Shown one piece after another: positions 1 to 64,000 of a stretch of DNA of 64,000 bases. The notes under the pieces were generated by a model. The model ran no database searches and was not told where the DNA came from. It saw only the letters and a program-made list of their open reading frames with translations. The stretch lies in the NCBI GenBank assembly GCA_947372355.1, contig CANBTI010000005.1, positions 103-64,102 on the forward strand, read 5' to 3'. The translations under genes were made by a program, and so were the position numbers. Source of the DNA: Bdellovibrionales bacterium. GTDB taxonomy: Bacteria; Bdellovibrionota; UBA1018; CAIMNF01. The first letter of the stretch is position 1; every line of letters starts with the position of its first letter.

Positions 1-1121
1 CGTGATTCAGAGCTCTCCAGTGATAATTGGAACGAGTAAATCAAACTATCTTTAATGCGCGCGAGATCGGCATTGGGCACACCGTCACGAGCCACCTTTT
101 TAAATTCTCTTTCAATCACCTTGATGGAATCTAAGATCTTATCCGGTTGCACGCCTGCATAAACAATAAATAGAGATGCATCTAAAAAATGAACCGCATT
201 CGCATACACAGAATAAGCCCATCCTTTTTTTTCACGAATCTGATCAAACAAAACAGAGCTCATCCCGCCACCTAAATATTGCTGAAGCATGATCGATGTC
301 ACTCGATCTTTCGAACCTTGAACTGGAGCAGGAATTCCATAAAGTAAATGGGCTTGCTCCGTATTGGAATTGATCCAGTTAAAACCAGATTCAGTTTTCG
401 AAGGAGGATCCACACCCCACTGCGCTTTTCTTTGAGGTTTTTTACGATTCGGCCAAGGTTTCGCTCCCAAATCAGCAAACTGTTTTTTTGCGCGTTCAAA
501 ACTCACTGCCCCCGAAATCGCTAAAACCATATTTTCTGGGCGATAATGTTGATAGAAAAAATTAAAAAGTTTTTTGCGAGTTACCGCAGTGATGCTTTCT
601 TTACTACCAAGAATTTGCCGAGCAAGCGGATGTTTTCCAAAATATTTTGCTAAATACTGATCAAAGCATTCTTCTTCGGGAGTTTCCTTCACCATTGCAA
701 TTTCTTGCAAAATCACTTGGCGTTCTTTCTCTACTTCTTTTGCAGCAAACAAAGGCTGATATAAAATTTCTTTTAAAAGATTGGAACCCAATTCCAATTC
801 ACGCGCTGGAAGATAAAAATGAAAACAAGTATGCTCACGACTCGTGAATGCATTAAAATCCCCACCCACTCGATCCACCGCTTTTGAGATATCTAAAGCT
901 CCGCGTTTCTTTCCACCCTTAAAAACCATGTGCTCTAGAAAATGGGAGAGTCCGGATGAGTCTAGGTCTTCATTTCTGGTTCCCGTTTTAACCCATGCAC
1001 CAATGGCGATCGACATTAACTGCGGTGCTTCATCCACAATGAGGGTGAGCCCATTAGGATAAATGATTTTTTTTACAACCTGGTTCACTGGATTATTCAC
1101 AGAAGTGTGCCCAACCTTCAT
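1..1121 (-). CDS. M16 (pitrilysin) family zinc peptidase, N-terminal ~373 aa; ORF continues beyond window start
   Basis: Uninterrupted minus-strand frame from ATG (rc of 1119-1121) to position 1; translation MKVGHTSVNNPVNQVVKKIIYPNGLTL... contains the inverted zinc motif HFLEHMVFKG (HxxEH) typical of M16 peptidases. It is missing from the ORF track only because it is truncated by the window edge. Confidence 0.7.
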   Translation of the reverse strand, partial: MKVGHTSVNNPVNQVVKKIIYPNGLTLIVDEAPQLMSIAIGAWVKTGTRNEDLDSSGLSHFLEHMVFKGGKKRGALDISKAVDRVGGDFNAFTSREHTCFHFYLPARELELGSNLLKEILYQPLFAAKEVEKERQVILQEIAMVKETPEEECFDQYLAKYFGKHPLARQILGSKESITAVTRKKLFNFFYQHYRPENMVLAISGAVSFERAKKQFADLGAKPWPNRKKPQRKAQWGVDPPSKTESGFNWINSNTEQAHLLYGIPAPVQGSKDRVTSIMLQQYLGGGMSSVLFDQIREKKGWAYSVYANAVHFLDASLFIVYAGVQPDKILDSIKVIEREFKKVARDGVPNADLARIKDSLIYSFQLSLESSES

Positions 1122-1142
1122 TCTATATGATAGAGAATAACA

Positions 1143-2066
1143 ATGGCAAAAAGCACCAAAAAAAAATCCAATTCGGATGAAGTTTTGCCAGTCCTCTATG
1201 AGCCGCAAAAGTCTGATCAATTAGTCAAAGCGAGCGATCCCCTCAAACGTTACATGCAAGAGATCAAGAACTCTCCTACCCTCACCGAGGAGCAGGAAGC
1301 TAATTTGGCCATGCGCATGCATGAAAAAGGGGATGTCCAGGCAGCTAAAATGCTGGTTTCCGCAAATCTTAAAAACGTAGTGCGGATCGCCTACGAATAT
1401 CGCTCGATGTACCACAATCTTCTCGATCTCATTCAAGAAGGAAACATCGGTTTAATGAAGGCCGTATCTAAGTTTGATCCCAACAAAGGGGCTCGTCTCG
1501 GCTACTATGCTACGTGGTGGATTCGCTCCTATATATTGAAGTACTTACTCGATAACTTCAGACTCGTTCGAGTGGGCACGACTCAAGCTCAAAAGCGCTT
1601 GTTTTATCATTTAATGAGGGAAAAACAGCGTTTAGAAGCTCAGGGAATTCCAGCAGCGGCCGCCCTACTTGCCCATAATCTCAATGTGAATGAAAAAGAC
1701 GTCGTAGAGATGCAACAGCGCCTACTGAGTTCAAAGGCAGAGGTTTCAATTGATGCCCCAACCTCTACAGGTGAACAAAACCATTCTCTTCTTAATTCTT
1801 TATTTGATTCAAGAGAAGGTGCGGAACAGGCGCTCGAGCGGGATGAATGGTTACAAATTCTTTCAAAGGAACTTCCGAGTTTTCAGAGAGAGCTGAATGA
1901 TAAGGAGAAAATGGTGCTCAATACCCGTCTCCTTGCAGAAGAGCCTAAAACCCTGCAAGAAGTGGCCGATGAATTCGGATTAACACGGGAGCGGGTGCGG
2001 CAAATAGAGACAAAGTTGATCGAAAAGCTCAGAAAAAAATTGGAACCTTACTTGAATTTGAAATAA
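1143..2066 (+). CDS. rpoH: RNA polymerase sigma factor, sigma-32 (RpoH)-like
   Basis: 307 aa with sigma-70 regions 2-4 (LIQEGNIGLMKAV, region 4 HTH LQEVADEFGLTRERVRQIE) and an RpoH-box-like QAQKRLFYHLMR between regions 2.4 and 3. Confidence 0.65.
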   Translation: MAKSTKKKSNSDEVLPVLYEPQKSDQLVKASDPLKRYMQEIKNSPTLTEEQEANLAMRMHEKGDVQAAKMLVSANLKNVVRIAYEYRSMYHNLLDLIQEGNIGLMKAVSKFDPNKGARLGYYATWWIRSYILKYLLDNFRLVRVGTTQAQKRLFYHLMREKQRLEAQGIPAAAALLAHNLNVNEKDVVEMQQRLLSSKAEVSIDAPTSTGEQNHSLLNSLFDSREGAEQALERDEWLQILSKELPSFQRELNDKEKMVLNTRLLAEEPKTLQEVADEFGLTRERVRQIETKLIEKLRKKLEPYLNLK

Positions 2067-2153
2067 GCGGTCGTAAAAACCTACTTTACACCCATAATTG
2101 ATTCGTGTTACCCAATTTAGACTAAAATAAAAATGAAATAAGGAACTCCATAC

Positions 2154-2444
2154 ATGCAAATGGGAACGACTCGCAAAACAGAAGCGAAAGAAAAAATAGC
2201 ACAAATCGTAAAAGCTTTCGGTAAAACCGAAACTAACACTGGATCTACTGAATCACAGATCGCTTTGATCACTGATCGTATTAATTCACTTCATCCACAC
2301 TTTGAAAAACATAAAAAAGACAACCACTCTCGTCGTGGTCTTTTAAAACTTGTAGGCCAACGCCGTAAGCTTTTGAAGTATCTTCAAGCTAAAGATGAAG
2401 GCAGCTACAAACAAATTCTAGTGAAACTAGAACTTCGTAAATAA
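2154..2444 (+). CDS. rpsO: 30S ribosomal protein S15
   Basis: About 90-aa protein with S15 signature (SQIALITDRINSLHPHFEKHKKDNHSRRGLLKLVGQRRKLLKYL); classical position immediately upstream of pnp. Confidence 0.9.
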   Translation: MQMGTTRKTEAKEKIAQIVKAFGKTETNTGSTESQIALITDRINSLHPHFEKHKKDNHSRRGLLKLVGQRRKLLKYLQAKDEGSYKQILVKLELRK

Positions 2445-2458
2445 TTTTAAATCTTATT

Positions 2459-2534
2459 TCGAGGCACGTGTACTTGACGCTCAACCTAGCGGTTGAAGCA
2501 ACTCCGAAAGGAATATCAAGTCACTGTGCCTCGA
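2459..2534 (+). promoter_or_regulatory. Long irregular stem-loop in rpsO-pnp intergenic region (candidate RNase III processing / pnp autoregulatory leader and partial rpsO terminator)
   Basis: tcgaggcacgtg-t-acttga (2459-2477) pairs with tcaagt-cac-t-gtgcctcga (2516-2534), giving about 18 bp with two 1-nt bulges. The internal loop can fold further (gctcaacc/ggttgaagc), and the stem is followed by ttagttttatc. Confidence 0.45.
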
Positions 2535-2622
2535 TTAGTTTTATCTATACGCCATAGGTGTATCTACAACTTACCAAACATCATCACCTAATACAGGTGA
2601 CCATCATTTAAAGGAAAACATT

Positions 2623-4830
2623 ATGAACATTCAAACTGTCAGCATGGAACTCGGCGGAAAAAAACTTACGCTTGAAACCGGCAAAATGGCAAAACAAGCA
2701 GATGCCTCTGTTTACGTTTCTTACGGCGATACTCGCGTACTCGTAACAGCTTGCTCTGCAAAAGATCCAAAACCAGGCATTGATTTCATGCCACTCACTG
2801 TTGAATACGCAGAACGTTTTTACGCTGCTGGAAAAATTCCTGGAAGTTTTCCTAAACGTGAAGGACGCCCAACTACAGAAGCAACTCTTGCTGCTCGTAT
2901 GATTGATCGCCCGAATCGCCCACTTTTCCCTGAAGGCTATCATCACGATACACAAGTGATTGCTACCATCATGTCACTCGATCACGAAGGTGATGCAGAA
3001 GTGGCAGCATCGATTGGTGCAGGCGCAGCTCTTCATATTTCTAACATTCCATTCAATGGCCCAACTGCAATGGTAAAAATCGGACGCATCGGTGGCCAAT
3101 ACATCGTGAATCCAAGCTGGAAACAGCTCCAAGAAGAAAGCGATATGGAAATCGTTGTTTCTGGAACGAAGAACGCGATCATGATGGTAGAAGGAATGGC
3201 GAAAGAAGTTCCTGAAGATCAAGTTTTGGAAGCGATCTTAAAAGGCCACGAAGAAATTAAAAAAGTTTGCGCATTAATCGAAGACCTTCGCAAAAAAGCT
3301 GGAGTTGAAAAACGTGCTTTTACTCCTGTAGAAACCAATGCTGATCTATTGAAAAAAGTAGAGTCTCAAGCAAAAGAACTTCTAATTAAATCACTTAAAA
3401 CTAAAGAAAAACAAGAACGTTATAAACTTGCTGGTGAAGCAAAAGAAAAAACTCTTGCTGCTCTCGTTCCAGCATCTTTAAAAGATTCTGATCCTACTGC
3501 CTATGCAACTCAATCAGGCGAAGTGAAACGTTACTTCGAACTTGTTCAATTCAACCTCATGCGTGAGATGATCTTAACTGATAAAATCCGCATCGATGGA
3601 CGTAACTCTACTACGATTCGTAACATCACTGTTGAAGCTGGATTACTTCCAAAAGTTCACGGAAGTTCTCTCTTCACTCGTGGTGAAACTCAAGTACTTG
3701 CTGCAGTTACTTTGGGAACTGCGGATGATGAACAAATCATCGATAGCATTTACGTGAATACAATGAAGAAATTCATGCTTCACTACAATTTCCCTCCATA
3801 CTCTGTAGGTGAAACTGGCCGTTTCGGCGGACAATCTCGTCGTGAAATTGGTCACGGTGCTTTGGCTGAACGTTCAATTGAAGCGATGATGCCGAAACAC
3901 GAAGCATTCCCTTACACGATCCGTATCGTGTGTGAAACTCTTGAATCTAACGGTTCATCTTCTATGGGATCAGTTTGTTCTGCTTCCATGGCATTGATGG
4001 ATGCCGGTGTTCCTTATCCAAAACCAGTTGCAGGAATTGCAATGGGATTAATCAAAGAAGGAAGTCGCATCGCGATTCTTTCCGATATCTTAGGTGATGA
4101 AGATCACTTAGGCGATATGGATTTCAAAGTTGCCGGAACTAAAGACGGGATCACTGGAATTCAAATGGATATTAAAATTGAAGGTGTAGATGGAAACATC
4201 ATGAAAACCGCTCTTAGCCAAGCTAACCAAGGCCGTATTCATATTCTTGGTGAAATGTCTAAAGCGATCAGCACTGCACGTGATGATCTTAACGACAACG
4301 CTCCTCGCATTACTTCTATTAAAATTCCTACCGATCGTATCGGTGAGATCATTGGACCAAGCGGTAAAATGATTAAATCAATCGTTGCTGCTACTGGCGC
4401 GAAAGTGAATATTGATGACGATGGAACTTGTAACGTTTCTTCTTCTGATGGAGAAGCGGCGAAAAAAGCAATCGAGATGATTCGCAATATTTTAGCGGAT
4501 GTTGAAGTTGGACAAGTTTACAAAGGTCTTGTGAAAAAAATCACTGACTTCGGAGCATTCGTTGGATTACTTCCAAACAAAGATGGATTACTCCATATTT
4601 CTGAAATTGATTACAAACGCATCAACAACGTTACCGATGTACTTAAAGAAGGTGATGAAGTGGAAGTGAAAGTTCTTGAAGTGGACAGCATGGGTAAGAT
4701 TCGTCTTTCTCGTAAAGCACTTCTTCCAATTCCAGAAGGTTATGTACCACCTGCACCGCGTGAACCACGTCCTCAAGGCGACCGTGGTGACCGTGGCGGA
4801 CGCGGCGGTCCACAAAGACCACGCAATTAG
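2623..4830 (+). CDS. pnp: Polynucleotide phosphorylase (PNPase) with KH and S1 domains and an Arg/Gly-rich C-terminal tail
   Basis: 735 aa; two RNase PH-like domains, KH (IGEIIGPSGKMIKSI), S1 (VGQVYKGLVKKITDFGAFV); tail PAPREPRPQGDRGDRGGRGGPQRPRN. Confidence 0.95.
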   Translation: MNIQTVSMELGGKKLTLETGKMAKQADASVYVSYGDTRVLVTACSAKDPKPGIDFMPLTVEYAERFYAAGKIPGSFPKREGRPTTEATLAARMIDRPNRPLFPEGYHHDTQVIATIMSLDHEGDAEVAASIGAGAALHISNIPFNGPTAMVKIGRIGGQYIVNPSWKQLQEESDMEIVVSGTKNAIMMVEGMAKEVPEDQVLEAILKGHEEIKKVCALIEDLRKKAGVEKRAFTPVETNADLLKKVESQAKELLIKSLKTKEKQERYKLAGEAKEKTLAALVPASLKDSDPTAYATQSGEVKRYFELVQFNLMREMILTDKIRIDGRNSTTIRNITVEAGLLPKVHGSSLFTRGETQVLAAVTLGTADDEQIIDSIYVNTMKKFMLHYNFPPYSVGETGRFGGQSRREIGHGALAERSIEAMMPKHEAFPYTIRIVCETLESNGSSSMGSVCSASMALMDAGVPYPKPVAGIAMGLIKEGSRIAILSDILGDEDHLGDMDFKVAGTKDGITGIQMDIKIEGVDGNIMKTALSQANQGRIHILGEMSKAISTARDDLNDNAPRITSIKIPTDRIGEIIGPSGKMIKSIVAATGAKVNIDDDGTCNVSSSDGEAAKKAIEMIRNILADVEVGQVYKGLVKKITDFGAFVGLLPNKDGLLHISEIDYKRINNVTDVLKEGDEVEVKVLEVDSMGKIRLSRKALLPIPEGYVPPAPREPRPQGDRGDRGGRGGPQRPRN

Positions 4831-4860
4831 TCACAAATAATCCTCTATAATTATTACAAA

Positions 4861-4898
4861 AAGGAGCCAAATTGATACCAATTTGGCTCCTTTTTTAT
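4861..4898 (+). terminator. Rho-independent terminator after pnp
   Basis: ggagccaaatt (4863-4873) / aatttggctcc (4880-4890) 11-bp stem followed by tttttta. Confidence 0.7.
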
Positions 4899-5049
4899 TT
4901 ATTTCATATTTAATAAGTGCCTTAAATTTATATGCACTGCATCAAGTCGATGAAAAATCACATGATTTGTTTGCGTCAAAATTCTTATATTTATTTTGAC
5001 TATTGTCTCGGATTTGTTCAGTTTGATATCAACCAAGGGGGTTATTTAA

Positions 5050-5919
5050 ATGAAAAAGTTACTAACAGCATCAATTCTTACTATCGTTCTTCAAACTTCT
5101 GCGTACGCGCAATCCAGTTCAGCAGTGACTGCTCCAGCAGCATCTGCAAATGAAACGGGCGGACCGGCAGCTGCAACCAGCACTGCTGCTGCTCCTAAAA
5201 AATCACTCATCAACATTAAATATGTTGGTGTGTATGAAGGCCCGAACTTTACCTCTGATGGTAATAACATGCATGGCGACGATACCTCAGTGAGCAATCG
5301 TCCAACTCTTCAAGCTAACTTGGCTGATAACATCAATGCAGGTTTGCAAACTCGTATCAATACTGCTTTCACTAAAGATGGTATTAAAGCGGCAAATGAA
5401 ACTTGGCGCTTATATGGAACTTTTAAAAACGTAGCATCTTACGGAATTTTGAGCTTAGACCTCATTCCACGCATCATGCTTCCAACTTCTAAAAGCAATC
5501 ACAATAAAACCATGACTTTGAGTCCGGAATTAATCGCGGCAATTAACATCAATCCTAAAGATTCACGTTTTAGCTTAGACTACTCTCCACAAATGCTTGG
5601 CTATATTTATAGCGATAACAACGTTGCAACTGCAGCAAATGCAAAGTCTTTTATCCTATTACACAATATCGAAGGAACTTATCAATTAGGAGCTAGCTCT
5701 CAGCTTACTTTTGGTTGGTACCCTGAATACAACGTTGGAAAAACAACTAAATTCACTAACGACAGTAATGAAGTAGATGTTGGCGTGAACTTTGATGTTG
5801 CTAAAGGTTGGGCAATCAATCCATACGTAGGCATTGAACCAGTTGGATTAGGAAAAGACGGAGCAAGCGCTCTAAAAAGTATGGAAGCTGCTCTAGTGGT
5901 TTCTGGAACTTTCCTCTAA
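5050..5919 (+). CDS. Secreted protein, likely outer-membrane beta-barrel
   Basis: Signal peptide MKKLLTASILTIVLQTSAYA; Ala/Thr-rich linker; alternating hydrophobic pattern to C-terminal ...VVSGTFL; own terminator downstream. Confidence 0.55.
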   Translation: MKKLLTASILTIVLQTSAYAQSSSAVTAPAASANETGGPAAATSTAAAPKKSLINIKYVGVYEGPNFTSDGNNMHGDDTSVSNRPTLQANLADNINAGLQTRINTAFTKDGIKAANETWRLYGTFKNVASYGILSLDLIPRIMLPTSKSNHNKTMTLSPELIAAININPKDSRFSLDYSPQMLGYIYSDNNVATAANAKSFILLHNIEGTYQLGASSQLTFGWYPEYNVGKTTKFTNDSNEVDVGVNFDVAKGWAINPYVGIEPVGLGKDGASALKSMEAALVVSGTFL

Positions 5920-5945
5920 TTCAAAAAATAGATCGTCAAATTTTA

Positions 5946-5986
5946 AACACTCGCTTGAAACAATTCAAGCGAGTGTTTTTTTTTGC
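5946..5986 (+). terminator. Rho-independent terminator
   Basis: aacactcgcttgaa / ttcaagcgagtgtt perfect 14-bp stem followed by T9. Confidence 0.75.
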
Positions 5987-6016
5987 TCTTTAGCTACGAG
6001 ATGTTAACCTTAATCT

Positions 6017-7009
6017 ATGTCGGAACATTGGTTTCTAGATCTAGACGGAGTTAGATCAGGACCTTACCAAACAAGTGAAGTCATGAGCTTGGTCGCTGAG
6101 GGAGAAATTCTTCCTCATCATCAAATTGCAACTGATCTAAAAAGTCAGAAGTGGATGACTATATTAGAATGGCGTCTCAATCAAAATAGAAATGCTGAAC
6201 CGAAAAAAGAATTCATTCCTGAAAAAGTTTCAGAAACGCCTAAAACTCAACCAATTGTACCACCGGTAGAACCAATTGAATCTATTCAACTGGAAGAAAA
6301 AGAAGAGTTACAAAAATTTGTAAAAGAAGTTCGAACACCTCCACCGATTGCCTCAAAACCAAAAAGCAAACGGGATCCAATGGCAGAAATGTTTGATATC
6401 CTTCAAAACACAAAGCAAAAACGTGAAGTAAAATCACAACAGTCTCACGCTCAGGCACACTCACAATCTCAAGCAGCTCCCAAAAACCATGTTCCTAACA
6501 TTGTAGAAAAAATACCGGCAACAAAAAGTAACTTAGGTAAAACTATTTTTATTGGTTTGATCATCACTATTTTTGGGTTTGCATTAGGACAACTGTTTCA
6601 ACAAAAGAAATCTTCTGATTCTTTAACCGCCGATACTCAAAATATCTCAAAAACAGTAACCACAACTCCCTCTACACCAGCCCCTGTAAGCACGCCGGAA
6701 CAAATGGGCACCGTGGATCGCAGTACTGAAAAAATGACCATTCGAGCACAAGTGCCTGTACAAGCTGCAGCCACCCCGAGTCCTACTCCTGAACACACGA
6801 AAGACATTCAGGAACTCAGAGATCTCAAAAAAGAGTTATTGGAGCTAAAGGCTTTAAAAGAGGAAATGCACAATAATAACGACTCTGGTCATATGGGCAA
6901 TACTCCAAGATCTAGTGATTCAAATCCTGAAGTTGATTTAAACGCTGAAGATGCCCCAGTGGACTCAAACGGTAATCCAGTAAATCCATCAAACGACGTT
7001 CATTATTAA
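6017..7009 (+). CDS. Membrane protein with N-terminal GYF-like (DUF4339-type) domain and low-complexity Pro/Thr/Ser-rich regions
   Basis: HWFLDLDGVRSGPYQTSEV...QKWMTILEW motif; one TM helix (IFIGLIITIFGFALGQLF); low-complexity tails. Confidence 0.5.
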   Translation: MSEHWFLDLDGVRSGPYQTSEVMSLVAEGEILPHHQIATDLKSQKWMTILEWRLNQNRNAEPKKEFIPEKVSETPKTQPIVPPVEPIESIQLEEKEELQKFVKEVRTPPPIASKPKSKRDPMAEMFDILQNTKQKREVKSQQSHAQAHSQSQAAPKNHVPNIVEKIPATKSNLGKTIFIGLIITIFGFALGQLFQQKKSSDSLTADTQNISKTVTTTPSTPAPVSTPEQMGTVDRSTEKMTIRAQVPVQAAATPSPTPEHTKDIQELRDLKKELLELKALKEEMHNNNDSGHMGNTPRSSDSNPEVDLNAEDAPVDSNGNPVNPSNDVHY

Positions 7010-7039
7010 CGCAAAGCACGTTGACGATCTTCTCAACTC

Positions 7040-7651
7040 TTGAGAAACCTTTATGACATGTTAATTAGTTTTGAAGGAACAGAAGGCTGTGGAAAATCCA
7101 CCCTGATCCGAAATCTTTTAAAAAAATTGGGCAAAGCGAAAATCAAGGCGATCGCCACACGTGAGCCAGGTGGATCACCTGTTGCCGAAAAAATTCGCGA
7201 AATCATTTTAAACAATGAAATGGATCCCCTCACCGAGCTTTTTTTATATGAATCCGCTCGTGCAGAACATTTTGAGAAAATAATTGCTCCTGCACTCAAA
7301 ACGAAAAAAATCGTACTCTGTGATCGATTCATAGATTCCACCATTGCCTATCAGGGCTTTGCGCGTGGATTAAAACTTCCGATGATTGAAACCTTAAATA
7401 AATTGGCAACTCATCATCGCGCACCAGATCTGACTTTCTTCCTAGATCTTCCAGTCGAAGAAGGACTTGCACGAGCTACCGATCCCAATAAATTTGAAAA
7501 AGCAGGAATTGAATTTCAGAAAAAGGTTCGTAAAGGATTTTTGTACTCGATTAAAAAAAATAAAAAACGTTGGAAAGTGATCTCCGTAAAAAACAAAACT
7601 CCAGATGAAGTGACTGAAGAAGTTTTTCAAATCATTGTGAAAAAATTATGA
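7040..7651 (+). CDS. tmk: Thymidylate kinase
   Basis: P-loop ISFEGTEGCGKST, DRFIDSTIAYQG LID/substrate region; about 200 aa. Confidence 0.85.
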   Translation: MRNLYDMLISFEGTEGCGKSTLIRNLLKKLGKAKIKAIATREPGGSPVAEKIREIILNNEMDPLTELFLYESARAEHFEKIIAPALKTKKIVLCDRFIDSTIAYQGFARGLKLPMIETLNKLATHHRAPDLTFFLDLPVEEGLARATDPNKFEKAGIEFQKKVRKGFLYSIKKNKKRWKVISVKNKTPDEVTEEVFQIIVKKL

Positions 7652-8673
7652 AGTCCACCCTTCCTATTGCTCCAGCAATTTTATCCGCGCATGAAGATAA
7701 GTTTATCAACTTGATCGAAAAATATGAGCGCCAACAAAAAATTCATCCCACACTTTTAATCACTGGTTTAGATGGAGTTGGTAAAAGAAGTATGGTTCTT
7801 CAATTGATTCAAAAACTTTTTTGTGATCAACCTGGAAAATCGTTGGAAGCTTGTGGAAATTGTAAATCCTGTAAACGGGCACTTTCTAGTCAGTGGCTTG
7901 ATCTTTATTGGTTAGAACCCGAAACCGGTGATGATGATACAAAACTTGGAACCCACAAGATTGAAGCATTTCGTGAATTAAAAACAAAAATGGGTCTTGG
8001 TCCGATGGAAGAGCCGTTTAAGGTGGTGGTGATTACCAATGCCGATCGAATGACCCTTCAGGCGGCAAATTCAATTCTTAAAACTTTAGAAGAACCACCA
8101 GCGAATTGGATTTTTATTCTTACGGCAACTGATGCATCTCGCTTATTACCCACTATCCTCTCCAGATGCATGGAAATAAAATTGCGTCCTCTTGAATCAA
8201 GAGAGGTTTATACTATTTTACAGCAGATCCAAGGTGCAGAATTTCAATCGTCTAAAGCAAGATTTGCTTCCCGCGCCTCTGAAGGAAGTATCTCCAGAGC
8301 ACAATACTTTATGGAGGATGAAACCTGGAAAGTGCGCGATCAACTTCTGGGGTTTTTAAGTAATCCAGCATCCGAATGGATGAAGCTCATTGAACAACTC
8401 TCTAGTAGCCAAAGAGCGCTTCAATTGAGCTTAGATATTATTGAATCTTTATTCATGGATTTATTAAAATCCTCTATTGAATCAGATTACGCTTGGGTTA
8501 ATGAAGATCAAAAAGAGTTTCTACTTCAGTGGCAAGAATCAAAAAAAATATCCTCCCAAAAAATTGTTGAAGTACTCACGCAAATTGCTGAAAAACGCCC
8601 CTTCATTACCCTAACACTCAATTCTAAATTACTCGCTCAAGAGAGTCTCATCCCCATTTTAGGAATGTTATGA
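7648..8673 (+). CDS. holB: DNA polymerase III delta-prime subunit
   Basis: AAA+ clamp-loader fold (GLDGVGKRS, zinc module CGNCKSCK, SRC-like TILSRC); ATGA overlap with tmk. Confidence 0.75.
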   Translation: MKSTLPIAPAILSAHEDKFINLIEKYERQQKIHPTLLITGLDGVGKRSMVLQLIQKLFCDQPGKSLEACGNCKSCKRALSSQWLDLYWLEPETGDDDTKLGTHKIEAFRELKTKMGLGPMEEPFKVVVITNADRMTLQAANSILKTLEEPPANWIFILTATDASRLLPTILSRCMEIKLRPLESREVYTILQQIQGAEFQSSKARFASRASEGSISRAQYFMEDETWKVRDQLLGFLSNPASEWMKLIEQLSSSQRALQLSLDIIESLFMDLLKSSIESDYAWVNEDQKEFLLQWQESKKISSQKIVEVLTQIAEKRPFITLTLNSKLLAQESLIPILGML

Positions 8674-9365
8674 TTGAGCTAAAAGACATTGAAGTTAAAT
8701 TCAAAGAACGAATGATTTTTGAGTGTGTGAATCTTCATGTTCAAGCAAAAACCTCATTAGCGATTATTGGTCCTTCTGGATCTGGAAAAAGCGTTTTACT
8801 AAAGTTGATTGCAGGATTGATTTGGCCCAGCCATGGTGAGGTAAAAGTAAATTCAGAAAAAGTGAGCATGCTTTTTCAAAAGAATGCTCTTTTTGATTCT
8901 TATACACTTCTAGAAAACTTGCTTGTTCCACTGGCAGAAACTATTGGAATCCATGGTGAAGAAGCAATTGAAAGATCGATGGTAATGTTAACGGCCGTGG
9001 GTTTGGATCAATCAGCAAAGCTTTATCCAGATGAAATCTCCGGAGGAATGCAAAAGCGTCTGGGGATTGCTCGTGCACTCATCATTGAACCAGAAGTGAT
9101 TTTATACGATGAACCAACAGCAGGATTAGATCCTATCACCTCTCGTTCGATTGCCGATTTGATGATTAAGCTTCAAGAAATGAATAAAACCACCATGGTA
9201 ATGGTGACCAATGATTTACAACGTGCCTATCAAGTTGCGGATCTCATCGCATTTTGTGATCACAAAAACATTAATGTGATCGGCACCCCTGAAGAATTAA
9301 AAAACACAAATGATACAGAACTGAGAAGATTCATCTACTCCAATGCATTGGGGAGTAATTCATGA
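8670..9365 (+). CDS. ABC transporter ATP-binding protein, MlaF-like (subunit 1: consensus signature, H-loop His replaced by Asn)
   Basis: Walker A GPSGSGKS, signature ISGGMQKR, Walker B ILYDEPTAGLD, H-loop position MVMVTNDL. Confidence 0.8.
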   Translation: MIELKDIEVKFKERMIFECVNLHVQAKTSLAIIGPSGSGKSVLLKLIAGLIWPSHGEVKVNSEKVSMLFQKNALFDSYTLLENLLVPLAETIGIHGEEAIERSMVMLTAVGLDQSAKLYPDEISGGMQKRLGIARALIIEPEVILYDEPTAGLDPITSRSIADLMIKLQEMNKTTMVMVTNDLQRAYQVADLIAFCDHKNINVIGTPEELKNTNDTELRRFIYSNALGSNS

Positions 9366-10159
9366 GTATTCGATTTGATCATGTTTCAAAAAAGTTTGGT
9401 CCCAAACAAATTTTAGATGATGTTTCATTCGAAGTGAAGCGTGGGGAAATTCTATTTATTTTAGGTAAAAGCGGGATGGGTAAATCAGTAACCCTAAAAC
9501 ACATCATTGGTGTATTTGCTCCCGACGCCGGAAATATCTTTGTGGATGATTATGAAGTGAGTGCGATGAACACTCGCGAGAGAATAGACGAACTCACCCT
9601 TGTTCGCCAGCGCTGCGGAATGGTATTCCAGCATCCTGCACTACTAGATTCACTCACCAATTATGAAAACATTGCTTTCGGCTTAAGATCTCAGCAGTAT
9701 CAGAAAAAAATTGGTAAAAAATTAAGTGAAGATGAAATTCACGAACTCGTTTTAGAAAAATTATCTCTCGTGCATTTAGATCAAGAGATTCTCTCCCTCT
9801 TCCCTCATGAAGTTTCATACGGCGTTCAAAAGCGGGTTTCGATGGCTAGAACTTTAGCCCCAGGTCCTGAATATTTGTTATTTGATGAACCCACCACTGG
9901 ATTAGATCCTCTCAGTACTAGTTCTATTAATGAATTAATCTTTGAGCTTTCTAGAAAACTAAAAGTAACCAGCATCATCGTTTCTCACGATATGGCCTGT
10001 GCACTTTCCATAGCAGATCAAATTTTATTCTTAGATCAAGGAAAAATTTTACTCATCGCCCCTCCCAAAGATGTTGTGAATAGCACCATTCCATTGGTTC
10101 AAGATTTCTTTAAAGAAACGATGGCCCTGCTTCCTCCTAATTGGAGCATTAAAACATGA
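9362..10159 (+). CDS. ABC transporter ATP-binding protein, MlaF-like (subunit 2: degenerate signature, intact H-loop)
   Basis: Walker A GKSGMGKS, signature position VSYGVQKRVS (no LSGG), Walker B LLFDEPTTGLD, H-loop IIVSHDM. Confidence 0.75.
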   Translation: MSIRFDHVSKKFGPKQILDDVSFEVKRGEILFILGKSGMGKSVTLKHIIGVFAPDAGNIFVDDYEVSAMNTRERIDELTLVRQRCGMVFQHPALLDSLTNYENIAFGLRSQQYQKKIGKKLSEDEIHELVLEKLSLVHLDQEILSLFPHEVSYGVQKRVSMARTLAPGPEYLLFDEPTTGLDPLSTSSINELIFELSRKLKVTSIIVSHDMACALSIADQILFLDQGKILLIAPPKDVVNSTIPLVQDFFKETMALLPPNWSIKT

Positions 10160-11031
10160 GTATAGAATCAAGAGTTACGGATGCAATGGAAGGCACTACT
10201 CACACTTTGCAATCAGTGATTTCAAAGTCTGTCAGTGTAGTCGTTCATACCCTTGAAGAACTGGGAAGCGGTTGGATCTTTTTCCTACGGGTGATGCGCA
10301 CTTATCGAAAAACATCTGGATATAAAGATGCCATTATCGAGCAAATTGCCGAAGTTTCTACACGGACGATTTCTACTGTTATCTTTGCAGGATTATTTGT
10401 GGGAGCAATTTTAGTCCTTCAATTTGATGTGATGCTCAAACGTTTTGATGCTGAAACACTTTTGGGTGGTCTCAATACTTCAGCCACCATCCGTGAAATT
10501 GGTCCCATGATCATTTCATTTTTGCTCGCTGGAAAAATTGGTGCTTACACCACTGCTGAACTTGCCAACATGCGCGTGACTGAACAAATTGATGCGGTTG
10601 AAAGTTTGGGTGTTAGTCCGATTCAATATTTAATCATACCCAGATTTATTGCAATTGTACTTTCATCCGTAGTACTCCTTGCGATCGGTTTATCGGTGAG
10701 TGTGCTAGGATCTATTTTTGTAGCGCAATACTTTTGCGGAATGAATATGTATCAATACATTGCTTCAATTCCTAGATTTGCTGGAGCATGGACCATTTTC
10801 GAAGGGCTAGTTCGTTCCATTATTTTTAGTACTATCGTAGCAAATGTTTCTACTCACAAAGGCTACTCTGCAACCGGAGGGGCTCGCGGTGTAGGTAGAG
10901 CGGTAACCCAATCGGCAATTTATATTAACGTTTACATTGTGGTTGCCAATTTCATTTCCTCTTCTTTATTAGAGTGGATTCATGACCTTTTCTTTTGGGC
11001 CAAAAACATTGTGGAAAGGTTAATTTTCTAA
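10156..11031 (+). CDS. MlaE-like ABC permease (subunit 1)
   Basis: About 290 aa, multi-TM, MlaE/YrbE-type conserved ET.QI.A.ESLGV..IQYL..PR-like segment (TEQIDAVESLGVSPIQYLIIPR). Confidence 0.75.
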   Translation: MSIESRVTDAMEGTTHTLQSVISKSVSVVVHTLEELGSGWIFFLRVMRTYRKTSGYKDAIIEQIAEVSTRTISTVIFAGLFVGAILVLQFDVMLKRFDAETLLGGLNTSATIREIGPMIISFLLAGKIGAYTTAELANMRVTEQIDAVESLGVSPIQYLIIPRFIAIVLSSVVLLAIGLSVSVLGSIFVAQYFCGMNMYQYIASIPRFAGAWTIFEGLVRSIIFSTIVANVSTHKGYSATGGARGVGRAVTQSAIYINVYIVVANFISSSLLEWIHDLFFWAKNIVERLIF

Positions 11032-11795
11032 TGGGATTAGATATTTTTAACCGTCATCTGCGTACCCTTTACCTTGCAATTCAGTTGTTGAAAAAAATGT
11101 TCCATCAACTTTCACGTGGACCGCATCGTAAATTAGAATTTTTTAATCAAATGGAAATCATTGGTGTGGGGAGTTTACCCATCATCAGTATTGCCACCGG
11201 ATTCACAGGCCTGGTGATGACCAGTGAAATTGCTTGGCACATGGATTTTGCACTCAGCAATGTTTCTATGATTCCAGGTTTTACAGGCCAATTTGTGGTG
11301 AGAGAACTGGGAATCGCGGTTCCTGCATTACTCATGGTTTCAAAGGTGGGAGCTTCTCTCACTGCTGAACTTGCCAGTATGCGAATCACCGAGCAATTGG
11401 ATGCATTTAAATTATTAAAAATTGATGTCGTCTCTTATCATATTTTCCCTAGATGGGCGGCATGCACAATTTCTACTGTATGCTTAACCCTGATTTCTAT
11501 TGCGATCACGATCATCATTGCCATGATTACCGCAGTAACTAAGTATCATTTTAATTCTCAGGAATATTTCAACACTTTGGCTCAATTCATCAATTCCATG
11601 GATTTGCTCTGTGCTGTAACAAAATCTGCTATTTTTGGGATGGTCATTCCCCCGATTGCCTGTGCATACGCTTTAAAATGCGAAGGCGGCGCACAAGGCG
11701 TAGGACAAGCCACTACCGATGCAGTGGTAACCTGCACTTTGGCCGTGATCACGCTGGATTTCATTTTGACCGCAATTTTTAGTGCGCTTCTCTAA
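11031..11795 (+). CDS. MlaE-like ABC permease (subunit 2)
   Basis: Paralog of the preceding gene (TEQLDAFKLLKIDVVSYHIFPR). The likely start is the ATG at 11031 overlapping the upstream stop (TAATG); the ORF track's 10995 start lies inside the upstream gene. Confidence 0.7.
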   Translation: MGLDIFNRHLRTLYLAIQLLKKMFHQLSRGPHRKLEFFNQMEIIGVGSLPIISIATGFTGLVMTSEIAWHMDFALSNVSMIPGFTGQFVVRELGIAVPALLMVSKVGASLTAELASMRITEQLDAFKLLKIDVVSYHIFPRWAACTISTVCLTLISIAITIIIAMITAVTKYHFNSQEYFNTLAQFINSMDLLCAVTKSAIFGMVIPPIACAYALKCEGGAQGVGQATTDAVVTCTLAVITLDFILTAIFSALL

Positions 11796-11818
11796 ATTCA
11801 GGGATAAACTTTTCTCAA

Positions 11819-12646
11819 ATGAAATGGACAAACGAAGCCAAGGTTGGCGCATTAGTCACCAGTACAGTAGTCATCGCGTTAGGATTTGCATGGCTTCTCG
11901 GATTTAAAAATCCGTTCTTAGATCAAAATTATTTTTATGTTTCTTATAATTTCGCAGGGGGCATTGAACTTGGCTCTCATGTTAGATTATCAGGAATCAA
12001 AGTTGGAAAAGTGGAAGAGATTGAATTCTTTGCGCCATCTCCAAACCAACAAGTATCAATGAAGGAACCTGGCAGTGCCGATACTGATCCAGGCTTAGCC
12101 TACACACCCGTTCGTTTAAAAATTTCAGTGAGAAAAGCAGCTCTTCCTGGAATCAGAAAAAATTCACACTTCTACATCAATCTCGCTGGCTTGATTGGCG
12201 AGCGTTATATTGAAATCACACCAGGCTCCATCGACTCTGCTCAATTGCATCCTGGAGATATGGTTGCAGGTGTGGATCCTCCTCGTATCGATCAACTCAT
12301 TTCTCAAAGTTTCAACTTGGCTGGAAAAATTCAAGATCTGATTGAGAAAAACAAAGGTGATATTACTAAATCGATCGAACTTCTTTATAAATTAAGTAAC
12401 AACTTAAATAAAACTTTAGAAAAAATTGATCAAAGTAAAATCTTATCTAGAGATCTTGCTTCCTTGATCACTAACCTAATGGAAATGACTAACGATCTAA
12501 GAGAAGTCACCAAAAACACCCGCACTACCGAAGGACAAAAAACACTTAAGCTTTTGCACGATATCTTATGGCGTTTAGAGCCTCTTGATTCTGATCGAAT
12601 TAAGCAGTTCCTTCAAAAAGACGGCGTAAAAGTTAAAATTTTCTAG
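11819..12646 (+). CDS. MlaD-like MCE-domain periplasmic substrate-binding protein
   Basis: N-terminal TM anchor then MCE domain (VRLSGIKVGKVEEIEF), C-terminal helical region. Confidence 0.75.
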   Translation: MKWTNEAKVGALVTSTVVIALGFAWLLGFKNPFLDQNYFYVSYNFAGGIELGSHVRLSGIKVGKVEEIEFFAPSPNQQVSMKEPGSADTDPGLAYTPVRLKISVRKAALPGIRKNSHFYINLAGLIGERYIEITPGSIDSAQLHPGDMVAGVDPPRIDQLISQSFNLAGKIQDLIEKNKGDITKSIELLYKLSNNLNKTLEKIDQSKILSRDLASLITNLMEMTNDLREVTKNTRTTEGQKTLKLLHDILWRLEPLDSDRIKQFLQKDGVKVKIF

Positions 12647-12663
12647 TATTAAGAGGTTTAAAA

Positions 12664-13398
12664 ATGAAGTCCCCATTTGAATTTTATAAAAAACAACTTC
12701 CCATCCTTTTGGTTCTACTCGCGGTAATTTTGGGAATTCGCTCTTCCATTATTGAGCCTTTTCGAATTCCAACACGCTCCATGCTTCCTGGTTTGATCAC
12801 CGGAGATTTTTTATTCGCTGATAAAATGCATTATGGATTCCATGTTCCATTTACTGATACATTTGGATCTCCCGTCTATTTGAACCAAACCAAAAAGCCA
12901 AACCGTGGAGATATTATTATTTTCACACCGCCAGAAGCAGGACAAGAAAGCTTGTACATCAAACGCGTTGCTGGCCTACCTGGTGATCGCATTCGTTTTG
13001 ATGGTAAAAATGTAGTGATCAATGGCAAAACATTGAGTAAAATCGAACTCACCGGTGTTGATCGTGATCAGGTTCTAAATATGAAGGGCTTTGATCCTGA
13101 AGCTCGTTATGAAAAAAGCAAACTTCATGTATTTAAAGAAACTCTCATGACCAAAGATCAAGGTGGAGTTGAAAAAAACTATCTCGTACTTGAGGATGAT
13201 AGTTTTGAAAATACCAACTCTTCTCAAGAGTTCAACATACCTGAAGATCATTATTTCGTACTCGGGGATAATCGTGATGATACCCGCGATAGTCGTGTTT
13301 TTGGGGTGATTTCATTCAGTTCCATTCGTGCAAAAGCACTCGTGATCTGGTTCTCATGGTCTTTCCAGCTCGATCGTATTGGAAAAATGATCAACTAA
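12664..13398 (+). CDS. lepB: Signal peptidase I
   Basis: Catalytic Ser box (IPTRSMLPGL), Lys box (YIKRVAGLPGD), box E GDNRDDTRDSR. Confidence 0.85.
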   Translation: MKSPFEFYKKQLPILLVLLAVILGIRSSIIEPFRIPTRSMLPGLITGDFLFADKMHYGFHVPFTDTFGSPVYLNQTKKPNRGDIIIFTPPEAGQESLYIKRVAGLPGDRIRFDGKNVVINGKTLSKIELTGVDRDQVLNMKGFDPEARYEKSKLHVFKETLMTKDQGGVEKNYLVLEDDSFENTNSSQEFNIPEDHYFVLGDNRDDTRDSRVFGVISFSSIRAKALVIWFSWSFQLDRIGKMIN

Positions 13399-14657
13399 TT
13401 TCTAAATGCTTTTTGAATTACGAGTCCATCTTTAACTCCGATGAATTCAAATTCCACTCTTCTATTTTTTGCCCAGGCTGCTTTATTGTGAGCTTTTGAT
13501 ATTGGTCGATTAGGACCATAACCAACAGCCTTAATTTTATTGATCGGAGCTCCACCTTCGCCCAACAGTTGGCGAACAGTATCCGCGCGAGCTTTAGAAA
13601 GTTTTAAATTATAAGCCTTTTTACCTTGCTCATCGGTATGCCCGGAAACGATCATTCGATCCCAACTATTCTTTTGTTCACCTAAAAATCTTCCAATTTC
13701 CTTCACACGATCTTGGTTGTATTTCGGTAAACGAGCACTATCACTTTCAAATGGTAATGTATTTAAATCCAAGGTCATGACCATTTTTTCTTGAGGACCA
13801 GCTAACACCGGTGCTGGAGTTTCAATCGGTGCCGGTGTGCTCATCACTTCTGGTTCTGGTTCAGCAATGACTGGTGGTTCTGGAGTGGGTTCAGGGGTTG
13901 CAACAGGCATTGGCTCTGGAGCTACTTGTTCCAAATCAGATTGCTTTAATTCTTCAACATATCTTGGCTTTTCCGGATTTCCTCCGGGAGAAAATCCGAT
14001 TTGGAAAAATACTTGGAATAAATTTAGATTTCTTGCATCTATATTTAAATCAGTATTCCAACGAGCTCCTAAACGATATTTAGTGGGATCTTGATCATTC
14101 ATCCACTCATAAATTAATTGAACCCCACCTAAAATTGCATTGTTGGGCGATGATGAAAAAATATCTGCATTTAATCCATTATCAGTTCCAAACCAATACT
14201 GTAACTCTGGACCAAACTGCCAATTTTGATTAATGCGATAACGAGGGGATAAATCTGCAAAAATAGTGCGGGTATAAACCTTAAGTTTATCATTAGTGGA
14301 ATTTGTTCCCGAACTGGAAATAAAAGTAAACCCAAGACCACCATCGATGATCCATTTTTTAGAATAAAACGCTGCCAACCCTCTAATGCCAACTCCTAAA
14401 CCACTTTTTGCCACATCCGTAGTGACGATAGATTCTGAATAACTTGCATATCCGAGATCAATCCCACCAAAGAGATAGAATTTTTTTTCGTTCCAAATTT
14501 CTTTAGGAGAATAATCAGAATTATATTGTTGATCACTATATTTTGAAGAATTTGATTTGACTGGAATCTTTTTTCCACGCACCGGCGCTGCATCCGCAAA
14601 TAGGTTTATACCACTCAACAGCACTACACCTAGGCACCACAATTTTTTATTCTTCAT
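13395..14657 (-). CDS. OmpA-family outer membrane protein (N-terminal beta-barrel, PEP-rich linker, C-terminal OmpA peptidoglycan-binding domain)
   Basis: Signal peptide; linker PEPMPVATPEPTPEPPVIAEPEPEV; OmpA_C motifs VSGHTDEQGKKAYNLKLSKARADTV. Confidence 0.8.
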   Translation of the reverse strand: MKNKKLWCLGVVLLSGINLFADAAPVRGKKIPVKSNSSKYSDQQYNSDYSPKEIWNEKKFYLFGGIDLGYASYSESIVTTDVAKSGLGVGIRGLAAFYSKKWIIDGGLGFTFISSSGTNSTNDKLKVYTRTIFADLSPRYRINQNWQFGPELQYWFGTDNGLNADIFSSSPNNAILGGVQLIYEWMNDQDPTKYRLGARWNTDLNIDARNLNLFQVFFQIGFSPGGNPEKPRYVEELKQSDLEQVAPEPMPVATPEPTPEPPVIAEPEPEVMSTPAPIETPAPVLAGPQEKMVMTLDLNTLPFESDSARLPKYNQDRVKEIGRFLGEQKNSWDRMIVSGHTDEQGKKAYNLKLSKARADTVRQLLGEGGAPINKIKAVGYGPNRPISKAHNKAAWAKNRRVEFEFIGVKDGLVIQKAFRN

Positions 14658-14671
14658 TAACTATATAATAA

Positions 14672-16285
14672 TTACTTAGTGAGCTCGTCGGCAAGAGCTT
14701 TTTCCAACATTGGAAACCATTCCGCGCCGTGATCTTGACGGCATAAGTACAGGGGTTGCCTTCTGCGGATGAAATCTTCCACCTTCATCACCATTTGGTT
14801 TCGAACCGAATATCTAAATTGCGCCTCTAACATTGGAAAACCATCAGGATCTTTCATCGTTTGATCACAAAAATCGAGGTGAATTTGATAAACATCAAGC
14901 GCCTCAGCTCCATAACGTTCATATAATTTTTCTGGAATGCTCCAGTCCTTACCTCTTGCCACTTCTCTTGCCCTTAAAATTGCAGCAGGAAGAGCTGCAG
15001 GAAATAGTGCTGAATCGGTTGCTGGATTGATTCTAGGCTGTCCACTCGTTGCAAAATCAACGATCTGTTCCGCCATTTTTCTAAAGGTAGTGTATTTTCC
15101 ACCTGCCACAATGACAGAATCTCCTGGTCCATGATCAATCGTGTGTTCACGAGAAACTTTTTGAAGATTTTTTTCTCCTTCACTACTGTGCCCACGGTCT
15201 GGTCTCACGAGAGGTCTAATTCCGATGTAATGATTGATTACATCTTGATCGGTTAGTTTTAGCTCTGGAAAATATTTTGAAAGTAACTGGAGAAGATAGG
15301 TTTGATCGGTAGTGATATCCGCTTGATCGTCTTCTACTTTATCGGGATTAGCGGGAGCTGGTCCGTCGGTAGTTCCCACAATCGTAATGCCTGGTCCGTA
15401 ATCAGGACGAGGGATTGCGAATGCAATTCTTCCATCTTCAATTTGCATGGTCACGGCACCGGGAAGAGGAAAACGTGCGAGTGAAAACACAAGGTGAGTT
15501 CCTCTGCTGGGAGCAAGCCATGATTCCCAAGAATCTTTACCTTGAACGAGGGTTTTACCCACTTCATCAGTCCACACGCCGGCACAAACGATTAATTTTT
15601 TAAATTTTACATTAATCGATTTTTCAGCCGTATTTCCAACTTTTTCAGCGGTCACGGTCATCGATGTGATTTTATTTTCAGAATTATATTCTGGTTTTTG
15701 AGCTTTCGTTCTGGAAACCACACAAGCTCCCAGGGATTGTGCTTTGGCTAGTACATCGATGGTAAGTGCATCATCCCACATGGAAGCATCGTAATATTTA
15801 AAACTGCAAATGAGTCCGTCTTTTTTCATTCCGGGAATCGTACGGATCGTTGTTCCTTTAGAAAGTTTTTGATGAAGAGCGGGCGCTCGAAAAGTTGAGA
15901 GCAAATCGTAAAACCACATCCCTGCACTCAACAAATATGATGAATGCGGACTATCTTCGTACACGGGCATATAAAATGGAAGCGGACGCACGAGATGCGG
16001 ACAATTCTCAAGTAAGTAAGTGCGCTCATGAAGTGCTTCGAACACTAATCCGAATTCATAATTCTCAAGATAACGTAATCCACCGTGAATGAGCTTTGAA
16101 CTTCGAGAAGATGTTCCTTGAGCAAAATCATCTTTCTCTACTAGCGCTACTTTATATCCGCGAGAAGCTGCATCCCAAGCCACTCCGGCTCCAGATATTC
16201 CCCCACCGACGACTAAAAAATCAAATTCTTCTGTTTCAAGACGTTTGAGATTTTCGTTGCGGGTTTTGAAGGAGAATTGAGTCAT
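14672..16285 (-). CDS. glpD: FAD-dependent glycerol-3-phosphate dehydrogenase
   Basis: N-terminal dinucleotide fold DFLVVGGGISGAGVAWDAASRG, GlpD-family length (537 aa). Confidence 0.8.
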   Translation of the reverse strand: MTQFSFKTRNENLKRLETEEFDFLVVGGGISGAGVAWDAASRGYKVALVEKDDFAQGTSSRSSKLIHGGLRYLENYEFGLVFEALHERTYLLENCPHLVRPLPFYMPVYEDSPHSSYLLSAGMWFYDLLSTFRAPALHQKLSKGTTIRTIPGMKKDGLICSFKYYDASMWDDALTIDVLAKAQSLGACVVSRTKAQKPEYNSENKITSMTVTAEKVGNTAEKSINVKFKKLIVCAGVWTDEVGKTLVQGKDSWESWLAPSRGTHLVFSLARFPLPGAVTMQIEDGRIAFAIPRPDYGPGITIVGTTDGPAPANPDKVEDDQADITTDQTYLLQLLSKYFPELKLTDQDVINHYIGIRPLVRPDRGHSSEGEKNLQKVSREHTIDHGPGDSVIVAGGKYTTFRKMAEQIVDFATSGQPRINPATDSALFPAALPAAILRAREVARGKDWSIPEKLYERYGAEALDVYQIHLDFCDQTMKDPDGFPMLEAQFRYSVRNQMVMKVEDFIRRRQPLYLCRQDHGAEWFPMLEKALADELTK

Positions 16286-16296
16286 ATTGGATCTTC

Positions 16297-18117
16297 CTAT
16301 TTAGCTTTCACAACCATCACATTGAGTTCATGCAACTGAGCTGGTGAAACTTCAGATGGAGTTCCAGCCATGATATCGGTTCCTTTTTGTGTTTTAGGGA
16401 ATGCCATCACATCGCGGATCGGGCCTACACCACAAAGAAGAGCCGCTAATCGTTCCACACCAAATGCGAGTCCTCCGTGGGGAGGCGTTCCGTATTGAAG
16501 CGCATCGAGGAAAAATCCAAATTTAGTTTTTGCTTCTTCAGGGGTGAGACCAAGAAGCTTAAACATTGCCGCTTGAACATCAGAACGATAAATCCTGAGT
16601 GAACCACCGCCTACTTCCACACCGTTTAGAACCATATCGTATGCAGAAGCCTCTAAATTATCCATGTTGCGGCTATTGATGAAATCATCAAAAAATTCCG
16701 GACGTGGTGAAGTGAAAGGATGATGGCAAGCAAAGTAGCGTCCTTCTTTATCATCAAACTCAAGGAGTGGAAAATTCACTACCCACAAGAATGCAAAGTT
16801 TTTTGCTTCTGGAGGAGGAATCACACCCAAACGCGCACCTACATCTAAACGAAGAGCGCCGAGCGCATCGTAAACCACTTTATTTTTATCAGCCACGATC
16901 ATCACCAGAGATCCTGGTTTAAGCGATAAACGCGCTGTTAAAGCTGCTTTTTCTTCAGGAGTGAAAAATTTCGCTGCTGGAGATTGCATCTCTCCCTCAG
17001 GAGTGATTTTAATCCAGAGCAAACCCTTTGCACCATATTGGGAAACGTGTTTGGTCAAATCATCTAAATCTTTACGTGAAAACTTTTCCGCTTCACCGTG
17101 AACCACAATCCCGCGAACGGAACCCTTAATCCCACGAGCATTTGGAGCAAGTGCATTTGAGAACACTTGAAAAGTGGACGTAGCAAAAATATCCGAAAGA
17201 TCTTGAAGCTCTAATCCGAAACGAACATCTGGTTTATCCACACCAAATCGATTCATGGCATCTTTATAAGCCATGCGAGGAAATGGAATTTGCACATCCA
17301 CGTTCAGAATTTTTTTCCAAAGTTTTTGAATCATTCCTTCCAAAATTGGAAATAAAGATTCTTCATCTAAAAATGAAGTCTCAATATCAATTTGGGAAAA
17401 CTCAGGCTGGCGATCCGCACGTAAATCTTCATCTCGGAAACAACGCGCTATTTGAAAATAACGATCCATTCCTGAGATCATGAGTAATTGCTTTAAGGTT
17501 TGAGGAGATTGAGGGAGTGCGTAAAATTCTCCAGGGCTCAATCTTGAAGGAACGATAAAATCGCGAGCGCCTTCGGGAGTGCTCTTATAAAGAATCGGTG
17601 TTTCCACTTCAATAAAGCTATTTTCGTCAAGATGTTGACGAACGATCTGCAGCATTTTATGACGCGTAATTAAGTTATTTTGAAGATAAGGACGGCGTAA
17701 GTCTAAATATCTGTATTGAAGACGCACTTGCTCTGCAACATCCACTTCATCTTCAATTGGAAACGGAGGGGTTTTAGCTTCAGATAGAATCACTAAATCG
17801 TGACAAGCAACTTCAATGGCACCAGTCGTTAACTTTGCGTTAGTCATACCATCCGGGCGGGCACGAACTTTACCCTTACACCAAAGTACATATTCAGAAC
17901 GAAGCTTTTCTGAAAGTGAGAAAACGGCTGCGTCACTCATATGAGCTGGATCGAAGACAATTTGCGTTATTCCGTAACGATCACGAAGATCGATGAAGAT
18001 GAGTCCGCCATGATCACGACGCTTTGCCACCCAACCACAAAGCATCACTTCTTGGTTCAATTGTTTGACTCCTAATTCACCGCAAGTATGTGATCGTTGT
18101 GTCTTTTTCATTGTCAT
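16297..18117 (-). CDS. aspS: Aspartate--tRNA ligase
   Basis: 606 aa; class II aaRS motifs, OB-fold anticodon-binding N-domain (GWVAKRRDHGGLIFIDLRDRYG). Confidence 0.95.
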   Translation of the reverse strand: MTMKKTQRSHTCGELGVKQLNQEVMLCGWVAKRRDHGGLIFIDLRDRYGITQIVFDPAHMSDAAVFSLSEKLRSEYVLWCKGKVRARPDGMTNAKLTTGAIEVACHDLVILSEAKTPPFPIEDEVDVAEQVRLQYRYLDLRRPYLQNNLITRHKMLQIVRQHLDENSFIEVETPILYKSTPEGARDFIVPSRLSPGEFYALPQSPQTLKQLLMISGMDRYFQIARCFRDEDLRADRQPEFSQIDIETSFLDEESLFPILEGMIQKLWKKILNVDVQIPFPRMAYKDAMNRFGVDKPDVRFGLELQDLSDIFATSTFQVFSNALAPNARGIKGSVRGIVVHGEAEKFSRKDLDDLTKHVSQYGAKGLLWIKITPEGEMQSPAAKFFTPEEKAALTARLSLKPGSLVMIVADKNKVVYDALGALRLDVGARLGVIPPPEAKNFAFLWVVNFPLLEFDDKEGRYFACHHPFTSPRPEFFDDFINSRNMDNLEASAYDMVLNGVEVGGGSLRIYRSDVQAAMFKLLGLTPEEAKTKFGFFLDALQYGTPPHGGLAFGVERLAALLCGVGPIRDVMAFPKTQKGTDIMAGTPSEVSPAQLHELNVMVVKAK

Positions 18118-18180
18118 AGGGAATACTCTACCGATTGACGAATAGCTTTACAACACTTACGGTTTAATAAAGTACTTTTT

Positions 18181-20973
18181 ATGGAAAATTCTGAAACTAA
18201 TCACGAATTCAATGTCGGCAACTTCAATTACCTCCGCAGTTTGAACGCGGATTACATTGATGAGATTTATTCGAAATACCTTGAGGACGCAGATTCTGTA
18301 GATCCCACTTGGAAATATTTTTTTGATGGCGTCTATCTGGGCGAAGCCACCGTTCGCGCAGAAAATGCAGCTGCCGCACCATCCACCGATTGGTTGGGCG
18401 AACTTAAAGTTTATCAACTCATCCAAGCTTACCGTGAGCAAGGACACTTGATTGCCAAACTCAATCCAATTTTTGAAAATCAAACCGCTCACGCTGAATT
18501 GGATTTGGAAACTTTCGCACTCACGAATGATGATCTTGAAAAAACTTTTACTTCTGCCCGTTTTTTAGGACTAGAAAACACCACCCTCTCCAACATCATC
18601 AGTTACTTGAAAAAAGTTTACTGTGGCTCCGTGGGTGTAGAAGTGAATCAAATTCAAAACTCAGAAGAACGCACTTGGATTGAAAAGAAAATTGAATCTT
18701 TGGATGGCAATTACTCTGTTTCCATTGTTGATAAAAAATTTATTTTAAATCGTCTTACTGCCAGCGAATCACTTGAGAAATTTATTCACACTCGCTATGT
18801 TGCACAAAAAAGATTTTCAATCGAAGGTGGAGAAGCCCTCATTCCAGCCCTGGATTGCGTGATTGAAACTGCAGCCCAGTTAGGCGCTGAAGAAATTGTA
18901 ATGGGTATGGCCCATCGTGGACGCCTGAATGTACTCATCAATACTTTTAAGAAAAAACCGGAATACTTGTTTTCAGAGTTTGATGATAACTATCGCTTAT
19001 CAACCGATCACGGTGAAGGCGATGTTAAATATCATAAAGGTTACTCACTGGATGCAGTGACTCGCCAAGGAAAAGAAGTCCATCTTTCTATGGGATTTAA
19101 TCCCTCTCATCTAGAGTTCATTGATCCAGTCGTAGTGGGAATGTCGAAGGCCAAACAATTTCAACGCAAAGACACTGAAAAGAAAAAAGTGCTCACCATC
19201 ATGATGCACGGTGATGCTGCGTTTGCGGGTCAAGGTGTGGTGTATGAAACTCTTCAAGCATCTCAATTAAAAAGTTACAGCGTAGGCGGTACGATTCACA
19301 TCATCTCTAACAACCAAGTTGGTTTCACCACGAATCCTAGTGATGCGCGCTCAACTCGATACTGTTCTGATCTTGCTCGTATGTTGGATGCCCCAATTTT
19401 TCATGTGAATGGGGATGATCCTGAAGCACTTTGGCATGTGATTCAAATTGCCACTCAGTTTCGTTATCAATTCAACAAAGATGTTTTCATTGATATGATT
19501 TGTTACCGTAAATTCGGACACAATGAAGGCGATGAACCCTCTTTCACTCAACCCAATCTCTATAAATTAATTTCTTCACACTCCTCACCTCGTGAAGTTT
19601 ATGCAAAACGTTTGATTGCCGAAAATATTTCATCTGAAAGTGATGTTCAAGCCGAATTGGATTCCGCCATGACTCCTCTCACTCAAGCACTTGAAAAAGT
19701 ACGCGCTGAAAAACCTGAGCCCTATCATTCGGAATATCAGGGTAAACACTGGTCTAAACTTCATGCTGCTCATAGCGAAGATTTATTCAAAAAAGTGAAC
19801 ACTTCAGTTTCTGCAAATGATTTGATCACCACCACCAAAGCGATCAATCATTTTCCTTCCACAATTACCATTCACCCAAAACTTCAACGTATGTTTGATG
19901 CTCGCATTCAAACCGTTGAACAAGGTAAAGGAATTGATTGGGGAAATGCTGAAGTGCTTGCTTATGCAACACTCCTCAAAGAGGGCATCAATGTGCGCAT
20001 GACCGGACAAGACGTTCAGCGCGGAACATTTACCCATCGTCACGCAGCTGTGACTGATTTTAATTCCAATCAAACTTACATTGCGATGAATGAACTTCAT
20101 CCATCTGCAAAAATTGCTATTTATAACAGCCATCTTTCTGAAACGGCTGCAATGGGAATTGAGTTCGGATATTCAGTGACTGATCCAGATACCTTAGTGA
20201 TCTGGGAAGCGCAGTTTGGAGATTTCGGTAATGGCGCACAAGTGATCATCGATCAATTCATCGCCACTTCTGAAAGCAAATGGCATCGCGCAAGTGGTCT
20301 CACTCTTTTACTTCCTCACGGTTTTGAAGGACAAGGCCCAGAACATTCTTCAGCGAGACTAGAACGCTTTTTGCAATTATGCGGTAAGGATAATATTTAC
20401 GTAACTTACCCAACCACTCCAGCACAGATTTTTCATCTGTTACGTCGCCAAGTGAAACGTGATTTCCGTAAACCTCTCGTGGTGATGACTCCGAAGAGCT
20501 TGCTTCGTCATCCAAAAGCAATTTCAGACCTGAGTGATCTTTCTAACCAAGGCTTTCAAGAAGTTCTTGATGATGCTGGTGCAAACGCAAGTGAAATTAA
20601 ACGCATCATGATTTGCTCTGGAAAAATTTATTATGATCTTTTAGAAGAACAAATTGCACGAAAATCAACCGATGTTGCAATCGTACGTTTAGAACAGCTT
20701 TACCCATGGCCAGAAGATCTGCTTGCTGCAACTCTTTCAAAATATTCAAATGCAAAAGAAATTTTTTGGATTCAAGAAGAACCAAGAAATATGGGCGCTT
20801 GGATGCACTTTCAAGGCATGTGGGGCGGAGCACTGGCAAACTTTGGATCTAGATTTCCAAAACTACGCCTAACTTATGTGGGACGTGAAGTTTGTGCGTC
20901 TCCAGCAGTGGGTTCAAAAAAATTACACGATAAAGAACAAAAAGAAATTATCTTAAGAGCATTTCAAGATTAA
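18181..20973 (+). CDS. sucA: 2-oxoglutarate dehydrogenase E1 component
   Basis: 930 aa, ThDP-dependent E1 motifs; followed by E2 and E3 genes. Confidence 0.95.
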
Positions 20974-20999
20974 GCGGAAAGAAGAAAAAGGAAACAAAG

Positions 21000-22208
21000 A
21001 TGAAACACAACATTCTTGCCCCCCTAGTTGGTGAATCCATCACTGAAGTGAGCATTCTCAAGTGGAATAAACAAAATGGCGAAGCAGTTAAAGCCGGAGA
21101 ACAGATTTTAGAAATCGAATCTGATAAAGCGACGGTTGAAATTGTTGCCGAGCAAAGCGGCATTCTCAATATCTTAAAACAAGCGGGTGAACGCGTTTTG
21201 GTAAAATCCGTAATCGGAATGATTGATGATGCTGGAACAGCAACGGCAACATCATCTGGAGCAACAGTACCAGCTCCAGGAAAACCATCCACTCCCCCTC
21301 CTGCTCCATCAGCAGCAGCGCCAACTACTTCGACAGAGGGATTGAGTCCGGCGGTGAGAAAAGCGGTGGTTGAAAATAATGTAAATCCTGCTCAAGTAAA
21401 AGGAACGGGAAAAGATGGCCGCTTAACCAAGGGCGATGTATTTGCATTTTTAGCTGCAGGTGGTTCTTCACAAGTGAATGCGCAAGCACCTAAACCAAAA
21501 GATAAACAGGGCGATCGCCGTGTTCCAATGCCGATGATTCGTCAGCGCATTGCTGAAAGATTGGTATTTGCTCAACACACTGCTGCGATTTTATCTACTT
21601 TCAACGAAGTGGATATGAAACCAGTGATGGATGTACGCGCTCAACACAAAGATGCATTTGAGAAAAAATACGGCGTAAAACTTTCATTCATGAGTTTTTT
21701 CACTCGTGCTTGCACATTGGCATTGAAGCAAATTCCAGCAGTGAACGCTGAAATTCAAGGTAAAGATTTCTTATTCCATGATTATGCTGATATCGGCGTT
21801 GCCGTGGGAACCGATCGCGGACTCGTGGTACCAGTGGTTCGTGGTGCAGACAAACTCACTTTTGATGGTATTGAAAAAGCCATCGGTGAACTTGCTCTCA
21901 AGGCTCGGAACGGAAAACTTTCGATCAACGACATGAGCGGCGGAACCTTCACTATCTCTAATGGTGGAACTTATGGCTCCCTTCTCTCCACGCCTATTCT
22001 TAATCCTCCACAAAGCGGGATCTTAGGCATGCACAAGATTATGGATCGCGCAGTAGTGATCAATGGAAAGGTGGAAGTACGTCCGATGATGTATCTTGCT
22101 CTTTCTTATGACCACAGAATCATTGATGGTAAGGAAGCCGTAACCTTCCTCGTTACCGTTAAGGATTTATTAGAAAACCCTACAAAACTAGGATTGGATT
22201 TTTTATAA
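21000..22208 (+). CDS. sucB: Dihydrolipoyllysine-residue succinyltransferase (E2)
   Basis: Lipoyl domain ([11 protein letters not shown]), Ala/Pro linker, catalytic domain with DHRIIDG. Confidence 0.9.
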
Positions 22209-23621
22209 ATGGAACAATTTGATTTGATCGTGATTGGTGCTGGTCCGGCGGGTTATGTTGCTGCAATTCGTGCTGCACAGCTTGGCATGAAAGTAGTTTG
22301 CATTGATAAGCGCCCAACACTGGGTGGAACTTGTTTAAATGTGGGCTGCATTCCTTCAAAAGCATTACTTGAATCGAGCGAACACTTTGCAACCGCTCAA
22401 CACAAGTTCCAAAAACACGGCATTGAAGTATCAGGGCTAAAAATTAATCTTGAGCAAATGATCTCTCGTAAAAACGCTGTAGTGAAACAACTCACTACCG
22501 GTATTGCAGGATTATTCAAAAAAAATAAAATTGATTGGGCTCAAGGTTACGGAAAATTTACAGGCATCGAAGGTGATCAAAAAATAGTTGAAGTAGAAGG
22601 GGTGACAGGTAAACGCACTCTGAAAGCGCCTAAAGTTTTAATTGCAACCGGTTCAGAGCCTGTTGAACTACCTACACTTAAATTTGATGGCAAAAAAATC
22701 ATTTCAAACGTGGAAGCATTAAACCTCAATCAAGTGCCAGATCACCTCGTAGTGGTAGGTGGTGGTGTAATTGGGCTTGAGCTTGGATCCGTATGGAAAC
22801 GTCTTGGTTCAAAAGTAACCGTAGTGGAGTTCGCCGATAAACTCTTGCCTATGATTGATCAACAAGTGGCTGTGGAAGCGAAAAAATCTTTCATCAAGCA
22901 AGGTCTTGAGTTCAAACTCAATACCCAAGCATTGGGTGCAAAAGCTGCGGGAAATAAAATGCTGATTGAAGTGATAGACCGTGCTTCTCAAGCAAAAGAA
23001 AATATTGAATGCGACATTATTTTAGTGGCAACGGGTCGTCGTCCTTTTACGGATGGACTTGCACTCGATAAAGTTGGCTTAAAAGCAGATGATAAAGGCC
23101 GCATTGATATCAATGATCATTTCGAAACTTCTGTAAAAGGCGTTTACGCCGTGGGTGATGTGGTTCGCGGAATTATGCTCGCACACAAAGCGGAAGAAGA
23201 AGGAATTGCTGCAATAGAAATCATGGCTGGTCTTGCTGGGCACGTAAATTACAATGCAATTCCTAATGTGATTTACACTTGGCCAGAACTTGCTGCAGTA
23301 GGATCTACTGAAGAAGAACTAAAAGCTAAAGGAATTGAATACAAATCTGGAACTTTTCCATTTTTAGCCAACGGACGCGCCATCACCATGGATGAATCCG
23401 AAGGATTAGTGAAAGTGTTAGCGGATGCTAAAACAGATCGAGTGTTAGGTGTTCACATCTTCGGCCCAAGAGCCTCAGACATGATTGCAGAAGCGGCGAC
23501 AGCGATGGAATACGGTGGATCAGCTGAAGACATCGCTCGTACTTGTCACGCTCATCCCACACTTTCAGAAACAATGAAGGAAGCGGCGCTCGCCGTGGGT
23601 GGACGAAAAATTCATATGTAA
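22209..23621 (+). CDS. lpdA: Dihydrolipoyl dehydrogenase (E3)
   Basis: GAGPAGY FAD fold, redox-active disulfide GGTCLNVGCIPSK, C-terminal HAHPTLSE. Confidence 0.9.
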   Translation: MEQFDLIVIGAGPAGYVAAIRAAQLGMKVVCIDKRPTLGGTCLNVGCIPSKALLESSEHFATAQHKFQKHGIEVSGLKINLEQMISRKNAVVKQLTTGIAGLFKKNKIDWAQGYGKFTGIEGDQKIVEVEGVTGKRTLKAPKVLIATGSEPVELPTLKFDGKKIISNVEALNLNQVPDHLVVVGGGVIGLELGSVWKRLGSKVTVVEFADKLLPMIDQQVAVEAKKSFIKQGLEFKLNTQALGAKAAGNKMLIEVIDRASQAKENIECDIILVATGRRPFTDGLALDKVGLKADDKGRIDINDHFETSVKGVYAVGDVVRGIMLAHKAEEEGIAAIEIMAGLAGHVNYNAIPNVIYTWPELAAVGSTEEELKAKGIEYKSGTFPFLANGRAITMDESEGLVKVLADAKTDRVLGVHIFGPRASDMIAEAATAMEYGGSAEDIARTCHAHPTLSETMKEAALAVGGRKIHM

Positions 23622-23628
23622 TGGAGAG

Positions 23629-24663
23629 TTACTTATTCGTTGGTTTATAAATTTTATTTATACCAATCATAGAATCAGTGAACTCTAAATGATTAGTGGG
23701 AATCCATAAAAAATCAGGATGATCACTTCCATTGATCCATTCGCCACCAATAATATTATTTCTTGCATCTAAATCTAAAATATAGTCCATTTCAATTTTA
23801 TCTGATTTGAAGTTCGGCGTTCCAACAACAGGATCCCAACTTGAATTTTCTAATTCATCTGTATAACGAAAAGTTCCATGCACTCGAAGTCCATGATCTC
23901 CATCCTCTGATTCTTCTGAGCCTAATATTTGAAAATCATAAGCATAAGCAGGCTGATTCCAAATTTCTTTACCAGGATCTCTTTCCACCACAAATGCTTT
24001 TTTCAATAATCCAAGCTGATTTGCTAATACTACATGCATCGCTCCAGGATTTATGTCTGAGCATGGACTCACCAAATCTACACCTCTACACTTCATACCA
24101 ACCTGTCCCGTTCTAACTTTAAAATGAACAGCAGCAGCGAAAGACAACAATCCCTTCACATCCGAAGATCCGAAAGGCACGAGCACTCCATCAGGATTTG
24201 CCAAAATTACTGGGGCAGGTTCTGAATATTGAATTGCAGCAATAGACCAACCATCACAGATTCCATACCAATAAGCTGCTCTAGGATTACCATAGGATCG
24301 AACTTCATTATAAAGAGGATAATCATAATTACCCATGTATAGATCGTATTTTTCTGCTGGAGATAGCATCTTCAATTCTTCTAATGACATTTTTAATATT
24401 TGAGATTTTGAAAAGGGAATATAATAAAACCCATCATGATCAGGTGAATTCCATCGGTAATTGATACTCCCTTTATTCATAGGCCAAAAAGTTTCTGACC
24501 AGGGAGTGAGCGCAGTAGCGGCATGCAAAGGCAATTGATTTACATTATAATTATAATTCCTTTCTACATCCATATTAGCCGGATTGTTATAACCGTCCCA
24601 AGTTCCTGCTCGAACGAGGACAGAATTAAAATTAATCAAAAGTAACAAAATAAGTATTTTCAT
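23629..24663 (-). CDS. Secreted protein, possible transglutaminase-like/cysteine-hydrolase fold
   Basis: Probable start at ATG 24663 (MKILILLLLINFNSVLVRA signal peptide; the track's start at 24693 is a TTG). YGICDGWSIAA resembles the G-x-C-W nucleophile motif of transglutaminase-like cysteine enzymes. Confidence 0.6.
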   Translation of the reverse strand: MKILILLLLINFNSVLVRAGTWDGYNNPANMDVERNYNYNVNQLPLHAATALTPWSETFWPMNKGSINYRWNSPDHDGFYYIPFSKSQILKMSLEELKMLSPAEKYDLYMGNYDYPLYNEVRSYGNPRAAYWYGICDGWSIAAIQYSEPAPVILANPDGVLVPFGSSDVKGLLSFAAAVHFKVRTGQVGMKCRGVDLVSPCSDINPGAMHVVLANQLGLLKKAFVVERDPGKEIWNQPAYAYDFQILGSEESEDGDHGLRVHGTFRYTDELENSSWDPVVGTPNFKSDKIEMDYILDLDARNNIIGGEWINGSDHPDFLWIPTNHLEFTDSMIGINKIYKPTNK

Positions 24664-24712
24664 AAAGTCCTCAATTCGAAGAATGATTTGCAACTATCGC
24701 GCCATCAAAAAC

Positions 24713-24727
24713 TGGCTCAATAGTTGC
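24713..24727 (+). promoter_or_regulatory. Candidate sigma-54 (-24/-12) promoter upstream of CBS gene (1 mismatch)
   Basis: TGGCTC-aatag-TTGC; the -12 element lies 26 nt upstream of ATG 24753. A second 1-mismatch match in the opposite direction (TGGCGC-gatag-TTGC, rc of 24690-24704) faces the secreted-protein gene. Confidence 0.3.
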
Positions 24728-24752
24728 TGTTATAAAACAAGAGGTAATTTAA

Positions 24753-25244
24753 ATGAAAAGACAAACCAGAGAAGATGAAGTTTCCGTCAATAATAGTTTC
24801 ATGGCTAACTTCATGCGAACTGATGTGATTTGTGTTGATCAAGACACTCCGATCATGGAAGTTGCATTAACCATGAGTGAGCAACAAGTGGCTGATGTTG
24901 TCGTCACCAAGCTCATTAACAATAAAATAAAGCCGGTTGGATTAATTACAGATCGAGATTTAATTATGAGCTTAGTCAATCAGCATACAGCAGCTGAATT
25001 TTTGAGGGCTTCAGATTTAATGACCAGACCTGTTCGAGTGGTTTACGATACGGATGACATCCACGATATGATTAAAGTTATGCAACATGAAGGACTTGGG
25101 CGTTTGCCTATCGTAGATTCAGATGGAGATTTAATGGGAATCATCACTGCAAAAAAGATCCTGCAGCTACTGGCTCAAGAATTTTATGAGCTCACTCACC
25201 GAGCAAAGAGAAAGAACATGTACAAAACAGTGATTGAACATTAA
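24753..25244 (+). CDS. CBS-pair domain protein
   Basis: Two CBS motifs (VICVDQDTPIMEVALTM...; GRLPIVDSDGDLMGIITAKKI). Confidence 0.75.
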   Translation: MKRQTREDEVSVNNSFMANFMRTDVICVDQDTPIMEVALTMSEQQVADVVVTKLINNKIKPVGLITDRDLIMSLVNQHTAAEFLRASDLMTRPVRVVYDTDDIHDMIKVMQHEGLGRLPIVDSDGDLMGIITAKKILQLLAQEFYELTHRAKRKNMYKTVIEH

Positions 25245-25633
25245 CCCCTTCGATGGTTGAACAATGTTCCGGAGGTAAATTCAATAACCAGGGGGAGATG
25301 GGGGGCATCATCCAAATTATTGAAAAGCATTGTTCAACACACCAAAAGAGTTCTGTAGAAACGAATGAATATCCGAGAATACCCACGAAAAAATCATAAT
25401 TTAAAACAAATATTTTTCACATAATAATTAGATATAAATATTAAAAATTAAATCATATTTATATTTGCACTTAGACTGAAATGCGCGGCATTTAAATTAC
25501 CAATTCGTTAAGTCGCGGTATTTCATCAGTTTGCTCTGTGATAAATATTTTTGTGCAATATTGAATAAATAATTTATAAAAAATATTTAATTAAGATTAT
25601 TTTGTGTCGCAACTGGCTTGTGCAGAGTGAAAA

Positions 25634-26749
25634 CTACAGATTTACAACTTTCAATTCAGGCTTTCGAATATTTAAAAAATTCATGACTCTTTGCGAACTA
25701 TAACCGTCACCATAAATACTAAGATCATCTTGAAGGCTTCTATAAAATGACTGGTCATGAATGGCTCGTTCTAACGAATAAATAATTTTTTCTTGATTTG
25801 AACCCACTAATACCGCCACTCCTGCTGCAACCCGCTCTGCCCTTTCCGTTGAATCTCGCAAAACAAATACAGGTTTATGAAGAAATGAAGCTTCTTCTTC
25901 AATGCCTCCCGAATCGGTGAGTATGATATCGCTCTCGATCATTAACTCAGTAAAATCTTCATAACCTTGTGGCTCAATCAATTGAATTCGATCATTTTTA
26001 CCTAGTTTAAATCTAACCAAACTTTCAAAATGAGGATTTCGATCTAATTGAAAAATTAACCTTACATTACTATTGTTTTCTACCACCTTTAAAACTGCGC
26101 TACAGATAGATTCAAGAGGCTTACCAACATTTTCTGGATTATGGCAGGTCATTAAAATTATTTTTTGCTTTTTATAAAATCGATTATTCGAAAACGTTGT
26201 TTTTCCTATTTTTTCAAGAGTGAGTCTAAGCGCATCGATACCAGTATTTCCAGTAACCCAAACATTCTTTCTAATTCCTTCATCAAGTAAGTTTTGCCTT
26301 GAATCATCGGTAGAGGAAAAATTATAATCAGCAATGGAACTAATAATTTTTTTATTTTTTTCTTTATGCGATTCAAACTGATGCTCACTAGATCTCAATC
26401 CAGATTCAATATAAACAATTGGAAAATTTTGATAGTAAGACGAGAGTGCTACCGCCGTGGTAACCAAAGAATCACCTTGTACAAAAACTAAATCTGGTTT
26501 TTCAAATTTTAAAATTGGTTGTAGAGAGTTTAATACAAACACACTTAAATCAGTGGCTGAATCATTTGAAAATTGAAGATCGTAATCCACTTTCAATTCA
26601 AAATGATTCAAAAATGATTTAAGAGAAAAATCTGTTGATTCTATCAAAACTAAAACCACCTTTTGTTTCCGGTTTAATGCCTCTAAAACTAAAGGTGCAA
26701 TTTTAATCGCTTCGGAACGTGCGCCAATACAAAACAATAGCTTCTTCAT
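25634..26749 (-). CDS. wecB: UDP-N-acetylglucosamine 2-epimerase (non-hydrolysing)
   Basis: N-terminal CIGARSEAIKIAPLV and C-terminal DSGGIEEEASFLHKPVFVLRDSTERAE motifs of the WecB/MnaA family; orphan, flanked by long AT-rich non-coding DNA. Confidence 0.8.
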   Translation of the reverse strand: MKKLLFCIGARSEAIKIAPLVLEALNRKQKVVLVLIESTDFSLKSFLNHFELKVDYDLQFSNDSATDLSVFVLNSLQPILKFEKPDLVFVQGDSLVTTAVALSSYYQNFPIVYIESGLRSSEHQFESHKEKNKKIISSIADYNFSSTDDSRQNLLDEGIRKNVWVTGNTGIDALRLTLEKIGKTTFSNNRFYKKQKIILMTCHNPENVGKPLESICSAVLKVVENNSNVRLIFQLDRNPHFESLVRFKLGKNDRIQLIEPQGYEDFTELMIESDIILTDSGGIEEEASFLHKPVFVLRDSTERAERVAAGVAVLVGSNQEKIIYSLERAIHDQSFYRSLQDDLSIYGDGYSSQRVMNFLNIRKPELKVVNL

Positions 26750-27000
26750 AGGAAAACAACTCCTTTCTGAAAACGAAACTTACTAGCAAATGTGAGGTAA
26801 TAAAATGATTAGTTTTGTAGACGGCAATTATTTTTAATCAACAATAATCTTGAACGACAAAATGTCACTTCAACATGATTAAATTACCCCTAGAAACAAT
26901 CAACGCAGTTACGCGGCACGTTGTCTCGATTTTACTTGTGTGAAGTCGCAATTAATAACAAAATTTATTGAGTAGATTATATTTATCAATCGGGGGATTC

Positions 27001-28413
27001 ATGAAGAATTTTAAGTTTATATTTTTAGGTATGTTAGCACTTTCAACTATGGGCCTTAGTTCAGCTCCCAAAAAGGGAACCGCCACCTTTGAATTAAGTG
27101 ACTGGCCAAAACAAATGAGCAAAATTCATTCGATGGAACTTGATTTAGCTGGTGTGAACCTAAATCAAAAGCAAGTGGATCTCATCATCAACAATGATCA
27201 AATTGAATCATTAAAAAAATTGGGATTTAAATTAATCAGCACCAATTTTAATTCAAATAAATCATCTCCAGATTCTGGCTATCAATCCCCAGTAAAAATC
27301 GAATCCAGCTTAAAACAATATGCAGCTAAATTTCCAAACTTAGCTCAACTCACTTCAATTGGAAAATCTCTCGAAGGAAGAGATATTTGGGCAATTCGTC
27401 TTACTAAAGACGTTGCAACCAATAACCCAGCAAAACCTCACATACTTTTCAATTCCATGCATCATGCGCGCGAAGTGATGACTGCTGAAGTTGGTTTAGA
27501 TATTGTTGATCAATTGCTCACCCAATACGGAAAAGACGCGAGCATCACTCAATGGATGGATTCATATGAAATTTGGGTGATTCCAATGTTTAACGTAGAT
27601 GGAAATAATTTAGTATGGACTCACGATAGCATGTGGAGAAAAAATGCTCGCGGTGGGTATGGTGTGGATATTAACCGCAATTATCCATATGCTTGGAATA
27701 GTTGCAATGGATCCGGAAGTTCACAAAGTGCTCAAGATTTCCATGGAGCAAGCGCTGCTTCAGAACCTGAAACAAAAGTAATGATGAACTTCGTTAATCA
27801 AGTTCGCCCGGTATTTGAAATTTCCTATCACTCCTACAGTGAATTAGTGATTTACCCTTATGGTTGCCCAAATCAGCACACACAAACAAAAGATGTGATT
27901 GAAAAAATCGGTAAAGAACTCGCTAGTAAACTCGTTTCCGATAACGGTAAAGGCACCTACACCGCCGGAACTGCACCAGAACTTCTCTATGCAGTAGATG
28001 GAGGCGATATTGATTGGCTCTATCACGAAGCACAAGTGATTCCATTTGTGATTGAAATCAATTCAAACGGTCAAGGCTTTCAACCTTCTTATTCAAAATG
28101 GCGAGATATTACAGTTCAACGCCAAAGAGAAGGATGGAAGTATTTATTGAATCGCATGAGTGGTTCGGCAATTCACGGCCAAGTGACAGATCAAAAAGGC
28201 ACTCCAATCACTAATGCAAAACTTCACATCACTGGGCCTACCAACCAAGATTATGCCGTAAACAATGAAGGATATTTTTTCGTAATTCTTAACCCAGGAA
28301 ATTATTCAATTACCGTTCAAGCACCTGGAACTGAAAATACCTCAAAAAATATTACCGTTGCTAACAAACCGATTGAATTGCCAATGAAGATGTTTACTGC
28401 CAAATCCCTGTAA
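27001..28413 (+). CDS. M14 zinc carboxypeptidase with C-terminal carboxypeptidase-regulatory-like (transthyretin-like) domain
   Basis: Signal peptide from ATG 27001 (MKNFKFIFLGMLALSTMGLSSA); zinc ligands HHAREVMTAE; C-terminal IHGQVTDQKGTPITNAKLHITG...NYSITVQAPG beta-sandwich. Confidence 0.8.
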   Translation: MKNFKFIFLGMLALSTMGLSSAPKKGTATFELSDWPKQMSKIHSMELDLAGVNLNQKQVDLIINNDQIESLKKLGFKLISTNFNSNKSSPDSGYQSPVKIESSLKQYAAKFPNLAQLTSIGKSLEGRDIWAIRLTKDVATNNPAKPHILFNSMHHAREVMTAEVGLDIVDQLLTQYGKDASITQWMDSYEIWVIPMFNVDGNNLVWTHDSMWRKNARGGYGVDINRNYPYAWNSCNGSGSSQSAQDFHGASAASEPETKVMMNFVNQVRPVFEISYHSYSELVIYPYGCPNQHTQTKDVIEKIGKELASKLVSDNGKGTYTAGTAPELLYAVDGGDIDWLYHEAQVIPFVIEINSNGQGFQPSYSKWRDITVQRQREGWKYLLNRMSGSAIHGQVTDQKGTPITNAKLHITGPTNQDYAVNNEGYFFVILNPGNYSITVQAPGTENTSKNITVANKPIELPMKMFTAKSL

Positions 28414-29230
28414 TCGGAGTAGCAGTTACATCACCGTTGCCAAGATTCCCGATACCAAAATGATCTTCAATCATTTTTAATATGGAATAATGATTATGAG
28501 GCAAGTTTACCACTGAGCCTGGTTTTACATTTGCACCATAGAATGCAGTAAATATTTGGTTTTTACTGAAAATATTTTCAGATTCATCAAAGGTAATGAT
28601 CAAAAGAGTATCCTTCATGAATTTTGAATCATTTAATATTCCACCAAAATTATCTGAAAACCATTGGGAAGCAAAAGCAGAACTGGTGTTGTGCCCATCA
28701 TTTTTTAAATTAGGAATATACATAGAAAATGCAGGCACAGAATTAGAAGCAATATCAATTTTCAATTGCGCAGAAGGAACTACCTTTAAACATTCATTCC
28801 TATTATTTTGAACATTAGTAAAACTAAGAAATGGAACATGCTTCCTCGCATAGAGACCACTATCAGAACCTAAAAAACACGGTTGAGGCAAGTCTTCTGC
28901 GTAAACTTTCCATGATAAGTTTTTCTTCGCTAGTAGACCACCAATATGTTCGGCATTGATACTTACTGAATCATCATTTCTCACACCTTGAGTACTACCA
29001 GAAATCATCGCTAAGTAATTAGGCTGAGAAGGATGAGCTTCTGCTGAGAACTGAGTAAAGAGAGCACCTTCATTTGCCAATTTCGCAAAAAAGGGCTGCT
29101 TTAATGCAACACTATAGTTTGCATTTTCAAAAACAACAATCATCACACGATTAAAAGAAGACTCAGCTGCCCAAACACTAGAAGAGTTAAAAAATGTAAG
29201 CATCAGGAAAACAAACAAAAACTTAATCAT
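28394..29230 (-). CDS. Secreted phosphoesterase-family protein (PLC/AcpA-like)
   Basis: Signal peptide; MIVVFENANYS resembles the V-V-x-E-N-R-S-F-D motif of the phosphoesterase family. It is shorter than typical members, hence moderate confidence. Confidence 0.5.
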   Translation of the reverse strand: MIKFLFVFLMLTFFNSSSVWAAESSFNRVMIVVFENANYSVALKQPFFAKLANEGALFTQFSAEAHPSQPNYLAMISGSTQGVRNDDSVSINAEHIGGLLAKKNLSWKVYAEDLPQPCFLGSDSGLYARKHVPFLSFTNVQNNRNECLKVVPSAQLKIDIASNSVPAFSMYIPNLKNDGHNTSSAFASQWFSDNFGGILNDSKFMKDTLLIITFDESENIFSKNQIFTAFYGANVKPGSVVNLPHNHYSILKMIEDHFGIGNLGNGDVTATPITGIWQ

Positions 29231-29287
29231 CTGATTGTATTATCACTGATCTAAGTTCTCGGTTATTTTTAATTTTATTCAATCATT

Positions 29288-30190
29288 TTAGATACTTGCT
29301 TCGGAATCTCGAATCTGTTTCACTTCATAAGCAAACTCACCCCAAACCCAAACGGGAACTATTCCACTTCTGAAAATATCTTTAGAAACACTCCCAAAAA
29401 CCGTACTCTCCCAAGGTCGAAGTGTAGAGGAGACTCCAACCAATTCAACTTTTCTTTTTTTACAAGCCTCTAGAATAGACTTACTCACCGTATTTGGTGA
29501 ATCGATCACCATGGTAGAGATTTTTATTTGTGAATTAATATCTTTATATTTTTTTGCCCACACAGATAATTCTTTTTCGTCTTCATCATTTTTTCTCAAA
29601 AAATTATTCGGGAACATGGCCGGGACGCCGATTGCACTATATACACCCAAGGCTTCCACCAACGATCGACCTGCATGAAAAATAATAATTTCATCAATAC
29701 TACCCTCACAAAAATTTATAAAGTTCTTAAAAGCAACTTCTGAGTTTTTTGAAAAATCAGTAGCAAAAATTGCTTTTTTTGAAAGGTCAAAGATAGATTC
29801 AGTTAGAAAAAGAATGGGTATTGGGGAAATATTCAGCAATTTCTCAGCAAAACTTCCCATGACTAAGCGATCAATCCCTTTTCTTCCATGAGAAGAGAGC
29901 GCTATTGCAGAAGCCTTATTCTCTAAGGCAAAGATTAAAATCTTTTTTATATAATCATCCCGATCATACGAATCACTGATCAAAACTTTTGGTTGATGAA
30001 AATTACAGATCCCTAAACTCACGAGATAAGAATATAATTTATTCTGCGTAATTTCTTGATCTGGAGAAGTAATCGAAACTGGATAAACACTTTTACTTTC
30101 TAAAAACTTCAAAGTGGAAAAAGATGGCTTTACTGTTTCATCATCAGGATCAACAGCCCAAATTACAATTGAATGCTTAGAGTGTATCAT
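29288..30190 (-). CDS. Tandem universal stress protein (UspA) domain protein
   Basis: ALSSHGRKGIDRLVMGSFAEKLL matches the Usp ATP-binding G-x2-G-x9-G(S/T) motif; two Usp-like halves. Confidence 0.6.
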   Translation of the reverse strand: MIHSKHSIVIWAVDPDDETVKPSFSTLKFLESKSVYPVSITSPDQEITQNKLYSYLVSLGICNFHQPKVLISDSYDRDDYIKKILIFALENKASAIALSSHGRKGIDRLVMGSFAEKLLNISPIPILFLTESIFDLSKKAIFATDFSKNSEVAFKNFINFCEGSIDEIIIFHAGRSLVEALGVYSAIGVPAMFPNNFLRKNDEDEKELSVWAKKYKDINSQIKISTMVIDSPNTVSKSILEACKKRKVELVGVSSTLRPWESTVFGSVSKDIFRSGIVPVWVWGEFAYEVKQIRDSEASI

Positions 30191-30222
30191 TAACCCTCCT
30201 GATCATTGAGAATGAATCCTAA

Positions 30223-31659
30223 TCAAGATTCATCAGTTGTTTCCAATTGATTTTCTTCACTTTCGTCTGCAGAAGACAATCCGTATTCTTGTTCTTTACG
30301 ATAAAGAGTTCGACGATTAATGCCAAGAATTTGAGAAGCTTTATCTTTTCTTCCGCCAGTTTTTTCAAGAATCAAACGAATATATCTTTCTTCTAATTGA
30401 TTAATTGAAGGAAAATCAATGGTAGATGTAGAAAAGAACTTATCAGCACTTTGTTCCTCAACAGATGGTAAATCCACCTCATCTACTAAATTTGAAGTGC
30501 ATAAAACTACAGCGCGTTCCACAACATTTTCTAGTTCACGAACATTACCATCCCAACGCATACTCATTAATTTTGAAATTACTCTTTTGGTAAAACCTTT
30601 AACATTAATATTATTTGCAGCAGCGTGCTTTCTAAGGAAATGCTCGGCTAGAAGAGGGATGTCATCCACTCTTTGTCTTAGTGGTGGAATGACAATTGGA
30701 ATTACACTCAGTCGATAAAATAAATCATCTCTGAAAAGACCCTCTTTCATTGCTGATTTTAAATCCTTATGTGTAGCAGAAATAATTCTAACATCGATAT
30801 CTCGAGCAATATTTTCACCTACCGCACGTACCTTTTTTTCTTGAATCACTCTTAATAGTTTAGCCTGAAGTGATACATCCATATCTCCAATTTCATCTAA
30901 AAATATAGTTCCGCCGTTTGCTTCCTCAAATAAGCCCCTTTTTCTTTGAGAAGCTCCAGTAAAAGAACCTTTCGCATGACCAAAGAGCTCAGATTCTAAG
31001 AGATTTTCAGGAATCGCGGTACAGTTGATTGCTACAAAAGGTTTGTTTGCTCTTGGTCCGCCGGCATGAATTGCTTGTGCAACCATTTCTTTTCCAGTAC
31101 CACTCTCACCCGTAACTAAAACATTGGATGTAACCTGTGAAACGCGATTCACTAAATCAAAAACAGATTTAATCGCTGCACTTTTTCCAATCATGCTTCC
31201 TAACGACCAATTACTTTTTAATTCTTGTCGAAGCGCTGTATTATCGCGTTGAAGCTGACGATACTCAATTGCTCTTTCAACATTGACGAGCATTTCAGTA
31301 AGTTTAAAAGGTTTTACAATGTAATGGAAAGCTCCTTTATTCATTGCTTCAACTGCAGTTTCAATTGATCCAAATGCAGTGATTAAAATTACTGGAATTT
31401 CTGGTCGAAGAAGTTTTAACTTTTCAGTTAACTCTAAACCGCTCATTTGTGGCATTTTAATATCTGAAATAATTAAATCAATATTGCCTTCAGTTTTATT
31501 TGAAGCATGAATCCCATCACTTGAAAAAGATTGTAGTGCATCATTTGCAGATGAAAAACAAATCACCTCATAACCGTCACCGGTTAGATAATCATCAAGT
31601 AGGGCTCTCATTTCTTTGTCATCATCAATCACTGCAATTTTAGCTTTAGAGATTTTCAT
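30223..31659 (-). CDS. Sigma-54-dependent response regulator (NtrC family: REC + AAA+ + HTH)
   Basis: REC (AVIDDDKEMR...ISDIKMPQMSG), Walker A GESGTGKE, sigma-54 contact loop ESELFGHAKGSFTGA, C-terminal Fis-type HTH. Confidence 0.85.
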   Translation of the reverse strand: MKISKAKIAVIDDDKEMRALLDDYLTGDGYEVICFSSANDALQSFSSDGIHASNKTEGNIDLIISDIKMPQMSGLELTEKLKLLRPEIPVILITAFGSIETAVEAMNKGAFHYIVKPFKLTEMLVNVERAIEYRQLQRDNTALRQELKSNWSLGSMIGKSAAIKSVFDLVNRVSQVTSNVLVTGESGTGKEMVAQAIHAGGPRANKPFVAINCTAIPENLLESELFGHAKGSFTGASQRKRGLFEEANGGTIFLDEIGDMDVSLQAKLLRVIQEKKVRAVGENIARDIDVRIISATHKDLKSAMKEGLFRDDLFYRLSVIPIVIPPLRQRVDDIPLLAEHFLRKHAAANNINVKGFTKRVISKLMSMRWDGNVRELENVVERAVVLCTSNLVDEVDLPSVEEQSADKFFSTSTIDFPSINQLEERYIRLILEKTGGRKDKASQILGINRRTLYRKEQEYGLSSADESEENQLETTDES

Positions 31660-31813
31660 ATTTTTTCCTTAGGGTATGTGTAATTCAAACCAGTCAAAAA
31701 CACAAAGGAATAGCAGGGGAAATTGATAATTATTTAGTTTAAGTATATTTAATTTTATGCTAATAATTTAGTAGAAAACGGCCAACAAGAATCAGACCAA
31801 CAGTTAAAAAAAT

Positions 31814-32950
31814 ATGACTAAATTAAAAAATTACAGCATCTTGGTGATTGGTAACCAAAATGATTTTCTCGAAATAAATGGGCACTTAAAAAAATTAAAA
31901 AATTTTGAGGTAGAGCTTTTAACTGAAATCACTTCAGACAAATTACATGCCAAAGTATTTGATCTTTACTTTCTGAAACTCTCTCCTCAATCAAAAGAAG
32001 AACTTAAAACCTTAATTGATTTAAATCTTCATACCCACACTACCCCCATCATCATTTACTCCAATAAATATGACCACCAAATGGCACTGAAGGTAGTAGG
32101 ATTGGGAGCATCTGATTATGTATCACTTGATCAAATCGATGAGTATTCTCTAGAAAAATCGATATTTTATACCATTCATCACTCCAATGAAATCAAAGCC
32201 CTGTTGGTGAATAAAATTGAAGCTGCAATTCAAGACAGACTCTCCACTACAGAAATTCTCGCTTCAAGTTTAGCTCATGAAATTGGAACTCCTTTAGGAA
32301 TCATTCGCGGTAGAGCCGAGTTTATGCAACTTCAAACAAAGGAAAGCTCATTCATTCAAAAAAATCTAGAAACTATTATTTCTCAAATTGATCGTGTTTC
32401 TCATCTTATTAACTCTCTTTTAAAGATTTCTAATGGTACCGATTCAGAATCTTCAAATGCCTATTTTGCACAAGATATGATTAAAGAAGTAATTGAATTG
32501 CTAGATTATGAATTTCGAAAGCTTAATATTAATTTCATTAATGATTTTGAAAACTCAGATCCCACCCCACTAGGATCAGAGGTGAAACATTTTCATAAAG
32601 TTTTAATGAATATTTTAATGAATTCTATTCAGGCTATTCAAAGTGCTAAAGAACAAGGAAGAACAGAACAGCATTCGATTAAAATCACCAAAGAAATTCA
32701 CAATGATTTTTTACGCATTACCGTAAGCGATACAGGTTGTGGGATCCATGAAGCAAAACTAAAAAATCTATTCACTCCCGTTTTTAAAACCATTGATTTT
32801 GATCAGAACCCTGGTTTTGGTTTAGCAATTACTCATCGGATCGTGGAATCTTGGGGTGGTAAAATTGAAGTTACCAGTAAGCCAGATTTAGGCACTCAAG
32901 TTTCCATTCAACTTCCAAATAAATTAAAAACTAAAAATATTAGTGAATAA
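31814..32950 (+). CDS. Cytoplasmic sensor histidine kinase with N-terminal pseudo-receiver-like domain
   Basis: H-box SSLAHEIGTPLGIIRG, HATPase_c (SDTGCGIH...GFGLAITHRIVESWGGKIEV); divergent from the NtrC-like regulator. Confidence 0.8.
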   Translation: MTKLKNYSILVIGNQNDFLEINGHLKKLKNFEVELLTEITSDKLHAKVFDLYFLKLSPQSKEELKTLIDLNLHTHTTPIIIYSNKYDHQMALKVVGLGASDYVSLDQIDEYSLEKSIFYTIHHSNEIKALLVNKIEAAIQDRLSTTEILASSLAHEIGTPLGIIRGRAEFMQLQTKESSFIQKNLETIISQIDRVSHLINSLLKISNGTDSESSNAYFAQDMIKEVIELLDYEFRKLNINFINDFENSDPTPLGSEVKHFHKVLMNILMNSIQAIQSAKEQGRTEQHSIKITKEIHNDFLRITVSDTGCGIHEAKLKNLFTPVFKTIDFDQNPGFGLAITHRIVESWGGKIEVTSKPDLGTQVSIQLPNKLKTKNISE

Positions 32951-33260
32951 CTTTTAAAGTATCTTTTGGAATAGCAACTAATAGCAAACCATCACGATAT
33001 TGAGTTGCAATATTTCTTCCATGTGAACGTACAATCACATCTTTAGGTGAAAAACCATTTCCATTATCTTTACTTCCATCTCCTTTGATCACCAATTGAT
33101 CATCGAGTAGTTCTATATCAATCACATTACCTGTAATAAACCTTCCATCAATACTTAGTACATAATGAGTATCTCCTTCCTCCACATCAAAGATTGGATA
33201 TAACGGATAAGCCAAAACAAGGGCCTGCTGAATTTTTGAATAGGGTTGTTGTAAAATCAT
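32940..33260 (-). CDS. Small heat-shock protein (Hsp20/alpha-crystallin-like)
   Basis: PIFDVEEGDTHYVLSIDGRF...LVIKGD...LLLVAIPK fits alpha-crystallin domain pattern. Confidence 0.5.
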   Translation of the reverse strand: MILQQPYSKIQQALVLAYPLYPIFDVEEGDTHYVLSIDGRFITGNVIDIELLDDQLVIKGDGSKDNGNGFSPKDVIVRSHGRNIATQYRDGLLLVAIPKDTLKVIH

Positions 33261-33289
33261 GTTTCCGTATCTCCTAGGGAATTAGTTAA

Positions 33290-33304
33290 GCAAGAAAGGG
33301 GCCA
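33290..33304 (-). promoter_or_regulatory. Sigma-54 -24/-12 promoter upstream of Hsp20-like gene
   Basis: Minus-strand TGGCCC-ctttc-TTGC (rc of GCAAgaaagGGGCCA); -12 element 30 nt upstream of ATG 33260; RBS aggagat. Confidence 0.5.
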
Positions 33305-33374
33305 GCAATGAGTCGTTCAATTGGTTTTGAGTGAAGGATTTATTGTAAAAATGTGTTTTTTGAGCAAATTTGTC

Positions 33375-33683
33375 TCATTTTTTTATTTTAACCTGGTGAG
33401 TATTCATAAAATTCTCATATTTATAGGCTATTTGATTCAGAGTTAATTTATCTTTACGTTCGATCGCAGAATCCATCTCTCGAGCCAGTTCTACAATGTA
33501 ATGGTAACCAAATGATCCTGGCGTACCTAGAAGTCGGTGGCTAAGTTTTTTTAATGAGTGATAATCTGAAAATTCAATTCCACTTCTTAATTTTTCTAAA
33601 TCTTTCCACCTCATTTCAATAAAAGTAGGTAGAACTGGTTCCAAAACTCGCTCTACATTCACCACCCAATTTTGATTTTCCAT
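33375..33683 (-). CDS. Hpt (histidine phosphotransfer) domain protein
   Basis: LKKLSHRLLGTPGSFGY matches Hpt H-x-[LI]-K-G-s-s-x-x-x-G. Confidence 0.5.
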   Translation of the reverse strand: MENQNWVVNVERVLEPVLPTFIEMRWKDLEKLRSGIEFSDYHSLKKLSHRLLGTPGSFGYHYIVELAREMDSAIERKDKLTLNQIAYKYENFMNTHQVKIKK

Positions 33684-33686
33684 AAG

Positions 33687-34109
33687 TTATCCCACTCTTT
33701 TTTCATGAGATTTTTTGGTAAATAAATTTTGTCTCATTGTGGTTGGAGCAGTTCTAAACTCACCAATCGTTTTAATAAAATCAGGAATCTTAAAAGGTTT
33801 TTGAATTACTCCAACTACTCCTTGGGGCAATTTCATTTGCTTTAATCTGGGTACAGCGGAGAAAAACATGATGGGTGTATTTTCTAATATTCTTTCAGTT
33901 TTAACTGCAGACAAGAACTCATCGGACTTCATATCCGGTAGAGTTAAATCCAATAATATTAAAATCACCTCTGGACGAGTTCTTAAGATAGCAATTCCTT
34001 CTCCCGCTGTTGCAGCAGAAATGATATGATATCCCTCTTGTTCCAATAGCAATCTTAAAAGATCCTGCATTTCTCCATTATCTTCAATCACCAAAATATC
34101 GTTATTCAT
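33687..34109 (-). CDS. Single-domain response regulator receiver
   Basis: ILVIEDNGE...ILLDLTLPDMKSDEF; Lys near C-term. Confidence 0.8.
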   Translation of the reverse strand: MNNDILVIEDNGEMQDLLRLLLEQEGYHIISAATAGEGIAILRTRPEVILILLDLTLPDMKSDEFLSAVKTERILENTPIMFFSAVPRLKQMKLPQGVVGVIQKPFKIPDFIKTIGEFRTAPTTMRQNLFTKKSHEKRVG

Positions 34110-34148
34110 ACGTAGTTCCCAATACTATTTACGTTAAATAAAAATTAA

Positions 34149-34649
34149 CTAAACTGCTCTTTGAAAATGAAACCTTAAAAGATCAACAATCTCAGAGATG
34201 GGTTTCGTTTTTTTCACATGAGCAAGATACTTAAAATGCTTTGTGTAAGGCGGCTTACACTTTGATTTTTCACAGCTGGATAGAATAATCACTGGAACTT
34301 TTTTATTTTCCCATTCCAGTGGTAAGTTTGGCTCGAATTTGAACCCCTTTTCAGCTGCCACTAAAGTTTCATGGCCATTGAGTTTTGGAAGATCCCACTC
34401 TAATACAATTAAGTCGTAGGCATGTTCGGTCATCAAATCCATCGCTTCGAATGGGTCTTGGGCAACGGAAACCTTCAAGTCTCTGTCAAATTGCAGAAGT
34501 AATTGAATTTGGTTTGCCATTGCTTGATCATCATCAATGATGAGTACTCTTTTATACTTTTTTGTCTTGCTCAGATTTCGCAATGGCAACAGTGGTAAGA
34601 AGAAAGAATCATATGTTGTTAAACTACCGGCTACGAAATTAGAAAGCAT
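34149..34649 (-). CDS. Atypical receiver domain protein with Glu at the phospho-acceptor position
   Basis: RVLIIDDD (acidic pair) ... YDLIVLEWDLPKLNG aligns residue-for-residue with PhoB DLILLDWMLPGGSG, which places E at D53; ILSS and KP (T/K equivalents) present. Confidence 0.65.
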   Translation of the reverse strand: MLSNFVAGSLTTYDSFFLPLLPLRNLSKTKKYKRVLIIDDDQAMANQIQLLLQFDRDLKVSVAQDPFEAMDLMTEHAYDLIVLEWDLPKLNGHETLVAAEKGFKFEPNLPLEWENKKVPVIILSSCEKSKCKPPYTKHFKYLAHVKKTKPISEIVDLLRFHFQRAV

Positions 34650-34686
34650 GCATCACCCCTTTAATGTTTGTTCTGCATTCATCAAA

Positions 34687-34701
34687 GCAAGCACAATGCC
34701 A
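34687..34701 (-). promoter_or_regulatory. Sigma-54 -24/-12 promoter upstream of REC-REC-Hpt operon
   Basis: Minus-strand TGGCAT-tgtgc-TTGC (rc of GCAAgcacaATGCCA), 38 nt upstream of ATG 34649; strong RBS aaagggg. Confidence 0.55.
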
Positions 34702-34794
34702 ATTCTAAATAGCTGAAAATACTTGGATTGAAATCTCATTTATTTAATTTTACTTGATTTGACTCAAAATAGAGACTTATTGCCCCTGATAAGC

Positions 34795-35958
34795 CTATTG
34801 ATCACTTTCAAGTACTTTATACGATCGTCCCTCAAGTGAGGCACAAATTGACTCATAGATAAGTTTTTTGCAGGTTGAACAAAACAACTGTTTATTTTCA
34901 TCAAGACCCTTTAGGTTTACCATTTCAATCATTGATTTTTTTTCACAGCTTTTACAAATCACCTCAAAAGAACTACCGCTCACTGCAATGTCATTAAAAG
35001 GATGTTTATTCTTTAATAATCGAGCCTTTTTAAAAGCAGAATAGATTTGAAGATCAGCGATGTTAGCCCCGTTTGAGAATACCGTTACAGGGCCATCTTC
35101 TGAGATGGTGAATACGATTACATCTTCATGATCGTAAGAATATCTAACAGATGAAGTGTGTCGCGTGCCTTTGCACGCAGGAACAATTTTACGGCTTTTT
35201 TCAGAGTATTTAAGGTGTTCACCAGTACTCATTAATAATCCCTTAGAATCCAAAAATGTTGCACCATCCACCTGTGAGAGCAAATGACAAAACAACCGTG
35301 AATGAGAATCATTCATGATCGATAGTTGAAGAGATGCCAAATCTGAAGAAACTTTGTTAATTTTACCCAACTGCCAAACAATGACTCCCCCAGCTCTCAT
35401 GGTTGGGCTCATTAAATGGAACGAAAATTCCAAAATACTACTCAAAATAATCTTATCAATATTGGTAACGCATTTTGAAACTTTCCATGCGGCTTCTTTA
35501 ATATTAGGCTTACTAAACCAACGACGATTTTCGTGAATGATAATTCCATTATTTTGATAAAATTTTGCTAATCCACTGGATTCTTTTTGAATGATTAATC
35601 CAGCAGTAAGTGGGAAATTTCTAATCATTTGAAGTTCGTTGTTTATGGAGTGATTAAAACGGGCTAAGCCAAAAAAACTATCCTTTTCATACAATACAAA
35701 CCACTCCTTACCATCAGCCATCTTTCTAGCTATTTCTAATTGCTCATTTTGGAGTGAAATCACTTCGATATTTTCCAACTCAGAAATATTCTCAGCAAAT
35801 ATAATCCCACTGGAAAACATCTTGCCCTCATGCACCTCTGGTATAATTGCTCTTATACATTCTTGCGTAATGCTTTTTGACAATAACCAATCAAATTGAT
35901 TAGATCGCACACCATTTAATTCTAACTCTTGTGCGATCAGACTTTGCATTACCGACAT
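34795..35958 (-). CDS. DAC (diadenylate-cyclase-like, DisA_N/CdaA-type) domain protein with N-terminal unknown domain and C-terminal CxxC-x23-CxxC zinc ribbon
   Basis: MRAGGVIVWQ (GALI-like), SQVDGATFLD (DGA motif), ACKGTRHTSSVRYSYDHEDVIVFTISEDGPVTVFSNGANI aligns with CdaA [37 protein letters not shown] but with RHR->RHT; CKSCEKK...CSTCKK. Confidence 0.6.
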   Translation of the reverse strand: MSVMQSLIAQELELNGVRSNQFDWLLSKSITQECIRAIIPEVHEGKMFSSGIIFAENISELENIEVISLQNEQLEIARKMADGKEWFVLYEKDSFFGLARFNHSINNELQMIRNFPLTAGLIIQKESSGLAKFYQNNGIIIHENRRWFSKPNIKEAAWKVSKCVTNIDKIILSSILEFSFHLMSPTMRAGGVIVWQLGKINKVSSDLASLQLSIMNDSHSRLFCHLLSQVDGATFLDSKGLLMSTGEHLKYSEKSRKIVPACKGTRHTSSVRYSYDHEDVIVFTISEDGPVTVFSNGANIADLQIYSAFKKARLLKNKHPFNDIAVSGSSFEVICKSCEKKSMIEMVNLKGLDENKQLFCSTCKKLIYESICASLEGRSYKVLESDQ

Positions 35959-36063
35959 AAACGTATTGAATGCATAAAATCGGCCATCATAGTATTTAAT
36001 AAAATGTCGGCATACTTATTGATAATAACAATTGTGTCATTCAATGGACTTGGGGGAAGTAGA

Positions 36064-36504
36064 ATGGAATCTACAAAGAAGCGGAAGTCCGTATACGTTA
36101 TCGAAGATGATATTGAAATGTCTACGATCATTGATCGTGTTTTAAAGAGCATTGATCCAAGTATTATCTTAGATTGGTCTACGAGTGCGGAAGAGGCGAT
36201 ACTAAAAATCCAATCAGCTCTAAAGAAAGGCGTTAAAAAACCATATGATTTGATCATTACCGATGTTCTTTTGGATGGTTCACGCAGCGGAATAGACTTT
36301 TGGCAATTCTGCCAAAATGAATTCAGCAAAATACCCATTGTGGTTACCTCCGCTTGCAGTAAAGATTCACTATTTAAGACAAGTACGCCCCTTCCGAAGT
36401 CTTTAATATTTCTGCAAAAACCTTTTTCAATTTCAGAAAGTAAAAAGCTTTTTAAAAAACTTCTACTCGAAAAATCAAATACAACACAAAGCCAAAACTT
36501 ATAG
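36064..36504 (+). CDS. Single-domain response regulator receiver
   Basis: SVYVIEDDIEM...YDLIITDVLLDGSRSGIDF...LQKPF; probable start ATG 36064 (the track's 35929 start overlaps the upstream convergent gene). Confidence 0.7.
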   Translation: MESTKKRKSVYVIEDDIEMSTIIDRVLKSIDPSIILDWSTSAEEAILKIQSALKKGVKKPYDLIITDVLLDGSRSGIDFWQFCQNEFSKIPIVVTSACSKDSLFKTSTPLPKSLIFLQKPFSISESKKLFKKLLLEKSNTTQSQNL

Positions 36505-36507
36505 GGT

Positions 36508-36522
36508 TGGTACACAACTTGC
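36508..36522 (+). promoter_or_regulatory. Sigma-54 -24/-12 promoter upstream of REC-HK pair
   Basis: TGGTAC-acaac-TTGC with exact spacing; -12 element 40 nt upstream of ATG 36561; RBS tggggg. Confidence 0.5.
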
Positions 36523-36560
36523 TTTTAATATCTTTTACTTATTATTAATGGGGGCTTGCT

Positions 36561-36935
36561 ATGAGTAATCAGGGCATTTTAATCATTGAGGATGAAGATT
36601 GAATCAGAGAAGGACTAAGTCTTTCCTTGGAACTAGAAGGCTATACTACCTACACTGCTTCAAATGGTCAGGAGGGATTAGACATTTTGTCTCAGATCTC
36701 ATCTCCGAGTCTCATTCTTTTGGATTTAATGATGCCCGTGATGAATGGGTGGGAATTTGTTGAATCCATTAAAAAAATCAAAAAACTATCCAAAATTCCT
36801 ATTGTAATCATATCTGCATTTTACGATCAATCGAATAATATTCCTGTCCAGGGTCATTTGAAAAAACCAATTGCACTAGCCAATTTATATAAGACCATAA
36901 AAGATTTGGAAGTAACAAATGAGCAAAATGCTTAA
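36561..36935 (+). pseudogene. Receiver-domain gene interrupted by in-frame TGA at codon 14 (36600-36602)
   Basis: atg agt aat cag ggc att tta atc att gag gat gaa gat TGA atc aga gaa... = MSNQGILIIEDED*IREGLSLSLELEGY..., same frame as ORF 36627..36935; close paralog of intact REC at 39988..40356 (IIDDDETVRNTL). Confidence 0.6.
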
Positions 36936-37685
36936 TAATGACGAATATAAACAAACACTGACATTAGAAAAACATGCAAGGCAAGAAGCAGAAAAATCAC
37001 TCAGGCAGCGTGATGAATTTATTTCAATCGCCGCTCATGAGCTCAATACGCCACTCGCAGCCCTGACATTACAATTACATCTTCTTAAAAACTTGTCATT
37101 GAAGGTAATCATAAAAAAAATAATCATAAAATTGTTTCAAATTTATTAAAAAACTCAAATCTTCAAGTTGAAAGGCTAACAGGACTAGTAGAAAACCTTT
37201 TAGATACTACAAGAGCCAGCAATGGAAAATTATCCATTGAAAAAACTAAAACCGATTTATGTAAAACTGTACGCAGAGTAATTAAATTACATAAATTGGA
37301 TATTATAAAAAACAAATCTACTTATAGTCTTAATTTAGTGAAATCAGCAATTGGGCTTTGGGATCCCATCAGAATTGAGCAAGCAATTTCAAACTTGGTA
37401 AGTAATGCAATTAAATATGGAGCAGGAAAACATATTATTATTTCGGTTGGCATTGATAGCTTAAATGCTAAAATAACAGTGGAAGATCATGGAATTGGAA
37501 TGAGTAGCGAAATACTTTCCAAAATATTCAATAGATTTGAAAGAGCTGCTACCATTAAAACTTATGCAGGATTAGGTCTCGGGTTATTTATTACTAAAGA
37601 AATCATCAATGAGCATGGAGGAAAGATAGTTGCTGAAAGCAAACTTGAAGAAGGATCAATTTTTACGATAGAACTTCCTATTTAA
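36919..37685 (+). pseudogene. Sensor-less histidine kinase interrupted by a -1 frameshift in an A8 tract (37113-37120)
   Basis: Frame 1 encodes H-box FISIAAHELNTPLAALTLQLHLLKN and stops at 37149. From 37089, frame 0 continues KIVSNLLKNSNLQVERLTGLVENLLDTTRA...HATPase_c (GLGLGLFITKEIINEHGGKIV) to 37685. The switch site is the run aaaaaaaa. Confidence 0.65.
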
Positions 37686-38786
37686 ATTTAGAAAACTTAA
37701 AATTTTAAATAAGTAATTATGACTCTCCTTTTTTTGATTCTGAAGCCTTTGATTTAGTAGCGCATTATCTAAAGCAAAACTAATCCTATTACAAACATCT
37801 TCGGCTAGTCGTAAATCTTCCCAGGTGAATCTTCGTTCTATGTTAGAAGACATAAAGGTAATCACTCCATAGGAATGATCTCTAATGGTTAATGGAACGA
37901 GCATCATTGAATAAATTTTTAGTTTTTCCAATACTTCATTAAACGAAGAGTTTAAAAAAACTTCTCTTAGAATTAATTCAGAAGTCTCACTATACAACTC
38001 TGACTTTCCATCATGGATCACTTTGGGTATCCCTGTTGCTCCTAGAGAACTGATCCCTTGCTTTTGCCGACAATCCTTACCTATTATCGATAACGATTGA
38101 TCTGGATAATAAAAATCTAAGCATTCAATTTGTCCATTTTCATCCAATATATCAATCGAATAGGATTCAGTAATTTTTGGAACGATCATTCTACGGATCG
38201 CCCTTAGAGTGTCTTCCTGCATTACACAATGAGCCAATGTTCCATTGATGAGATTTAAGTAAACCGATTTTGAAGAAAGATCATGCAATAGTTTTTCAGT
38301 TTTAATTCGTTCGGTAATATCCCTAAAACTCCATGTTCTTCCTATTGCATTTCCATTCCTCATTTGCCCTTTAGAAAAACGCTCATAAATTCTGCCATCC
38401 TTAAATTCAATTAGATCTAAACTTTCACTGATATGATCGTTATACAGTGCTCTCACTTTACTGAGAAACATTTCCGGATCTTTAACTTGATCAATTACAA
38501 AAACAAGAAGCTGATCGTCATCTAAGGCTGCGGCAACTGATTCTGGTATTTTCCATAATTCTATAAACTTTTTATTAAATGAAGTAATTTTACCCTGGAT
38601 ATCTACAATTAAAACACCATCAATGATCGATTCAATTGTTTCTTTGATGATTGAATTGCAATTTAAATATTCACTTGATTTAACGCCACTCAACATTGAT
38701 CGAATTTCTCCCATTTCTTTTCTCAACGATTCGATCTTAGTAAAATTCGTTTCCTGTTTTTCCATTATCATTGACTTAGAATGCAA
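37656..38786 (-). CDS. PAS-GAF sensor protein without output domain
   Basis: N-terminal PAS (IIDGVLIVDIQGKITSFNKKFIELW...RDITERIKTE) followed by GAF-like region; 3' end overlaps convergent HK by 30 nt. Confidence 0.6.
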   Translation of the reverse strand: MHSKSMIMEKQETNFTKIESLRKEMGEIRSMLSGVKSSEYLNCNSIIKETIESIIDGVLIVDIQGKITSFNKKFIELWKIPESVAAALDDDQLLVFVIDQVKDPEMFLSKVRALYNDHISESLDLIEFKDGRIYERFSKGQMRNGNAIGRTWSFRDITERIKTEKLLHDLSSKSVYLNLINGTLAHCVMQEDTLRAIRRMIVPKITESYSIDILDENGQIECLDFYYPDQSLSIIGKDCRQKQGISSLGATGIPKVIHDGKSELYSETSELILREVFLNSSFNEVLEKLKIYSMMLVPLTIRDHSYGVITFMSSNIERRFTWEDLRLAEDVCNRISFALDNALLNQRLQNQKKESHNYLFKILSFLNLNRKFYRKN

Positions 38787-38812
38787 TTTTTATGCTCTCG
38801 AACGAATATAAA

Positions 38813-38827
38813 CGGCATCAACATTGC
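38813..38827 (+). promoter_or_regulatory. Sigma-54 -24/-12 promoter upstream of patatin-like gene
   Basis: CGGCAT-caaca-TTGC exact spacing; -12 element 26 nt upstream of TTG start 38853. Confidence 0.55.
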
Positions 38828-38852
38828 TAACTTTCATTGCAGGAAGTGAAAA

Positions 38853-39991
38853 TTGAACAAAAACCTAGGATTAGTATTAATGAGCGGAGGGGCACGAGGC
38901 GCCTACCAAGCTGGCGCGTTGCGAGCGATTGCTGAAATATCAAAAACTGAAACCTTACCCTTCCCCTACTTAACTGGAATATCTGCAGGAAGCTTGAATT
39001 GTGGATTTTTAGGTTGCTATGCAGATAACTTTAATCAAGCGGTCAGCAAACTAACAGACCTTTGGTATAACATTACACCAAGTGATATCTTCACCACTGA
39101 TCCATTAAAACTTGTTAAAAATGGACTTGGATGGATTAAAGATTTTAGCATTGGTGGCGTGGTAGGAGGCGTGAAAGGACGTTCATTACTAGACACCGCT
39201 CCTTTAAGAGAACTCTTAATTAAAAATTTAGACATGACCAAATTGGTTGATCACATATCCACAGGAAAAATTAAGGGTTTTGCAGCTTCGGCAACTAACT
39301 ATTACACAGGAACTTCAGTAGTTTTTTTTGACGGAATGCCTTCTATTGAACCTTGGATTCGTAATACAAAGATGGGAATACGCACTACCATCACCATCGA
39401 GCACCTCATGGCATCATCTGCAATTCCATTTTTTTTCCTGCAGTTAAAGTGGGTAATGCATTTTACGGAGATGGGTGCATTCGAATGCATTCTCCACTGA
39501 GTCCGGCCATCAATATGGGTGCAGAAAAAATTATCGCGATTGGAGTACGACACGAGCGATTAGTAAAAAAATCCAGCGATTTAGAAACTCCTTATTTTAT
39601 ACATTATCCCTTATTTGCAGAATTGGGCGGAATGATCTTTAATGCCATATTTTTGGATTCTCTAGAAGATGACATTGAACTTTCACATTCAAAAAATGTT
39701 ATCTTTTTACTTACTTCAAAAAAAAAACAATCCGACACTCGAATAAAACATATTCCCACTATGCTTCTCAGACCATCAATCGATCTTGAAAATTTAGTAA
39801 GGAAATCAGCAAAAAAGTTTCCTATGACTATTCAACATTTTTTAAAAGGCATGGGAGCATCTAGTGAAACTGGCTGGAATTTGATGAGTTATCTTGCCTT
39901 TGATTCAACTTATACCAGTCGATTAGTGGAACTTGGATATGAAGATACAATTTTAGCCAAGAGCAAATTAACCGATTTTATGGAAATTTAA
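38853..39991 (+). pseudogene. Patatin-like phospholipase split by a frameshift in a T8 tract (39429-39436)
   Basis: ORF1 has the oxyanion hole GGARGAYQAG and GISAGS (GxSxG nucleophile); ORF2 (frame -1) has AVKVGNAFYGDGCIR (catalytic DG) and the rest of the fold. Restoring T9 gives AIPFFFPAVKVGNAFYGDG in one frame. Confidence 0.7.
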
Positions 39992-40356
39992 CAATTCAGT
40001 TTTTTTAAAGTTTCCAACAATCGTTTTAGATCGATTGGTTTTTTTAAAAAAGCATTTACTTTAATTTTTTTTGCTTGTTCACTAAATGCACTGATCACCA
40101 CTACTGGGATTTTAGAAATTAATCGATCATTTTCACGAAAATCCAAGAACTCCCATCCATCCATAATTGGCATCATGAGATCCAATAAAATCAAACAAGG
40201 TCTCGGAATTTTTTCCAAAACTTCAATCCCCTCTTGACCATTAGATGCTGCAAAAACCGTATAATGTTCTTTTTCAAGAACCTCAATTAATGTATTTCGA
40301 ACGGTTTCATCATCATCAATAATTAGGATAACTTGATTCTTCATATCTATTTTCAT
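39988..40356 (-). CDS. Single-domain response regulator receiver (CheY-like)
   Basis: ILIIDDDETVR...LILLDLMMPIMDGWEF...LKKPI. Confidence 0.8.
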   Translation of the reverse strand: MKIDMKNQVILIIDDDETVRNTLIEVLEKEHYTVFAASNGQEGIEVLEKIPRPCLILLDLMMPIMDGWEFLDFRENDRLISKIPVVVISAFSEQAKKIKVNAFLKKPIDLKRLLETLKKLNC

Positions 40357-41581
40357 GGCTGAAACTTGACTTCATCCAAACTAAAGATTCATTTACCAAA
40401 TGATCGATATTCCCCACCATTAACTTTGCATTTGATTCCGGCATTAAATCTATAGCGATTCGATTTGAAAAAATGAGTTCACTATGATCAGACTCTATTA
40501 TAAATAAAGTTGGGCACTTAATTTTTTGAAGTGGAATCAGTAAATCAGGTTTTCCATTCAGTGAAACCATGCCCTGTGTAAGAGGTTCAAATAAAGAAAC
40601 ACAATGTAAAATTGCCGCAACACCAGAGCCTGATCCAAAGAATGCTATTGGCAATTGATCAAAAACAACATTATTTTTCAACCATTGCGTGATCATAGAT
40701 AATCTTTGCGAAATAACATCAACATGATAATAATTCGAATTGGAATTAATTTCATCTTCAGTAAAGAGATCAAAAACCAAAGTTCCATAACCATTTTCAT
40801 TCAAACTTTTGGCAATTTTAAGATTTTTAATGTTTTTTCTGCAACTGCCCTTACCATGTACAAAAATAACCCAACCAGATATTTTTTTAGGCTTCACCAA
40901 TTCCCCAACAATTTTTTTACCAAACACTTCAATACTAACTTCGTTGAATGAAAAGTTTTTTAATTCTCTTTTAATCAGATCAACTTCTAAGGTTGGATAT
41001 TCTTCATACCACTCACCAACCGAGCCAAAAATTGAAGGTGTATGAGCAGAGAATAGATAATCTGCTTCTGATTTTACCAATTGGTATCCAGTAGGTGAAG
41101 CCACTGGTACTACCACAGTGATCTCTTTGGCCCCCTGAATTCTAAGCGAACGGAGCGCCACTAACATCGAAGCTCCTGATGAAATTCCATCATCTACTAA
41201 AATAACGGATCTATCCCTCACATCCATTGGATTCAATTTTAATTGAAAGATTCGTTCTATATTTTGAACTTCCATCATCGATCGTGCAATTGTTTTATCC
41301 AATTGAAATTGGTTAATATTTAAAAAATTAATTAATTCATTATTTAACCAAATCTGATAGCTATCACCTACAGCACCAATTTCATAATTTGGATTAAGTG
41401 GGGTTCCTATTTTACTGACTGCAATCATCTCTAATGAAGCTCTTAATTTTTTCGCAATCGCCTTTGCCACTGGAACGCCAGTCAACGATAAAGCCACAAC
41501 AACTGCATTTTTATACTTCCATTCGTTATAAATTGCATTTGCTAATACGATTCCTGCTTGTTCTCTATTTTTGAAATACAC
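40316..41581 (-). CDS. Fusion protein: N-terminal type-I phosphoribosyltransferase-like domain (COG1926-type) + C-terminal alpha/beta hydrolase (dienelactone-hydrolase-like)
   Basis: PRPP loop VILVDDGISSGASML; hydrolase GWVIFVHGKGS, nucleophile elbow FFGSGSGVAA, His in NIDHL; GTG start at 41581. Confidence 0.6.
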   Translation of the reverse strand: MYFKNREQAGIVLANAIYNEWKYKNAVVVALSLTGVPVAKAIAKKLRASLEMIAVSKIGTPLNPNYEIGAVGDSYQIWLNNELINFLNINQFQLDKTIARSMMEVQNIERIFQLKLNPMDVRDRSVILVDDGISSGASMLVALRSLRIQGAKEITVVVPVASPTGYQLVKSEADYLFSAHTPSIFGSVGEWYEEYPTLEVDLIKRELKNFSFNEVSIEVFGKKIVGELVKPKKISGWVIFVHGKGSCRKNIKNLKIAKSLNENGYGTLVFDLFTEDEINSNSNYYHVDVISQRLSMITQWLKNNVVFDQLPIAFFGSGSGVAAILHCVSLFEPLTQGMVSLNGKPDLLIPLQKIKCPTLFIIESDHSELIFSNRIAIDLMPESNAKLMVGNIDHLVNESLVWMKSSFSHENRYEESSYPNY

Positions 41582-41599
41582 GGTTTAATCCCCTAAGCA

Positions 41600-41866
41600 T
41601 TATTTTAAGATAATTTTTTTATCGTGATATGCAAAAACTGGTGGTGGCCTTTTGGGTGGGTATTTTGAATGGGTGTTTTGAATATGATTTGAATTTTCAA
41701 CAACCTGATTGGGCGGATTAAGCACTTGTTGTAATTGTATAATACTAAGGCTCACTAAAGTGATGCAATACACTTTCGACATTAATTTTCTCATCAGCGA
41801 TGAAAAATGTTTGAATTTATAACTTTCAGCAGAAGTTGAATAATACATAAGTTGAGCCCATCCCAA
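41600..41866 (-). CDS. Small membrane protein (first gene of sigma-54-driven operon)
   Basis: TTG at 41866 or ATG at 41848 (MYYSTSAE...); hydrophobic VYCITLVSLSIIQL; perfect-spacing sigma-54 promoter immediately upstream supports expression. Confidence 0.4.
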   Translation of the reverse strand: MGWAQLMYYSTSAESYKFKHFSSLMRKLMSKVYCITLVSLSIIQLQQVLNPPNQVVENSNHIQNTHSKYPPKRPPPVFAYHDKKIILK

Positions 41867-41876
41867 ATATTTATTA

Positions 41877-41891
41877 GCAACCTATATGCCA
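41877..41891 (-). promoter_or_regulatory. Sigma-54 -24/-12 promoter upstream of small-protein/PRTase-hydrolase/REC operon
   Basis: Minus-strand TGGCAT-atagg-TTGC (rc of GCAAcctatATGCCA). Confidence 0.55.
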
Positions 41892-41954
41892 TTAGCATTT
41901 CCAATGGACTTCAAGCAATTTTAGTTCATTGGGTTTAAAAAATCTGAATGAGAC

Positions 41955-42002
41955 AAAAAATACAATTAAGAAAGGGATGGTCCATTTAAGTCCCATCCCC
42001 TT
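41955..42002 (-). terminator. Candidate rho-independent terminator after gene 42054..42602
   Basis: aagggatgg (41972-41980) / ccatcccctt (41993-42002) stem, followed on minus strand by T-rich cttaattgtattttttgtctc. Confidence 0.4.
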
Positions 42003-42053
42003 CTCATTATTTTCCAACTCAATTATTAGTGATTTAGAAAAAAACTCCCGTCA

Positions 42054-42602
42054 TTAACGGCCATTATTGTTGTCACATGGTGTTGGAGTTGGAGTTACGG
42101 TAGATCTTGTAATATGTGCTTTAACTACACAATAGATCACTGCTCCAACAATCACCACTCCGATTACTCGCATTGCCCAACGGTAACTACCTTGACCCCC
42201 ACTATAATTAGCTCCGTGTTGGTAACTACCAGCCATGAAATTCATCGCTAGATTACCAGCTTGCTCAGCAGAAACTTGACTTGTATCAATGGAAGTTAAT
42301 AAACGATCAAAATCCGCTCTTGCAGCTTCATCTAGAGTTGTGGTGCGCATGAAATCCATGATTTCAGTTGGTGCAATACCTTGCGCTTGTAAATTTTCTA
42401 ATTTTTGTTTGAAATCTGTAATAGCAACAGTTTGAAAGTTTGGATCATTAGGATCAACTTCAACTGTCATTTTATATCGAAATTCATTAAATGTTTTAGC
42501 AATCATTTTTGAATGTAAATCAATGTTATCATTTCCTACTGCAGCGAATGCCGAGTTAGAAACCATAGCTAAAACTGTGAACAGACTGAATACTTTTTTC
42601 AT
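42054..42602 (-). CDS. Secreted/membrane-anchored protein, paralog A (signal peptide, conserved ~130-aa domain, C-terminal TM)
   Basis: MKKVFSLFTVLAMVSNSAFA; shares TFNEFRYKMTVEVDPND...RADFD.LL.S...VS.E.AGNLAM.FMA..YQ.GA.YSGG and the TM (VIGVVIVGAVIYCVV) with 42788..43777. Confidence 0.6.
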   Translation of the reverse strand: MKKVFSLFTVLAMVSNSAFAAVGNDNIDLHSKMIAKTFNEFRYKMTVEVDPNDPNFQTVAITDFKQKLENLQAQGIAPTEIMDFMRTTTLDEAARADFDRLLTSIDTSQVSAEQAGNLAMNFMAGSYQHGANYSGGQGSYRWAMRVIGVVIVGAVIYCVVKAHITRSTVTPTPTPCDNNNGR

Positions 42603-42645
42603 TACCGACTCCTTTGATTATTGTTTTGTAGACGAATCCCTAAAA

Positions 42646-42660
42646 GCAATCACTATGCCA
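42646..42660 (-). promoter_or_regulatory. Sigma-54 -24/-12 promoter upstream of paralog A
   Basis: Minus-strand TGGCAT-agtga-TTGC (rc of GCAAtcactATGCCA), 44 nt upstream of ATG 42602. Confidence 0.55.
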
Positions 42661-42711
42661 CCGCAAAATTAAATATAATGAATTAAACTTTTAAATTTTG
42701 GTCATTTTGTC

Positions 42712-42764
42712 TCAAAATAAAAAAGGTGGTAGAAATATTGAGACTTAACTCAACTTCTACCACC
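42712..42764 (-). terminator. Rho-independent terminator after paralog B
   Basis: ggtggtagaa (42725-42734) / ttctaccacc (42755-42764) 10-bp stem, followed on minus strand by ttttttattttgag. Confidence 0.5.
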
Positions 42765-42787
42765 TCTATTTTCAGCCATGTAAATCC

Positions 42788-43777
42788 TTAATTGAAGCCG
42801 TGGTCAGGAGGTCCTAACTTAATGCATAACTCGGGATAAAGAACAAACTCCAATGCTTCACCATGATCACATCCGGTAGGACTAGCTGGAACCACATGTC
42901 CACTCACTGTATTGCAACACCATCCGTAGTCAGTGTTAGTATGGGTATCTGTGCAAGTATTAGTTACTGTATTTGTTATAGTATCAGTAAGTGTATTTGT
43001 AATAGTATCCGTTACTGTATTAGTTAACGTTTCAAAATTAGTAATAGTATTATAATTGGTAACGGTTTGAACAGAGGTCACAGTATCAGTAGTTACCACT
43101 GTATTATAATTTGTTACTGTTTCTGTATTATTAATTGTTTCTACGTTCGTTACTGTTTGAGTATTCGTTTGAACTTCAGTAGTTGTCACGGTATCGGTAG
43201 TTGTTTGAGTTTCTGTGTTAGTTTGTGTTTGAGTGTTAGTTCTTGTGACCGTATCTGTTACCGTTTTTGATCGCTGATCTTTACAATGCTTAATCACTAA
43301 ATAAGTGACAACCCCAACAATGATCACACCGATCACGATTAATGCAGCCTTATAATTTGCTCTACCACCACCACTGTAACTCGCACCTTGTTGATATTTA
43401 GCTGCCATAAATCTCATTGCAAGATTACCGGCTTCTTCACTTGAAACTTTATCGAGATTCAATGAAGAAAGCATGAGATCAAAATCAGCACGAGTAGAAG
43501 AATCAAGAACTGATGAACGCATGTAATCCATCACTTCTTCAGAAGAAATCCCTTTGGCCTGCAGATCAGCCATACGGTTTTTAAAATCTTCCATTGCTTT
43601 AGCTTTATACTGCGTATCGCTTGGATCCAGTTCAACAGTCATTTTATATCTAAAATCATTGAATGTTTTAGAGATCATATTCCTATGAGAAGAATTTATT
43701 CCTTCATTCGTTATGCCAGCAAGTGCTGAATTGGAGAGCATCGTGATAATGGTTAATAACCCTATTATTTTTTTCAT
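42788..43777 (-). CDS. Secreted/membrane-anchored protein, paralog B, with long Thr-x-Thr repeat region and Cys-rich C-terminus
   Basis: MKKIIGLLTIITMLSNSALA; conserved domain and TM as paralog A; then TVTDTVTRTNTQTQTNTETQTTTDTVTTTEVQTNTQTVTNVETINNTETVTNYNTVVTTDTVT...TDTHTNT; C-term DYGWCCNTVSGHVVPASPTGCDHGEALEFVLYPELC. Confidence 0.6.
   Translation of the reverse strand: MKKIIGLLTIITMLSNSALAGITNEGINSSHRNMISKTFNDFRYKMTVELDPSDTQYKAKAMEDFKNRMADLQAKGISSEEVMDYMRSSVLDSSTRADFDLMLSSLNLDKVSSEEAGNLAMRFMAAKYQQGASYSGGGRANYKAALIVIGVIIVGVVTYLVIKHCKDQRSKTVTDTVTRTNTQTQTNTETQTTTDTVTTTEVQTNTQTVTNVETINNTETVTNYNTVVTTDTVTSVQTVTNYNTITNFETLTNTVTDTITNTLTDTITNTVTNTCTDTHTNTDYGWCCNTVSGHVVPASPTGCDHGEALEFVLYPELCIKLGPPDHGFN
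42950..43270 (-). repeat. Degenerate short-period coding repeats (gtNacN units) encoding the Thr-x-Thr tract
   Basis: Repetitive gtaac/gttac/gtatc units across about 320 nt inside gene 42788..43777. Confidence 0.6.
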
Positions 43778-43856
43778 TTATTTTTTCCTATTCTTGTTTT
43801 CTATTTTTTAAATACAATTTGCATTCAGCGCCTACCAATCGCGCCAAAAAGTGAAA

Positions 43857-43871
43857 GCAATGAATATGCCA
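43857..43871 (-). promoter_or_regulatory. Sigma-54 -24/-12 promoter upstream of paralog B
   Basis: Minus-strand TGGCAT-attca-TTGC (rc of GCAAtgaatATGCCA), 80 nt upstream of ATG 43777. Confidence 0.55.
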
Positions 43872-43930
43872 TTTTAAATTAAAATATATTTGATGTTTGA
43901 ATCGAGAATCGGAAGTTTAGTCTCATTTTT

Positions 43931-43973
43931 AAGCCCTTAAAAAGAAAAAAGGTGGTGATTTTAACCACCACCT
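43931..43973 (-). terminator. Orphan terminator-like hairpin (minus-strand orientation) between paralog B promoter and pfkA
   Basis: aggtggtg (43949-43956) / caccacct (43965-43972) with 8-nt loop; on minus strand followed by tttttctttttaaggg; no annotated minus-strand gene ends here. Confidence 0.35.
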
Positions 43974-44088
43974 TCTTTGGGTCATCGCAGACGTGGGCAG
44001 AATTAACAATACAAACTGCATAAAGTTAGCTCTACGCTGCCTTTGTCGACCCATCCATGAAGATTTAAAAGCATAATTTATGCCATTG

Positions 44089-44094
44089 TATAAT
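44089..44094 (+). promoter_or_regulatory. Candidate sigma-70 -10 hexamer (TATAAT) for pfkA
   Basis: Perfect TATAAT 54 nt upstream of ATG 44148, weak TTAAAA -35-like 18 nt upstream. Confidence 0.25.
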
Positions 44095-44147
44095 CGTTTT
44101 AATTTATTCTTTTTCCCAACTTTCAGTAAAACTGTTAATCTCTTTTC

Positions 44148-45174
44148 TATGAGAATTGGAATCATGACCGGTGGTGGAGATGCTCCAGGATTAAATGGAA
44201 TTATTGAATCAGCATCTCGCGTGTTGTTAAATAATGGGGTCGAAGTTGTCGGTATACTCGATGGTTTTGAAGGGGTATTTCAAGAACGCACCAAAACGAT
44301 CACTATGGATGCGATCATCGGCATTCACAGCGAAGCGGGTACATTTTTAGGCACTTCTAACAAATCTAAAATATTAGGTCGTGCGGATGAATTTCAAAAA
44401 TGTTTTGCTCATTTAAATCTAGATGGTTTGATTGCTGCTGGTGGAGATGGCACATTTAAGGGATTACTGGAGTTAGCACCAAAATTAAAAATCATTGGAG
44501 TCCCTAAAACCATTGATAATGATTTACAAGGAACTGAAATCACATTTGGTTATGATACTGCCTGCACTGTGGTGGCTGATGCTGTCGATGCGCTCCGAGC
44601 AACCGCGAATGCACATCATCGGGTGATGGTGGTAGAAACGATGGGAAGATCTGCAGGTTGGATCGCACTCGGTGGAGGATTGGCTTCAAGTGCTGATGCG
44701 ATTCTCATTCCTGAACGTCCTTTCTCTAGAGAAAAATTTGCCACTTATTTAACAAAAGCACATGAATCTAAAAAACCTGGAATGGTGATTGTTGTTTCTG
44801 AAGCCGCAATGGCCGAAGGTGAAGACGCCGTTTTCTCAGAGAATTTAAAATCTTCTACAGGAATTCGCTTTGGCGGAATCGGTGAACGAGTTTCTCGCTG
44901 GATTGAAGAAAACACTCCATGGGAAGCACGTCATGTGGTTCTAGGCCATTTACAAAGGGCACATCAACCCACCACCACGGATCGTTTTCTCACTGCGGGA
45001 ATGGGTGCAAAGGCTGCTGAACTGGTTTTAACTCAAAATTGGAATCGCGCTGTGGTATACCGCGACGGAAAAATTTTGGACGCCCCACTTTCAGATATTC
45101 AAGGACCACCGAGAAAAGTGCCCCCATCTCATCGCTGGGTTAAACTTTGTGAATCTCTTGGAATTTTTATTTGA
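44148..45174 (+). CDS. pfkA: 6-phosphofructokinase
   Basis: MRIGIMTGGGDAPGLNG, GGDGT, PKTIDNDL, MGRSAGWIALGGG; the track's start at 44080 extends into non-homologous N-terminus, ATG 44148 preferred. Confidence 0.85.
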
Positions 45175-45653
45175 CGCCACCCCGTCATTATCTTATTAAA
45201 CTAGATATGATGTACCTGATTTTTACAGTAATTTTTGCTCATTCTGCCCTTGCCGAAACCACTCCAATTTTAACCTTGGATCAATACTCTGGCAGAACCT
45301 CTCCTCAAAATGCTGTAGAAGCACACTGCACTTTCGATTCCAACAATCACCTCATTGCGAAAATTCTAAAAGACCACACCAACGATACTTGGCAAAGCGA
45401 AACAAATATTGATGAAGTAAAAACCGATGCTGAACTCAATCAAGTTTTAGCTTGGATTGAAGAAGCGGCAGTTGGACCTTTCAAACAAGGAATTAATCCT
45501 TGCGATGTGGGGACAGTAAAAATATCGACACAAAATTATCCACTCTTTTTTTCTCAAGACTGTAAGAAAAGAATTGAAAATCAAAATCCTTCAGCAATCA
45601 AATTAATCAACTGGTTTCGCCAGGCTTGTTCAATTGAGGCAAAAAAACAATGA
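45171..45653 (+). CDS. Small secreted Cys-containing protein (unknown function)
   Basis: Signal peptide ...[16 protein letters not shown]; 4 Cys; ATGA-coupled to pfkA and to downstream ABC ATPase. Confidence 0.45.
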
Positions 45654-46417
45654 GTGCAGCACAGAATCTAATCGATCCCAATTGCAATATGGTTGAAGCA
45701 ATTAATGTAAGTAAAACATATGATAGTAATTTTGAAGCTCTAAAGGAAATCAATCTTACGGTAAAAAAAGGTGAAGTGGTGGTGATCATTGGTCCTTCTG
45801 GATCAGGAAAAAGCACGTTCATCAGAACACTCAATCGCCTTGAAACTTTTGATTCAGGTGAAATCATCATTGATGGAATTAAACTCTCAGATAGCGAACA
45901 CATTGAAGCAATCCGCAAAGAAGTGGGAATGGTGTTTCAAAGCTTTAATCTTTTCCCTCATTTGAATGTGCTTGAAAACATTACTTTGGCGCCGATGAAG
46001 GTGCGTGGTCTTTCCAAAGAAGATGCTGAAAAACAGGCGATGGATTTACTAAAGCGTGTAGGAATCACTGATAAAGCACTCAAATACCCAAGTTCACTCT
46101 CCGGCGGACAACAGCAGCGTGTAGCCATTGCACGAGCGCTGGCAATGCAACCACGATTAATGCTTTTTGATGAACCCACTTCTGCACTTGATCCTGAAAT
46201 GGTCAATGAAGTTTTAGCGGTAATGAAGGAATTGGCAAATTCAGGAATGACCATGATTGTAGTGACCCATGAAATGGGTTTTGCTAAAGAAGTTGCAGAT
46301 CGAATCATCTTTTTTGATCAAGGTAAAATTATTGAAGAAGGTGAACCTCAACACTTTTTTAAAAATCCAAAAGAAGAACGCACTCGTGCTTTTTTAGGAC
46401 AAATTTTAAGTCACTAG
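45650..46417 (+). CDS. Polar amino-acid-type ABC transporter ATP-binding protein (GlnQ/HisP-like), orphan
   Basis: [10 protein letters not shown]-loop, [35 protein letters not shown]; no permease or binding protein adjacent. Confidence 0.8.
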
Positions 46418-46454
46418 TTTCATCTCTAGGCATAGATATTGAATTATCCTATGC

Positions 46455-47336
46455 ATGATTACTCGTAGCTCATTTCAACAATTTAATTTTAATTTTCTAG
46501 AGATTGAATCCGAGGATGATTCCGGCTCACTCCTTCGCTCACTTCCGGATCAAGGATTGGCGATTGTGGGCACTCGATATCCTCAACAGAAATCCTTTGA
46601 ATTACTTGAAAATACGATCAAAGATCTTGCCGGTTCTAATTTAGTTATTGTTTCTGGATTTGCTAGAGGTGTTGATTCTCGTGCGCATGAACTCGCGATT
46701 GAACATGGATTAAAAACAATTGCCATCTTAGGCTGTGGTTTGAATATCGACTATCCGAGAGAAAATCGGGCCTTAAGAAAAAAGATTCTAGATCATGGAG
46801 GAATGATCATCTCCCCTTTTGAGCGGGATGAACCCGCATTACCAAGAAATTTTTTAAATCGGAATCAACTCATCGCCTATTTCTCGAAAGCGGTTTGGGT
46901 AGTAGAAGCGGCGGCCATCTCTGGAACGCTCAATACCGCAAAACATGCTTCCGAACTGAATCGTGATTTATATGCAACTCCCTGTTTTCCAAATGATCCG
47001 TTTTTTGAGGGAAATCAAAAACTGCTTTCTCAACAAAATTCTGAAAAATATCCCGTTGCTGATCTATTTTATGGCGTTAATTCATTCGGTAAAACTTGGA
47101 AAAACATCAGCATGGTGAATACGATTCATAAAACTACCAAAAGAAAAAATAGGAGCAAAATTCAAAATTGGATTTTAAATCTACAATTTGAACAAGGCGA
47201 ATGCAGAGTTCAAAGTTTGATGAATTTTGCTATATCAAAAGGAATCACTGCTGGGCAGTTTTATCAGGAATATGAAATTGAGCTCAATTCAGGGAAAATT
47301 ACTGAAAACCTGCTAGGGATAGTAGATCTAAAGTAA
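46455..47336 (+). CDS. dprA: DNA-processing protein DprA (Smf)
   Basis: LAIVGTRYPQQKS...VIVSGFARGVDSRAHELAI...TIAILGCGLNIDYPREN...RNQLIAYFSKAVWVVEAAAISGTLNTAKHASELNRDLYATP Rossmann-like DprA core. Confidence 0.7.
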   Translation: MITRSSFQQFNFNFLEIESEDDSGSLLRSLPDQGLAIVGTRYPQQKSFELLENTIKDLAGSNLVIVSGFARGVDSRAHELAIEHGLKTIAILGCGLNIDYPRENRALRKKILDHGGMIISPFERDEPALPRNFLNRNQLIAYFSKAVWVVEAAAISGTLNTAKHASELNRDLYATPCFPNDPFFEGNQKLLSQQNSEKYPVADLFYGVNSFGKTWKNISMVNTIHKTTKRKNRSKIQNWILNLQFEQGECRVQSLMNFAISKGITAGQFYQEYEIELNSGKITENLLGIVDLK

Positions 47337-48480
47337 TGGGGCCCTTTACCCATTGATTCATCAATTGCTCTACAGTTCTCTCCAACTCTCCAATATTTCC
47401 CCGCCACTCTTGATTCATAAACCAAGTTTCAACTAAAGGATCAATCTGGACTGGTGGTACTCCACGTTTTCTACAAGCCTTATCAAAAAAATAGGGCAGT
47501 AAATCAGTTTGAATATCTTTTTTTCGTTCCCGGAGCGGCTTTAATATAATTTTATCTAAAGTGAGCTTTGCATAGAGTTCAACATGAAAAGTTCCATCTT
47601 TCACTTTTTGAGAAAGATCTTTTGAACTGGTAGCAATGATTCTAAAATCGACAGGAAATTTTTTTGCACCACGAACCCGAGTGAAAAAATCATTTTCAAG
47701 TGCTGAAAAAAGGGCATTTTGCGCTTCAACACCAAGGGCATCCACTTCATCTAATAATATCGTGCCCCCTAAACCTAACTCAAAAGATCCTGGTTTAGAA
47801 AAAAAGCTCATTGGCATCGCACCTTTTTCTAGCCCAAACAACTCTCCTACTTGAAAAACATTTGGTATGGCGTCGCAATGGACTTGAATAAATGGATTCC
47901 TCGCCCGATCAGATTTACGATGAATTTCATAAGCAATACTTCTTTTGCCTGAGCCGACTTCACCAAACATAAATACATGAGAGTTAGTAGCCGAAATCCT
48001 TTCAGTTTGCTCGCGTAATTGAATGGTACTTTGCTCAGTACCAAATAATGGAACCGGAACAGGTCCCACTCCCTGTGCATTCATCATTTCAAGAGCAGGT
48101 TCTCTTTTTTTACGTTTACGGGTTTGAATCGCTTTTTTCAAAATGCGTGAAAGATCATCTTGATCAAAAGGTTTTAAGATAAAGTCAAAGGCTCCACTTT
48201 TCAGTGCCGTCACCGCGGCCTCAATAGTACCAAATGCCGTGATTAAAATAACGGGTAAATCAGGCGAGTAATCCTTACAGTATTTTAAAACATCTAATCC
48301 TGTATGCTCAGGCATGGAGAGATCAGTAATCACCACACTGACATCTTCAGTGTTCAATGTTTCCAAAGCATTCTTAAAGCCATCGAAACTAAATACCTCA
48401 TAACCCTCTCGGGTGAGAAGGGCATCTAAGATTTTTCTAATATTCGGTTCGTCGTCTATGACGATGATTTTATCACGCAT
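47299..48480 (-). CDS. NtrC-family REC-AAA+ regulator lacking an intact GAFTGA loop and lacking the C-terminal HTH
   Basis: REC (IIVIDDEPNIR...ITDLSMPEHTG), AAA+ Walker A GEVGSGKRS, but sigma-54 contact loop reads VGELFGLEKGAMPMSFF (GAFTGA->GAMPMS) and protein ends right after AAA+ domain (393 aa). Confidence 0.75.
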   Translation of the reverse strand: MRDKIIVIDDEPNIRKILDALLTREGYEVFSFDGFKNALETLNTEDVSVVITDLSMPEHTGLDVLKYCKDYSPDLPVILITAFGTIEAAVTALKSGAFDFILKPFDQDDLSRILKKAIQTRKRKKREPALEMMNAQGVGPVPVPLFGTEQSTIQLREQTERISATNSHVFMFGEVGSGKRSIAYEIHRKSDRARNPFIQVHCDAIPNVFQVGELFGLEKGAMPMSFFSKPGSFELGLGGTILLDEVDALGVEAQNALFSALENDFFTRVRGAKKFPVDFRIIATSSKDLSQKVKDGTFHVELYAKLTLDKIILKPLRERKKDIQTDLLPYFFDKACRKRGVPPVQIDPLVETWFMNQEWRGNIGELERTVEQLMNQWVKGPITLDLLSLAGFQ

Positions 48481-50429
48481 AACTTAATTTTTACGCTAGT
48501 ACCCTCTCCCTCAGTGGATTCTAAGGATATTTCTCCCTGACTAAACTTTACCAGTCTTTCACAAATCGATAAACCTAAACCAGTGCCTGTTTCAAATGTA
48601 GTAAAAAAAGGCTGAAATACCTTCTTTTTAACATCTTCGGTCATGCCCACACCATTATCTTTAATGTAAAACCCAGAGTCTTCTAACCCTACTTCAATCA
48701 ACTTGGCCTGAGCTTTTAATGCATTTTGAATCAAATTCATTAGGATTTGCTGTATGTGATCGGCAACACCCAAAACCATAATGGGTTTTAAGCTGTGAGC
48801 TTCAAATTTAATCTCTGCTTGCTTACCATAAAATGTAGAAAGATTTTGAATGGAACGTTCAAGACATTCACCGAGGTTGAGTTCTTCCAACTGATCACCG
48901 GGCGCATTCGCGAATTCAAGAAACTGATTCACCAAGCGATTCAATCTTTGAACTTCATCTTGAATTACTTTTACCCAAGGATCAGAACTGGATGCAATGA
49001 GGTTGGTTGCCCCTTGAATAGCCCCTAGAGGATTGCGAACTTCATGTGCCAATCCTGCAGCCATTTCACCTAATAAAATCAGCCGATCCCGTTCACGGGC
49101 ATAATCAATTTGAGAAATCTTCACCGAGGTTTTTTCAACTTCCTGGAGCGCTTTAAATATTTTGGAATATAAACTATAGTCCTCGTGCCAATCATCAATA
49201 GAAACAGCAGCAGAAAGCATCACAAACATAATCGGAATAGGATGTTTGAGATCTGAAGAGTAAATAGGAAAAATCACATCTACTTCCATCAAATCTAAAT
49301 AGTTGAGAATCCCTTCAAGATTTTTTTGTAACTCACTCGTCACTACCTGATCTTTTTCCATCTGGATGAGCTCTCGATGAATGATCGGAATGAGTGAAGA
49401 ATTAGAGTTTCGATATAAATATTTCTCAACTGCTTCAGGAAGCTTCGTTGTTCTTTCTAATTCTAATACTTTTGTTTTGGAATTTGGAATCCAAATTAAA
49501 AATGATTTTTGAATCAACTCTTCCAGTTCATTTTTACTCGTGATGAAAGGAAGAGAGGTTAAAAATTTATTGAGTTGAAGTTCACCCAATTGGTTCTTAC
49601 CCACTAATAACTTTCTACCAAGAAAACGAAAAAATGAAATGAGCGGATTCCATAAAATCAACACCGCAAAAGTAAGTAAAAAGGAATTGAGAAAAAAGAG
49701 CGGAAAACTTTCACTCATGTATTGATAAAGAAGAGCGAAAAACCCGGTAATAACCAGGGAAAGAATCACGGTTGCGAAAAAACGGGTGGTGAGAGCCTGT
49801 ATACTCAAAATTTTCTGAGGCGATACCAATTGACTAATAAAGATTAAATAAATGGTGAGTAAAAGATTACCCAATGCTGGAATCGTGAAACCCAATTGAG
49901 GGATATGATCAAATGAACAGGTGATTAAACTCACTACTAACCCAAAATATAGCCCAATTCTTTTTGTGGGTGAAAAAAAGTCTACGCTCACAGGAACGCC
50001 TAAAAATAAATCTTTGGCCATCACGTACATAAATTCAAAAACAACAAAGACCGGCCAAAAGGAAACAATGTTCCAAAATACATCACCACTTCCGAGTGAA
50101 AAAGAAATCATCACACTTAAAATCAATGCACCAAAAACACTGATCCAGCGGAGCGACTTACTCACCCCATCCTCACGGGAAAGAATTTTTGAAAGGATGG
50201 TTACCCCCACCGGCACTAGCCAAACGTGAAAAATCCAATGAATATCTTTGGATAGCCTTCCAACCAACGTGGCGTAAGAAACAAAACTAAGTGCCCAGAT
50301 GGAAATGAATAAACAAAGTACGGTGAAGAGGATTGCTAGTTTTTGTTTCCAGTTTCTATAAAGGGTCCAAACGCCGATGGATAAACTGGCTAGCCCTAAA
50401 ATGAGCGATGTTTGCTTTAGAAGATTCAT
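48456..50429 (-). CDS. Membrane sensor histidine kinase with large N-terminal multi-pass TM sensor region
   Basis: About 9 predicted TM helices in first 300 aa; H-box MAAGLAHEVRNPLGAIQG; HATPase_c (GLGLSICERLVKFSQGEISLES); 25-nt overlap with downstream regulator. Confidence 0.8.
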   Translation of the reverse strand: MNLLKQTSLILGLASLSIGVWTLYRNWKQKLAILFTVLCLFISIWALSFVSYATLVGRLSKDIHWIFHVWLVPVGVTILSKILSREDGVSKSLRWISVFGALILSVMISFSLGSGDVFWNIVSFWPVFVVFEFMYVMAKDLFLGVPVSVDFFSPTKRIGLYFGLVVSLITCSFDHIPQLGFTIPALGNLLLTIYLIFISQLVSPQKILSIQALTTRFFATVILSLVITGFFALLYQYMSESFPLFFLNSFLLTFAVLILWNPLISFFRFLGRKLLVGKNQLGELQLNKFLTSLPFITSKNELEELIQKSFLIWIPNSKTKVLELERTTKLPEAVEKYLYRNSNSSLIPIIHRELIQMEKDQVVTSELQKNLEGILNYLDLMEVDVIFPIYSSDLKHPIPIMFVMLSAAVSIDDWHEDYSLYSKIFKALQEVEKTSVKISQIDYARERDRLILLGEMAAGLAHEVRNPLGAIQGATNLIASSSDPWVKVIQDEVQRLNRLVNQFLEFANAPGDQLEELNLGECLERSIQNLSTFYGKQAEIKFEAHSLKPIMVLGVADHIQQILMNLIQNALKAQAKLIEVGLEDSGFYIKDNGVGMTEDVKKKVFQPFFTTFETGTGLGLSICERLVKFSQGEISLESTEGEGTSVKIKLCVIKSSS

Positions 50430-50444
50430 CGCTTCACCATTCCC

Positions 50445-51104
50445 CTAGACTCCGAAAATAAGAAAAGTTACCCAAAGGGCGAGTCCGCTCACAATCGGAA
50501 TCGAAAAATTATCATCGATCTCTAAAGGAATCATCTCAGCCCCACCCCCAGCGAGTCCGCCGGCTAATGCAATCAGAATTGCAGGACCAGCTGGAATCGA
50601 GTTCATGAGCATCGTGATAAAAGTAATCACACAACAAATCCCCATTCCTGCTGCAGTTCCAATTAATGATTTACCATTAGAAAAACGGGGGCCCAAATCA
50701 CCCCAAAGAATTCCAAAAATTGAGGATATTGGATCCCCAAAGGCTAAATACAAAATTGATAAAATCGCGATCAATTTGGGGAAAATAATTACCGAAAGCA
50801 GTACAGAACCAACGTAAAATGGAGTTCCACTGATTCGATCTACCTCACTCTTACGCATGATCGGCCCCATCACCTTGATGGCAACGTTATTAAGGCCGGG
50901 TAAATTTAATCGCGCATATTCAATTCCCGTGAAGATCACGAATGCGATTAGCAAAATGGTGACTGCTTGGGGTTTAGTGATCCCTAATCCATAGATCAAG
51001 GCCATGGAAACACCCATTCCACAGTGCCAAAATTTACGGGCAAGGTGCAAATCATTACGAAGCTTTAATCGCCAAGGCGATGACATCTCTAGTTTTTCTT
51101 GCAT
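50445..51104 (-). CDS. Integral membrane protein (unknown; possibly lipid-modifying CTP-transferase/kinase-like fold), first gene of HK/RR operon
   Basis: 6-7 TM helices, Gly-rich C-terminal TM region; 16 nt upstream of HK. Confidence 0.5.
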   Translation of the reverse strand: MQEKLEMSSPWRLKLRNDLHLARKFWHCGMGVSMALIYGLGITKPQAVTILLIAFVIFTGIEYARLNLPGLNNVAIKVMGPIMRKSEVDRISGTPFYVGSVLLSVIIFPKLIAILSILYLAFGDPISSIFGILWGDLGPRFSNGKSLIGTAAGMGICCVITFITMLMNSIPAGPAILIALAGGLAGGGAEMIPLEIDDNFSIPIVSGLALWVTFLIFGV

Positions 51105-51139
51105 GCAGTGTTTAGTATACCCTATTCTTAATACTAATC

Positions 51140-52081
51140 ATGTGGAATCCATCATCTCAGAGACAGATTTGGGCAGTAGGAGGCGGTAAGGGCGGAGTAG
51201 GCAAGAGCCTCATTGCGTCTTCGATCGCTTATACCATTGCGCGTTTAGGCTTTCCAGTGATCGCTATCGATCTGGATTTGGGTGGAGCAAATCTTCACAC
51301 CGTTCTCGGACAACAGCCACCCCAAAAGTGTCTTTCTGATTTTTTATCTAATCCAAATATTTCACTCATGGATTGTGTAGTAGACACTCCCTATCCAAAT
51401 TTAAAAATGATTGCCGGTGCAAAAGATGATCTCAATATCACTCAACTCACCGAAGAAAAAAAATACCGTTTAATGCAGGAAATTCAGTATATTTCTGGTT
51501 ATTTTGTGGTGCTCGACTTAGGTGCTGGAATTAATCAATATACTTTAGATTTTTTTAATCTCGCGGATACAGGAATCATTACGGTGTTGCCTGAACCTAC
51601 TTCGATTGAAAATGCATATCGTTTTTTAAAGGCCGCTTATTATCAGCGCTTACTTAAAAATCCGATGCTAGAAAACATTCATCCTTTGATTGAAGCTGCA
51701 ATGACTCCAAATAATATTCATGGAATTCATTCTCCAACGGATCTGCTCAATGAAGTTTCTTTTCAAGATAAAATTCTTGCTGCAGACCTTAAAAAAGTGA
51801 TTAAAGAATTTCGCCCTAAGTTAATTTTGAACCAATCCAGGTCACAAACTGATATCGATGTTGGCTTTTCGATGAAGAGTGTCGCAAAAAAATATTTTGG
51901 TATTGATTTAGATTATCTAGGGTATCTTGAATATGAGCCAAATGTTTGGCAGTCGGTGAGACGAATGCGTCCGATACTGGCAGAATATCCAAATTCAAGG
52001 ATTGCACTTCATATGGAAAGAATTTGTAACTACTTAATCAGGCAAGCAAGAACAGGACAAACTCTCAATGCAGTTGAATGA
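51140..52081 (+). CDS. ParA/MinD-family P-loop ATPase
   Basis: Deviant Walker A AVGGGKGGVGKS; about 310 aa. Confidence 0.75.
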   Translation: MWNPSSQRQIWAVGGGKGGVGKSLIASSIAYTIARLGFPVIAIDLDLGGANLHTVLGQQPPQKCLSDFLSNPNISLMDCVVDTPYPNLKMIAGAKDDLNITQLTEEKKYRLMQEIQYISGYFVVLDLGAGINQYTLDFFNLADTGIITVLPEPTSIENAYRFLKAAYYQRLLKNPMLENIHPLIEAAMTPNNIHGIHSPTDLLNEVSFQDKILAADLKKVIKEFRPKLILNQSRSQTDIDVGFSMKSVAKKYFGIDLDYLGYLEYEPNVWQSVRRMRPILAEYPNSRIALHMERICNYLIRQARTGQTLNAVE

Positions 52082-52721
52082 TGAACCACTGAGTTATTAC
52101 GATACTCTTGAATTAACAGCGGATGCCACTCCTCAGGAAATTCGTTCAGCTTATCTCCGCTTAAAATCCTCATATTCTAAGGATAATGTTGCCAATTATT
52201 CAGTTTATACCCGCGAAGAAACGGATGAAATGCTGAAAAAAATTGAAGAGGCATATTTGATTCTTTCCAATCCCGAAAGAAGAAAAGCTTACGATTTATC
52301 TCACCAAGGTCATTCATCGGTAAGTTCTCAAGCCGAACACTCTTCCTTCCGCGCTGAAGCCGCCCCTACTCCAATCATGCCTTCTATTTCTGGAAGCATG
52401 AGCAGCACTCCTGAAGTAGATCCTTTTTTTGCTCATTCCGAAGCTGATAGCATTGCTTCGACAGAACAAGAATGGTCTGGCAGTTCCATTCGAAGAATTC
52501 GTGAATCAAAAAGAGTGACGATCGAAGATTTAGCCGATTATACCCGAATCTCAAAAAGCTATCTCATCGCACTCGAAGAAGAAAATTATCAAAAGCTTCC
52601 TGCAGTGGTTTATGTTCGAGGCTTTTTACAGCAAATTAGTAAACGATTAAAACTGCCAACAGAATTAGTGGTTCAAAAATACATTGAACGCTTGAAGACT
52701 GCACGTCCTGATAAGTTTTAA
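52068..52721 (+). CDS. J-like domain (HPD replaced) fused to RodZ-type HTH (XRE-like) domain
   Basis: N-term YYDTLELTADATPQEIRSAYLRLKSSYSKDNV...ILSNPERRKAYD = J-domain helices II-III with SKD in place of HPD; C-term IRRIRESKRVTIEDLADYTRISKSYLIALEEENYQKLPAVVYVRGFLQQ matches RodZ N-terminal HTH. Confidence 0.5.
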   Translation: MQLNDEPLSYYDTLELTADATPQEIRSAYLRLKSSYSKDNVANYSVYTREETDEMLKKIEEAYLILSNPERRKAYDLSHQGHSSVSSQAEHSSFRAEAAPTPIMPSISGSMSSTPEVDPFFAHSEADSIASTEQEWSGSSIRRIRESKRVTIEDLADYTRISKSYLIALEEENYQKLPAVVYVRGFLQQISKRLKLPTELVVQKYIERLKTARPDKF

Positions 52722-53719
52722 TGCAAGTTTTTACCCTCATTGCTGATTTAGAATCATCTGAACGAGCGGACAAATACCTTCACTCCTTATTTCAACAAAC
52801 AGAGGACCTCACCCACCTCTCCCGCTCACAAATTCAAAAACTACTAGAAAACGGCTCTATTTTAGTCAACAGCAAATCAATTGAAGGGAAATTTAAAATC
52901 CCATTGGGAGCTGAAATTACGGTAACGATTGCAGATCCCACCCCCCTTGAGGCACTTCCTGAAAATATTCCCATTCACATTTTATTTGAAGATGAAAACC
53001 TGATAGTGGTCAATAAACAACCCAATCTCACCGTTCATCCCTGCGATTCTCAAGCAAGTGGAACGCTGGTGAATGCATTATTATTTCATGTAAAAAACTT
53101 AAGTGGCATTGGTGGAAAGCTACGCCCAGGAATTGTTCACCGTATTGATAAAGATACGAGTGGAGCTCTCGTGATCACCAAAGACGATCTGACCCACCAA
53201 GGTTTATCAAAACTATTCTCCACCCATACGATCTCTCGTAAATATTGGGCCTTGGTTTACGGAGCCCCCAAGTGGGAAAATCAAACAGTGAAAACAACTC
53301 TGGGTCGGAGTCCGAGTGATCGAAAAAAAATGGCGGTAAATGTGGAGGGTGGTCGTGAAGCGATTTCCCATTTTCGACTCTTAGAAGAGTTTTTAATCCC
53401 TGGTAAAAATGCATATGCATCTCTTATTGAAGCAACCCTAGAAACGGGTCGCACGCATCAGGTTAGAGTTCATTTAAATCATCTTGGTCATTCACTTTTG
53501 GGTGATCCAATTTATGGCACGCCTTCTGATTCTCAGGCAAAGTGGAAATCGCTCCCCACACTAGTTCAAGCTGCTGTTCGAAAATTACCCGGACAAGCAC
53601 TTCATGCTAGAGAGCTAGGCTTTGTTCACCCCATCACTAAAAAAGAACTCCATTTTGAAGCAGCACCCTTTGAAGATTTTCAAAATTTAATCGATATTTT
53701 ACGTCAATTGAACAAATAA
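52721..53719 (+). CDS. rluD: Ribosomal large-subunit pseudouridine synthase (RluD/RluC, RluA family)
   Basis: S4-like N-domain, catalytic HRIDKDTSGALVI, RluA-family core. Confidence 0.8.
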   Translation: MQVFTLIADLESSERADKYLHSLFQQTEDLTHLSRSQIQKLLENGSILVNSKSIEGKFKIPLGAEITVTIADPTPLEALPENIPIHILFEDENLIVVNKQPNLTVHPCDSQASGTLVNALLFHVKNLSGIGGKLRPGIVHRIDKDTSGALVITKDDLTHQGLSKLFSTHTISRKYWALVYGAPKWENQTVKTTLGRSPSDRKKMAVNVEGGREAISHFRLLEEFLIPGKNAYASLIEATLETGRTHQVRVHLNHLGHSLLGDPIYGTPSDSQAKWKSLPTLVQAAVRKLPGQALHARELGFVHPITKKELHFEAAPFEDFQNLIDILRQLNK

Positions 53720-53723
53720 AAAA

Positions 53724-53750
53724 GGCCCGCTTGGTATTACCAGGCGAGCC
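53724..53750. terminator. Candidate bidirectional terminator between convergent rluD and lipoprotein gene
   Basis: ggcccgcttgg / ccaggcgagcc 11-bp stem (one mismatch, one G-U) flanked by A-run upstream and T-rich downstream. Confidence 0.4.
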
Positions 53751-53775
53751 TTATCGTTAATTTTATATTTATGAC

Positions 53776-55260
53776 TTATTCATCATTGCCACAATGTCCT
53801 GGCCCAACTTCACCATTATTATAATGGTCTAAAGTATCATGCCAGTTTGAAACATTATCTTTTTCGTTATCATCTAAGTTTTGCCAGTCATTTTGATTGT
53901 GATTGGAGAGGAATTGGTCACATTGGCTAATGATCGATGATACAGCTGATGTATCAGAGCCATGAGCTTTACTTAATTTAGCTGCAAGTAATTGTGCATA
54001 AAGTTTAGTAATTCCATTTGAAGACGATCCATAAACTTTTTGTCCAAGTACATCGATTGCTGTAGAAGTGGAAACAATGTTAAAAGACTTTGTTCCACCC
54101 ACTGTTCCTAGACATTGAACTAAGTTAGGAGTAACCGCAGCCATGTGATTTTTCCAATATCCAATTGTGTAAGTACAATTGTTTCCGCCAGTAGGGTAAG
54201 GAGTTGCTGTTGGAGTCGCAGTCGGTGCTGGAGTCGGAGTCGCAGTCGGTGCTGGAGTCGGAGTCGCAGTCGGAGTCGCAGTCGGAGTCGCAGTCGGTGC
54301 TGGAGTCGGAGTCGGTGCTCCGTATGGCAAGCAACCTTTGAATATATGATGATTATATTGACCTGCACCGTATGCAGATTGAGCAATAAAATGTCCATTC
54401 AATTGTCCTGATGGGAAAGTAACATCAGCAAATGGAGCCAAAATTGAACCTTCAAAAGAAATGTTTCCGATCCAGATTGATTGAGCGGTTGGAAAGTTAA
54501 ACACTACATGACTTTGATCTGTACCGTGCAATTCCATTGCAAAACTTGCAATCGTAATTGCAGAGCCTTTTACGTTGATCAATGCTGTTGAATCTGCAGG
54601 AATGGTTAAACTTAAAAATTGTGAACGTTCGAGATCATCCGTAGTCATAGTAAAAACGTTGATCACTGGATCAGTACCCACTAAAATAGTGTCGTGTCTT
54701 GAACTGATGTTTTCTAATGTCACCGTTGAATTAGAAACCAACCCACCTAAAGTAGTGGACATCGATTTTAAGTAGTCACCAGAATTTGCAAAACTAAGAG
54801 GGCTTACATGTTGAGTAAATCCACCAAAAGCAGACGTTGCGAATTTAGTTAAAGACCCACCATAAATAACCTTACCTTTATTTACAGCACCACTTTGAAA
54901 ATTTAAATCTCCATTAACGATGAGGTCTACTCGATTAGCATCTTCATCAAGAATTTCACCTACACTATAGTTTTGAATAGTTGCATTTCCGCCAACCGCT
55001 AATCTTCCTTCTGTATCCGAGCTTGGCGCTTCAAAATTACCTAGTGTAAAAACGTTGAAATCCCATGCATCTGATAAAGCTGCTTCATAACAAACACCGT
55101 AATTTGGCGTAATATGGGATGCCGATTGACTTAAATCAATGGAGTAAGATGGGTCAGTACCAGGAAGTACACATCCTGAAACAATGAACATCGTTCCTAA
55201 AATTAAAGAAACATTTTTAAAATTTTTATTAAACGAATTTTGTTTTCTCATAGATCTCAT
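53776..55260 (-). CDS. Lipoprotein with N-terminal choice-of-anchor-A-like domain, Pro/Thr/Ala repeat linker and Cys-containing C-terminal domain
   Basis: Lipobox IVSGC; DAWDFNVFTLGNFEAPSSDTEGRLAVGGNATIQNYSVG resembles choice-of-anchor A family; linker APTPTPAPTATPTATPTATPTPAPTATPTPAPTATPTATP. Confidence 0.6.
   Translation of the reverse strand: MRSMRKQNSFNKNFKNVSLILGTMFIVSGCVLPGTDPSYSIDLSQSASHITPNYGVCYEAALSDAWDFNVFTLGNFEAPSSDTEGRLAVGGNATIQNYSVGEILDEDANRVDLIVNGDLNFQSGAVNKGKVIYGGSLTKFATSAFGGFTQHVSPLSFANSGDYLKSMSTTLGGLVSNSTVTLENISSRHDTILVGTDPVINVFTMTTDDLERSQFLSLTIPADSTALINVKGSAITIASFAMELHGTDQSHVVFNFPTAQSIWIGNISFEGSILAPFADVTFPSGQLNGHFIAQSAYGAGQYNHHIFKGCLPYGAPTPTPAPTATPTATPTATPTPAPTATPTPAPTATPTATPYPTGGNNCTYTIGYWKNHMAAVTPNLVQCLGTVGGTKSFNIVSTSTAIDVLGQKVYGSSSNGITKLYAQLLAAKLSKAHGSDTSAVSSIISQCDQFLSNHNQNDWQNLDDNEKDNVSNWHDTLDHYNNGEVGPGHCGNDE
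54205..54320. repeat. Tandem 12-nt DNA repeats (gtcggagtcgca / gtcggtgctgga variants) encoding the PT(A) linker
   Basis: Near-perfect tandem units visible directly; spurious ORFs 54120..54398(-), 54125..54334(-), 54145..54411(+) arise from this repeat. Confidence 0.8.
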
Positions 55261-55272
55261 ACCTTAAATAAA

Positions 55273-55287
55273 GCAATTGCGGTGCCA
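55273..55287 (-). promoter_or_regulatory. Perfect-consensus sigma-54 -24/-12 promoter for the lipoprotein gene
   Basis: Minus-strand TGGCAC-cgcaa-TTGC (rc of GCAAttgcgGTGCCA). The -12 GC is only 13-14 nt from ATG 55260, which implies a leaderless or very short-leader mRNA, or the start at the in-frame ATG 55251. Confidence 0.65.
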
Positions 55288-55348
55288 AGCAATCTCCATC
55301 AATTCATGTTTATATTCATGAGTGTATTGAGCGACACTACTCAAACTA

Positions 55349-55386
55349 TTGACAGGATGATACTTTAGTTGACACATATAGTCAAC
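55349..55386 (+). promoter_or_regulatory. Direct TTGACA repeats and inverted repeat GTTGAC-N7-GTCAAC upstream of EPS-type operon (candidate operator/promoter)
   Basis: TTGACA at 55349-54 and 55369-74; palindrome agttgac-acatata-gtcaac at 55367-55386, 50-90 nt upstream of ATG 55438. Confidence 0.3.
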
Positions 55387-55437
55387 AACAAATGTGTAAG
55401 AATTCTTTAGCCATGCATCAATGATTTTAATTTTACT

Positions 55438-56466
55438 TTGCATGGCGCACCCAACCTCAGGTTTAATAGAAAAGTGATGAATTTGTTCATTGGATTATTT
55501 TTAGCTATTTTTATGGCATTTTTTACGCCCATTTCTGCTCAAGCAAAACCAACATGGTCTGCTTATGTGGCAGATTGGGGAAATATTTCAGATTCAACTG
55601 TTTTAATTGAAAATATACAAAACGTGGATACAGTTTGGCTGAGAATGTTTAGTGTTCTGCCGAACGGACACCTAGACACCAAGTGGAATCCTGCCGGCCC
55701 AGTTACACCAGTTTTACAAAAGTTGATGAAAATAAAGAATGGACCTCACTTTGGACCCATCATTCACAACGCCGGAGCGAATGGATTTTCACAAACATTC
55801 GGACGGCTCATTTTAAAATCTGCTGATCTATGGCTTCCTGAAATTTTAACACTCAAAAAAAAATGGAAATTTAATTCTCTTCAATTAGACATTGAAGAGA
55901 TGGACCCCGAAGATGCAATTCTATTCGAAGATACCGTCAAAAAAGTATCAATTTTTGCAAAAAAAAATAATCTCGATTTTTCGATCGCACTTCATGCACA
56001 AACAGAAAATATTCCTAAGAATGTTGGCGCTCGATTCCAGCGCTGGTCTGAATTAAAACAAATTCCAGTAAAAAAAATCGTCATGGGACTCGATTATTCA
56101 TGGGCCGGTGGAGAGCCGGGTCCGATTGCTCCAACCGAATGGCTTCAAAAAATTGTCGCTCATGCACTATTATTTTTTAAGCCTCAGGATTTGGTGGTTA
56201 CTTTACCATTGTATGGTTATCATTGGAGAAAAGGTAAACTCGGCGAATCTGCATTACCCGAAGAGTTTATCAGCAAAGTGACCCAAGATAAAAAATGGAA
56301 ACGAGATGTCATTCAAAATGAATCAGTTTATCGCAAAGAAGAAGAAGTTATCAGTTTTGAAAATACTGAATCCGTTCTTCAGAAAAAAACTGCCATCGAG
56401 AAATTGGGAATACACTCTTTTGCAATCTGGAGAGCCGGCGGCGAACTATCCAATCTCTATCGTTAA
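55438..56466 (+). CDS. Secreted GH18-like (chitinase-like TIM-barrel) glycoside hydrolase
   Basis: Signal peptide; GH18 landmarks in order: WSAYVADWG, IIHNAGANGFS (SxGG), NSLQLDIEEM (DxE catalytic), VMGLDYSWAG (MxYD), LPLYGYHW, FAIWRAGGE. Confidence 0.55.
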   Translation: MHGAPNLRFNRKVMNLFIGLFLAIFMAFFTPISAQAKPTWSAYVADWGNISDSTVLIENIQNVDTVWLRMFSVLPNGHLDTKWNPAGPVTPVLQKLMKIKNGPHFGPIIHNAGANGFSQTFGRLILKSADLWLPEILTLKKKWKFNSLQLDIEEMDPEDAILFEDTVKKVSIFAKKNNLDFSIALHAQTENIPKNVGARFQRWSELKQIPVKKIVMGLDYSWAGGEPGPIAPTEWLQKIVAHALLFFKPQDLVVTLPLYGYHWRKGKLGESALPEEFISKVTQDKKWKRDVIQNESVYRKEEEVISFENTESVLQKKTAIEKLGIHSFAIWRAGGELSNLYR

Positions 56467-57997
56467 ATATATCTTACCCACTCTCTTCATTGGATTGAAT
56501 GCTCATGCCATAAATAATGATCCGTGTAGCTTGCAAAGTTTAGATGAATTTAGAGCTGCCGCTCAAATGCAAAATCCAAAAACGGAAAGTTTATACAAAA
56601 ACATTAAAGATTGCGGTGCGCTCAGAAGTGAAGTTTTAATTTGGATGAGTTATTACGATCGAACGGTAGGAGGTAACTCTACAAGGTTGCTTGAAAACGA
56701 TTCTGAATCGAGCGATGCCCTCAGCGAGAGAGATGCACTCATTGCAAAAGCAAATCGAAATCTATACCAACCTCTAGAAGAAGTCGTTTATAATGAATCC
56801 AGCTCATACCATCATGATGCAGAGGCAATTCTTGTTTTAGCCAGAGCATTTACCCGAGGTTCAGAATTTACAAAAGCGCGTGAGTGCTATTTAAATTACT
56901 TAAAGTTAAAGCCTGATGATACTGAAATCGAAGTTGAGTATGCATATACATTTTTATGGGCCGGTGACACCAAAAACGCCGAAAAAAATCTAAAAGATCT
57001 TGAAATCAATTCTAAAAATGCCGAACAATCACGAGCAGCAAGAGAAGGCCTTAAAAGATTAAAACTAATGGGGCATCCAGCTTTTTCAGATATTATTTCT
57101 AGGCTAGAACATTTCAGTGTTGGACTTGAACGATACAATAATAACTTTTTTAATTTCTCTAGAACTTCTACCCTCCTCGAATATGGAAATAAAGGGTGGT
57201 TACTATTAGGATCTGCAGATTTTTTAAATTCTTCTCAATATTCTAATGCAGGTGGAGGTGGGCTCACCGGTAGTAAAAGTTTCGCACTCTCCCCTACGGT
57301 TTCAAGCTATGTAAAATTAGGATTTTTTAGTGCTGGAAAAGGCGGAGTTCCGGTTTTCCATTTGAATGTAAAAAAGGAAACTAAATCGGGATTAATTCCT
57401 GGAATTGGCTATTACAATGAAGCACTCGCTCATGATGTGCCCCTTCCATCCAGTAATTTGAATTGGTCACGTTCAGCCTTTTATGGAAGATTACAATTCA
57501 AACAATGGCTTGATTATAGAATTGAGTTTAGATCACTTGGATCTGGAACAGGTGGAACCACATCTACTGATCATCAAGTGCACATTAATATTCCAATTAA
57601 AGCAAATGAAGATGGTAGTCACCCATTAGAACTTTATATTTTAGCCGAGAATGAAGCATTCACCAAGGCAAGTACCTTTGTATATTCTCCGAATAGCTAC
57701 ACCGCACTCAAGGGTGGTTTACTCTATCAAGATCGCATGAACGATGAAATGGATTTAAAATTAAATCTTGAATATGGTCCATTTTATGAATCTGCAGCAA
57801 AGACTTCAGCACTTACTTATGGAAGCGCTGCTAACCTTTTGGGCATCGGCGGAGCATTCACTTACAAACTTGAACCGGATTTATTTGCCAATTTTAAATT
57901 CAGATATGATCGCACCCAATCCGATGAAGCAGGAACGACTTATGCTGCAACGGTTTTTGGATTAAATGTAACTTGGCTACTACAGGATGAACCATGA
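56306..57997 (+). CDS. TPR-repeat + C-terminal beta-barrel outer-membrane export protein (PgaA/PelB/BcsC-like); start ambiguous
   Basis: Signal-like KYILPTLFIGLNAHA, TPR-like helices (AEAILVLARAFTRGSEFTKARECYLNYLKLKPDD...), then about 330 aa of amphipathic beta-strands ending ...FGLNVTWLLQDEP. The first 160 nt overlap the GH18-like gene in another frame. Confidence 0.55.
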   Translation: MSFKMNQFIAKKKKLSVLKILNPFFRKKLPSRNWEYTLLQSGEPAANYPISIVKYILPTLFIGLNAHAINNDPCSLQSLDEFRAAAQMQNPKTESLYKNIKDCGALRSEVLIWMSYYDRTVGGNSTRLLENDSESSDALSERDALIAKANRNLYQPLEEVVYNESSSYHHDAEAILVLARAFTRGSEFTKARECYLNYLKLKPDDTEIEVEYAYTFLWAGDTKNAEKNLKDLEINSKNAEQSRAAREGLKRLKLMGHPAFSDIISRLEHFSVGLERYNNNFFNFSRTSTLLEYGNKGWLLLGSADFLNSSQYSNAGGGGLTGSKSFALSPTVSSYVKLGFFSAGKGGVPVFHLNVKKETKSGLIPGIGYYNEALAHDVPLPSSNLNWSRSAFYGRLQFKQWLDYRIEFRSLGSGTGGTTSTDHQVHINIPIKANEDGSHPLELYILAENEAFTKASTFVYSPNSYTALKGGLLYQDRMNDEMDLKLNLEYGPFYESAAKTSALTYGSAANLLGIGGAFTYKLEPDLFANFKFRYDRTQSDEAGTTYAATVFGLNVTWLLQDEP

Positions 57998-59283
57998 TCG
58001 TTAGAATGTTCATTGCGCTTTTTTTACTATTTGGGACCAGTATATTTTTTGATCCAGCAAAGATTCCACGTTTATCCACTACGGGATTCCTTGGATTCAT
58101 TAACTTTGGAATTATTTTTTATATTTTAATTTTAGCACTCAGGCATTTTGTCATGCTTTTTTTCTCAGCGCTTGAAACTGCACGCAGAGAAGGATTGCCA
58201 CAACCAAATTTCTTTCCTCCGATTTCGATTATCGTTCCTGCCTATAATGAGGGTGTTGTGATTCAAAGAACGATTGAACAACTGGCGCACATCAAATACC
58301 CAGTTTTTGAAATAATAGTTGTGGATGATGGAAGTAAAGATAACACTTACGATTTAGCTGTGGAAACTGCCAAATCGCATTCGCAAACGAGGGTATTAAC
58401 CAAGCCAAACAGCGGCAAAGCCAATTCTTTAAATTTTGGAATTAAAGAAGCTCGTTATGATTATGTGTTTTGTATGGATGCAGATTCCATCGTGCATGTA
58501 AACGCGCTCAGCATGGGTGCAAGACACCTCGTCGATCCATATGTTGTTGCAGTTGCAGGCTCAGTACTAGTACTCAATACCAACTCCATTGTTGGAAAAT
58601 TCCAAACACTTGAATATTTAACCGGGTTAAATTTTTATAAAGCAGCACAAAGTTTTTTTGGTCTAGTGATGATTATTCCAGGTCCTTCAGGATTATTTAG
58701 GAAATCTGCTTTGAACGCAATCGGCGGTTATGAAACAGATACTTTTGCAGAAGATTGCGATGTTACCCTTCGATTACTCATGAATAATGGGCGCGTGGTA
58801 TTTGAACCCGACATGGAAGTGAGAACGGAGGTTCCTGCTGATTTTTTACAATTAATTAAGCAACGATACCGTTGGAATCGCGGAATTCTTCAAGCAACTC
58901 GAAAACACATTGGCAAAATTTTTACATTTTATCAAGATCCAGCTTCAGCTGTAGTGGTTTCCTATATGTTTGTTGAATCAGTAATGTTACCCATCACTAA
59001 TATTTTCATCGGCGTATTATCTTTGTTTTACGTTTTTTACGCCATGGATTTTACGGTTGCTTCTTTGTGGCTGGTTCAACTCACGTTGATGGATCTTGCT
59101 GTAGTCGTGATGACCCTTTGGGATCAACGCTGGAGTTTAAATCTTTTATTTTATGCATTTTTCAATCGTTTTACTTATGCCTTCTTTCAAGACATTGTAA
59201 AAGTATTCTCCATGCTAGAGGAGTTTGCCGGAATTAGAATGAACTGGGGAAAATTAGATAGAACTGGGGTTTCTGGTTCATGA
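57994..59283 (+). CDS. Family-2 processive beta-glycosyltransferase (PgaC/IcaA/NodC/BcsA-like synthase)
   Basis: 2 N-terminal + 3-4 C-terminal TM helices; VVDDGSKDNT, FCMDADSIV (DxD), QRYRWNRG (QxxRW at 58861-58875). Confidence 0.85.
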   Translation: MIVRMFIALFLLFGTSIFFDPAKIPRLSTTGFLGFINFGIIFYILILALRHFVMLFFSALETARREGLPQPNFFPPISIIVPAYNEGVVIQRTIEQLAHIKYPVFEIIVVDDGSKDNTYDLAVETAKSHSQTRVLTKPNSGKANSLNFGIKEARYDYVFCMDADSIVHVNALSMGARHLVDPYVVAVAGSVLVLNTNSIVGKFQTLEYLTGLNFYKAAQSFFGLVMIIPGPSGLFRKSALNAIGGYETDTFAEDCDVTLRLLMNNGRVVFEPDMEVRTEVPADFLQLIKQRYRWNRGILQATRKHIGKIFTFYQDPASAVVVSYMFVESVMLPITNIFIGVLSLFYVFYAMDFTVASLWLVQLTLMDLAVVVMTLWDQRWSLNLLFYAFFNRFTYAFFQDIVKVFSMLEEFAGIRMNWGKLDRTGVSGS

Positions 59284-62210
59284 CACTTTTTGATGCAATC
59301 TTAACCTTGATTACGATTTTATCCGCATTCACTGTTATCCATTTCTGCTATAAACAACGAAAGCTAAAATACGCTAAACTAGGAATGGCAATCGGAATCC
59401 TTTCAATCCTTTATTGTGCTAATCCAATTTTGAGTTGGTATAAGATGAAGAATCTTAAATACTCCGGTCTGAATGAATCGGAGACTCAATCCGCATCGGG
59501 CGTTCCAATGGCACACGGGATTCCCACTCGTTGGACAGGTGAAGCCCTTTTGTTTGATCTCACCGTTGCTGGTAAATCGATTCAAAATTATATTGATGAA
59601 GCAGGACAAAAAAATAAACTTTTAATCTTTAGTGCAGAGAATGGAATTTTACCTGAATACCAAGCTTGGGCAGAAAAGGAATTTGGTAAAATTTTACCTG
59701 TAGATTCAGAAATAAATAATGTATGTTTTCGTCGTCAACCTGAAGTTCCTTATGCAAGTGGTATTTGTAGAGAGTTTAAAGCACGTTATTCACTTGTTCC
59801 TTCAGCTTCTGCATATGCAATCAGCTCAGATGGGAAAAATTCCTTTATTCACTTAAAACAGTCTGGTTTATCTCGATATGGAATTACTACTATTTCATTA
59901 GATGGTAGTCCTGAAACTTTGTGTTTATCTGAACTATCTAAAGGATCTGCCTGTGCTGGAGTAGAAATTTTGCCAGATGGTGCACTTTCAGTTTTATTTT
60001 TAGAAGCAACCGATCCAATCCAAAAACATGTAATGGAAGAATTTAAAGTTCCAGATATGAGTTTGGGAGAACTTCATTTGCAAAACTCCGATCATCAATT
60101 TAACTGTGGGGGGTTTGATTTAAAGAACAACCTCACCACCATTACCCATACTTCTTTAAAAACCAGACTCAGTCAAATCAACAGTGAAAATGAACTCACT
60201 GAAGTGATTCAAGATCTGAACTCTCACCTGCCTTGTCCTGGCCCGATCTCTCTTGAAGTTCCTGTTTTTCTAAATAGGAAACTAGAGCCAACCACTCGTT
60301 CATTTCTCACTCAGGTTCTTGAAAAACCATTCTGGGTTACTCCTCCAGCGAGTTATTTTGGAAGAAAACAAAAAATCGAAAAAACCGAACTTTTTCAAGA
60401 TGGATATAAATTGGTAGTTAAATCTCCAATCGAAATTAAAAACTTTGCAATTACCATCATGAGTCCCGTTACTTTTGATGAGGAGATCCTTCATTTCATT
60501 AAGCCCTCAAACATCAATGATTTTAAAATTTACAGAATCGGCGCCACTACCTTTAGGCTAGTTTCAAACCTAGTGAAGGATCTTGATTTTTCAGTAGATA
60601 CTGCTCCACTGCTTCGAGGAACTAGTGCCAGTAACGCATCTACCGTTTCAGACTGGACTGGATTTAATCGATCAATGTTGTTTGCTCTTTCTTTGGCTCT
60701 CATCATCAGTTGGCTTCAAGGATTTGCAACAGCACGCACAGAAAAACAGGTCTTTTTCCCCATGACCTTCTTTTATATTTGCTTCATTGGTTTACTTTGG
60801 TTTTTCTTAAGCAGTCGCGCTTCTTACTTAGGAGATCAAGGGGTTGCAAACTTAACTGAAGAGAGATTATCTGATCCACAATATATTACCGTGAGAGATT
60901 GGAATGAAAATTGGTGGAAAAAAGATCTTGAGGATCAAGAAGTGCATCAAGCAAGCAGTCAATCTAATAATGCCTCATGGAGAGCGGAAGTTGAACTTGC
61001 CAGAAAAGCTTCAAATTCAAATATTCCAACTGCAGAAGCAATTAAGTTTCTTGATTTAAATCCAAGTGCTAATCCAAAATATTTATCACAAGTGAGAATT
61101 CAAGTATGGGATGCACCTGAAGTTCGCAATTGGTACTTTAGAAAATCACCTTCGTACGCAAGCGCTCTTACGGCTTGGCAATCCTTACTTCAATTTCCAG
61201 AAATCAAGGGCGAAATTGATTCAAGCGCAACTCTAGATTTTAATCACATCAATCATAATACAATCATTGTAGTTCTTGATTATGCACTTCTTTCTGAATC
61301 AAATCAAAAAGCACTCAATGATTGGATCAGTAATGGAGGCACAGCCGTATTCCATACAGCGCTCGACTCTGCACTGAGTAAGGATCCTGAATTATTTCAA
61401 AAGAAAAATTACTCAAAAATTCCAGATGCGTTTGGAGTACCTCTAGAAATTAATCGAACTCACTTCATACAAAGTAAAACCGGAGATTGGTTCAATATTA
61501 AAAAAATTGGTAGTGGAAGAAAAGTGTTTGCAGGGGTTGTTCCATACCAAACAAACTCACTTCAATTGTTAAAGGAACTATTACACGGATTAAATCGATC
61601 AAGCGTGGTCGTGAATTCATTTCATGATGATGGCTGCCACACCGCTATTTTTGCAGAACCTTATGGTGCAAGTTCTGAAACTTTGCGAAGCTTTTCGAAT
61701 CACTTAAAAGCTACTGGTGTAAATATTCAATGGGCTATTTCTGCGGAAAGTTTTGCTAGAATGGCCCCAGAGTGGAAAAATACATTTACCCCTCAAAACA
61801 TAGCCTTTTTAGATGATGGAAAGCCGATCATGCGCGCATTCTCCACAGAACTTTATCAACGGTTCTTTAAAGTAACCAGTAAACCAGTATTCATAACGAT
61901 TAAGGATGAAAAACCAAACTTGATTGGACCCGAGGCGTTGTTAGTGAGAGCGGAAGTTCTTGAATCGGTTGATCTTTGGGAGTCTAGCTGCATTACAGGA
62001 GTTTCTCGTCCTAGACTCCTCACTTCAAACGAAATCAAAAACTCAATTGGAATTTGGCAAAACAAGATTTCCTCTTTAAAAACATTCCATTTTCAAACTG
62101 GAATTCAACTTTTAGATAATGCACCACTTTTATCATCTCCCGGAAAACGTAAGTGGATTAGTAATGAATCGAACCCCATGAAGTACGCCCCCGAAAGGAC
62201 CTCACCATGA
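59280..62210 (+). CDS. 976-aa multi-pass membrane protein of EPS-type locus (unknown; C-terminal region with possible class-I glutamine-amidotransferase-like fold)
   Basis: TM helices at N-terminus and around aa 470-520; ATGA-coupled to GT2 gene; C-term IIVVLDYALLSESNQKALNDWISNGGTAVF. Confidence 0.55.
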   Translation: MTLFDAILTLITILSAFTVIHFCYKQRKLKYAKLGMAIGILSILYCANPILSWYKMKNLKYSGLNESETQSASGVPMAHGIPTRWTGEALLFDLTVAGKSIQNYIDEAGQKNKLLIFSAENGILPEYQAWAEKEFGKILPVDSEINNVCFRRQPEVPYASGICREFKARYSLVPSASAYAISSDGKNSFIHLKQSGLSRYGITTISLDGSPETLCLSELSKGSACAGVEILPDGALSVLFLEATDPIQKHVMEEFKVPDMSLGELHLQNSDHQFNCGGFDLKNNLTTITHTSLKTRLSQINSENELTEVIQDLNSHLPCPGPISLEVPVFLNRKLEPTTRSFLTQVLEKPFWVTPPASYFGRKQKIEKTELFQDGYKLVVKSPIEIKNFAITIMSPVTFDEEILHFIKPSNINDFKIYRIGATTFRLVSNLVKDLDFSVDTAPLLRGTSASNASTVSDWTGFNRSMLFALSLALIISWLQGFATARTEKQVFFPMTFFYICFIGLLWFFLSSRASYLGDQGVANLTEERLSDPQYITVRDWNENWWKKDLEDQEVHQASSQSNNASWRAEVELARKASNSNIPTAEAIKFLDLNPSANPKYLSQVRIQVWDAPEVRNWYFRKSPSYASALTAWQSLLQFPEIKGEIDSSATLDFNHINHNTIIVVLDYALLSESNQKALNDWISNGGTAVFHTALDSALSKDPELFQKKNYSKIPDAFGVPLEINRTHFIQSKTGDWFNIKKIGSGRKVFAGVVPYQTNSLQLLKELLHGLNRSSVVVNSFHDDGCHTAIFAEPYGASSETLRSFSNHLKATGVNIQWAISAESFARMAPEWKNTFTPQNIAFLDDGKPIMRAFSTELYQRFFKVTSKPVFITIKDEKPNLIGPEALLVRAEVLESVDLWESSCITGVSRPRLLTSNEIKNSIGIWQNKISSLKTFHFQTGIQLLDNAPLLSSPGKRKWISNESNPMKYAPERTSP

Positions 62211-63583
62211 GTAACCCATTTCACTGGAATCATCGAAGTTTAGATCAGGTGTGTGAAAAACTACAAGATTTTAGCACTTTGCTTTTGAGTGCAAAAGATG
62301 CTGCCGATCTCGATACACTTTGGAAATTAGCAAAAGATCGCTTATATCCCAATATTTTAAATGCTTCGCTTCAAACATATATTTTTGATGAGCGAAATAT
62401 GGATATTCAGGAATTAAAATCGATTAACGTGAAAACTGCAGATGTAATCTTATTTAGAAAGAAAAGTGCTGGTGGCTCTTGGGATCAAACCATCTTAAAA
62501 GATCTAGCAGAACTCCCAGGTGCGGTGCTGGCATTTTCAGAAACCACACCCCTAAATTGGAATACTCTATTTGATATCGTTTTAGAACTGAAAGATCCCA
62601 TTTGTAGAATACATAGAAAAAATGATCCTAAGCATGAGGAAGTTGCTTTTACGTTTACTGAAAAGAAGGCTACCACCACTACTCAATCGTTAAGTGAAAA
62701 GGCCAAAGGAATTGTTTACTTTCTAGATGTAGATCCAACTCTTCAAAAAAGTATCACTCGTGGAATTGCTTTCGCAAATTTAGAAGTGCATTCCATTGAT
62801 CAGGATCAATCCATTCCTAGCTTTTCCCAAGGTGATTTTTTAATTACGGATCTAGCAGAAGATCACCCTAAACTTGTAGAATGTTTTGAACTTGCCAGAT
62901 CAAACTCCGTTCCGGTGATTGTGATCGGTAAAAAACTGAAACGAGTTGAAGATCGACTCCGGTTGTATGATTGGGGATCCACTTTTATACTACCTAAGGA
63001 TGCCTCTAACGCTGAACAAATTGCATCGATCACTTCCATTTTGAAGTTTTCTGGCCATAATCAAGTTTCATCCGTATTTGCGATGGATGAGTGGGATATT
63101 GAACTTCAACGCCTTTCTCAAAAAGTAAAAAGAGATCTCTCCTGGAACGAGAACCAAACACCAGAATTGATCAATTACTATAAAGCGTTTGTTTCTCACT
63201 TAATCAAACGCTCCCAACATTCAGGCACACCATGCGGAGTGATTAGAATCCCTCTGCCAGATCTCTCCGCAATTGCCGCTGAAAAGGCATCTTGGATTAA
63301 TTTAATGCGTAGAACACTTTTGCAAAGCCTAATCGCTACCGTAAGACAAAGAGACATTACCTTTGTATTCGAAGATCACTTGGTTATTATTTCTGGCGAT
63401 CTTTCTCCATTAGGATCTACGTACGTGGTGAATCGAATTCAAGCACAATTAAAATCTTTGGGTGAAACTCCAGCTAAAGTTGAACGACTTTCATTCATTC
63501 CAGAAAATTATCAAAGAAATGGGGAAGCTGAAGAATTATTAAAAAAAGCGGTCTCCAAATTCTTCGGGAATGAAGGTACATGA
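62207..63583 (+). CDS. Cytoplasmic protein with C-terminal degenerate GGDEF-like domain retaining an RxxD I-site (candidate c-di-GMP receptor, PelD-like logic)
   Basis: VRQRD-ITFVF-EDHLV: RxxD (63344-63355) followed 5 residues later by the position of GG(D/E)EF, which reads EDHLV; flanking segments (GVIRIPLPDLSAI..., STYVVNRIQAQL) fit GGDEF secondary-structure pattern. Confidence 0.45.
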   Translation: MSNPFHWNHRSLDQVCEKLQDFSTLLLSAKDAADLDTLWKLAKDRLYPNILNASLQTYIFDERNMDIQELKSINVKTADVILFRKKSAGGSWDQTILKDLAELPGAVLAFSETTPLNWNTLFDIVLELKDPICRIHRKNDPKHEEVAFTFTEKKATTTTQSLSEKAKGIVYFLDVDPTLQKSITRGIAFANLEVHSIDQDQSIPSFSQGDFLITDLAEDHPKLVECFELARSNSVPVIVIGKKLKRVEDRLRLYDWGSTFILPKDASNAEQIASITSILKFSGHNQVSSVFAMDEWDIELQRLSQKVKRDLSWNENQTPELINYYKAFVSHLIKRSQHSGTPCGVIRIPLPDLSAIAAEKASWINLMRRTLLQSLIATVRQRDITFVFEDHLVIISGDLSPLGSTYVVNRIQAQLKSLGETPAKVERLSFIPENYQRNGEAEELLKKAVSKFFGNEGT

Positions 63584-64000
63584 AGTTTTACTTGTTTCTC
63601 TCGAATCTGCTTTTTGGGATCACCCTACTCACCTTCGCGGTGGCAGTGAGCCACTTCCTGGGAATTATTTTAATTAAGCGTTTACCGCACATGCCGATAG
63701 CAGTAAAAAAACAATTCCGTTTTCTACTTCTTTTTGCATTCATATCCATCAGTATGTTTCTATTCTTTGGTAAATTGATAGGAGTAGGTGCGCATTCTTT
63801 GCGTTTTGCTGATGAAGCAAGAATTACCGAAGGCTTAGTTCCCAGACTCATTCAGTCTCAAGTTGCCAAAGAATCCAGTTTCGTTGAAACTCCAATCTCT
63901 TTAGAGCAAAGCATCACATTATTTAATCCAGAAGTTGAAAGTGAATCTGAAAAATACTCCTCACTTGGATTATCGATGCGTTTTATTTCCAGTGCTAAAG
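63580..64000 (+). CDS. Membrane protein, 5' portion (continues beyond window end)
   Basis: ATG 63580 overlaps upstream stop (ATGA); open frame to window end; two TM helices (LFLSNLLFGITLLTFAVAVSHFLGIILI; LLLFAFISISMFLFFG). It is absent from the ORF track because it is truncated, and the minus-strand ORF 63588..63851 is its antisense. Confidence 0.5.
   Translation, partial: MKFYLFLSNLLFGITLLTFAVAVSHFLGIILIKRLPHMPIAVKKQFRFLLLFAFISISMFLFFGKLIGVGAHSLRFADEARITEGLVPRLIQSQVAKESSFVETPISLEQSITLFNPEVESESEKYSSLGLSMRFISSAK

Follow-up and report, generated by a model that had tools for sequence, protein, structure and literature searches.

The minus-strand gene at positions 34795–35958 of the 64,000-nucleotide stretch of DNA analyzed here (the window) encodes a 387-amino acid protein with an N-terminal DACNK domain, a central diadenylate cyclase (DAC) domain and a C-terminal zinc ribbon. 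On balance, sequence comparison favors the view that this protein is an active, soluble diadenylate cyclase under the control of a His-Asp phosphorelay. DACs in general work as head-to-head dimers of DAC domains. In the mechanism that we propose, the DAC domain would be catalytically competent, and would convert ATP to c-di-AMP, or to a close cyclic-dinucleotide relative, in such head-to-head dimers. The divergent RHT sequence in its active site would be a lineage-specific form of the RHR motif and not a loss of function, and cyclase activity would be set by the flanking DACNK 'sensor' and zinc ribbon. In the Bdellovibrionota-type subfamily to which the protein belongs, a dedicated, divergently encoded receiver would also take part in control: phosphorylated through the neighboring Hpt/histidine kinase relay, it would switch the oligomeric state of the cyclase, and thus couple two-component signaling to c-di-AMP output.

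Domain Organization and Family Membership

The ORF is genuine, as judged from the ORF list, Pfam, hydropathy and dN/dS, and the original prediction of a central DAC domain was confirmed. The catalytic domain (DisA_N, PF02457; residues 188–297, positions 35068–35397, minus strand) scored 38.9 bits (E 7.5e-10), above the Pfam gathering score of 27. The motif-by-motif correspondence that had been claimed with known DAC domains was also reproduced: in an HMMER alignment to the solved diadenylate cyclase 9g69_C, GGVI/GALI, DGA, GTRHT/GTRHR and SED/SEE all pair, within a sequence match to the PDB that is weak (E 0.06). Structure prediction points to the same fold. In the full-length AF2 model (pLDDT 87.9), the DAC core matches Enterococcus faecium CdaA (8ofo; Foldseek E 2e-4, probability 1.00, TMt 0.57 over 148 columns), which is the sole PDB match with E ≤ 1e-3.

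The protein is predicted to be soluble, with a Kyte-Doolittle maximum of 0.97 in a 19-residue window and no transmembrane segment. Compared with its ortholog in strain L092, the gene has a dN/dS of 0.031, with values of 0.026–0.040 in each of the three domains; purifying selection is therefore strong on all of them. A search of all six frames of the window with family HMMs revealed no second DAC or DACNK gene, and the window contains neither a c-di-AMP riboswitch nor any other Rfam family.

The C-terminal CxxC...CxxC ribbon described earlier is present as a zinc-ribbon-like module (residues 326–379, positions 34822–34983, minus strand), delineated by translation, conservation and the AF2 model. 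Every cysteine of its two pairs, C335/C338 and C360/C363, is conserved at 90% or more across the family, and C372 is semi-conserved. The module is modeled as five beta strands with a pLDDT of about 90, and Pfam returns only a weak TRASH-like match (E 0.33).

The N-terminal region, which had been regarded as a novel and unrelated domain of about 170 residues, proved to be neither: its approximately 165 amino acids match PF21753, which Pfam curates under the name "Probable sensor domain DACNK", with 63.1 bits (E 3e-17) where the gathering score is 27. The domain spans residues 9–151 (positions 35506–35934, minus strand; PF21753, alignments A1 and A5, and the AF2 model), immediately ahead of the DAC domain, an order shared by the homologs, and H43, E44, G51, G83 and W147 are invariant. 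Residues 1–165 are modeled as a globular alpha/beta unit (pLDDT 89.3). Among 46 full-length relatives recovered with the N-terminal domain alone, all 46 carry DACNK and 42 carry DAC, with no further Pfam family.

The architecture as a whole had been considered unusual. It is indeed rare, with 62 representative clusters in a set of 1.84 billion proteins, but it is already cataloged: Pfam DACNK+DAC proteins (PF21753 + PF02457) have the same domains in the same order, both above gathering thresholds in the window protein, which is thus a member of this group. NCBI lists one homolog as 'diadenylate cyclase [Bacteriovorax sp.]', and JGI automatic annotation labels several homologs 'DisA'. DACs have been sorted into 22 families (Galperin 2023, as cited in PMC12901056 and PMC10249747), and our literature search found no biochemistry for any member of the DACNK-DAC family. 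The window protein is an added member of this cataloged, uncharacterized family, within which the Bdellovibrionota-type subfamily has the four-Cys ribbon and a partner receiver, both lacking in most Acidimicrobiia members. What is added here is the link to a receiver in Bdellovibrionota-type loci, a pattern of active-site covariation, and a weak resemblance between the DACNK and DAC domains.

A Conserved Partner Receiver and Its Signaling Neighborhood

The original prediction noted receivers in place of the usual glmM partner, and the gene content bears this out: receivers, an Hpt protein, histidine kinases, a sigma-54 activator and a Usp gene lie nearby, and glmM was not seen. The partner receiver, a single-domain response regulator (Pfam REC; positions 36064–36504, plus strand), is divergent from the DAC gene across a 105-bp intergenic region (35959–36063). 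Its phospho-acceptor set is complete, comprising an acidic pocket (D15), the phospho-acceptor Asp D67, S96 and K119, and its dN/dS is 0.034. It belongs to an orthologous group whose members share 38–56% identity with each other, as opposed to 20–27% with other receivers.

An orthologous receiver lies directly upstream of the DAC gene in 11 of the 15 Bdellovibrionota-type loci, including one (L087) in which it is on the same strand and only 10 bp away. It is absent beside the DAC gene in L090, L002, L005 and L006, and none of the approximately 74 more distant loci (mostly Acidimicrobiia) has an adjacent receiver. Because it is missing from these four loci and from all of the distant ones, the receiver is not essential to the function of the family. 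No conserved partner gene was evident in the Acidimicrobiia branch, where the best neighbor cluster occurs in 11 of about 74 loci.

Downstream of the DAC gene is a phosphorelay block (positions 33375–34649, minus strand; Pfam) that encodes receivers of 166 aa (34149–34649) and 140 aa (33687–34109) and an Hpt protein (33375–33683). A terminator-like hairpin (34771–34787, minus strand; found by pattern scan, a consensus match only) directly follows the DAC stop codon. A sigma-54-type −24/−12 element, TGGCAT-N5-TTGCT, is located upstream of the REC-REC-Hpt genes (34686–34701, minus strand), which implies that they are transcribed independently of the DAC gene; five such sites were seen in the window, compared to 0.11 expected. 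Beyond this block, Pfam identifies a histidine kinase with a degenerate receiver (31814–32950, plus strand) and an NtrC-type sigma-54 activator (30223–31659, minus strand). The REC-REC-Hpt block also occurs in L092 and L093 and, in part, in L083 and L088. L093 retains the histidine kinase and the activator as well, indicating a conserved signaling neighborhood, and the activator is also found in L083, L087 and L088. On the other side, the partner receiver gene is followed by one for a hybrid kinase (REC-HisKA-HATPase; 36561–37685, plus strand). Translation in three frames, together with a comparison to L092, showed that an in-frame stop codon and a frameshift break this kinase gene; the corresponding gene calls are split in L091 and L092 too. 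Anecdotally, some orthologs of the DAC gene are located near osmotic and ion-homeostasis genes (MscL, an RCK_C Na+/H+ antiporter, BON, P-type ATPases and trehalase), which would fit a role in c-di-AMP synthesis, as does the NCBI name of the one homolog.

The adjacency of receiver and cyclase is linkage and not physical interaction, and it is conceivable, though we think it rather unlikely, that it reflects mere co-regulation or shared cluster ancestry, with the cyclase controlled by a small ligand bound to DACNK or by another protein. The pair is mostly divergent and not co-transcribed; no operator or other motif is conserved in the intergenic region across six orthologous loci, where a trivial 8-nt inverted repeat was all that was found; DACNK is kept in the four Bdellovibrionota-type loci and all of the distant loci that have no receiver; and two-component genes abound throughout the region. 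Against this, the same orthologous receiver stays in place while the other neighbors change completely (L085, L089 and L087), and in L087 it sits on the same strand, just 10 bp upstream of the cyclase gene.

The reading that we prefer, in which the receiver would act directly on the cyclase, would follow a familiar logic. Diguanylate cyclases of the PleD/WspR type work only when two catalytic domains meet face to face, and their oligomeric state is set by a receiver through its phosphorylation; by analogy, the same could apply to a receiver-linked DAC. In those proteins the receiver and a GGDEF domain are parts of one polypeptide, whereas the partner receiver is encoded separately, the cyclase has a DAC fold, and the link comes from gene order only. 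We found no description of direct phosphorelay control of a DAC in the searchable literature.

The RHT Motif and the Active Site

The original prediction drew attention to a change of the catalytic RHR motif to RHT, and the substitution is real. The canonical GxRHRxA motif is incomplete, reading GTRHTSS: R266 and H267 are kept, and T268 stands where the second Arg would be. The surrounding GTRHTS motif (G264–S269, positions 35152–35169, minus strand) is at least 90% conserved in alignment A1. The codon for T268 is ACT (35155–35157), which is two changes away from any Arg codon, and all four Thr codons are in use at this position across the family. It had been suggested that re-sequencing might restore a canonical RHR; the identical protein is instead present in both NCBI and Logan assemblies, and RHT is kept in a diverged strain (dS 0.71). 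Together with the ACT codon and conservation of the motif throughout the family, this rules out a sequencing error. Judged from the alignments, RHT is a hallmark of the family.

The remaining catalytic motifs are intact. DGA (D231, G232 and A233; positions 35260–35268, minus strand) is invariant in alignment A1. SEDG (S286, E287, D288 and G289; 35092–35103, minus strand) is the equivalent of the (V/I)SEE metal-/phosphate-binding motif, as placed by alignment A1 and the alignment to 9g69_C; S286 and D288 are invariant in A1, and SEDGPV occurs in 90 of 90 family ORFs, although SEDGPV also served as a search pattern. According to a review (PMC7288161), the side chains of CdaA that contact ATP are L31, D71, T102, R103, H104, S122 and E124. 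Their equivalents here are V192, D231, T265, R266, H267, S286 and E287/D288, so that every listed contact is conserved, which makes a non-catalytic role less likely. The second Arg of RHR is absent from the ATP and metal contacts listed for CdaA in the same review, and the significance first attached to its replacement was therefore overstated. The chemistry is probably ordinary.

With low probability, the enzyme could be active but remodeled, such that T268 and R272 would define a different pocket and the product would be something other than c-di-AMP, either a mixed cyclic or a linear dinucleotide. There is precedent in PanS, which makes 3′3′-cUA through active-site remodeling (Ragucci et al., bioRxiv 10.64898/2026.08.10.743927). 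In the wider family, covarying active-site positions read GTT (37), LMR (46) or a rare variant, and never the canonical G/T/R; since no family member has the canonical combination, the active site may be remodeled for another substrate or product. In addition, an Arg at position 272 is near-invariant in the family, whereas the aligned residue in CdaA (9g69_C) is Gly. We do not favor the idea that R272 is a relocated stand-in for the lost Arg, because the branch of the family that keeps RHR has R272 too. Other observations speak against an altered product. CdaA reads adenine through a side chain of its GALI motif and a contact with the main chain (PMC7288161), and V192, at the aligned GALI position, is still hydrophobic; the sequence indicates no particular alternative base; and asymmetry in PanS comes from its lid loop, not from the RHR position (bioRxiv 10.64898/2026.08.10.743927).

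Slightly less probable still is a pseudo-enzyme, in which the DAC domain would act as a non-cyclizing nucleotide sensor or receptor, as degenerate GGDEF/EAL domains do. The incomplete RHR could be taken in this sense, given that an RHR to AAA mutant of Mycobacterium tuberculosis DisA is dead, with both ATP binding and activity abolished (PMC3328451); in the accessible literature, RHR was tested only as this triple mutant, and single-residue data were not found. The score of the DAC domain is also modest, at 38.9 bits. Pseudo-enzymes, however, normally lose their catalytic contact residues. Here all of the residues listed as contacting ATP, phosphate or metal are retained and near-invariant, among them the Asp that binds ribose and the acidic residue that binds metal, and dN/dS in the DAC domain is 0.032.

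Comparison with Known Diadenylate Cyclases

The protein shares the DAC fold and the GALI-like, DGA, GTRH and S-E-acidic motifs with CdaA/DacA, the membrane-anchored cyclase of Firmicutes, but has no transmembrane helices, no cdaR or glmM neighbors, RHT in place of RHR, and an additional DACNK domain and ribbon. The altered regulation that was originally proposed is supported: the protein has no membrane anchor, carries its own N-terminal domain as well as a zinc ribbon and is encoded beside receivers, and its regulation has to be unlike that of the CdaA-GlmM system. With DisA it has in common a DAC domain with a DGA motif. DisA, though, consists of an N-terminal DAC domain, a linker and a DNA-binding HhH domain, whereas the window protein has its DAC domain in the middle, Thr as the third RHR residue and a four-Cys ribbon at the C-terminus, and Pfam detects no HhH domain in it.

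DS-2C and the Panoptoo cyclase PanS also have divergent DAC domains in which DGA and RHR are partly conserved. DS-2C carries uncharacterized N-terminal 'DACN' domains as well, namely DACNG and DACNH as opposed to DACNK, and none of its hallmarks (the DACNG+DACNH+DAC architecture, the NCBIfam DS2_3 equivalog and a CBASS context) is found here; PanS is a minimal DAC of about 150 aa encoded next to an S2TM-beta effector, in contrast to the 387 aa, three domains and different neighbors of the window protein. We reject an anti-phage defense cyclase related to either as very improbable: DACs with 'DACN' domains are known in defense systems, and there is a weak match to NCBIfam DS2_3_antiphage (NF053872) over the DAC core (E 0.0021), but its 16.5 bits fall far below the cut-off of 630, PADLOC is empty, Pfam finds neither DACNG nor DACNH, genes for CBASS, phospholipase or S2TM-beta effectors are absent from the surroundings, and the neighborhood across species consists of syntenic two-component and housekeeping genes.

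A Possible DAC Origin of the DACNK Domain

Structural models hint that DACNK itself may be a degenerate, duplicated DAC domain. When the N-terminal domain was modeled in isolation, nine of its 10 best PDB matches were DAC enzymes, including CdaA and DisA, led by DacM (7dfx; E 5.6e-3, probability 0.96), with TM-scores to DAC folds that are low (0.35–0.42). The order of its secondary-structure elements parallels that of the DAC domain in the AF2 models. Profile-profile comparison of DACNK with DAC yielded P values of 0.011–0.032, compared to 0.19–0.77 for reversed and unrelated controls, with two of three N-domain alignments; with the third, the signal did not rise above controls. Direct sequence searches revealed no link to DAC or to solved proteins: an HMM search of PDB sequences gave one chance 29-residue match, and a Pfam scan of the N-terminal domain at E ≤ 10 returned DACNK alone. 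We tentatively suggest that the protein might be an intramolecular pseudo-DAC/DAC tandem, in which the dead copy would imitate or obstruct the head-to-head partner needed for catalysis until released by the phosphorylated receiver or a bound nucleotide.

Implications

Current understanding of c-di-AMP synthesis comes mainly from CdaA, DisA and CdaS of Gram-positive bacteria. The DACNK family offers a testable case of DAC control in predatory-type Gram-negative lineages (Bdellovibrionota/Oligoflexia). The covariation of active-site positions between GTT and LMR, and never G/T/R, provides concrete choices of mutants for defining the role of the third RHR residue. The association of a soluble cyclase with a dedicated receiver, amid Hpt, histidine kinase and sigma-54 activator genes, predicts direct phosphorelay control of c-di-AMP. 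If DACNK does prove to be a pseudo-DAC, c-di-AMP synthesis would have a new kind of autoinhibition, coupled directly to a His-Asp phosphorelay.

Domain organization of the DAC-domain protein

The ORF at 34795-35958 (-) encodes a DAC-domain protein of 387 amino acids in which no transmembrane segment was found. Two domains exceed their curated Pfam thresholds (cut-off 27 for each): PF21753, "Probable sensor domain DACNK", at residues 9-151 (63.1 bits, E 3e-17), and PF02457, DAC/DisA_N, at residues 188-297 (38.9 bits, E 7.5e-10). By sequence, the PDB yields a single match, the diadenylate cyclase 9g69_C (E 0.06), and this alignment reproduces the motif-by-motif DAC likeness of the original prediction, pairing GGVI, GTRHT and SED of the window protein with GALI, GTRHR and SEE, and DGA with DGA. 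Direct translation places GTRHTS at 35152-35169 (-) and DGA at 35260-35268 (-), bearing out the predicted RHT in place of RHR; the Thr codon is ACT, with the nearest Arg codon two substitutions away. The predicted C-terminal CxxC pairs were located at residues 335/338 and 360/363. The N-terminal domain, thought to be novel and unrelated, proved instead to be the curated family DACNK, so named because it lies N-terminal to DAC domains. The name presumably stems from work by Galperin in 2023, which reportedly defined several new N-terminal DAC domains.

RHT as a family signature

A search of 5.8 billion proteins returned 49 relatives, most of them 385-420 amino acids long with the same DACNK and DAC annotation; NCBI names one "diadenylate cyclase [Bacteriovorax sp.]", and several carry the automatic JGI name "DisA". 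With DACNK alone as the query, only 62 representative clusters (E <= 1e-3) were recovered among 1.84 billion proteins; DACNK was annotated in 46 of the 46 full-length representatives and DAC in 42, and no other Pfam family was found in them. Among species-representative genomes, the nearest relatives are metagenome-assembled genomes (MAGs) labelled Bdellovibrionales and Oligoflexia, and further members occur in one Planctomycetota and in a large, distant Acidimicrobiia/Actinomycetota branch.

Across a 31-sequence alignment, D231, G232, A233, G264, S286, D288, G289 and P290 are invariant, and T265, R266, H267, T268, S269, R272, E287 and the four ribbon cysteines are at least 90% conserved. Given this conservation of T268 and its surroundings, RHT is, to judge from the alignment, a family signature; all four Thr codons are in use at position 268. 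The motif is genuine in assembly terms, since independent NCBI and Logan assemblies yield an identical protein, and it is retained in the diverged strain represented by locus L092 (dS 0.71). Compared with L092, the DAC gene has a dN/dS of 0.031 overall (DACNK, 0.026; DAC, 0.032; C-terminal part, 0.040).

Possible origin of the DACNK domain

Residues 1-165 (35464-35958, -) were modelled alone (pLDDT 89.3). Among its PDB matches, 9 of the best 10 and 17 of the first 32 were DAC enzymes, including DacM 7dfx (E 5.6e-3, prob 0.96), CdaA, DisA 7y0d (prob 0.91, TMq 0.42) and CdaM; TM-scores were low, and all matches fell short of E <= 1e-3. The order of secondary-structure elements is alike in DACNK and the DAC domain. 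When the N-domain profile was compared by hhalign with that of the DAC domain from the same family, P values were 0.011-0.032 (scores 18-20), marginally better than the 0.19-0.77 (scores 8-13) of reversed and unrelated controls; the register was stable in the C-terminal half only, and one of three N-domain alignments gave no signal. On the strength of the structural matches, the parallel element order and the profile scores, DACNK may be a degenerate DAC domain that arose by ancient internal duplication, a reading that we rate as unproven.

A conserved receiver adjoins the DAC gene

The original prediction of receiver neighbours also held: a single-domain response-regulator receiver (36064-36504, +) is divergent from the DAC gene across a 105-bp spacer, and REC-REC-Hpt genes lie nearby. 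Among the loci carrying family ORFs (L001-L093), a similar receiver lies directly upstream and divergent at L091, L092, L093, L083, L085, L001, L088 (L003 being the same locus), L089 and L004, while at L087 it lies 10 bp upstream on the same strand. An adjoining receiver is absent from L090, L002, L005 and L006, and from every more distant locus, most of which are Acidimicrobiia. The adjoining receivers are 38-56% identical to the window copy, versus 20-27% for other receivers; they share signatures and the full set of acidic pocket, phospho-acceptor Asp, Ser/Thr and Lys, and on sequence criteria they are one orthologous group. The window copy is under purifying selection (dN/dS 0.034), and the receiver is kept beside the DAC gene although the surrounding genes vary between species.

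Divergence from L092 is mosaic across 36064-37685 and 34795-35958: dS is 0.17 for the partner receiver, 0.03-0.05 for the REC and HisKA fragments of the adjacent kinase, 0.62 for its HATPase fragment and 0.71 for the DAC gene, which hints at recombination within the locus. L003 (CALPVV020000001.1), from a MAG labelled Nitrosovibrio sp., is identical to L088 in gene order, neighbour pattern and family-HMM scores of the receiver neighbours, with near-identical cyclase E-values; its label may reflect mis-binning.

The wider neighbourhood

Downstream of the DAC gene, the window, L092 and L093 share REC-REC-Hpt, kinase and NtrC-type sigma-54 activator genes; L083 and L088 have part of this set. The stop codon of the window's DAC gene is followed by a terminator-like hairpin, and a sigma-54-type element (TGGCAT-N5-TTGCT) precedes the REC-REC-Hpt genes, so that the DAC gene is probably its own transcription unit. 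Exact TGGCAY-N5-TTGCW sites number five (34686-34701, 41876-41891, 42645-42660, 43856-43871 and 55272-55287, all -) versus 0.11 expected by chance; they fit the NtrC-type activator at 30223-31659 and suggest a sigma-54 regulon concentrated in this part of the window.

c-di-AMP acts in osmotic and ion homeostasis, and RCK_C and USP domains are c-di-AMP-binding modules. Genes for MscL, an RCK_C-bearing Na+/H+ antiporter, BON, P-type cation ATPases and trehalase occur near some orthologs (L085/L086, L089, L083, L090), and a tandem-Usp protein is encoded within the window's cluster (29288-30190, -); these neighbours fit such a role, but the match is anecdotal and unsystematic. No conserved partner gene was found in the Acidimicrobiia branch.

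Several features of the cluster were observed in passing. The entire two-component/DAC cluster lies in a low-GC block (24000-44000; 0.33-0.36 versus 0.38-0.43 on either side). Downstream of the partner receiver, a hybrid REC-HisKA-HATPase kinase (36561-37685, +) is interrupted by an in-frame stop following codon 13 and by a frameshift around 37086-37126, a stretch in which 1-nt indels distinguish the window from L092; L091 and L092 likewise have split gene calls for it. Its dN/dS is <0.1 in the receiver fragment, HATPase fragment and HisKA-HATPase stretch and 1.3 in the HisKA fragment, and the breaks may stem from homopolymer errors in assembly or from recent decay. A patatin-like phospholipase (38853-39991, +) is spread over two overlapping ORFs of 215 and 180 amino acids, likely through a frameshift or assembly error; L093 has a single 393-amino-acid gene and L092 a 370-amino-acid product. 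Between the Hpt and kinase genes, a 106-amino-acid ORF (32940-33260, -), whose size and position are conserved in L092 and L093, has no Pfam match and by eye looks like a small domain of the Hsp20/alpha-crystallin kind. Another conserved receiver type, 166-167 amino acids long (window 34149-34649, -; L083:15290-15790; L088:8296-8799), is extended at its N-terminus and has a 'KGFKFEPNLPLEW'-like insertion; in L083 and L088 it lies about 100 bp or less from an Hpt gene, and in the window one gene separates the two.

Active site and proposed function

For the ATP-bound structure of L. monocytogenes CdaA, a review (PMC7288161) lists as active-site contacts the side chains of L31 (GALI), D71 (DGA), T102, R103 and H104 (GxRHRxA), S122 and E124, together with the main chain of L88, G101 and E123; its list does not include the second Arg of RHR. 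The window equivalents of the contacting side chains in a HMMER alignment (V192, D231, T265, R266, H267, S286 and E287/D288) are all conserved in the family. Changing RHR to AAA in M. tuberculosis DisA abolished ATP binding and activity (PMC3328451), a triple mutation that leaves the role of the third residue unseparated. The full-length AF2 model (pLDDT 87.9, pTM 0.82) has CdaA 8ofo as its sole PDB match at E <= 1e-3 (E 2e-4, TMt 0.57). Because the listed contacts are conserved, the replaced Arg is not among them and the model matches CdaA, the window DAC domain is probably catalytically competent.

We propose that the protein would be a soluble DAC in which DACNK, and possibly the zinc ribbon, would control head-to-head dimerisation and hence c-di-AMP synthesis. 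In the Bdellovibrionota-type subfamily, the input would be whether the dedicated receiver is phosphorylated, which would couple a His-Asp phosphorelay to c-di-AMP.

The product may, however, be something else. Among 89 distinct family ORFs from genome and metagenome loci (gathered with the pattern SEDGPV[TS][VI]F, whose invariance is thus partly by construction), G of DGA (232), T of GTRH (265) and the third RHR residue (268), with codons within 35155-35265, covary. The state G/T/T occurs in 37 sequences, including the window and every Bdellovibrionota-type member, L/M/R in 46 (many Acidimicrobiia), G/T with A, G or N in three and G/M/T in one; the canonical CdaA/DisA state G/T/R was found in none of the 89. 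Such covariation points to structural coupling of the three positions and to an active-site environment in the whole DACNK-associated clade that is somewhat unlike that of textbook DACs, so that a product other than c-di-AMP is possible; a DAC domain in a defence system was recently found to make 3'3'-cUA (bioRxiv 10.64898/2026.08.10.743927). The L/M/R branch (DLA with GMRHR, common in Acidimicrobiia) lacks the Thr that binds phosphate and may deviate further than the window protein does.

The receiver, for its part, may merely be co-regulated with the cyclase. A non-catalytic nucleotide sensor is disfavoured by the intact catalytic residue set. A defence cyclase is likewise disfavoured, since PADLOC returned nothing, NCBIfam DS2_3 scored 16.5 bits where the cut-off is 630, and the neighbourhood consists of syntenic signalling genes; identity with the defence-associated DS-2C or PanS was rejected.

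Unlike CdaA, the window protein has neither transmembrane helices nor cdaR or glmM neighbours, and unlike DisA it lacks HhH and has a central DAC domain. A revised classification, as cited in PMC12901056 and PMC10249747, distinguishes 22 DAC families by their N-terminal domains (Galperin 2023). Our literature search found no experimental work on the DACNK-DAC family and no paper using the name DACNK in this sense. The window protein, a member of the Pfam DACNK and DAC family, is thus of a known but experimentally uncharacterised kind, in which the receiver linkage, the RHT and covariation pattern and the possibility that DACNK is DAC-like in origin are worth following.

Follow-up and report, generated by a model that had tools for sequence, protein, structure and literature searches.

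A nine-helix sensor kinase paired with a degenerate sigma-54-activator-type response regulator that ends after its AAA+ domain, in uncultured Bdellovibrionales

A C-terminal Fis-type helix-turn-helix (HTH) domain (PF02954), which binds upstream activator sites, is a usual, although not universal, feature of bacterial enhancer-binding proteins (bEBPs). FlgR of Helicobacter pylori and CtcC of Chlamydia are regulators with a receiver (REC) domain and a terminal AAA+ domain, whose action does not involve DNA binding; the GAFTGA motif and a functional ATPase are retained in them, and they remain sigma-54 activators. Activators without a DNA-binding domain are mentioned as a class in PMC7175178. In TyrR, PhhR, HupR, HsfA, Brucella NtrX, Vibrio VpsR and the NtrC proteins of Rhodobacter and Caulobacter, GAFTGA is lost or altered, and several EBP homologues acting with sigma-70 have non-consensus ATPase motifs and function without ATP hydrolysis (PMC6158489, PMC10274813); in the NtrC proteins of Rhodobacter and Caulobacter the motif is lost through a partial deletion of the L1 loop (PMC10274813). 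The AAA+ domain of FleQ is bound directly by FleN (PMC10723142).

The window, being the whole stretch of DNA analysed here, comprises 64,000 nt of one strand from a Bdellovibrionales bacterium (GCA_947372355.1 CANBTI010000005.1:103-64102). Its minus strand encodes a sensor histidine kinase (HK) of 657 residues (48456..50429), identified from its open reading frame, its Pfam matches and the co-distribution of its orthologues with the regulator, and a response regulator (RR) of 393 residues (47299..48480), identified from the open reading frame, Pfam, its protein family and the AF2 model as a protein with a REC domain, a linker, a degenerate sigma-54-activator AAA+ domain and a lid, without a DNA-binding domain. 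The stop of HK and the start of RR overlap by 25 nt, and the overlapping minus-strand coordinates of both genes given in a preliminary description of this DNA are confirmed. On the same strand, the first gene of the operon (50445..51104) encodes a polytopic membrane protein of 219 residues, assigned to the CTP-dependent diacylglycerol/polyprenol (dolichol) kinase family from source names and from PF01148 matches of its homologues. This kinase-like gene directly precedes HK in each of the 16 family loci for which sufficient DNA is available, and the kinase-like gene, HK and RR form one compact operon in the clade. The plus-strand dprA gene (46455..47336) is convergent with RR and overlaps its 3' end by 38 bp, and this arrangement is conserved. 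The divergent neighbour on the other side (51140..52081, plus strand) is a FleN/FlhG-like MinD-family ATPase, whose best solved relatives are FleN (5j1j, E 1.2e-20) and FlhG (4rz2), both ahead of MinD. It is the adjacent gene in almost every locus, also where the two-component system is absent; it is conserved context and a candidate partner of RR.

The membrane domain of HK (residues 3-274, 49608..50423) has nine helices in the AF2 model (residues 3-25, 30-55, 58-83, 88-109, 116-143, 154-172, 182-201, 206-238 and 242-274), in agreement with its crude hydropathy, which are connected by short loops only, and it matches no Pfam or NCBIfam family. The nine-helix sensor domain of the preliminary description is therefore retained, with a size of about 275 rather than 300 residues. 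The DHp and catalytic domains (residues 431-650, 48480..49139) match HisKA (50.8 bits) and HATPase_c (77.2 bits), and the residues of the H, N, G1 and G2 boxes (H462, N565/N569, D591-G593-G595 and G615-G617-G619) do not vary among 33 sequences, which by the criteria of these boxes identifies HK, at the sequence level, as a HisKA-type sensor histidine kinase.

The receiver domain of RR (residues 5-114, 48139..48468; Pfam, 102.9 bits) has an intact pocket, with the phospho-acceptor D53 and with D9, D10, T81 and K103, and these residues are kept in every family sequence covering them, with the single exception of a D9E change. By receiver-domain criteria RR is thus predicted to be a two-component response regulator capable of phosphotransfer. 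The linker (residues 121-147, 48040..48120), delimited from the family consensus, carries the family-specific motif REPxxxMSAxGVGPVPxPLFG, in which A135, G137, P142, P144 and F146 set the family apart. Its residues 125-137 have pLDDT values below 50 in the AF2 model, and it is predicted to be disordered, unlike the coiled coil of the NtrC1 type. The AAA+ core (Sigma54_activat, PF00158; residues 146-308, 47557..48045) is matched at 133.7 bits, with a cut-off of 20.2, as compared with 238.2 bits for a canonical REC-AAA+-HTH_8 activator of the same window (30223..31659, minus strand), which lies outside the system, has the motifs GSFTGA, FRDDLFYRLSV and GNVRELE and was used as an internal control. 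The lid (AAA_lid_14 in Pfam) covers residues 317-388 (47317..47532). The AF2 model has a pLDDT of 88 and superimposes on the AAA+ domain of NtrC1 with a TM-score of 0.93-0.95 and an rmsd of 1.4-1.5 Å, such that the AAA+ fold is complete; NtrX is among its best structural matches.

RR terminates 5 residues past the lid match, and HTH_8 (PF02954) is absent by Pfam from RR and from all 82 members of its family. Because the stop codon falls inside dprA and all three frames 3' of RR are full of stops, no downstream open reading frame supplies an HTH by frameshift, and the missing HTH noted previously is real.

The L1 loop (residues 220-231, 47788..47823, GAMPMSFFSKPG) replaces GAFTGAxxxKPG without a change in loop length. 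Its first six residues, GAMPMS, align column for column with the GAFTGA of NtrC1, NtrC4 and 38 canonical relatives, and no GAFTGA-like string occurs anywhere else in RR when the whole protein is checked, so that the reported loss of the motif holds also in other registers. The variants GSFTGA, GAYTGA and GAFSGA were accepted as conservative in this comparison. The phenylalanine is found in 0/82 family members and in 38/38 canonical relatives; its position is occupied by M, T, S, L, G or N, never by an aromatic residue. The threonine, kept in 37 of the 38 canonical relatives, is a proline in 80 of the 82 family members. The loop has instead acquired family-specific residues (P223 in 80/82 and F227 in 77/82), and the motif GAxP-hydrophobic-x-[FL]F is present throughout the family.

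In the ATPase site of the window RR, Walker A (GEVGSGKR, K179) and Walker B (D244/E245) are intact. The AAA+ core had been described as complete, which is true for the fold and for these two motifs; however, when residue roles reported in PMC3841738, PMC7175178 and PMC10723142 are mapped onto RR, the sensor I asparagine (N280 of NtrC1) is replaced by S286, the arginine finger (R299 of NtrC1) by K305, the RxDL arginine (R293 of NtrC1, R300 of FleQ) by H299, the sensor II arginine (R357 of NtrC1) by G364 (in WRGNIGEL) and the glutamate-switch asparagine (N64 of PspF) by H201. It is possible that the window RR turns over ATP slowly, because the Walker A lysine and the Walker B residues are intact and K305 might serve as a weak finger.

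The degenerate regulators form a family of about 80 (82) protein clusters from uncultured Bdellovibrionales, all of about 390 residues (385-400). When these 82 clusters are compared with 38 canonical relatives, the AAA+ and L1 substitutions recur in 62-80 of the clusters and in none (0/38) of the canonical relatives: H299 is found in 76/79, K305 in 62, S286 in 68 and R180 in 80, and the sensor II position is a glycine in 76/79 family members as compared with an arginine in 38/38 relatives. Since the same changes recur across related clusters and never in the canonical relatives, they are neither chance nor sequencing error. New residues have been fixed in the AAA+ domain (R180, F209, Q210, P223, F227, H299 and G364), and no intermediates between the canonical and degenerate forms were found. 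The decay has proceeded further in other members, which occupy the same locus: the Walker A lysine is gone in the syntenic orthologues P0075, P0077 and P0380, and in divergent orthologues it is changed into A, Q, R or T, with ES or EG in Walker B. In P0422 the whole P-loop is lost (GPPGALLR), yet L1 is kept as GATPSTFFSRPG.

Canonical group-I bEBPs (of the NtrC, NtrC1 and AtoC/ZraR type) have the REC domain, the sigma-54-activator AAA+ domain and the lid in common with RR. Two canonical regulators of Bdellovibrionia, P0083 (locus L088) and that of locus L008, are 41-42% identical to RR and are paired with a homologous nine-helix kinase; HK is homologous to the kinase of the canonical pair from end to end (31% identity, E 8e-90). 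Also the chromosomal position is shared, between dprA and the FleN-like and kinase-like genes, and in L008 the order is DnaJ-HTH, FleN-like, kinase-like, HK707, a canonical 454-aa activator, and then GDH, Ddl and DprA. These comparisons, for which the organismal distance was calibrated by DprA identity, indicate that RR is the positional orthologue of the canonical activator at the same locus in the sister lineage, from which it differs by lacking HTH_8, GAFTGA, the arginine finger, the sensor I asparagine and the sensor II arginine.

The two lineages differ also in their promoters: RR is predicted to share one transcript with the kinase-like gene, started at a putative sigma-70-type promoter, whereas the canonical activator is near a sigma-54 promoter. 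A sigma-54 motif is found beside the kinase-like gene in 29/39 sister loci and in 0/19 clade loci, and no -24/-12 motif is present in the operon or in the DNA preceding it, either in the window or in the 19 clade loci. The clade instead has a conserved sigma-70-type TTGTCAAG-N14-GGTATACT/TATAAT upstream of the operon, and in the window a putative -10 element TATACT (51114..51119, minus strand) lies within GGGTATACT; from this consensus match the clade operon promoter is assigned, as a putative one, to the sigma-70 type. Judging from the canonical activator and from the excess of -24/-12 motifs in the window (9 observed, 2.2 expected), the organism itself uses sigma-54. The canonical activator is adjacent to the sigma-54 promoter of the kinase-like gene in two loci (L008 and L115); most sister loci have this promoter without a nearby two-component system, and a search for an upstream activator site common to them gave none. 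A canonical paralogue may be retained elsewhere in the genome. The promoter switch and the degeneration of RR constitute one coincident, unreplicated evolutionary event.

Viewed against the features of the bEBP class, RR has the sigma-54-interaction AAA+ fold, which is defined by its L1 and L2 insertions, and lacks GAFTGA, the full catalytic set, the HTH and a neighbouring sigma-54 promoter. This is in good agreement with the earlier statement that it cannot act as a classical enhancer-binding protein: the GAFTGA phenylalanine and threonine are found in 0/82 members, and the ATPase arginines acting in trans and in cis are both gone. The architecture of RR matches that of FlgR and CtcC, but the loss of GAFTGA and of the ATPase arginines sets it apart from this type. 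[quoted passage not shown] Like RR, FleT of Rhodobacter (Cereibacter) sphaeroides belongs to the AAA+ proteins of the activator family and has no DNA-binding domain; it works via contact with FleQ. However, FleT lacks a regulatory domain and is reported to be a sigma-54 activator subunit, whereas RR keeps a phosphorylatable REC domain and is without the sigma-54 and ATPase determinants. A likeness to FleQ–FleN lies in gene adjacency, in that the activator-type AAA+ domain of RR is encoded next to a FleN/FlhG-like ATPase; unlike RR, FleQ binds DNA through a domain of its own, carries GAFTGA and is active as an ATPase.

The best explanation, to which we assign a probability of roughly 0.55, is that HK and RR form a working two-component system in which RR is an exapted former sigma-54 activator, being now an adaptor controlled by phosphorylation and independent of ATP hydrolysis. 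HK and the receiver of RR keep every residue needed for phosphotransfer, and, despite the losses, the RR gene stays full length and is under strong purifying selection. As the DNA-binding domain, the sigma-54 contact loop and key ATPase residues are lost, RR probably signals through protein contacts rather than transcription, and among the functions proposed in the preliminary description, protein–protein contacts appear the most plausible. The proposal of an AAA+ remodeller acting on another target is weakened, because it presupposed that the ATPase core was complete: family-wide, other residues stand in place of the arginine finger, sensor I and sensor II, and in some orthologues the Walker A lysine or the P-loop is missing, so mechanical work driven by ATP hydrolysis cannot be the conserved function. 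In the ancestral state, the nine-helix kinase would have sensed a membrane signal, and its activator would have turned on the membrane kinase-like gene from a sigma-54 promoter. This transcriptional link would have been replaced in the clade, and RR would now be a phosphorylation-gated protein-binding or oligomerisation module, in which nucleotide binding may persist in most family members. A partner protein would be contacted by L1, now remodelled and more hydrophobic, and by the conserved proline-rich linker; the membrane proteins of the operon itself, the adjacent FleN/FlhG-like ATPase or other activators are candidates for this partner.

It is also conceivable, but unlikely, that RR enters mixed rings with canonical sigma-54 activators as a poison or modulating subunit which, for want of an arginine finger and a sigma-54-binding loop, would tune or block their ATPase and output depending on its phosphorylation, by analogy with FleT–FleQ or HrpR–HrpS. 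Heteromeric bEBPs exist (PMC7175178, PMC7277832; see also PMC9542535 and PMC10084136), FleT being an example without regulatory and DNA-binding domains (PMC7175178, PMC7277832), the AAA+ fold and length of RR are preserved, and canonical activators occur in the same genome along with many sigma-54 promoters. Moreover, the arginine finger works in trans, so that a subunit with K or H would disable the site of its neighbour. Nevertheless, the nearest relative among canonical activators is a positional orthologue in other lineages and not a demonstrated paralogue of the same genome, and RR is only about 34% identical to the canonical activator of the window. The constraint is also not as expected if precise ring packing were the function: the REC, AAA+ and lid identities are 60, 80 and 58% between canonical regulators and 62-66, 45-54 and 37-38% within the degenerate family, which by sequence comparison is an inverted pattern, with REC best conserved and the AAA+ core and lid relaxed.

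The same pattern, together with the stepwise decay of the ATPase motifs as far as the loss of the P-loop, would fit a protein of which only the receiver matters, either draining or buffering phosphoryl groups of the kinase or acting like CheY, with the AAA+ part as a slowly decaying structural remnant. This has a comparably low probability, since no full-length member among about 80 clusters has the AAA+ part shortened or lost, the pN of the AAA+ core (0.10-0.14) is near that of REC (0.08-0.12), with pS saturated, both the AAA+ domain and the linker have acquired fixed residues specific to the family, and the length and motif of L1 survive in the most degenerate member. Even less probable is that RR still activates sigma-54 from solution, like FlgR and CtcC, through a variant contact loop; activators without a DNA-binding domain are known (PMC7175178), the organism has sigma-54 promoters and the Walker motifs of the window RR are intact, but the essential phenylalanine position is variable, the threonine has become a proline, other residues have taken the place of the arginine finger, of sensors I and II and of the glutamate-switch asparagine, some orthologues have no Walker A lysine or P-loop, and the sigma-54 promoter at the neighbouring ancestral target is lost. 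Clearly, a pseudogene or an assembly or annotation artefact, in which a normal activator is truncated or frameshifted, as could be supposed from public annotations such as 'DNA-binding NtrC family response regulator' or 'sigma-54-dependent Fis family transcriptional regulator', is refuted by the family-wide conservation: the same architecture of 385-400 residues is shared by about 80 clusters, which come from many independent assemblies, the stop lies inside the convergent dprA with the downstream frames closed, and RR is under purifying selection, with a pN of 0.11-0.14 far below the saturated pS of 0.76-0.83.

The response regulator is a 393-residue protein encoded on the minus strand at 47299-48480, and its gene starts 25 nt inside the ORF of the sensor histidine kinase (657 residues, 48456-50429, minus strand). 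The two overlapping ORFs lie exactly where the preliminary description had placed them. Pfam assigns a receiver (REC) domain to residues 5-114, a Sigma54_activat domain to 146-308 and an AAA_lid_14 domain to 317-388, and it gives no match to HTH_8, in agreement with the reported absence of a helix-turn-helix, which is found to be conserved throughout the family of this regulator. Its reading frame terminates within the convergent dprA (46455-47336), the two genes overlapping by 38 bp, and no downstream ORF encodes an HTH. All three minus-strand frames there are full of stops, and therefore an HTH supplied by a frameshift, which had been named as a point to check, is ruled out. A similar overlap of opposite-strand 3' ends (47299-47336 in the window) is conserved in the orthologous loci L086, L090, L091, L092 and L093, where it covers 35-44 bp.

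The sigma-54-contacting loop is lost, as proposed earlier. In HMMER alignments with the solved NtrC1 and NtrC4 proteins, GAMPMS (residues 220-225) takes the place of GAFTGA with no gap, and the same column is found in MAFFT alignments with canonical relatives (intact sigma-54 activators); no GAFTGA-like string is found elsewhere in the regulator, which excludes an intact motif in another register. The AAA+ core, described before as complete, is not. The catalytic residues were mapped by counting along the regulator-NtrC1 alignment, and their roles are taken from the literature, being those of the arginine finger R299, sensor I N280, sensor II R357 and Walker B D238/E239 of NtrC1 (PMC3841738, PMC7175178) and of the RxDL arginine and the cis-acting sensor II of FleQ (PMC10723142). 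The Walker A lysine (K179) and the Walker B pair (D244/E245) are kept, but sensor I is replaced by S286, the RxDL arginine by H299, the arginine finger by K305, sensor II by G364 and the glutamate-switch asparagine (PspF N64) by H201. What is intact is the predicted fold, as the AlphaFold model (pLDDT 88) superimposes on the AAA+ domain of NtrC1 with a TM-score of 0.93-0.95 and an rmsd of about 1.5 Å. In this model, the REC-AAA+ linker (125-137) is predicted to be disordered, not a coiled coil of the NtrC1 type.

These features are those of a conserved family and not of chance. Among 5.8 billion proteins searched, there are about 80 clusters with 45-100% identity to the regulator, being 372-401 residues long (a few fragments aside) and all without PF02954, followed by a sharp drop to canonical activators of 446-501 residues (one of 385) at no more than 42% identity, all of which have PF02954 except the one of 385 residues. 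When 1.84 billion representatives are searched exhaustively with a profile, no further protein falls between the two groups, and the only additions are P0380 and P0422, two even more degenerate relatives. When 82 family sequences are compared with 38 canonical relatives, the phenylalanine of GAFTGA is found in 0/82 versus 38/38, and its threonine is a proline in 80/82 versus a threonine in 37/38. The residue following the Walker A lysine is arginine in 80/82 of the family and glutamate in 36/38 of the canonical proteins, the Walker B aspartate is glutamate in 59 of the 82 (aspartate in 38/38), and sensor I is serine in 68 of the 82 (asparagine in 35/38). The three arginines, each invariant in the 38 canonical sequences, are replaced by histidine at RxDL (76/79), by lysine at the finger (62 of the 82, with 10 keeping arginine) and by glycine at sensor II (76/79). 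No member is intermediate between the family and canonical states. The REC residues D9, D10, D53, T81 and K103 are kept in all members covering them, save one D9E, and R180, F209, Q210, P223, F227, H299, G364 and the linker motif GVGPVPxPLFG are fixed and family-specific. The family sources are metagenomes and MAGs only, labelled Bdellovibrionales or Bdellovibrio; a GTDB genome scan with too-general patterns returned two family loci (L006, L007) among 80. Where the proteins carry names, these are generic and incorrect ('DNA-binding NtrC family response regulator', 'sigma-54-dependent Fis family transcriptional regulator') and would inflate predictions of sigma-54 regulons.

The nucleotide site decays further in the divergent members. 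The Walker A lysine is lost in P0075 (to alanine), P0069 (to threonine) and P0380 (GEEGSGRR), and the Walker B glutamate is lost in P0079 (EG). In P0077, the Walker A lysine is a glutamine, Walker B reads ES and the finger region is deleted, and in P0422 the whole P-loop is gone (GPPGALLR) while the family L1 motif, GATPSTFFSRPG, is retained. P0077, P0380 and P0422 are found at the same syntenic locus as the family, keep the receiver residues and are without HTH. Because divergent members have lost the Walker A lysine, the Walker B glutamate or the entire P-loop, ATP hydrolysis cannot be the conserved function. Nevertheless, the full-length protein is under strong purifying selection, with pN of 0.11-0.14 and pS of 0.76-0.83 between the window regulator and its closest orthologues (pN and pS are given instead of dN/dS, as synonymous sites are saturated even here). 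The pattern of constraint is inverted with respect to canonical activators: the canonical regulators of L008 and L088 share 60% identity in REC, 80% in the AAA+ core and 58% in the lid, whereas these values are 66, 54 and 37% for the window protein and that of L004, and 62, 45 and 38% for the window protein and that of L086.

The cognate kinase has HisKA and HATPase_c domains in Pfam, and there is no variation in its H, N, G1 and G2 boxes. In its AlphaFold model (pLDDT 78), residues 3-274 contain nine membrane helices, the number given in the preliminary description, which are connected by very short loops and followed by an alpha/beta domain (276-430), the DHp region (431-507) and the catalytic domain (515-650). 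The N-terminal membrane domain matches no Pfam or NCBIfam family, even at E = 10, and the kinase is homologous end to end, including this domain, to the 700-residue kinase paired with the canonical activator P0083 (31% identity, E 8e-90). Every family locus examined has the order Lon, RluD, DnaJ-HTH_25, a divergent MinD-family ATPase, a membrane protein of about 219 residues, kinase, regulator and convergent dprA. The membrane protein (50445-51104, minus strand) is a member of the family of CTP-dependent diacylglycerol/polyprenol (dolichol) kinases, judging from source names and from PF01148 on homologues; the protein itself has no Pfam or NCBIfam match, even at E = 10, and a sequence search of the PDB gives no hit. 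As a membrane-embedded sensor is encoded beside a membrane lipid-kinase-like enzyme, it is suggested that the kinase may sense a lipid or envelope cue.

The nearest solved structures of the MinD-family ATPase (51140-52081, plus strand) are FleN and FlhG; its gene lies outside any flagellar cluster and overlaps that of a J-domain protein with a RodZ-type HTH_25 domain (52068-52721, plus strand). This pair is conserved beside the polyprenol-kinase-like gene throughout Bdellovibrionota, whether or not the two-component system is present, so synteny alone is no evidence for functional coupling of the pair to the regulator, which had been considered.

The ancestral arrangement is preserved in L008, a locus of a Bdellovibrionia MAG, in which DnaJ-HTH, FleN-like ATPase, kinase-like gene, a 707-residue histidine kinase and regulator are followed by GDH, Ddl and DprA, and in which the regulator is fully canonical (GESGTGKE, GAFTGA, FREDLYYRLNV, GNIRQLE and HTH). 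The canonical P0083-type pair was first considered to be a within-genome paralogue, and this reading was dropped since L008 has the same flanking genes. DprA of L088, which has a canonical pair, is 38% identical to that of the window, versus 41-51% for L086, L092 and L093, which have degenerate pairs; by this measure the L088 organism appears about as distant as the most divergent degenerate-pair organisms. From these flanks and distances, the family is best read as the positional orthologue of the canonical activator, degenerated in situ, although a paralogue may still be kept elsewhere in these genomes. In the sister-lineage contig L115, a canonical-type regulator 3' of a 701-residue kinase is split into two overlapping ORFs (11918-12628 and 12561-13334), by a frameshift, an assembly error or independent inactivation.

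The promoter of the kinase-like gene has changed as well. A -24/-12 motif lies 44 nt upstream of this gene both in L008 (TGGCATCTGGTTTGCT, 3427-3442) and in L089, a Bdellovibrionota genome that has no such two-component pair, where it is perfect (TGGCACTTTCGTTGCT, 9942-9957), and it is strongly conserved in the sister lineages of Bdellovibrionota, being found in L008, L089 and many of L105-L155. Eighty metagenomic loci with the kinase-like gene were fetched and surveyed for the motif (at most one mismatch, within 220 nt upstream), which is present in 29/39 non-redundant sister-lineage loci (kinase-like protein 44-54% identical) versus 0/19 loci of the degenerate-regulator clade (at least 61% identical); the Fisher p of 4e-8 is descriptive only, as this contrast is evolutionarily one event, coinciding with the degeneration. 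In the clade, a conserved TTGTCAAG-N14-GGTATACT/TATAAT element takes its place, the window's subclade retaining GGGTATACT in the 35-nt intergenic region, and kinase and degenerate regulator directly follow the kinase-like gene in all 16 clade loci with enough downstream DNA. The clade has lost the neighbouring sigma-54 promoter, its three genes make up an operon, and a putative switch to a sigma-70-type promoter coincides with the degeneration of the regulator. At the GDH gene beside the canonical pair, L088 has only a chance-level intragenic match to the sigma-54 motif and L092 has none. Counting of 8-mers gives no convincing common upstream activator site before the sigma-54 promoters of the kinase-like gene; CTAAC-N5-7-CTAAC repeats, which could be an activator or IHF site, recur some 40-70 nt upstream of them in sister lineages (e.g. 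L127, L106, L144 and L151).

Enhancer-binding proteins are defined by DNA binding, by GAFTGA contact with sigma-54 and by ATP-driven remodelling. To our knowledge, the known exceptions drop one of these three, FlgR and CtcC being without DNA binding and TyrR, NtrX and VpsR without sigma-54 contact. The regulator clearly descends from an enhancer-binding protein and fails the functional tests of one in loop, arginines, HTH and target promoter; its clade drops all three features, yet under purifying selection it has kept a phosphorylatable receiver, the AAA+ fold and the partner kinase. FlgR and CtcC keep GAFTGA and the ATPase, both lost here, whereas TyrR, PhhR, HupR, HsfA, NtrX, VpsR and the NtrC proteins of Rhodobacter and Caulobacter have lost GAFTGA, and sometimes hydrolysis, but all retain a DNA-binding domain and work on sigma-70 promoters. 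Literature searches gave no account of a REC-AAA+ regulator without both HTH and GAFTGA, nor any Bdellovibrio study of this locus.

The preliminary description had offered an AAA+ remodeller or protein-protein contacts; with the core incomplete, the second is the more plausible and the interpretation moves to a hydrolysis-independent adaptor. The regulator has lost the sigma-54 loop, HTH and key ATPase arginines, while the residues for phosphotransfer are all in place and the L1 and linker motifs are new and conserved. The regulator would then be a phosphorylation-gated protein-binding or oligomerisation module that does not need ATP hydrolysis, a reading to which a probability of roughly 0.55 is given. 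More tentatively, the AAA+ domain may have been exapted for non-transcriptional signalling, as a phospho-switchable pseudo-ATPase adaptor directly controlling a membrane or cytoskeletal partner. Such an adaptor would have arisen after the target promoter switched from sigma-54 to sigma-70 and would make its contacts through the hydrophobic L1 loop and the proline-rich linker, candidate partners being the polyprenol/DAG-kinase-like enzyme encoded in the same operon, the nine-helix kinase of the pair itself or the neighbouring FleN/FlhG-like ATPase.

It is rather improbable that the regulator joins canonical activators in mixed rings as a subunit that poisons or modulates them, for which FleT/FleQ and HrpR/HrpS are precedents; FleT is without regulatory and DNA-binding domains, yet is a sigma-54 activator subunit. 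That the regulator is a phosphate sink, its AAA+ domain being a remnant, is equally doubtful, as new residues are fixed in L1 and linker. A residual sigma-54 activator working from solution, as DNA-binding-less activators do, is very unlikely with loop and target promoter both gone. An artefact can be dismissed, given some 80 clusters. The case is a well-defined, testable exaptation because the ancestral state is kept at the same locus and the promoter switch is coincident. With that state preserved in sister lineages, the family offers a natural experiment in the fate of an AAA+ activator after replacement of its sigma-54 promoter, and it may open the way to an undescribed two-component output mode in predatory Bdellovibrio-like bacteria. 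If true, the non-transcriptional adaptor would be the first descendant of an enhancer-binding protein to have a post-translational output.

Sigma-54, which published genome comparisons report in Bdellovibrio-like organisms (PMC13147790), has not been given up by this organism. A canonical REC-AAA+-HTH_8 activator with the GSFTGA variant is encoded at 30223-31659 (minus strand), and nine -24/-12 motifs (TGGCAC-N5-TTGCW, at most one mismatch) are present in the window versus 2.2 expected, a number reached in 0/100 shuffles. They lie at 24713-24728 and 36508-36523 on the plus strand and at 24689-24704, 33289-33304, 34686-34701, 41876-41891, 42645-42660, 43856-43871 and 55272-55287 on the minus strand. 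Several are 12-95 nt upstream of minus-strand ORFs without a Pfam match (42054-42602 and 42788-43777) or precede a truncated REC ORF (34149-34649). The only perfect match, 55272-55287, is immediately upstream of the gene of a 494-residue secreted-looking protein (53776-55260, minus strand) with a pAdhesive_15 (ice-binding-like adhesive) domain and long PT/PA repeats. The canonical activator adjoins a tandem-Usp protein (29288-30190, minus strand) and a divergent REC-HisKA-HATPase hybrid kinase (31814-32950, plus strand). The protein encoded at 34795-35958 (minus strand) combines a DACNK sensor domain with a diadenylate cyclase domain of the DisA type, which suggests c-di-AMP synthesis; this gene lies in a signalling-rich stretch of low GC content with stand-alone REC proteins (33690-34124, 39991-40371) and a PAS-GAF protein (37656-38786). 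The GC content is 0.33-0.36 over about 24000-44000, where most of the sigma-54 motifs are found, versus 0.38-0.43 elsewhere in the window, and this low-GC stretch could represent a separate genomic island or a regulon block.

Follow-up and report, generated by a model that had tools for sequence, protein, structure and literature searches.

In exopolysaccharide operons, degenerate GGDEF domains that keep an I-site serve as receptors that activate the synthase, as in PelD, YdaK (encoded in ydaJKLMN of B. subtilis) and PssE of Listeria. PelD and YdaK are membrane-anchored, PelD consists of GAF and GGDEF domains, and Pel uses a GT4 enzyme. Poly-N-acetylglucosamine (PNAG) synthesis is under c-di-GMP control (PMC7112194), and the GH153 domain of PgaB lacks the GH18 motif (PMC5933820). 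BcsE is a cytosolic regulator of three modules, namely an N-terminal alpha/beta domain, a degenerate REC domain and a degenerate GGDEF domain, and it senses c-di-GMP via an RxxD I-site (PMC7439463). The I-site residues of PleD are R359, D362 and R390 (PMC7288161). The Yda operon combines a glycosyl hydrolase and a GT2 enzyme with large proteins of unknown function (PMC13274460), and the locus described here likewise brings together a hydrolase, a GT2 and large proteins without known function.

Six plus-strand genes lie at 55477-64000 of the window (the whole 64-kb stretch of DNA that was analysed), and gene 6 is interrupted by its end (Table 1). A sequence-only reading had described a translationally coupled gene string here. 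The ORFs it named are present where it placed them, and so is the coupling: gene 2 overlaps the end of gene 1 by about 47 nt, and 4-nt ATGA overlaps join the porin and GT2 genes, the GT2 and 976-aa genes, the 976-aa and 458-aa genes, and the 458-aa gene and gene 6. That reading also raised the question of whether the locus goes on past 64000; it does, as gene 6 runs on and its full length is 686 aa in L002. The sequence itself shows which parts the locus has, in what order they stand, how they are conserved and which motifs they carry.

Table 1. Features of the locus, with positions in the window.
Feature	Position	Strand	Basis
Choice-of-anchor A / pAdhesive_15 lipoprotein	53776..55260	(-)	TIGR04215 202.6 bits, PF20597 183 bits
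Predicted sigma-54 (-24/-12) promoter, consensus TGGCACCGCAATTGC	55273..55287	(-)	13 nt upstream of lipoprotein ATG
Gene 1, secreted GH18-family glycoside hydrolase, 329 aa	55477..56466	(+)	PF00704
Gene 2, TPR and probable outer-membrane beta-barrel, 525 aa	56420..57997	(+)	TPR matches, weak BBP2_2
Gene 3, membrane-embedded processive GT2 synthase, PgaC/IcaA type, 429 aa	57994..59283	(+)	Family scores, motifs, TM
Gene 4, 976-aa inner-membrane protein, new family	59280..62210	(+)	TM prediction, conservation
Gene 5, soluble 458-aa protein, three domains, putative c-di-GMP receptor	62207..63583	(+)	Fold, motif conservation
Gene 6, first 140 codons within the window	63580..64000	(+)	Translation, orthologues

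The core order porin-GT2-976-458-686 was found again in at least five further metagenomic loci (L002, L004, L005, L009 and L011), with 22-73% protein identity and a GC content of 38-58%; it is kept in part in P0054. This conservation of gene order indicates that the locus is not a product of chance. The GH18 gene is the first of the operon in five loci, and no GH18 gene adjoins the operon in L011. In L002, glmS directly follows the operon. The proteins are extremely rare: 185,579 species genomes were scanned twice with patterns and gave no match, and the gene 4 family comprises only 22 clusters among 1.84 billion representatives. A sister clade of the GT2 occurs in Myxococcota and 'Deltaproteobacteria' MAGs (L012), in which the GT2 is 44-49% identical, a TPR protein precedes it and a CE4 protein follows it. 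The accessory genes of L012 are different ones and encode a 448-aa protein, a 71-aa protein and a KaiC-like ATPase-REC protein. Members of the 976-, 458- and 686-aa families are absent from L012, and nothing there is significantly similar to the 458-aa family.

The synthase is nearest to that of PgaABCD/HmsHFRS. Gene 3 carries the D, DxD, (T/A)ED and QxxRW motifs of processive membrane GT2 enzymes as DDGS111-114, DAD162-164, FAED251-254 and QRYRWNRG290-297, all invariant, together with two N-terminal and about three C-terminal predicted TM segments (regions 1-63 and 320-376), which bears out the processive GT2 with QRYRWNRG of the sequence-only reading. PgaC_IcaA is its best family with 200.7 bits; the next best reaches 98 bits, and NodC is third with 92 bits. 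Hyaluronan and cellulose synthases are among its solved relatives, Pfam Glyco_trans_2_3 and Chitin_synth_2 exceed their cut-offs, and the sources of homologues name them PNAG synthases. Gene 3 stays below every NCBIfam equivalog threshold tested, and it is so far below that of PgaC (TIGR03937, 422.3 bits) that its product need not be PNAG. Unlike cellulose synthase of the Bcs system, gene 3 has no PilZ domain, and neither BcsQ/R nor BcsB was detected in the locus. The polymer is probably not cellulose.

Gene 1 had been called a GH18-like hydrolase, and it is a member of that family. It scores 34.1 bits against PF00704 (Pfam cut-off 29.6 bits), covering profile positions 4-315 of 317, and its catalytic D-x-E is intact as D138-I-E140 within LQLDIEE, with D138 and E140 invariant. 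The first two Asp positions of the DxxDxDxE motif are N/T/D and Q. Its single predicted N-terminal hydrophobic segment fits a signal peptide ending AQA before K. Among solved structures, the spore-cortex GH18 enzymes SleL, YaaH and YdhD come closest (E 1e-8). GH18 catalysis requires a 2-acetamido sugar, and, to our knowledge, GH18 substrates are beta-1,4 GlcNAc and peptidoglycan, not beta-1,6 PNAG. The periplasmic hydrolase and the CE4-like module described below recall the two domains of PgaB, and the combination of hydrolase and deacetylase-like module brings the logic of the locus closer to Pga. The locus differs from Pga, however, in that PgaB, a fusion of CE4 to GH153, is missing, and its hydrolase is a true GH18 and a separate protein. 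PgaD, the small two-TM partner of PgaC, was not found in the operon either, and profile checks of the operon genes detected no small TM protein inside it. A conserved small single-TM ORF that adjoins the operon recalls BcsF.

Gene 2 resembles PgaA in joining a TPR domain to a C-terminal part that is probably of barrel type. The TPR half of the TPR and beta-barrel porin that had been proposed is well supported (about residues 100-215; family profile against designed CTPR, E 2e-6; Pfam TPR_14 in orthologues down to 1.8e-7). As to the barrel half, the C-terminal part of about 300 aa gives a weak BBP2_2 match (E 0.03) and has alternating beta-amphipathic strands, and on these sequence features it is probably an outer-membrane beta-barrel. 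A ...FG(L/I/V)N(V/L)(T/V)W motif near the C-terminus is conserved, and the L009 orthologue is 31% identical.

Gene 4, like the soluble gene 5 protein, adds to the locus a component beyond the Pga set. To call it polytopic, as had been done, was an overstatement, because its four predicted TM segments (1-25, 34-52, 465-485 and 490-512) bracket two large Cys-rich domains, which are probably periplasmic. Six Cys are conserved in domain 1 (about 53-464). In domain 2 (about 513-976), a GATase1-like (DUF4350/GH42M-like) module occupies about 650-760, and the motifs WDxPxARNxYFRK and FLDDG are conserved. The protein itself has no Pfam or NCBIfam match; its homologues give weak DUF4350/GH42M matches, and a PDB beta-galactosidase is matched weakly. 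Gene 6 is the further membrane protein that had been noticed after the 458-aa gene. Two N-terminal TM segments are followed by a periplasmic GATase1-like (DUF4350) domain, a CE4-like domain and a C-terminal beta-sandwich-like region; the CE4-like domain falls past the window end and was read from orthologues. These reach up to 28.9 bits against Pfam DUF4350 and, against Polysacc_deac_1 (PF01522), 23.1 bits in L004 (equal to the cut-off), 20.1 bits in L005 and 15.4 bits in L002, and all 20 of 20 PDB matches of the gene 6 profile are CE4 deacetylases. The Asp-His-His triad of CE4 (TFDD, HSxxH) is not conserved, the positions being H/I, S/F and H/Q. Thus, in a further difference from Pga, the CE4-like domain sits in a membrane protein of about 686 aa without canonical catalytic residues. 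Against DUF2194 (PF09960), which we take to be the YdaL family, gene 6 orthologues score 11-12.6 bits, below the gathering value of 30.4, over about 45 of 582 profile positions and in the GATase1-like segment only. Structure prediction, which the sequence-only reading had suggested for the 976-aa and 458-aa proteins, failed for the former (pLDDT 35.6), and for this reason the roles given below to the 976-aa and 686-aa proteins are guesses.

For gene 5, the predicted fold matches the REC-GGDEF proteins PleD, DgcR, WspR and BcsE in Foldseek, with PleD aligned over all 458 residues and BcsE 217-523 at E 3e-4 (6ybb), and GGDEF-only structures are also among the matches; the GGDEF part is modelled with moderate confidence (pLDDT about 40-73). 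At the N-terminus stands an alpha/beta domain of REC- or RecA-like type; a REC-like domain follows at about 169-280, and the GGDEF domain, in degenerate form, occupies about 320-450. A dead GGDEF retaining an RxxD I-site had been read from the letters; fold and motif agree with this, as RQRD is kept and the active site is lost, whereas no sequence HMM detects GGDEF (Pfam searched to E 10, PF00990 included). No GG[DE]EF motif is present: EDHLV stands at its position, five residues after RQRD, and other residues take the place of the metal-binding Asp residues of beta1. Within the family the RxxD persists in the forms RQRD, RSHD and RSTD; the GGDEF position, in contrast, has drifted and reads EDHLV, EGYLV or ANHLV. 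R380, D383 and R410 align with PleD R359, D362 and R390, by a weak hhalign match (E 0.011, probability 3.7%) to a hand-entered PleD sequence. The fold, the RxxD that precedes the former GGDEF by five residues and the third Arg are those of GGDEF-fold I-site receptors of the PelD, BcsE and PopA type. Because the active site is lost, gene 5 should be a sensor and not a cyclase, and it is likely to be a c-di-GMP sensor derived from a diguanylate cyclase that is no longer active. Gene 5 shares with PelD, YdaK and PssE its place inside an exopolysaccharide operon, but differs from PelD and YdaK in being soluble and in having REC-like domains. With BcsE it shares the three-module layout with degenerate REC and GGDEF, although it has no detectable sequence homology to BcsE and no Pfam or NCBIfam match to the GIL domain. 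PleD, WspR and DgcR are its best fold matches, with the I-site R/D/R at equivalent positions, and differ from it in their GG(D/E)EF, metal-binding Asp and phospho-acceptor pocket.

The divergent lipoprotein gene had been seen correctly, but its link to the operon had been missed. Orthologues stand beside the operon in L002, L005, L009 (44% identity) and L011 (two copies), in varying position and orientation. The adhesin-like lipoprotein is a conserved partner of the operon and not a bystander. It is 494 aa long, or 491 aa with the ATG at 55251 as start; its C-terminal domain is conserved, and it also has a lipobox (...VSGC) and a Pro/Thr/Ala linker. Its predicted sigma-54 promoter, sought as TGGCAC-N5-TTGC at proper distance upstream of a gene, is the sole perfect match within the window. 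In L002 and L009 the orthologous gene is preceded by a perfect copy in the same position, in L011 by a copy with one mismatch, and in L005 by just a two-mismatch site 38 nt upstream.

Taken as a whole, the locus can be read, with moderate confidence, as encoding a Pga-type, synthase-dependent machine that secretes an exopolysaccharide across the envelope of a diderm bacterium and includes a c-di-GMP switch. The GT2 would polymerise UDP-HexNAc, most likely UDP-GlcNAc, and push the chain through its own membrane channel. The inner-membrane-anchored 976-aa and 686-aa proteins, in both of which a CE4-like barrel would come after a GATase1-like module, may receive the chain in the periplasm and act as scaffold or modifying subunits in place of PgaB, BcsB or AlgX/G/K. 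The secreted GH18 may trim or clear the polymer, a role played elsewhere by the GH153 domain of PgaB, BcsZ, PelA and AlgL, and the TPR-barrel protein would bind the chain and conduct it across the outer membrane by analogy to PgaA. The cytoplasmic 458-aa protein, unable to make c-di-GMP, would bind it at the I-site (R380, D383 and R410) and in the bound form switch the synthase on, as an analogy to PelD and BcsE. The sigma-54-driven lipoprotein probably works with the polymer at the cell surface as a matrix or adhesion protein.

The switch is one point at which the same machine could be read differently: the 458-aa protein might serve as a pseudo-receiver scaffold, an adaptor of structural or phospho-relay kind through which a two-component or sigma-54 pathway is coupled to the synthase, with its conserved Arg and Asp residues making protein-protein contacts. 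We regard this as unlikely. Neither the acidic pocket nor the phospho-acceptor Asp that ends beta3 is conserved in P0009, L009 and L011, and REC1 wholly lacks both the acidic pair and the phospho-acceptor Asp; R380, D383 and R410 are invariant in seven family sequences, down to 22% identity, belong to just 37 invariant columns and map onto the PleD I-site; and the GGDEF-only matches in Foldseek also speak for a GGDEF fold.

The polymer is the other point. The glycan might be something other than a PNAG- or chitin-like HexNAc polymer, with the GH18 acting on peptidoglycan, for example to open the sacculus for the apparatus. This would agree with the sub-threshold equivalog scores of the GT2, the spore-cortex peptidoglycan N-acetylglucosaminidases nearest to gene 1, the L011 operon that has no adjoining GH18 and the CE4-like domain without catalytic residues. 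PgaC/IcaA is nevertheless by far the best GT2 family (other families reach at most 98 bits), and the PNAG synthase labels, the GH18 gene at the head of five operons and the glmS gene in L002 all favour a HexNAc polymer, so that we hold another glycan to be distinctly unlikely. It is highly improbable, in our estimate, that the GT2 makes short, NodC-type chito-oligosaccharides, or else a glycan that stays in the periplasm or bound to the cell and anchors or modifies the lipoprotein in a holdfast-like adhesin, with no free matrix polymer. The rank of NodC among the families, the NodC-like size of the GT2 and the tight linkage to the adhesin-like lipoprotein across lineages are in its favour, but polymer secretion systems typically have such parts as a TPR-barrel export protein and two large periplasmic subunits, and the lipoprotein gene has its own predicted sigma-54 promoter and no fixed position or orientation.

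A mixture of parts outside the described systems had been suspected, and no described system with the same parts list was found in the literature; the locus is an undescribed variant of synthase-dependent, Pga-like secretion. The computational checks put forward in the sequence-only reading all spoke for that reading. A bolder view, which we put forward tentatively as conceivable, is that it represents a distinct new class beside Alg, Bcs, Pga, Pel and Nfr. In that case the synthase, a relative of PgaC, would make a chitin-like (GH18-cleavable, beta-1,4) or otherwise new HexNAc polymer, the two GATase1-like/CE4-like inner-membrane proteins would form a new periplasmic conduit, a PleD-shaped dead REC-REC-GGDEF protein would be the c-di-GMP switch, and the sigma-54-controlled choice-of-anchor A lipoprotein would be a dedicated polymer-binding adhesin. 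Both the identity of the polymer and its gating by c-di-GMP are what we infer from sequence. In summary, the operon is genuine, conserved and very rare, and it probably makes a sugar polymer based on GlcNAc and exports it across both membranes of an uncultured bacterium.

The locus at 53776-64000 is a variant of a synthase-dependent, Pga-like exopolysaccharide secretion system. It consists of one minus-strand gene and a six-gene plus-strand string, and judging from sequences and structure models it adds two unannotated protein families, a putative I-site sensor with a predicted REC-GGDEF fold and a linked adhesin-like lipoprotein. The sequence-only reading had proposed a synthase-dependent exopolysaccharide locus, and this survives testing with some amendments. 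At each of the last four operon junctions the genes overlap by 4 nt (ATGA), and the start of gene 2 lies within gene 1, so the translational coupling claimed there is real. Operon and window match in GC content (0.381 and 0.383), and therefore a recent acquisition is not apparent. A consensus scan of the window revealed no sigma-54 promoter for the operon itself, and no convincing sigma-70 promoter for it was found. The window contains no Rfam families, c-di-GMP riboswitches included, and lacks genes for rRNA and tRNA. Proteins with a GG[DE]EF motif are likewise absent from it and from the retrieved loci.

Coordinates of features in the window and in related metagenomic loci (L numbers)
Feature	Sequence	Coordinates	Strand	Size or remark
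Lipoprotein gene	Window	53776-55260	-	494 aa
Small ORF (gene-finder call)	Window	55264-55443 (L001 5985-6164)	-	59 aa
Sigma-54 site	Window	55273-55287	-	perfect
Gene 1, GH18	Window	55477-56466	+	329 aa
Gene 2, putative outer-membrane exporter	Window	56420-57997	+	525 aa
Gene 3, GT2 synthase	Window	57994-59283	+	429 aa
Gene 4	Window	59280-62210	+	976 aa
Gene 5	Window	62207-63583	+	458 aa
R-x-E-D-R motif of gene 5	Window	62942-62956		
Gene 6	Window	63580 to window end	+	140 codons, incomplete
UDP-GlcNAc 2-epimerase	Window	25634-26749		
Sigma-54 activator	Window	30223-31659		
DACNK-DAC c-di-AMP cyclase-type protein	Window	34795-35958		
TGGCAT-N5-TTGC sites	Window	34687, 41877, 42646, 43857	-	four sites
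Sigma-54 site	L002	2774-2788	-	perfect, same place
Sigma-54 site	L009	10062-10076	+	perfect, same place
Sigma-54 site	L011	3091-3105	-	1 mismatch
Tandem pAdhesive_15 genes	L011	2146-4308	-	309 and 373 aa
Small ORF 3' of operon	L002	13059-13340	-	about 93 aa
Small ORF 3' of operon	L004	11159-11440	-	about 93 aa
Small ORF 3' of operon	L005	13400-13705	-	about 93 aa
Small ORF 3' of operon	L011	15777-16058	+	about 93 aa
glmS	L002	13469-15313	+	
Operon of sister GT2 clade	L012	6900-14169		

The GT2 synthase is the most conserved part of the operon (59% identity in the distant locus L009). DDGS, DAD, FAED and QRYRWNRG are invariant in it, and two N-terminal and about three C-terminal transmembrane (TM) helices are predicted. 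Its best family was PgaC/IcaA with 200.7 bits, below the equivalog cut-off of 422, followed by MftF (98) and NodC (92). Solved relatives include hyaluronan and cellulose synthases. Gene 2 had been described as a TPR plus beta-barrel porin. The TPR part was confirmed by comparison of the family profile with consensus TPR proteins (E 2e-6) and by Pfam TPR matches in four of five orthologues. The C-terminal part of about 300 aa, which is rich in Gly, Ser and aromatic residues, shows beta-amphipathic strands and carries a conserved FG(L/I/V)N(V/L)(T/V)W close to its end, is a putative outer-membrane barrel.

Substrate-assisted catalysis by GH18 enzymes requires a 2-acetamido group. Gene 1, called GH18-like from sequence alone, is a genuine GH18: it scored 34.1 bits against Pfam GH18 (cut-off 29.6) over the whole model, and D138-x-E140 is invariant in its family. 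A cleavable signal peptide was predicted, and among solved structures the protein is closest to SleL, YaaH and YdhD, GH18 N-acetylglucosaminidases of the spore cortex (E about 1e-8). In contrast, the GH153 domain of PgaB resembles GH18 in structure only and lacks the GH18 motif (PMC5933820). Because the L011 version has no adjacent GH18 gene, GH18 is an accessory and not a core component. The 373-aa gene of L011 was considered as a GH18 and ruled out; it encodes a second pAdhesive_15 protein.

The two large membrane proteins are less familiar. The 976-aa protein has no Pfam or NCBIfam match. Four TM helices (1-25, 34-52, 465-485 and 490-512) are predicted, and both of its large domains should be periplasmic, based on the positive-inside rule and six plus two conserved cysteines. 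Weak DUF4350 and GH42M (GATase1-like) matches were found at about 650-760 in distant homologues, and the family profile gave only a marginal match to a GH42 beta-galactosidase (GATase1-like domain) among PDB sequences. A structure model from a 4-sequence alignment was of low confidence (pLDDT 35.6). Gene 6, complete in related loci (about 686 aa), has two N-terminal TM helices, a DUF4350 (GATase1-like) segment and a CE4-like domain. Polysacc_deac_1 matched the latter in L004 with 23.1 bits, exactly at the cut-off, and all 20 of its 20 PDB profile matches were CE4 deacetylases (E 0.003-1). Conservation is lacking at the Asp/His/His positions, which makes deacetylase activity doubtful. When the profiles of genes 4 and 6 were compared by hhalign (E 8e-4, probability 24%), the result hinted weakly that the two proteins are paralogues with a common GATase1-like plus barrel module; BLASTP between the two gave no match.

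Gene 5 had been read as a soluble protein ending in a catalytically dead GGDEF that retains RxxD. The 458-aa protein is indeed predicted to be soluble, and the fold match and the RxxD held up, whereas no sequence HMM found GGDEF in it. PleD has the architecture REC-REC-GGDEF. With an AlphaFold model based on five sequences of the family (pLDDT 67.5; C-terminal domain about 40-73), the best Foldseek matches in the PDB were REC-GGDEF proteins: DgcR (8.6e-8), PleD (about 3e-7 across some 500 columns; PDB chains of 439-458 residues) and WspR were matched, as were the degenerate REC-GGDEF part of BcsE (6ybb, 3e-4) and the GGDEF-only construct 3i5c (3e-3). When seven members with identities as low as 22% are aligned, only 37 columns are invariant. 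R380 and D383 are among the invariant residues and form RxxD (RQRD, RSHD or RSTD). The former GGDEF site, which follows five residues later, drifts (EDHLV, EGYLV, ANHLV), whereas R410, 30 residues further on, is likewise invariant. Profile alignment placed R380, D383 and R410 on PleD R359, D362 and R390, although the match is weak (E 0.011) and was made with a hand-entered PleD sequence. These PleD residues belong to the I-site (PMC7288161). In the same alignment the metal-binding Asp residues of beta1 are replaced; REC2 keeps its phospho-acceptor Asp in close members but not family-wide. From fold, motif conservation and alignment to PleD, the protein looks like a cyclase turned into a putative I-site sensor. 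A precedent for this domain plan and for RxxD sensing is BcsE, which has an N-terminal domain followed by degenerate REC and GGDEF domains and senses c-di-GMP by RxxD; the short BcsF recruits it to the membrane (PMC7439463). A second invariant motif, R246-x-E248-D249-R250 (KRVEDR, VRDEDR or QRDEDR in the family), lies in the REC-like domain and might provide another c-di-GMP contact or serve as an interface with other proteins.

The divergent gene encodes a lipoprotein of the choice-of-anchor A / pAdhesive_15 type. The ATG of this gene is preceded, at a distance of 13 nt, by a perfect sigma-54 -24/-12 consensus, TGGCACCGCAATTGC, the sole perfect match within the window. Orthologues lie beside the operon in L002, L005, L009 (44% identical, above the 976-aa homologue) and L011, in varying position and orientation. 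The site is kept in place across loci whose proteins are merely 26-44% identical. The 59-aa ORF in the gap that separates gene 1 from the lipoprotein gene is probably spurious because it overlaps this promoter and is uncalled in L002. Elsewhere, window 24000-44000 has a GC content of 0.33-0.36, lower than about 0.40, and carries four sigma-54-like sites; its genes include those for a sigma-54 activator, a GAF protein, a UDP-GlcNAc 2-epimerase and a DACNK-DAC c-di-AMP cyclase-type protein.

The two unannotated families are rare. A word-indexed search of 5.8 billion proteins found four relatives of the 976-aa and five of the 458-aa protein, and when 1.84 billion cluster representatives were searched exhaustively by HMM, the 976-aa family came to only 22 clusters, mostly of proteins of about 1000 aa. 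Two pattern scans over one genome for each of 185,579 GTDB species found no relatives of either family. A separate pattern scan with the 976-aa family used a 9-sequence subset, as the 17-sequence alignment was too divergent. The 976-aa homologue is 73% identical in L002, where the operon is complete, 60% in L004 (same gene order), 43% in L005 (rpoN upstream, beside the operon) and 26% in L009 (GC 0.58; porin-GT2-1045-479-774, the contig beginning within the porin gene). L011 (GC 0.56; GT2 63% identical) has porin-GT2-1043-473-796, and the P0054 locus (GT2 57% identical) has only GH18-porin-GT2-1047. In four loci a single-TM protein of about 93 aa (35-57% identity, no Pfam family) adjoins the operon 3' end, past the point matching the window end, and might serve as a small partner in the manner of BcsF or PgaD; in L009 the corresponding protein (125 aa, single TM) is an analogue by position only. 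In L002 this ORF is followed by glmS (glucosamine-6-phosphate synthase). A much larger GT2 clade, 44-49% identical, occurs in Myxococcota / 'Deltaproteobacteria' MAG clusters with another accessory set. Its representative L012 encodes a KaiC-like ATPase+REC protein (559 aa), a TPR protein (472 aa), GT2, 71-aa and 448-aa proteins and CE4 (428 aa), an operon that likewise looks undescribed; the KaiC-like ATPase-REC protein is not detectably related to the 458-aa family.

By analogy, the logic of the system is nearest to that of Pga, but it cannot be counted as a member, since it fails on the PgaC cut-off, PgaB and PgaD, three points that define the group. Divergent pga operons without pgaB and pgaD have been reported from environmental bacteria in a survey of synthase-dependent operons, which does not mention a GH18-containing system (PMC7112194). 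Gene 6 was also considered as a member of YdaL/DUF2194, which would have made the locus a diderm Yda system; this was rejected, as the matches were sub-threshold and confined to the GATase1-like segment. The regulator would work like BcsE, PelD or YdaK but belongs to none of those families. Literature searches turned up no description of this parts list, in line with the earlier impression of an unrecognised mix.

From the locus anatomy and established knowledge of the Pga, Bcs, Pel and Alg systems, we infer the following mechanism. GT2 would polymerise UDP-HexNAc, probably UDP-GlcNAc, and translocate the chain; the 976-aa and 686-aa proteins would form a periplasmic scaffold or modification layer; GH18 would trim or clear the polymer, and the TPR-barrel protein would export it. 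Binding of c-di-GMP at the I-site of the 458-aa protein would activate the synthase, and the sigma-54-controlled lipoprotein would work with the polymer at the surface. The product is probably a HexNAc polymer, as suggested by the PgaC affinity of GT2, the 2-acetamido requirement of GH18 with its retained D-x-E, the CE4-like module and the glmS gene adjoining one operon. The linkage may be beta-1,6 (PgaC-like) or beta-1,4 (GH18-like).

The number of synthase-dependent exopolysaccharide systems that are understood is, to our knowledge, small, and with each addition new proteins for periplasmic handling and new modes of reading c-di-GMP came to light. The present variant is limited to a few uncultured lineages and all its functions are inferred. 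GH18 inside such a system gives a hint that the secreted bacterial polymer is chitin-like or can otherwise be cleaved by GH18, and two large unannotated protein families gain a testable role from their context. The 458-aa protein would be a clear-cut case in nature of a PleD-like cyclase that has become a pure putative I-site sensor. Furthermore, the locus connects choice-of-anchor A, an ice-binding-like adhesin domain that is poorly understood, with sigma-54 control and with one particular polysaccharide machine.
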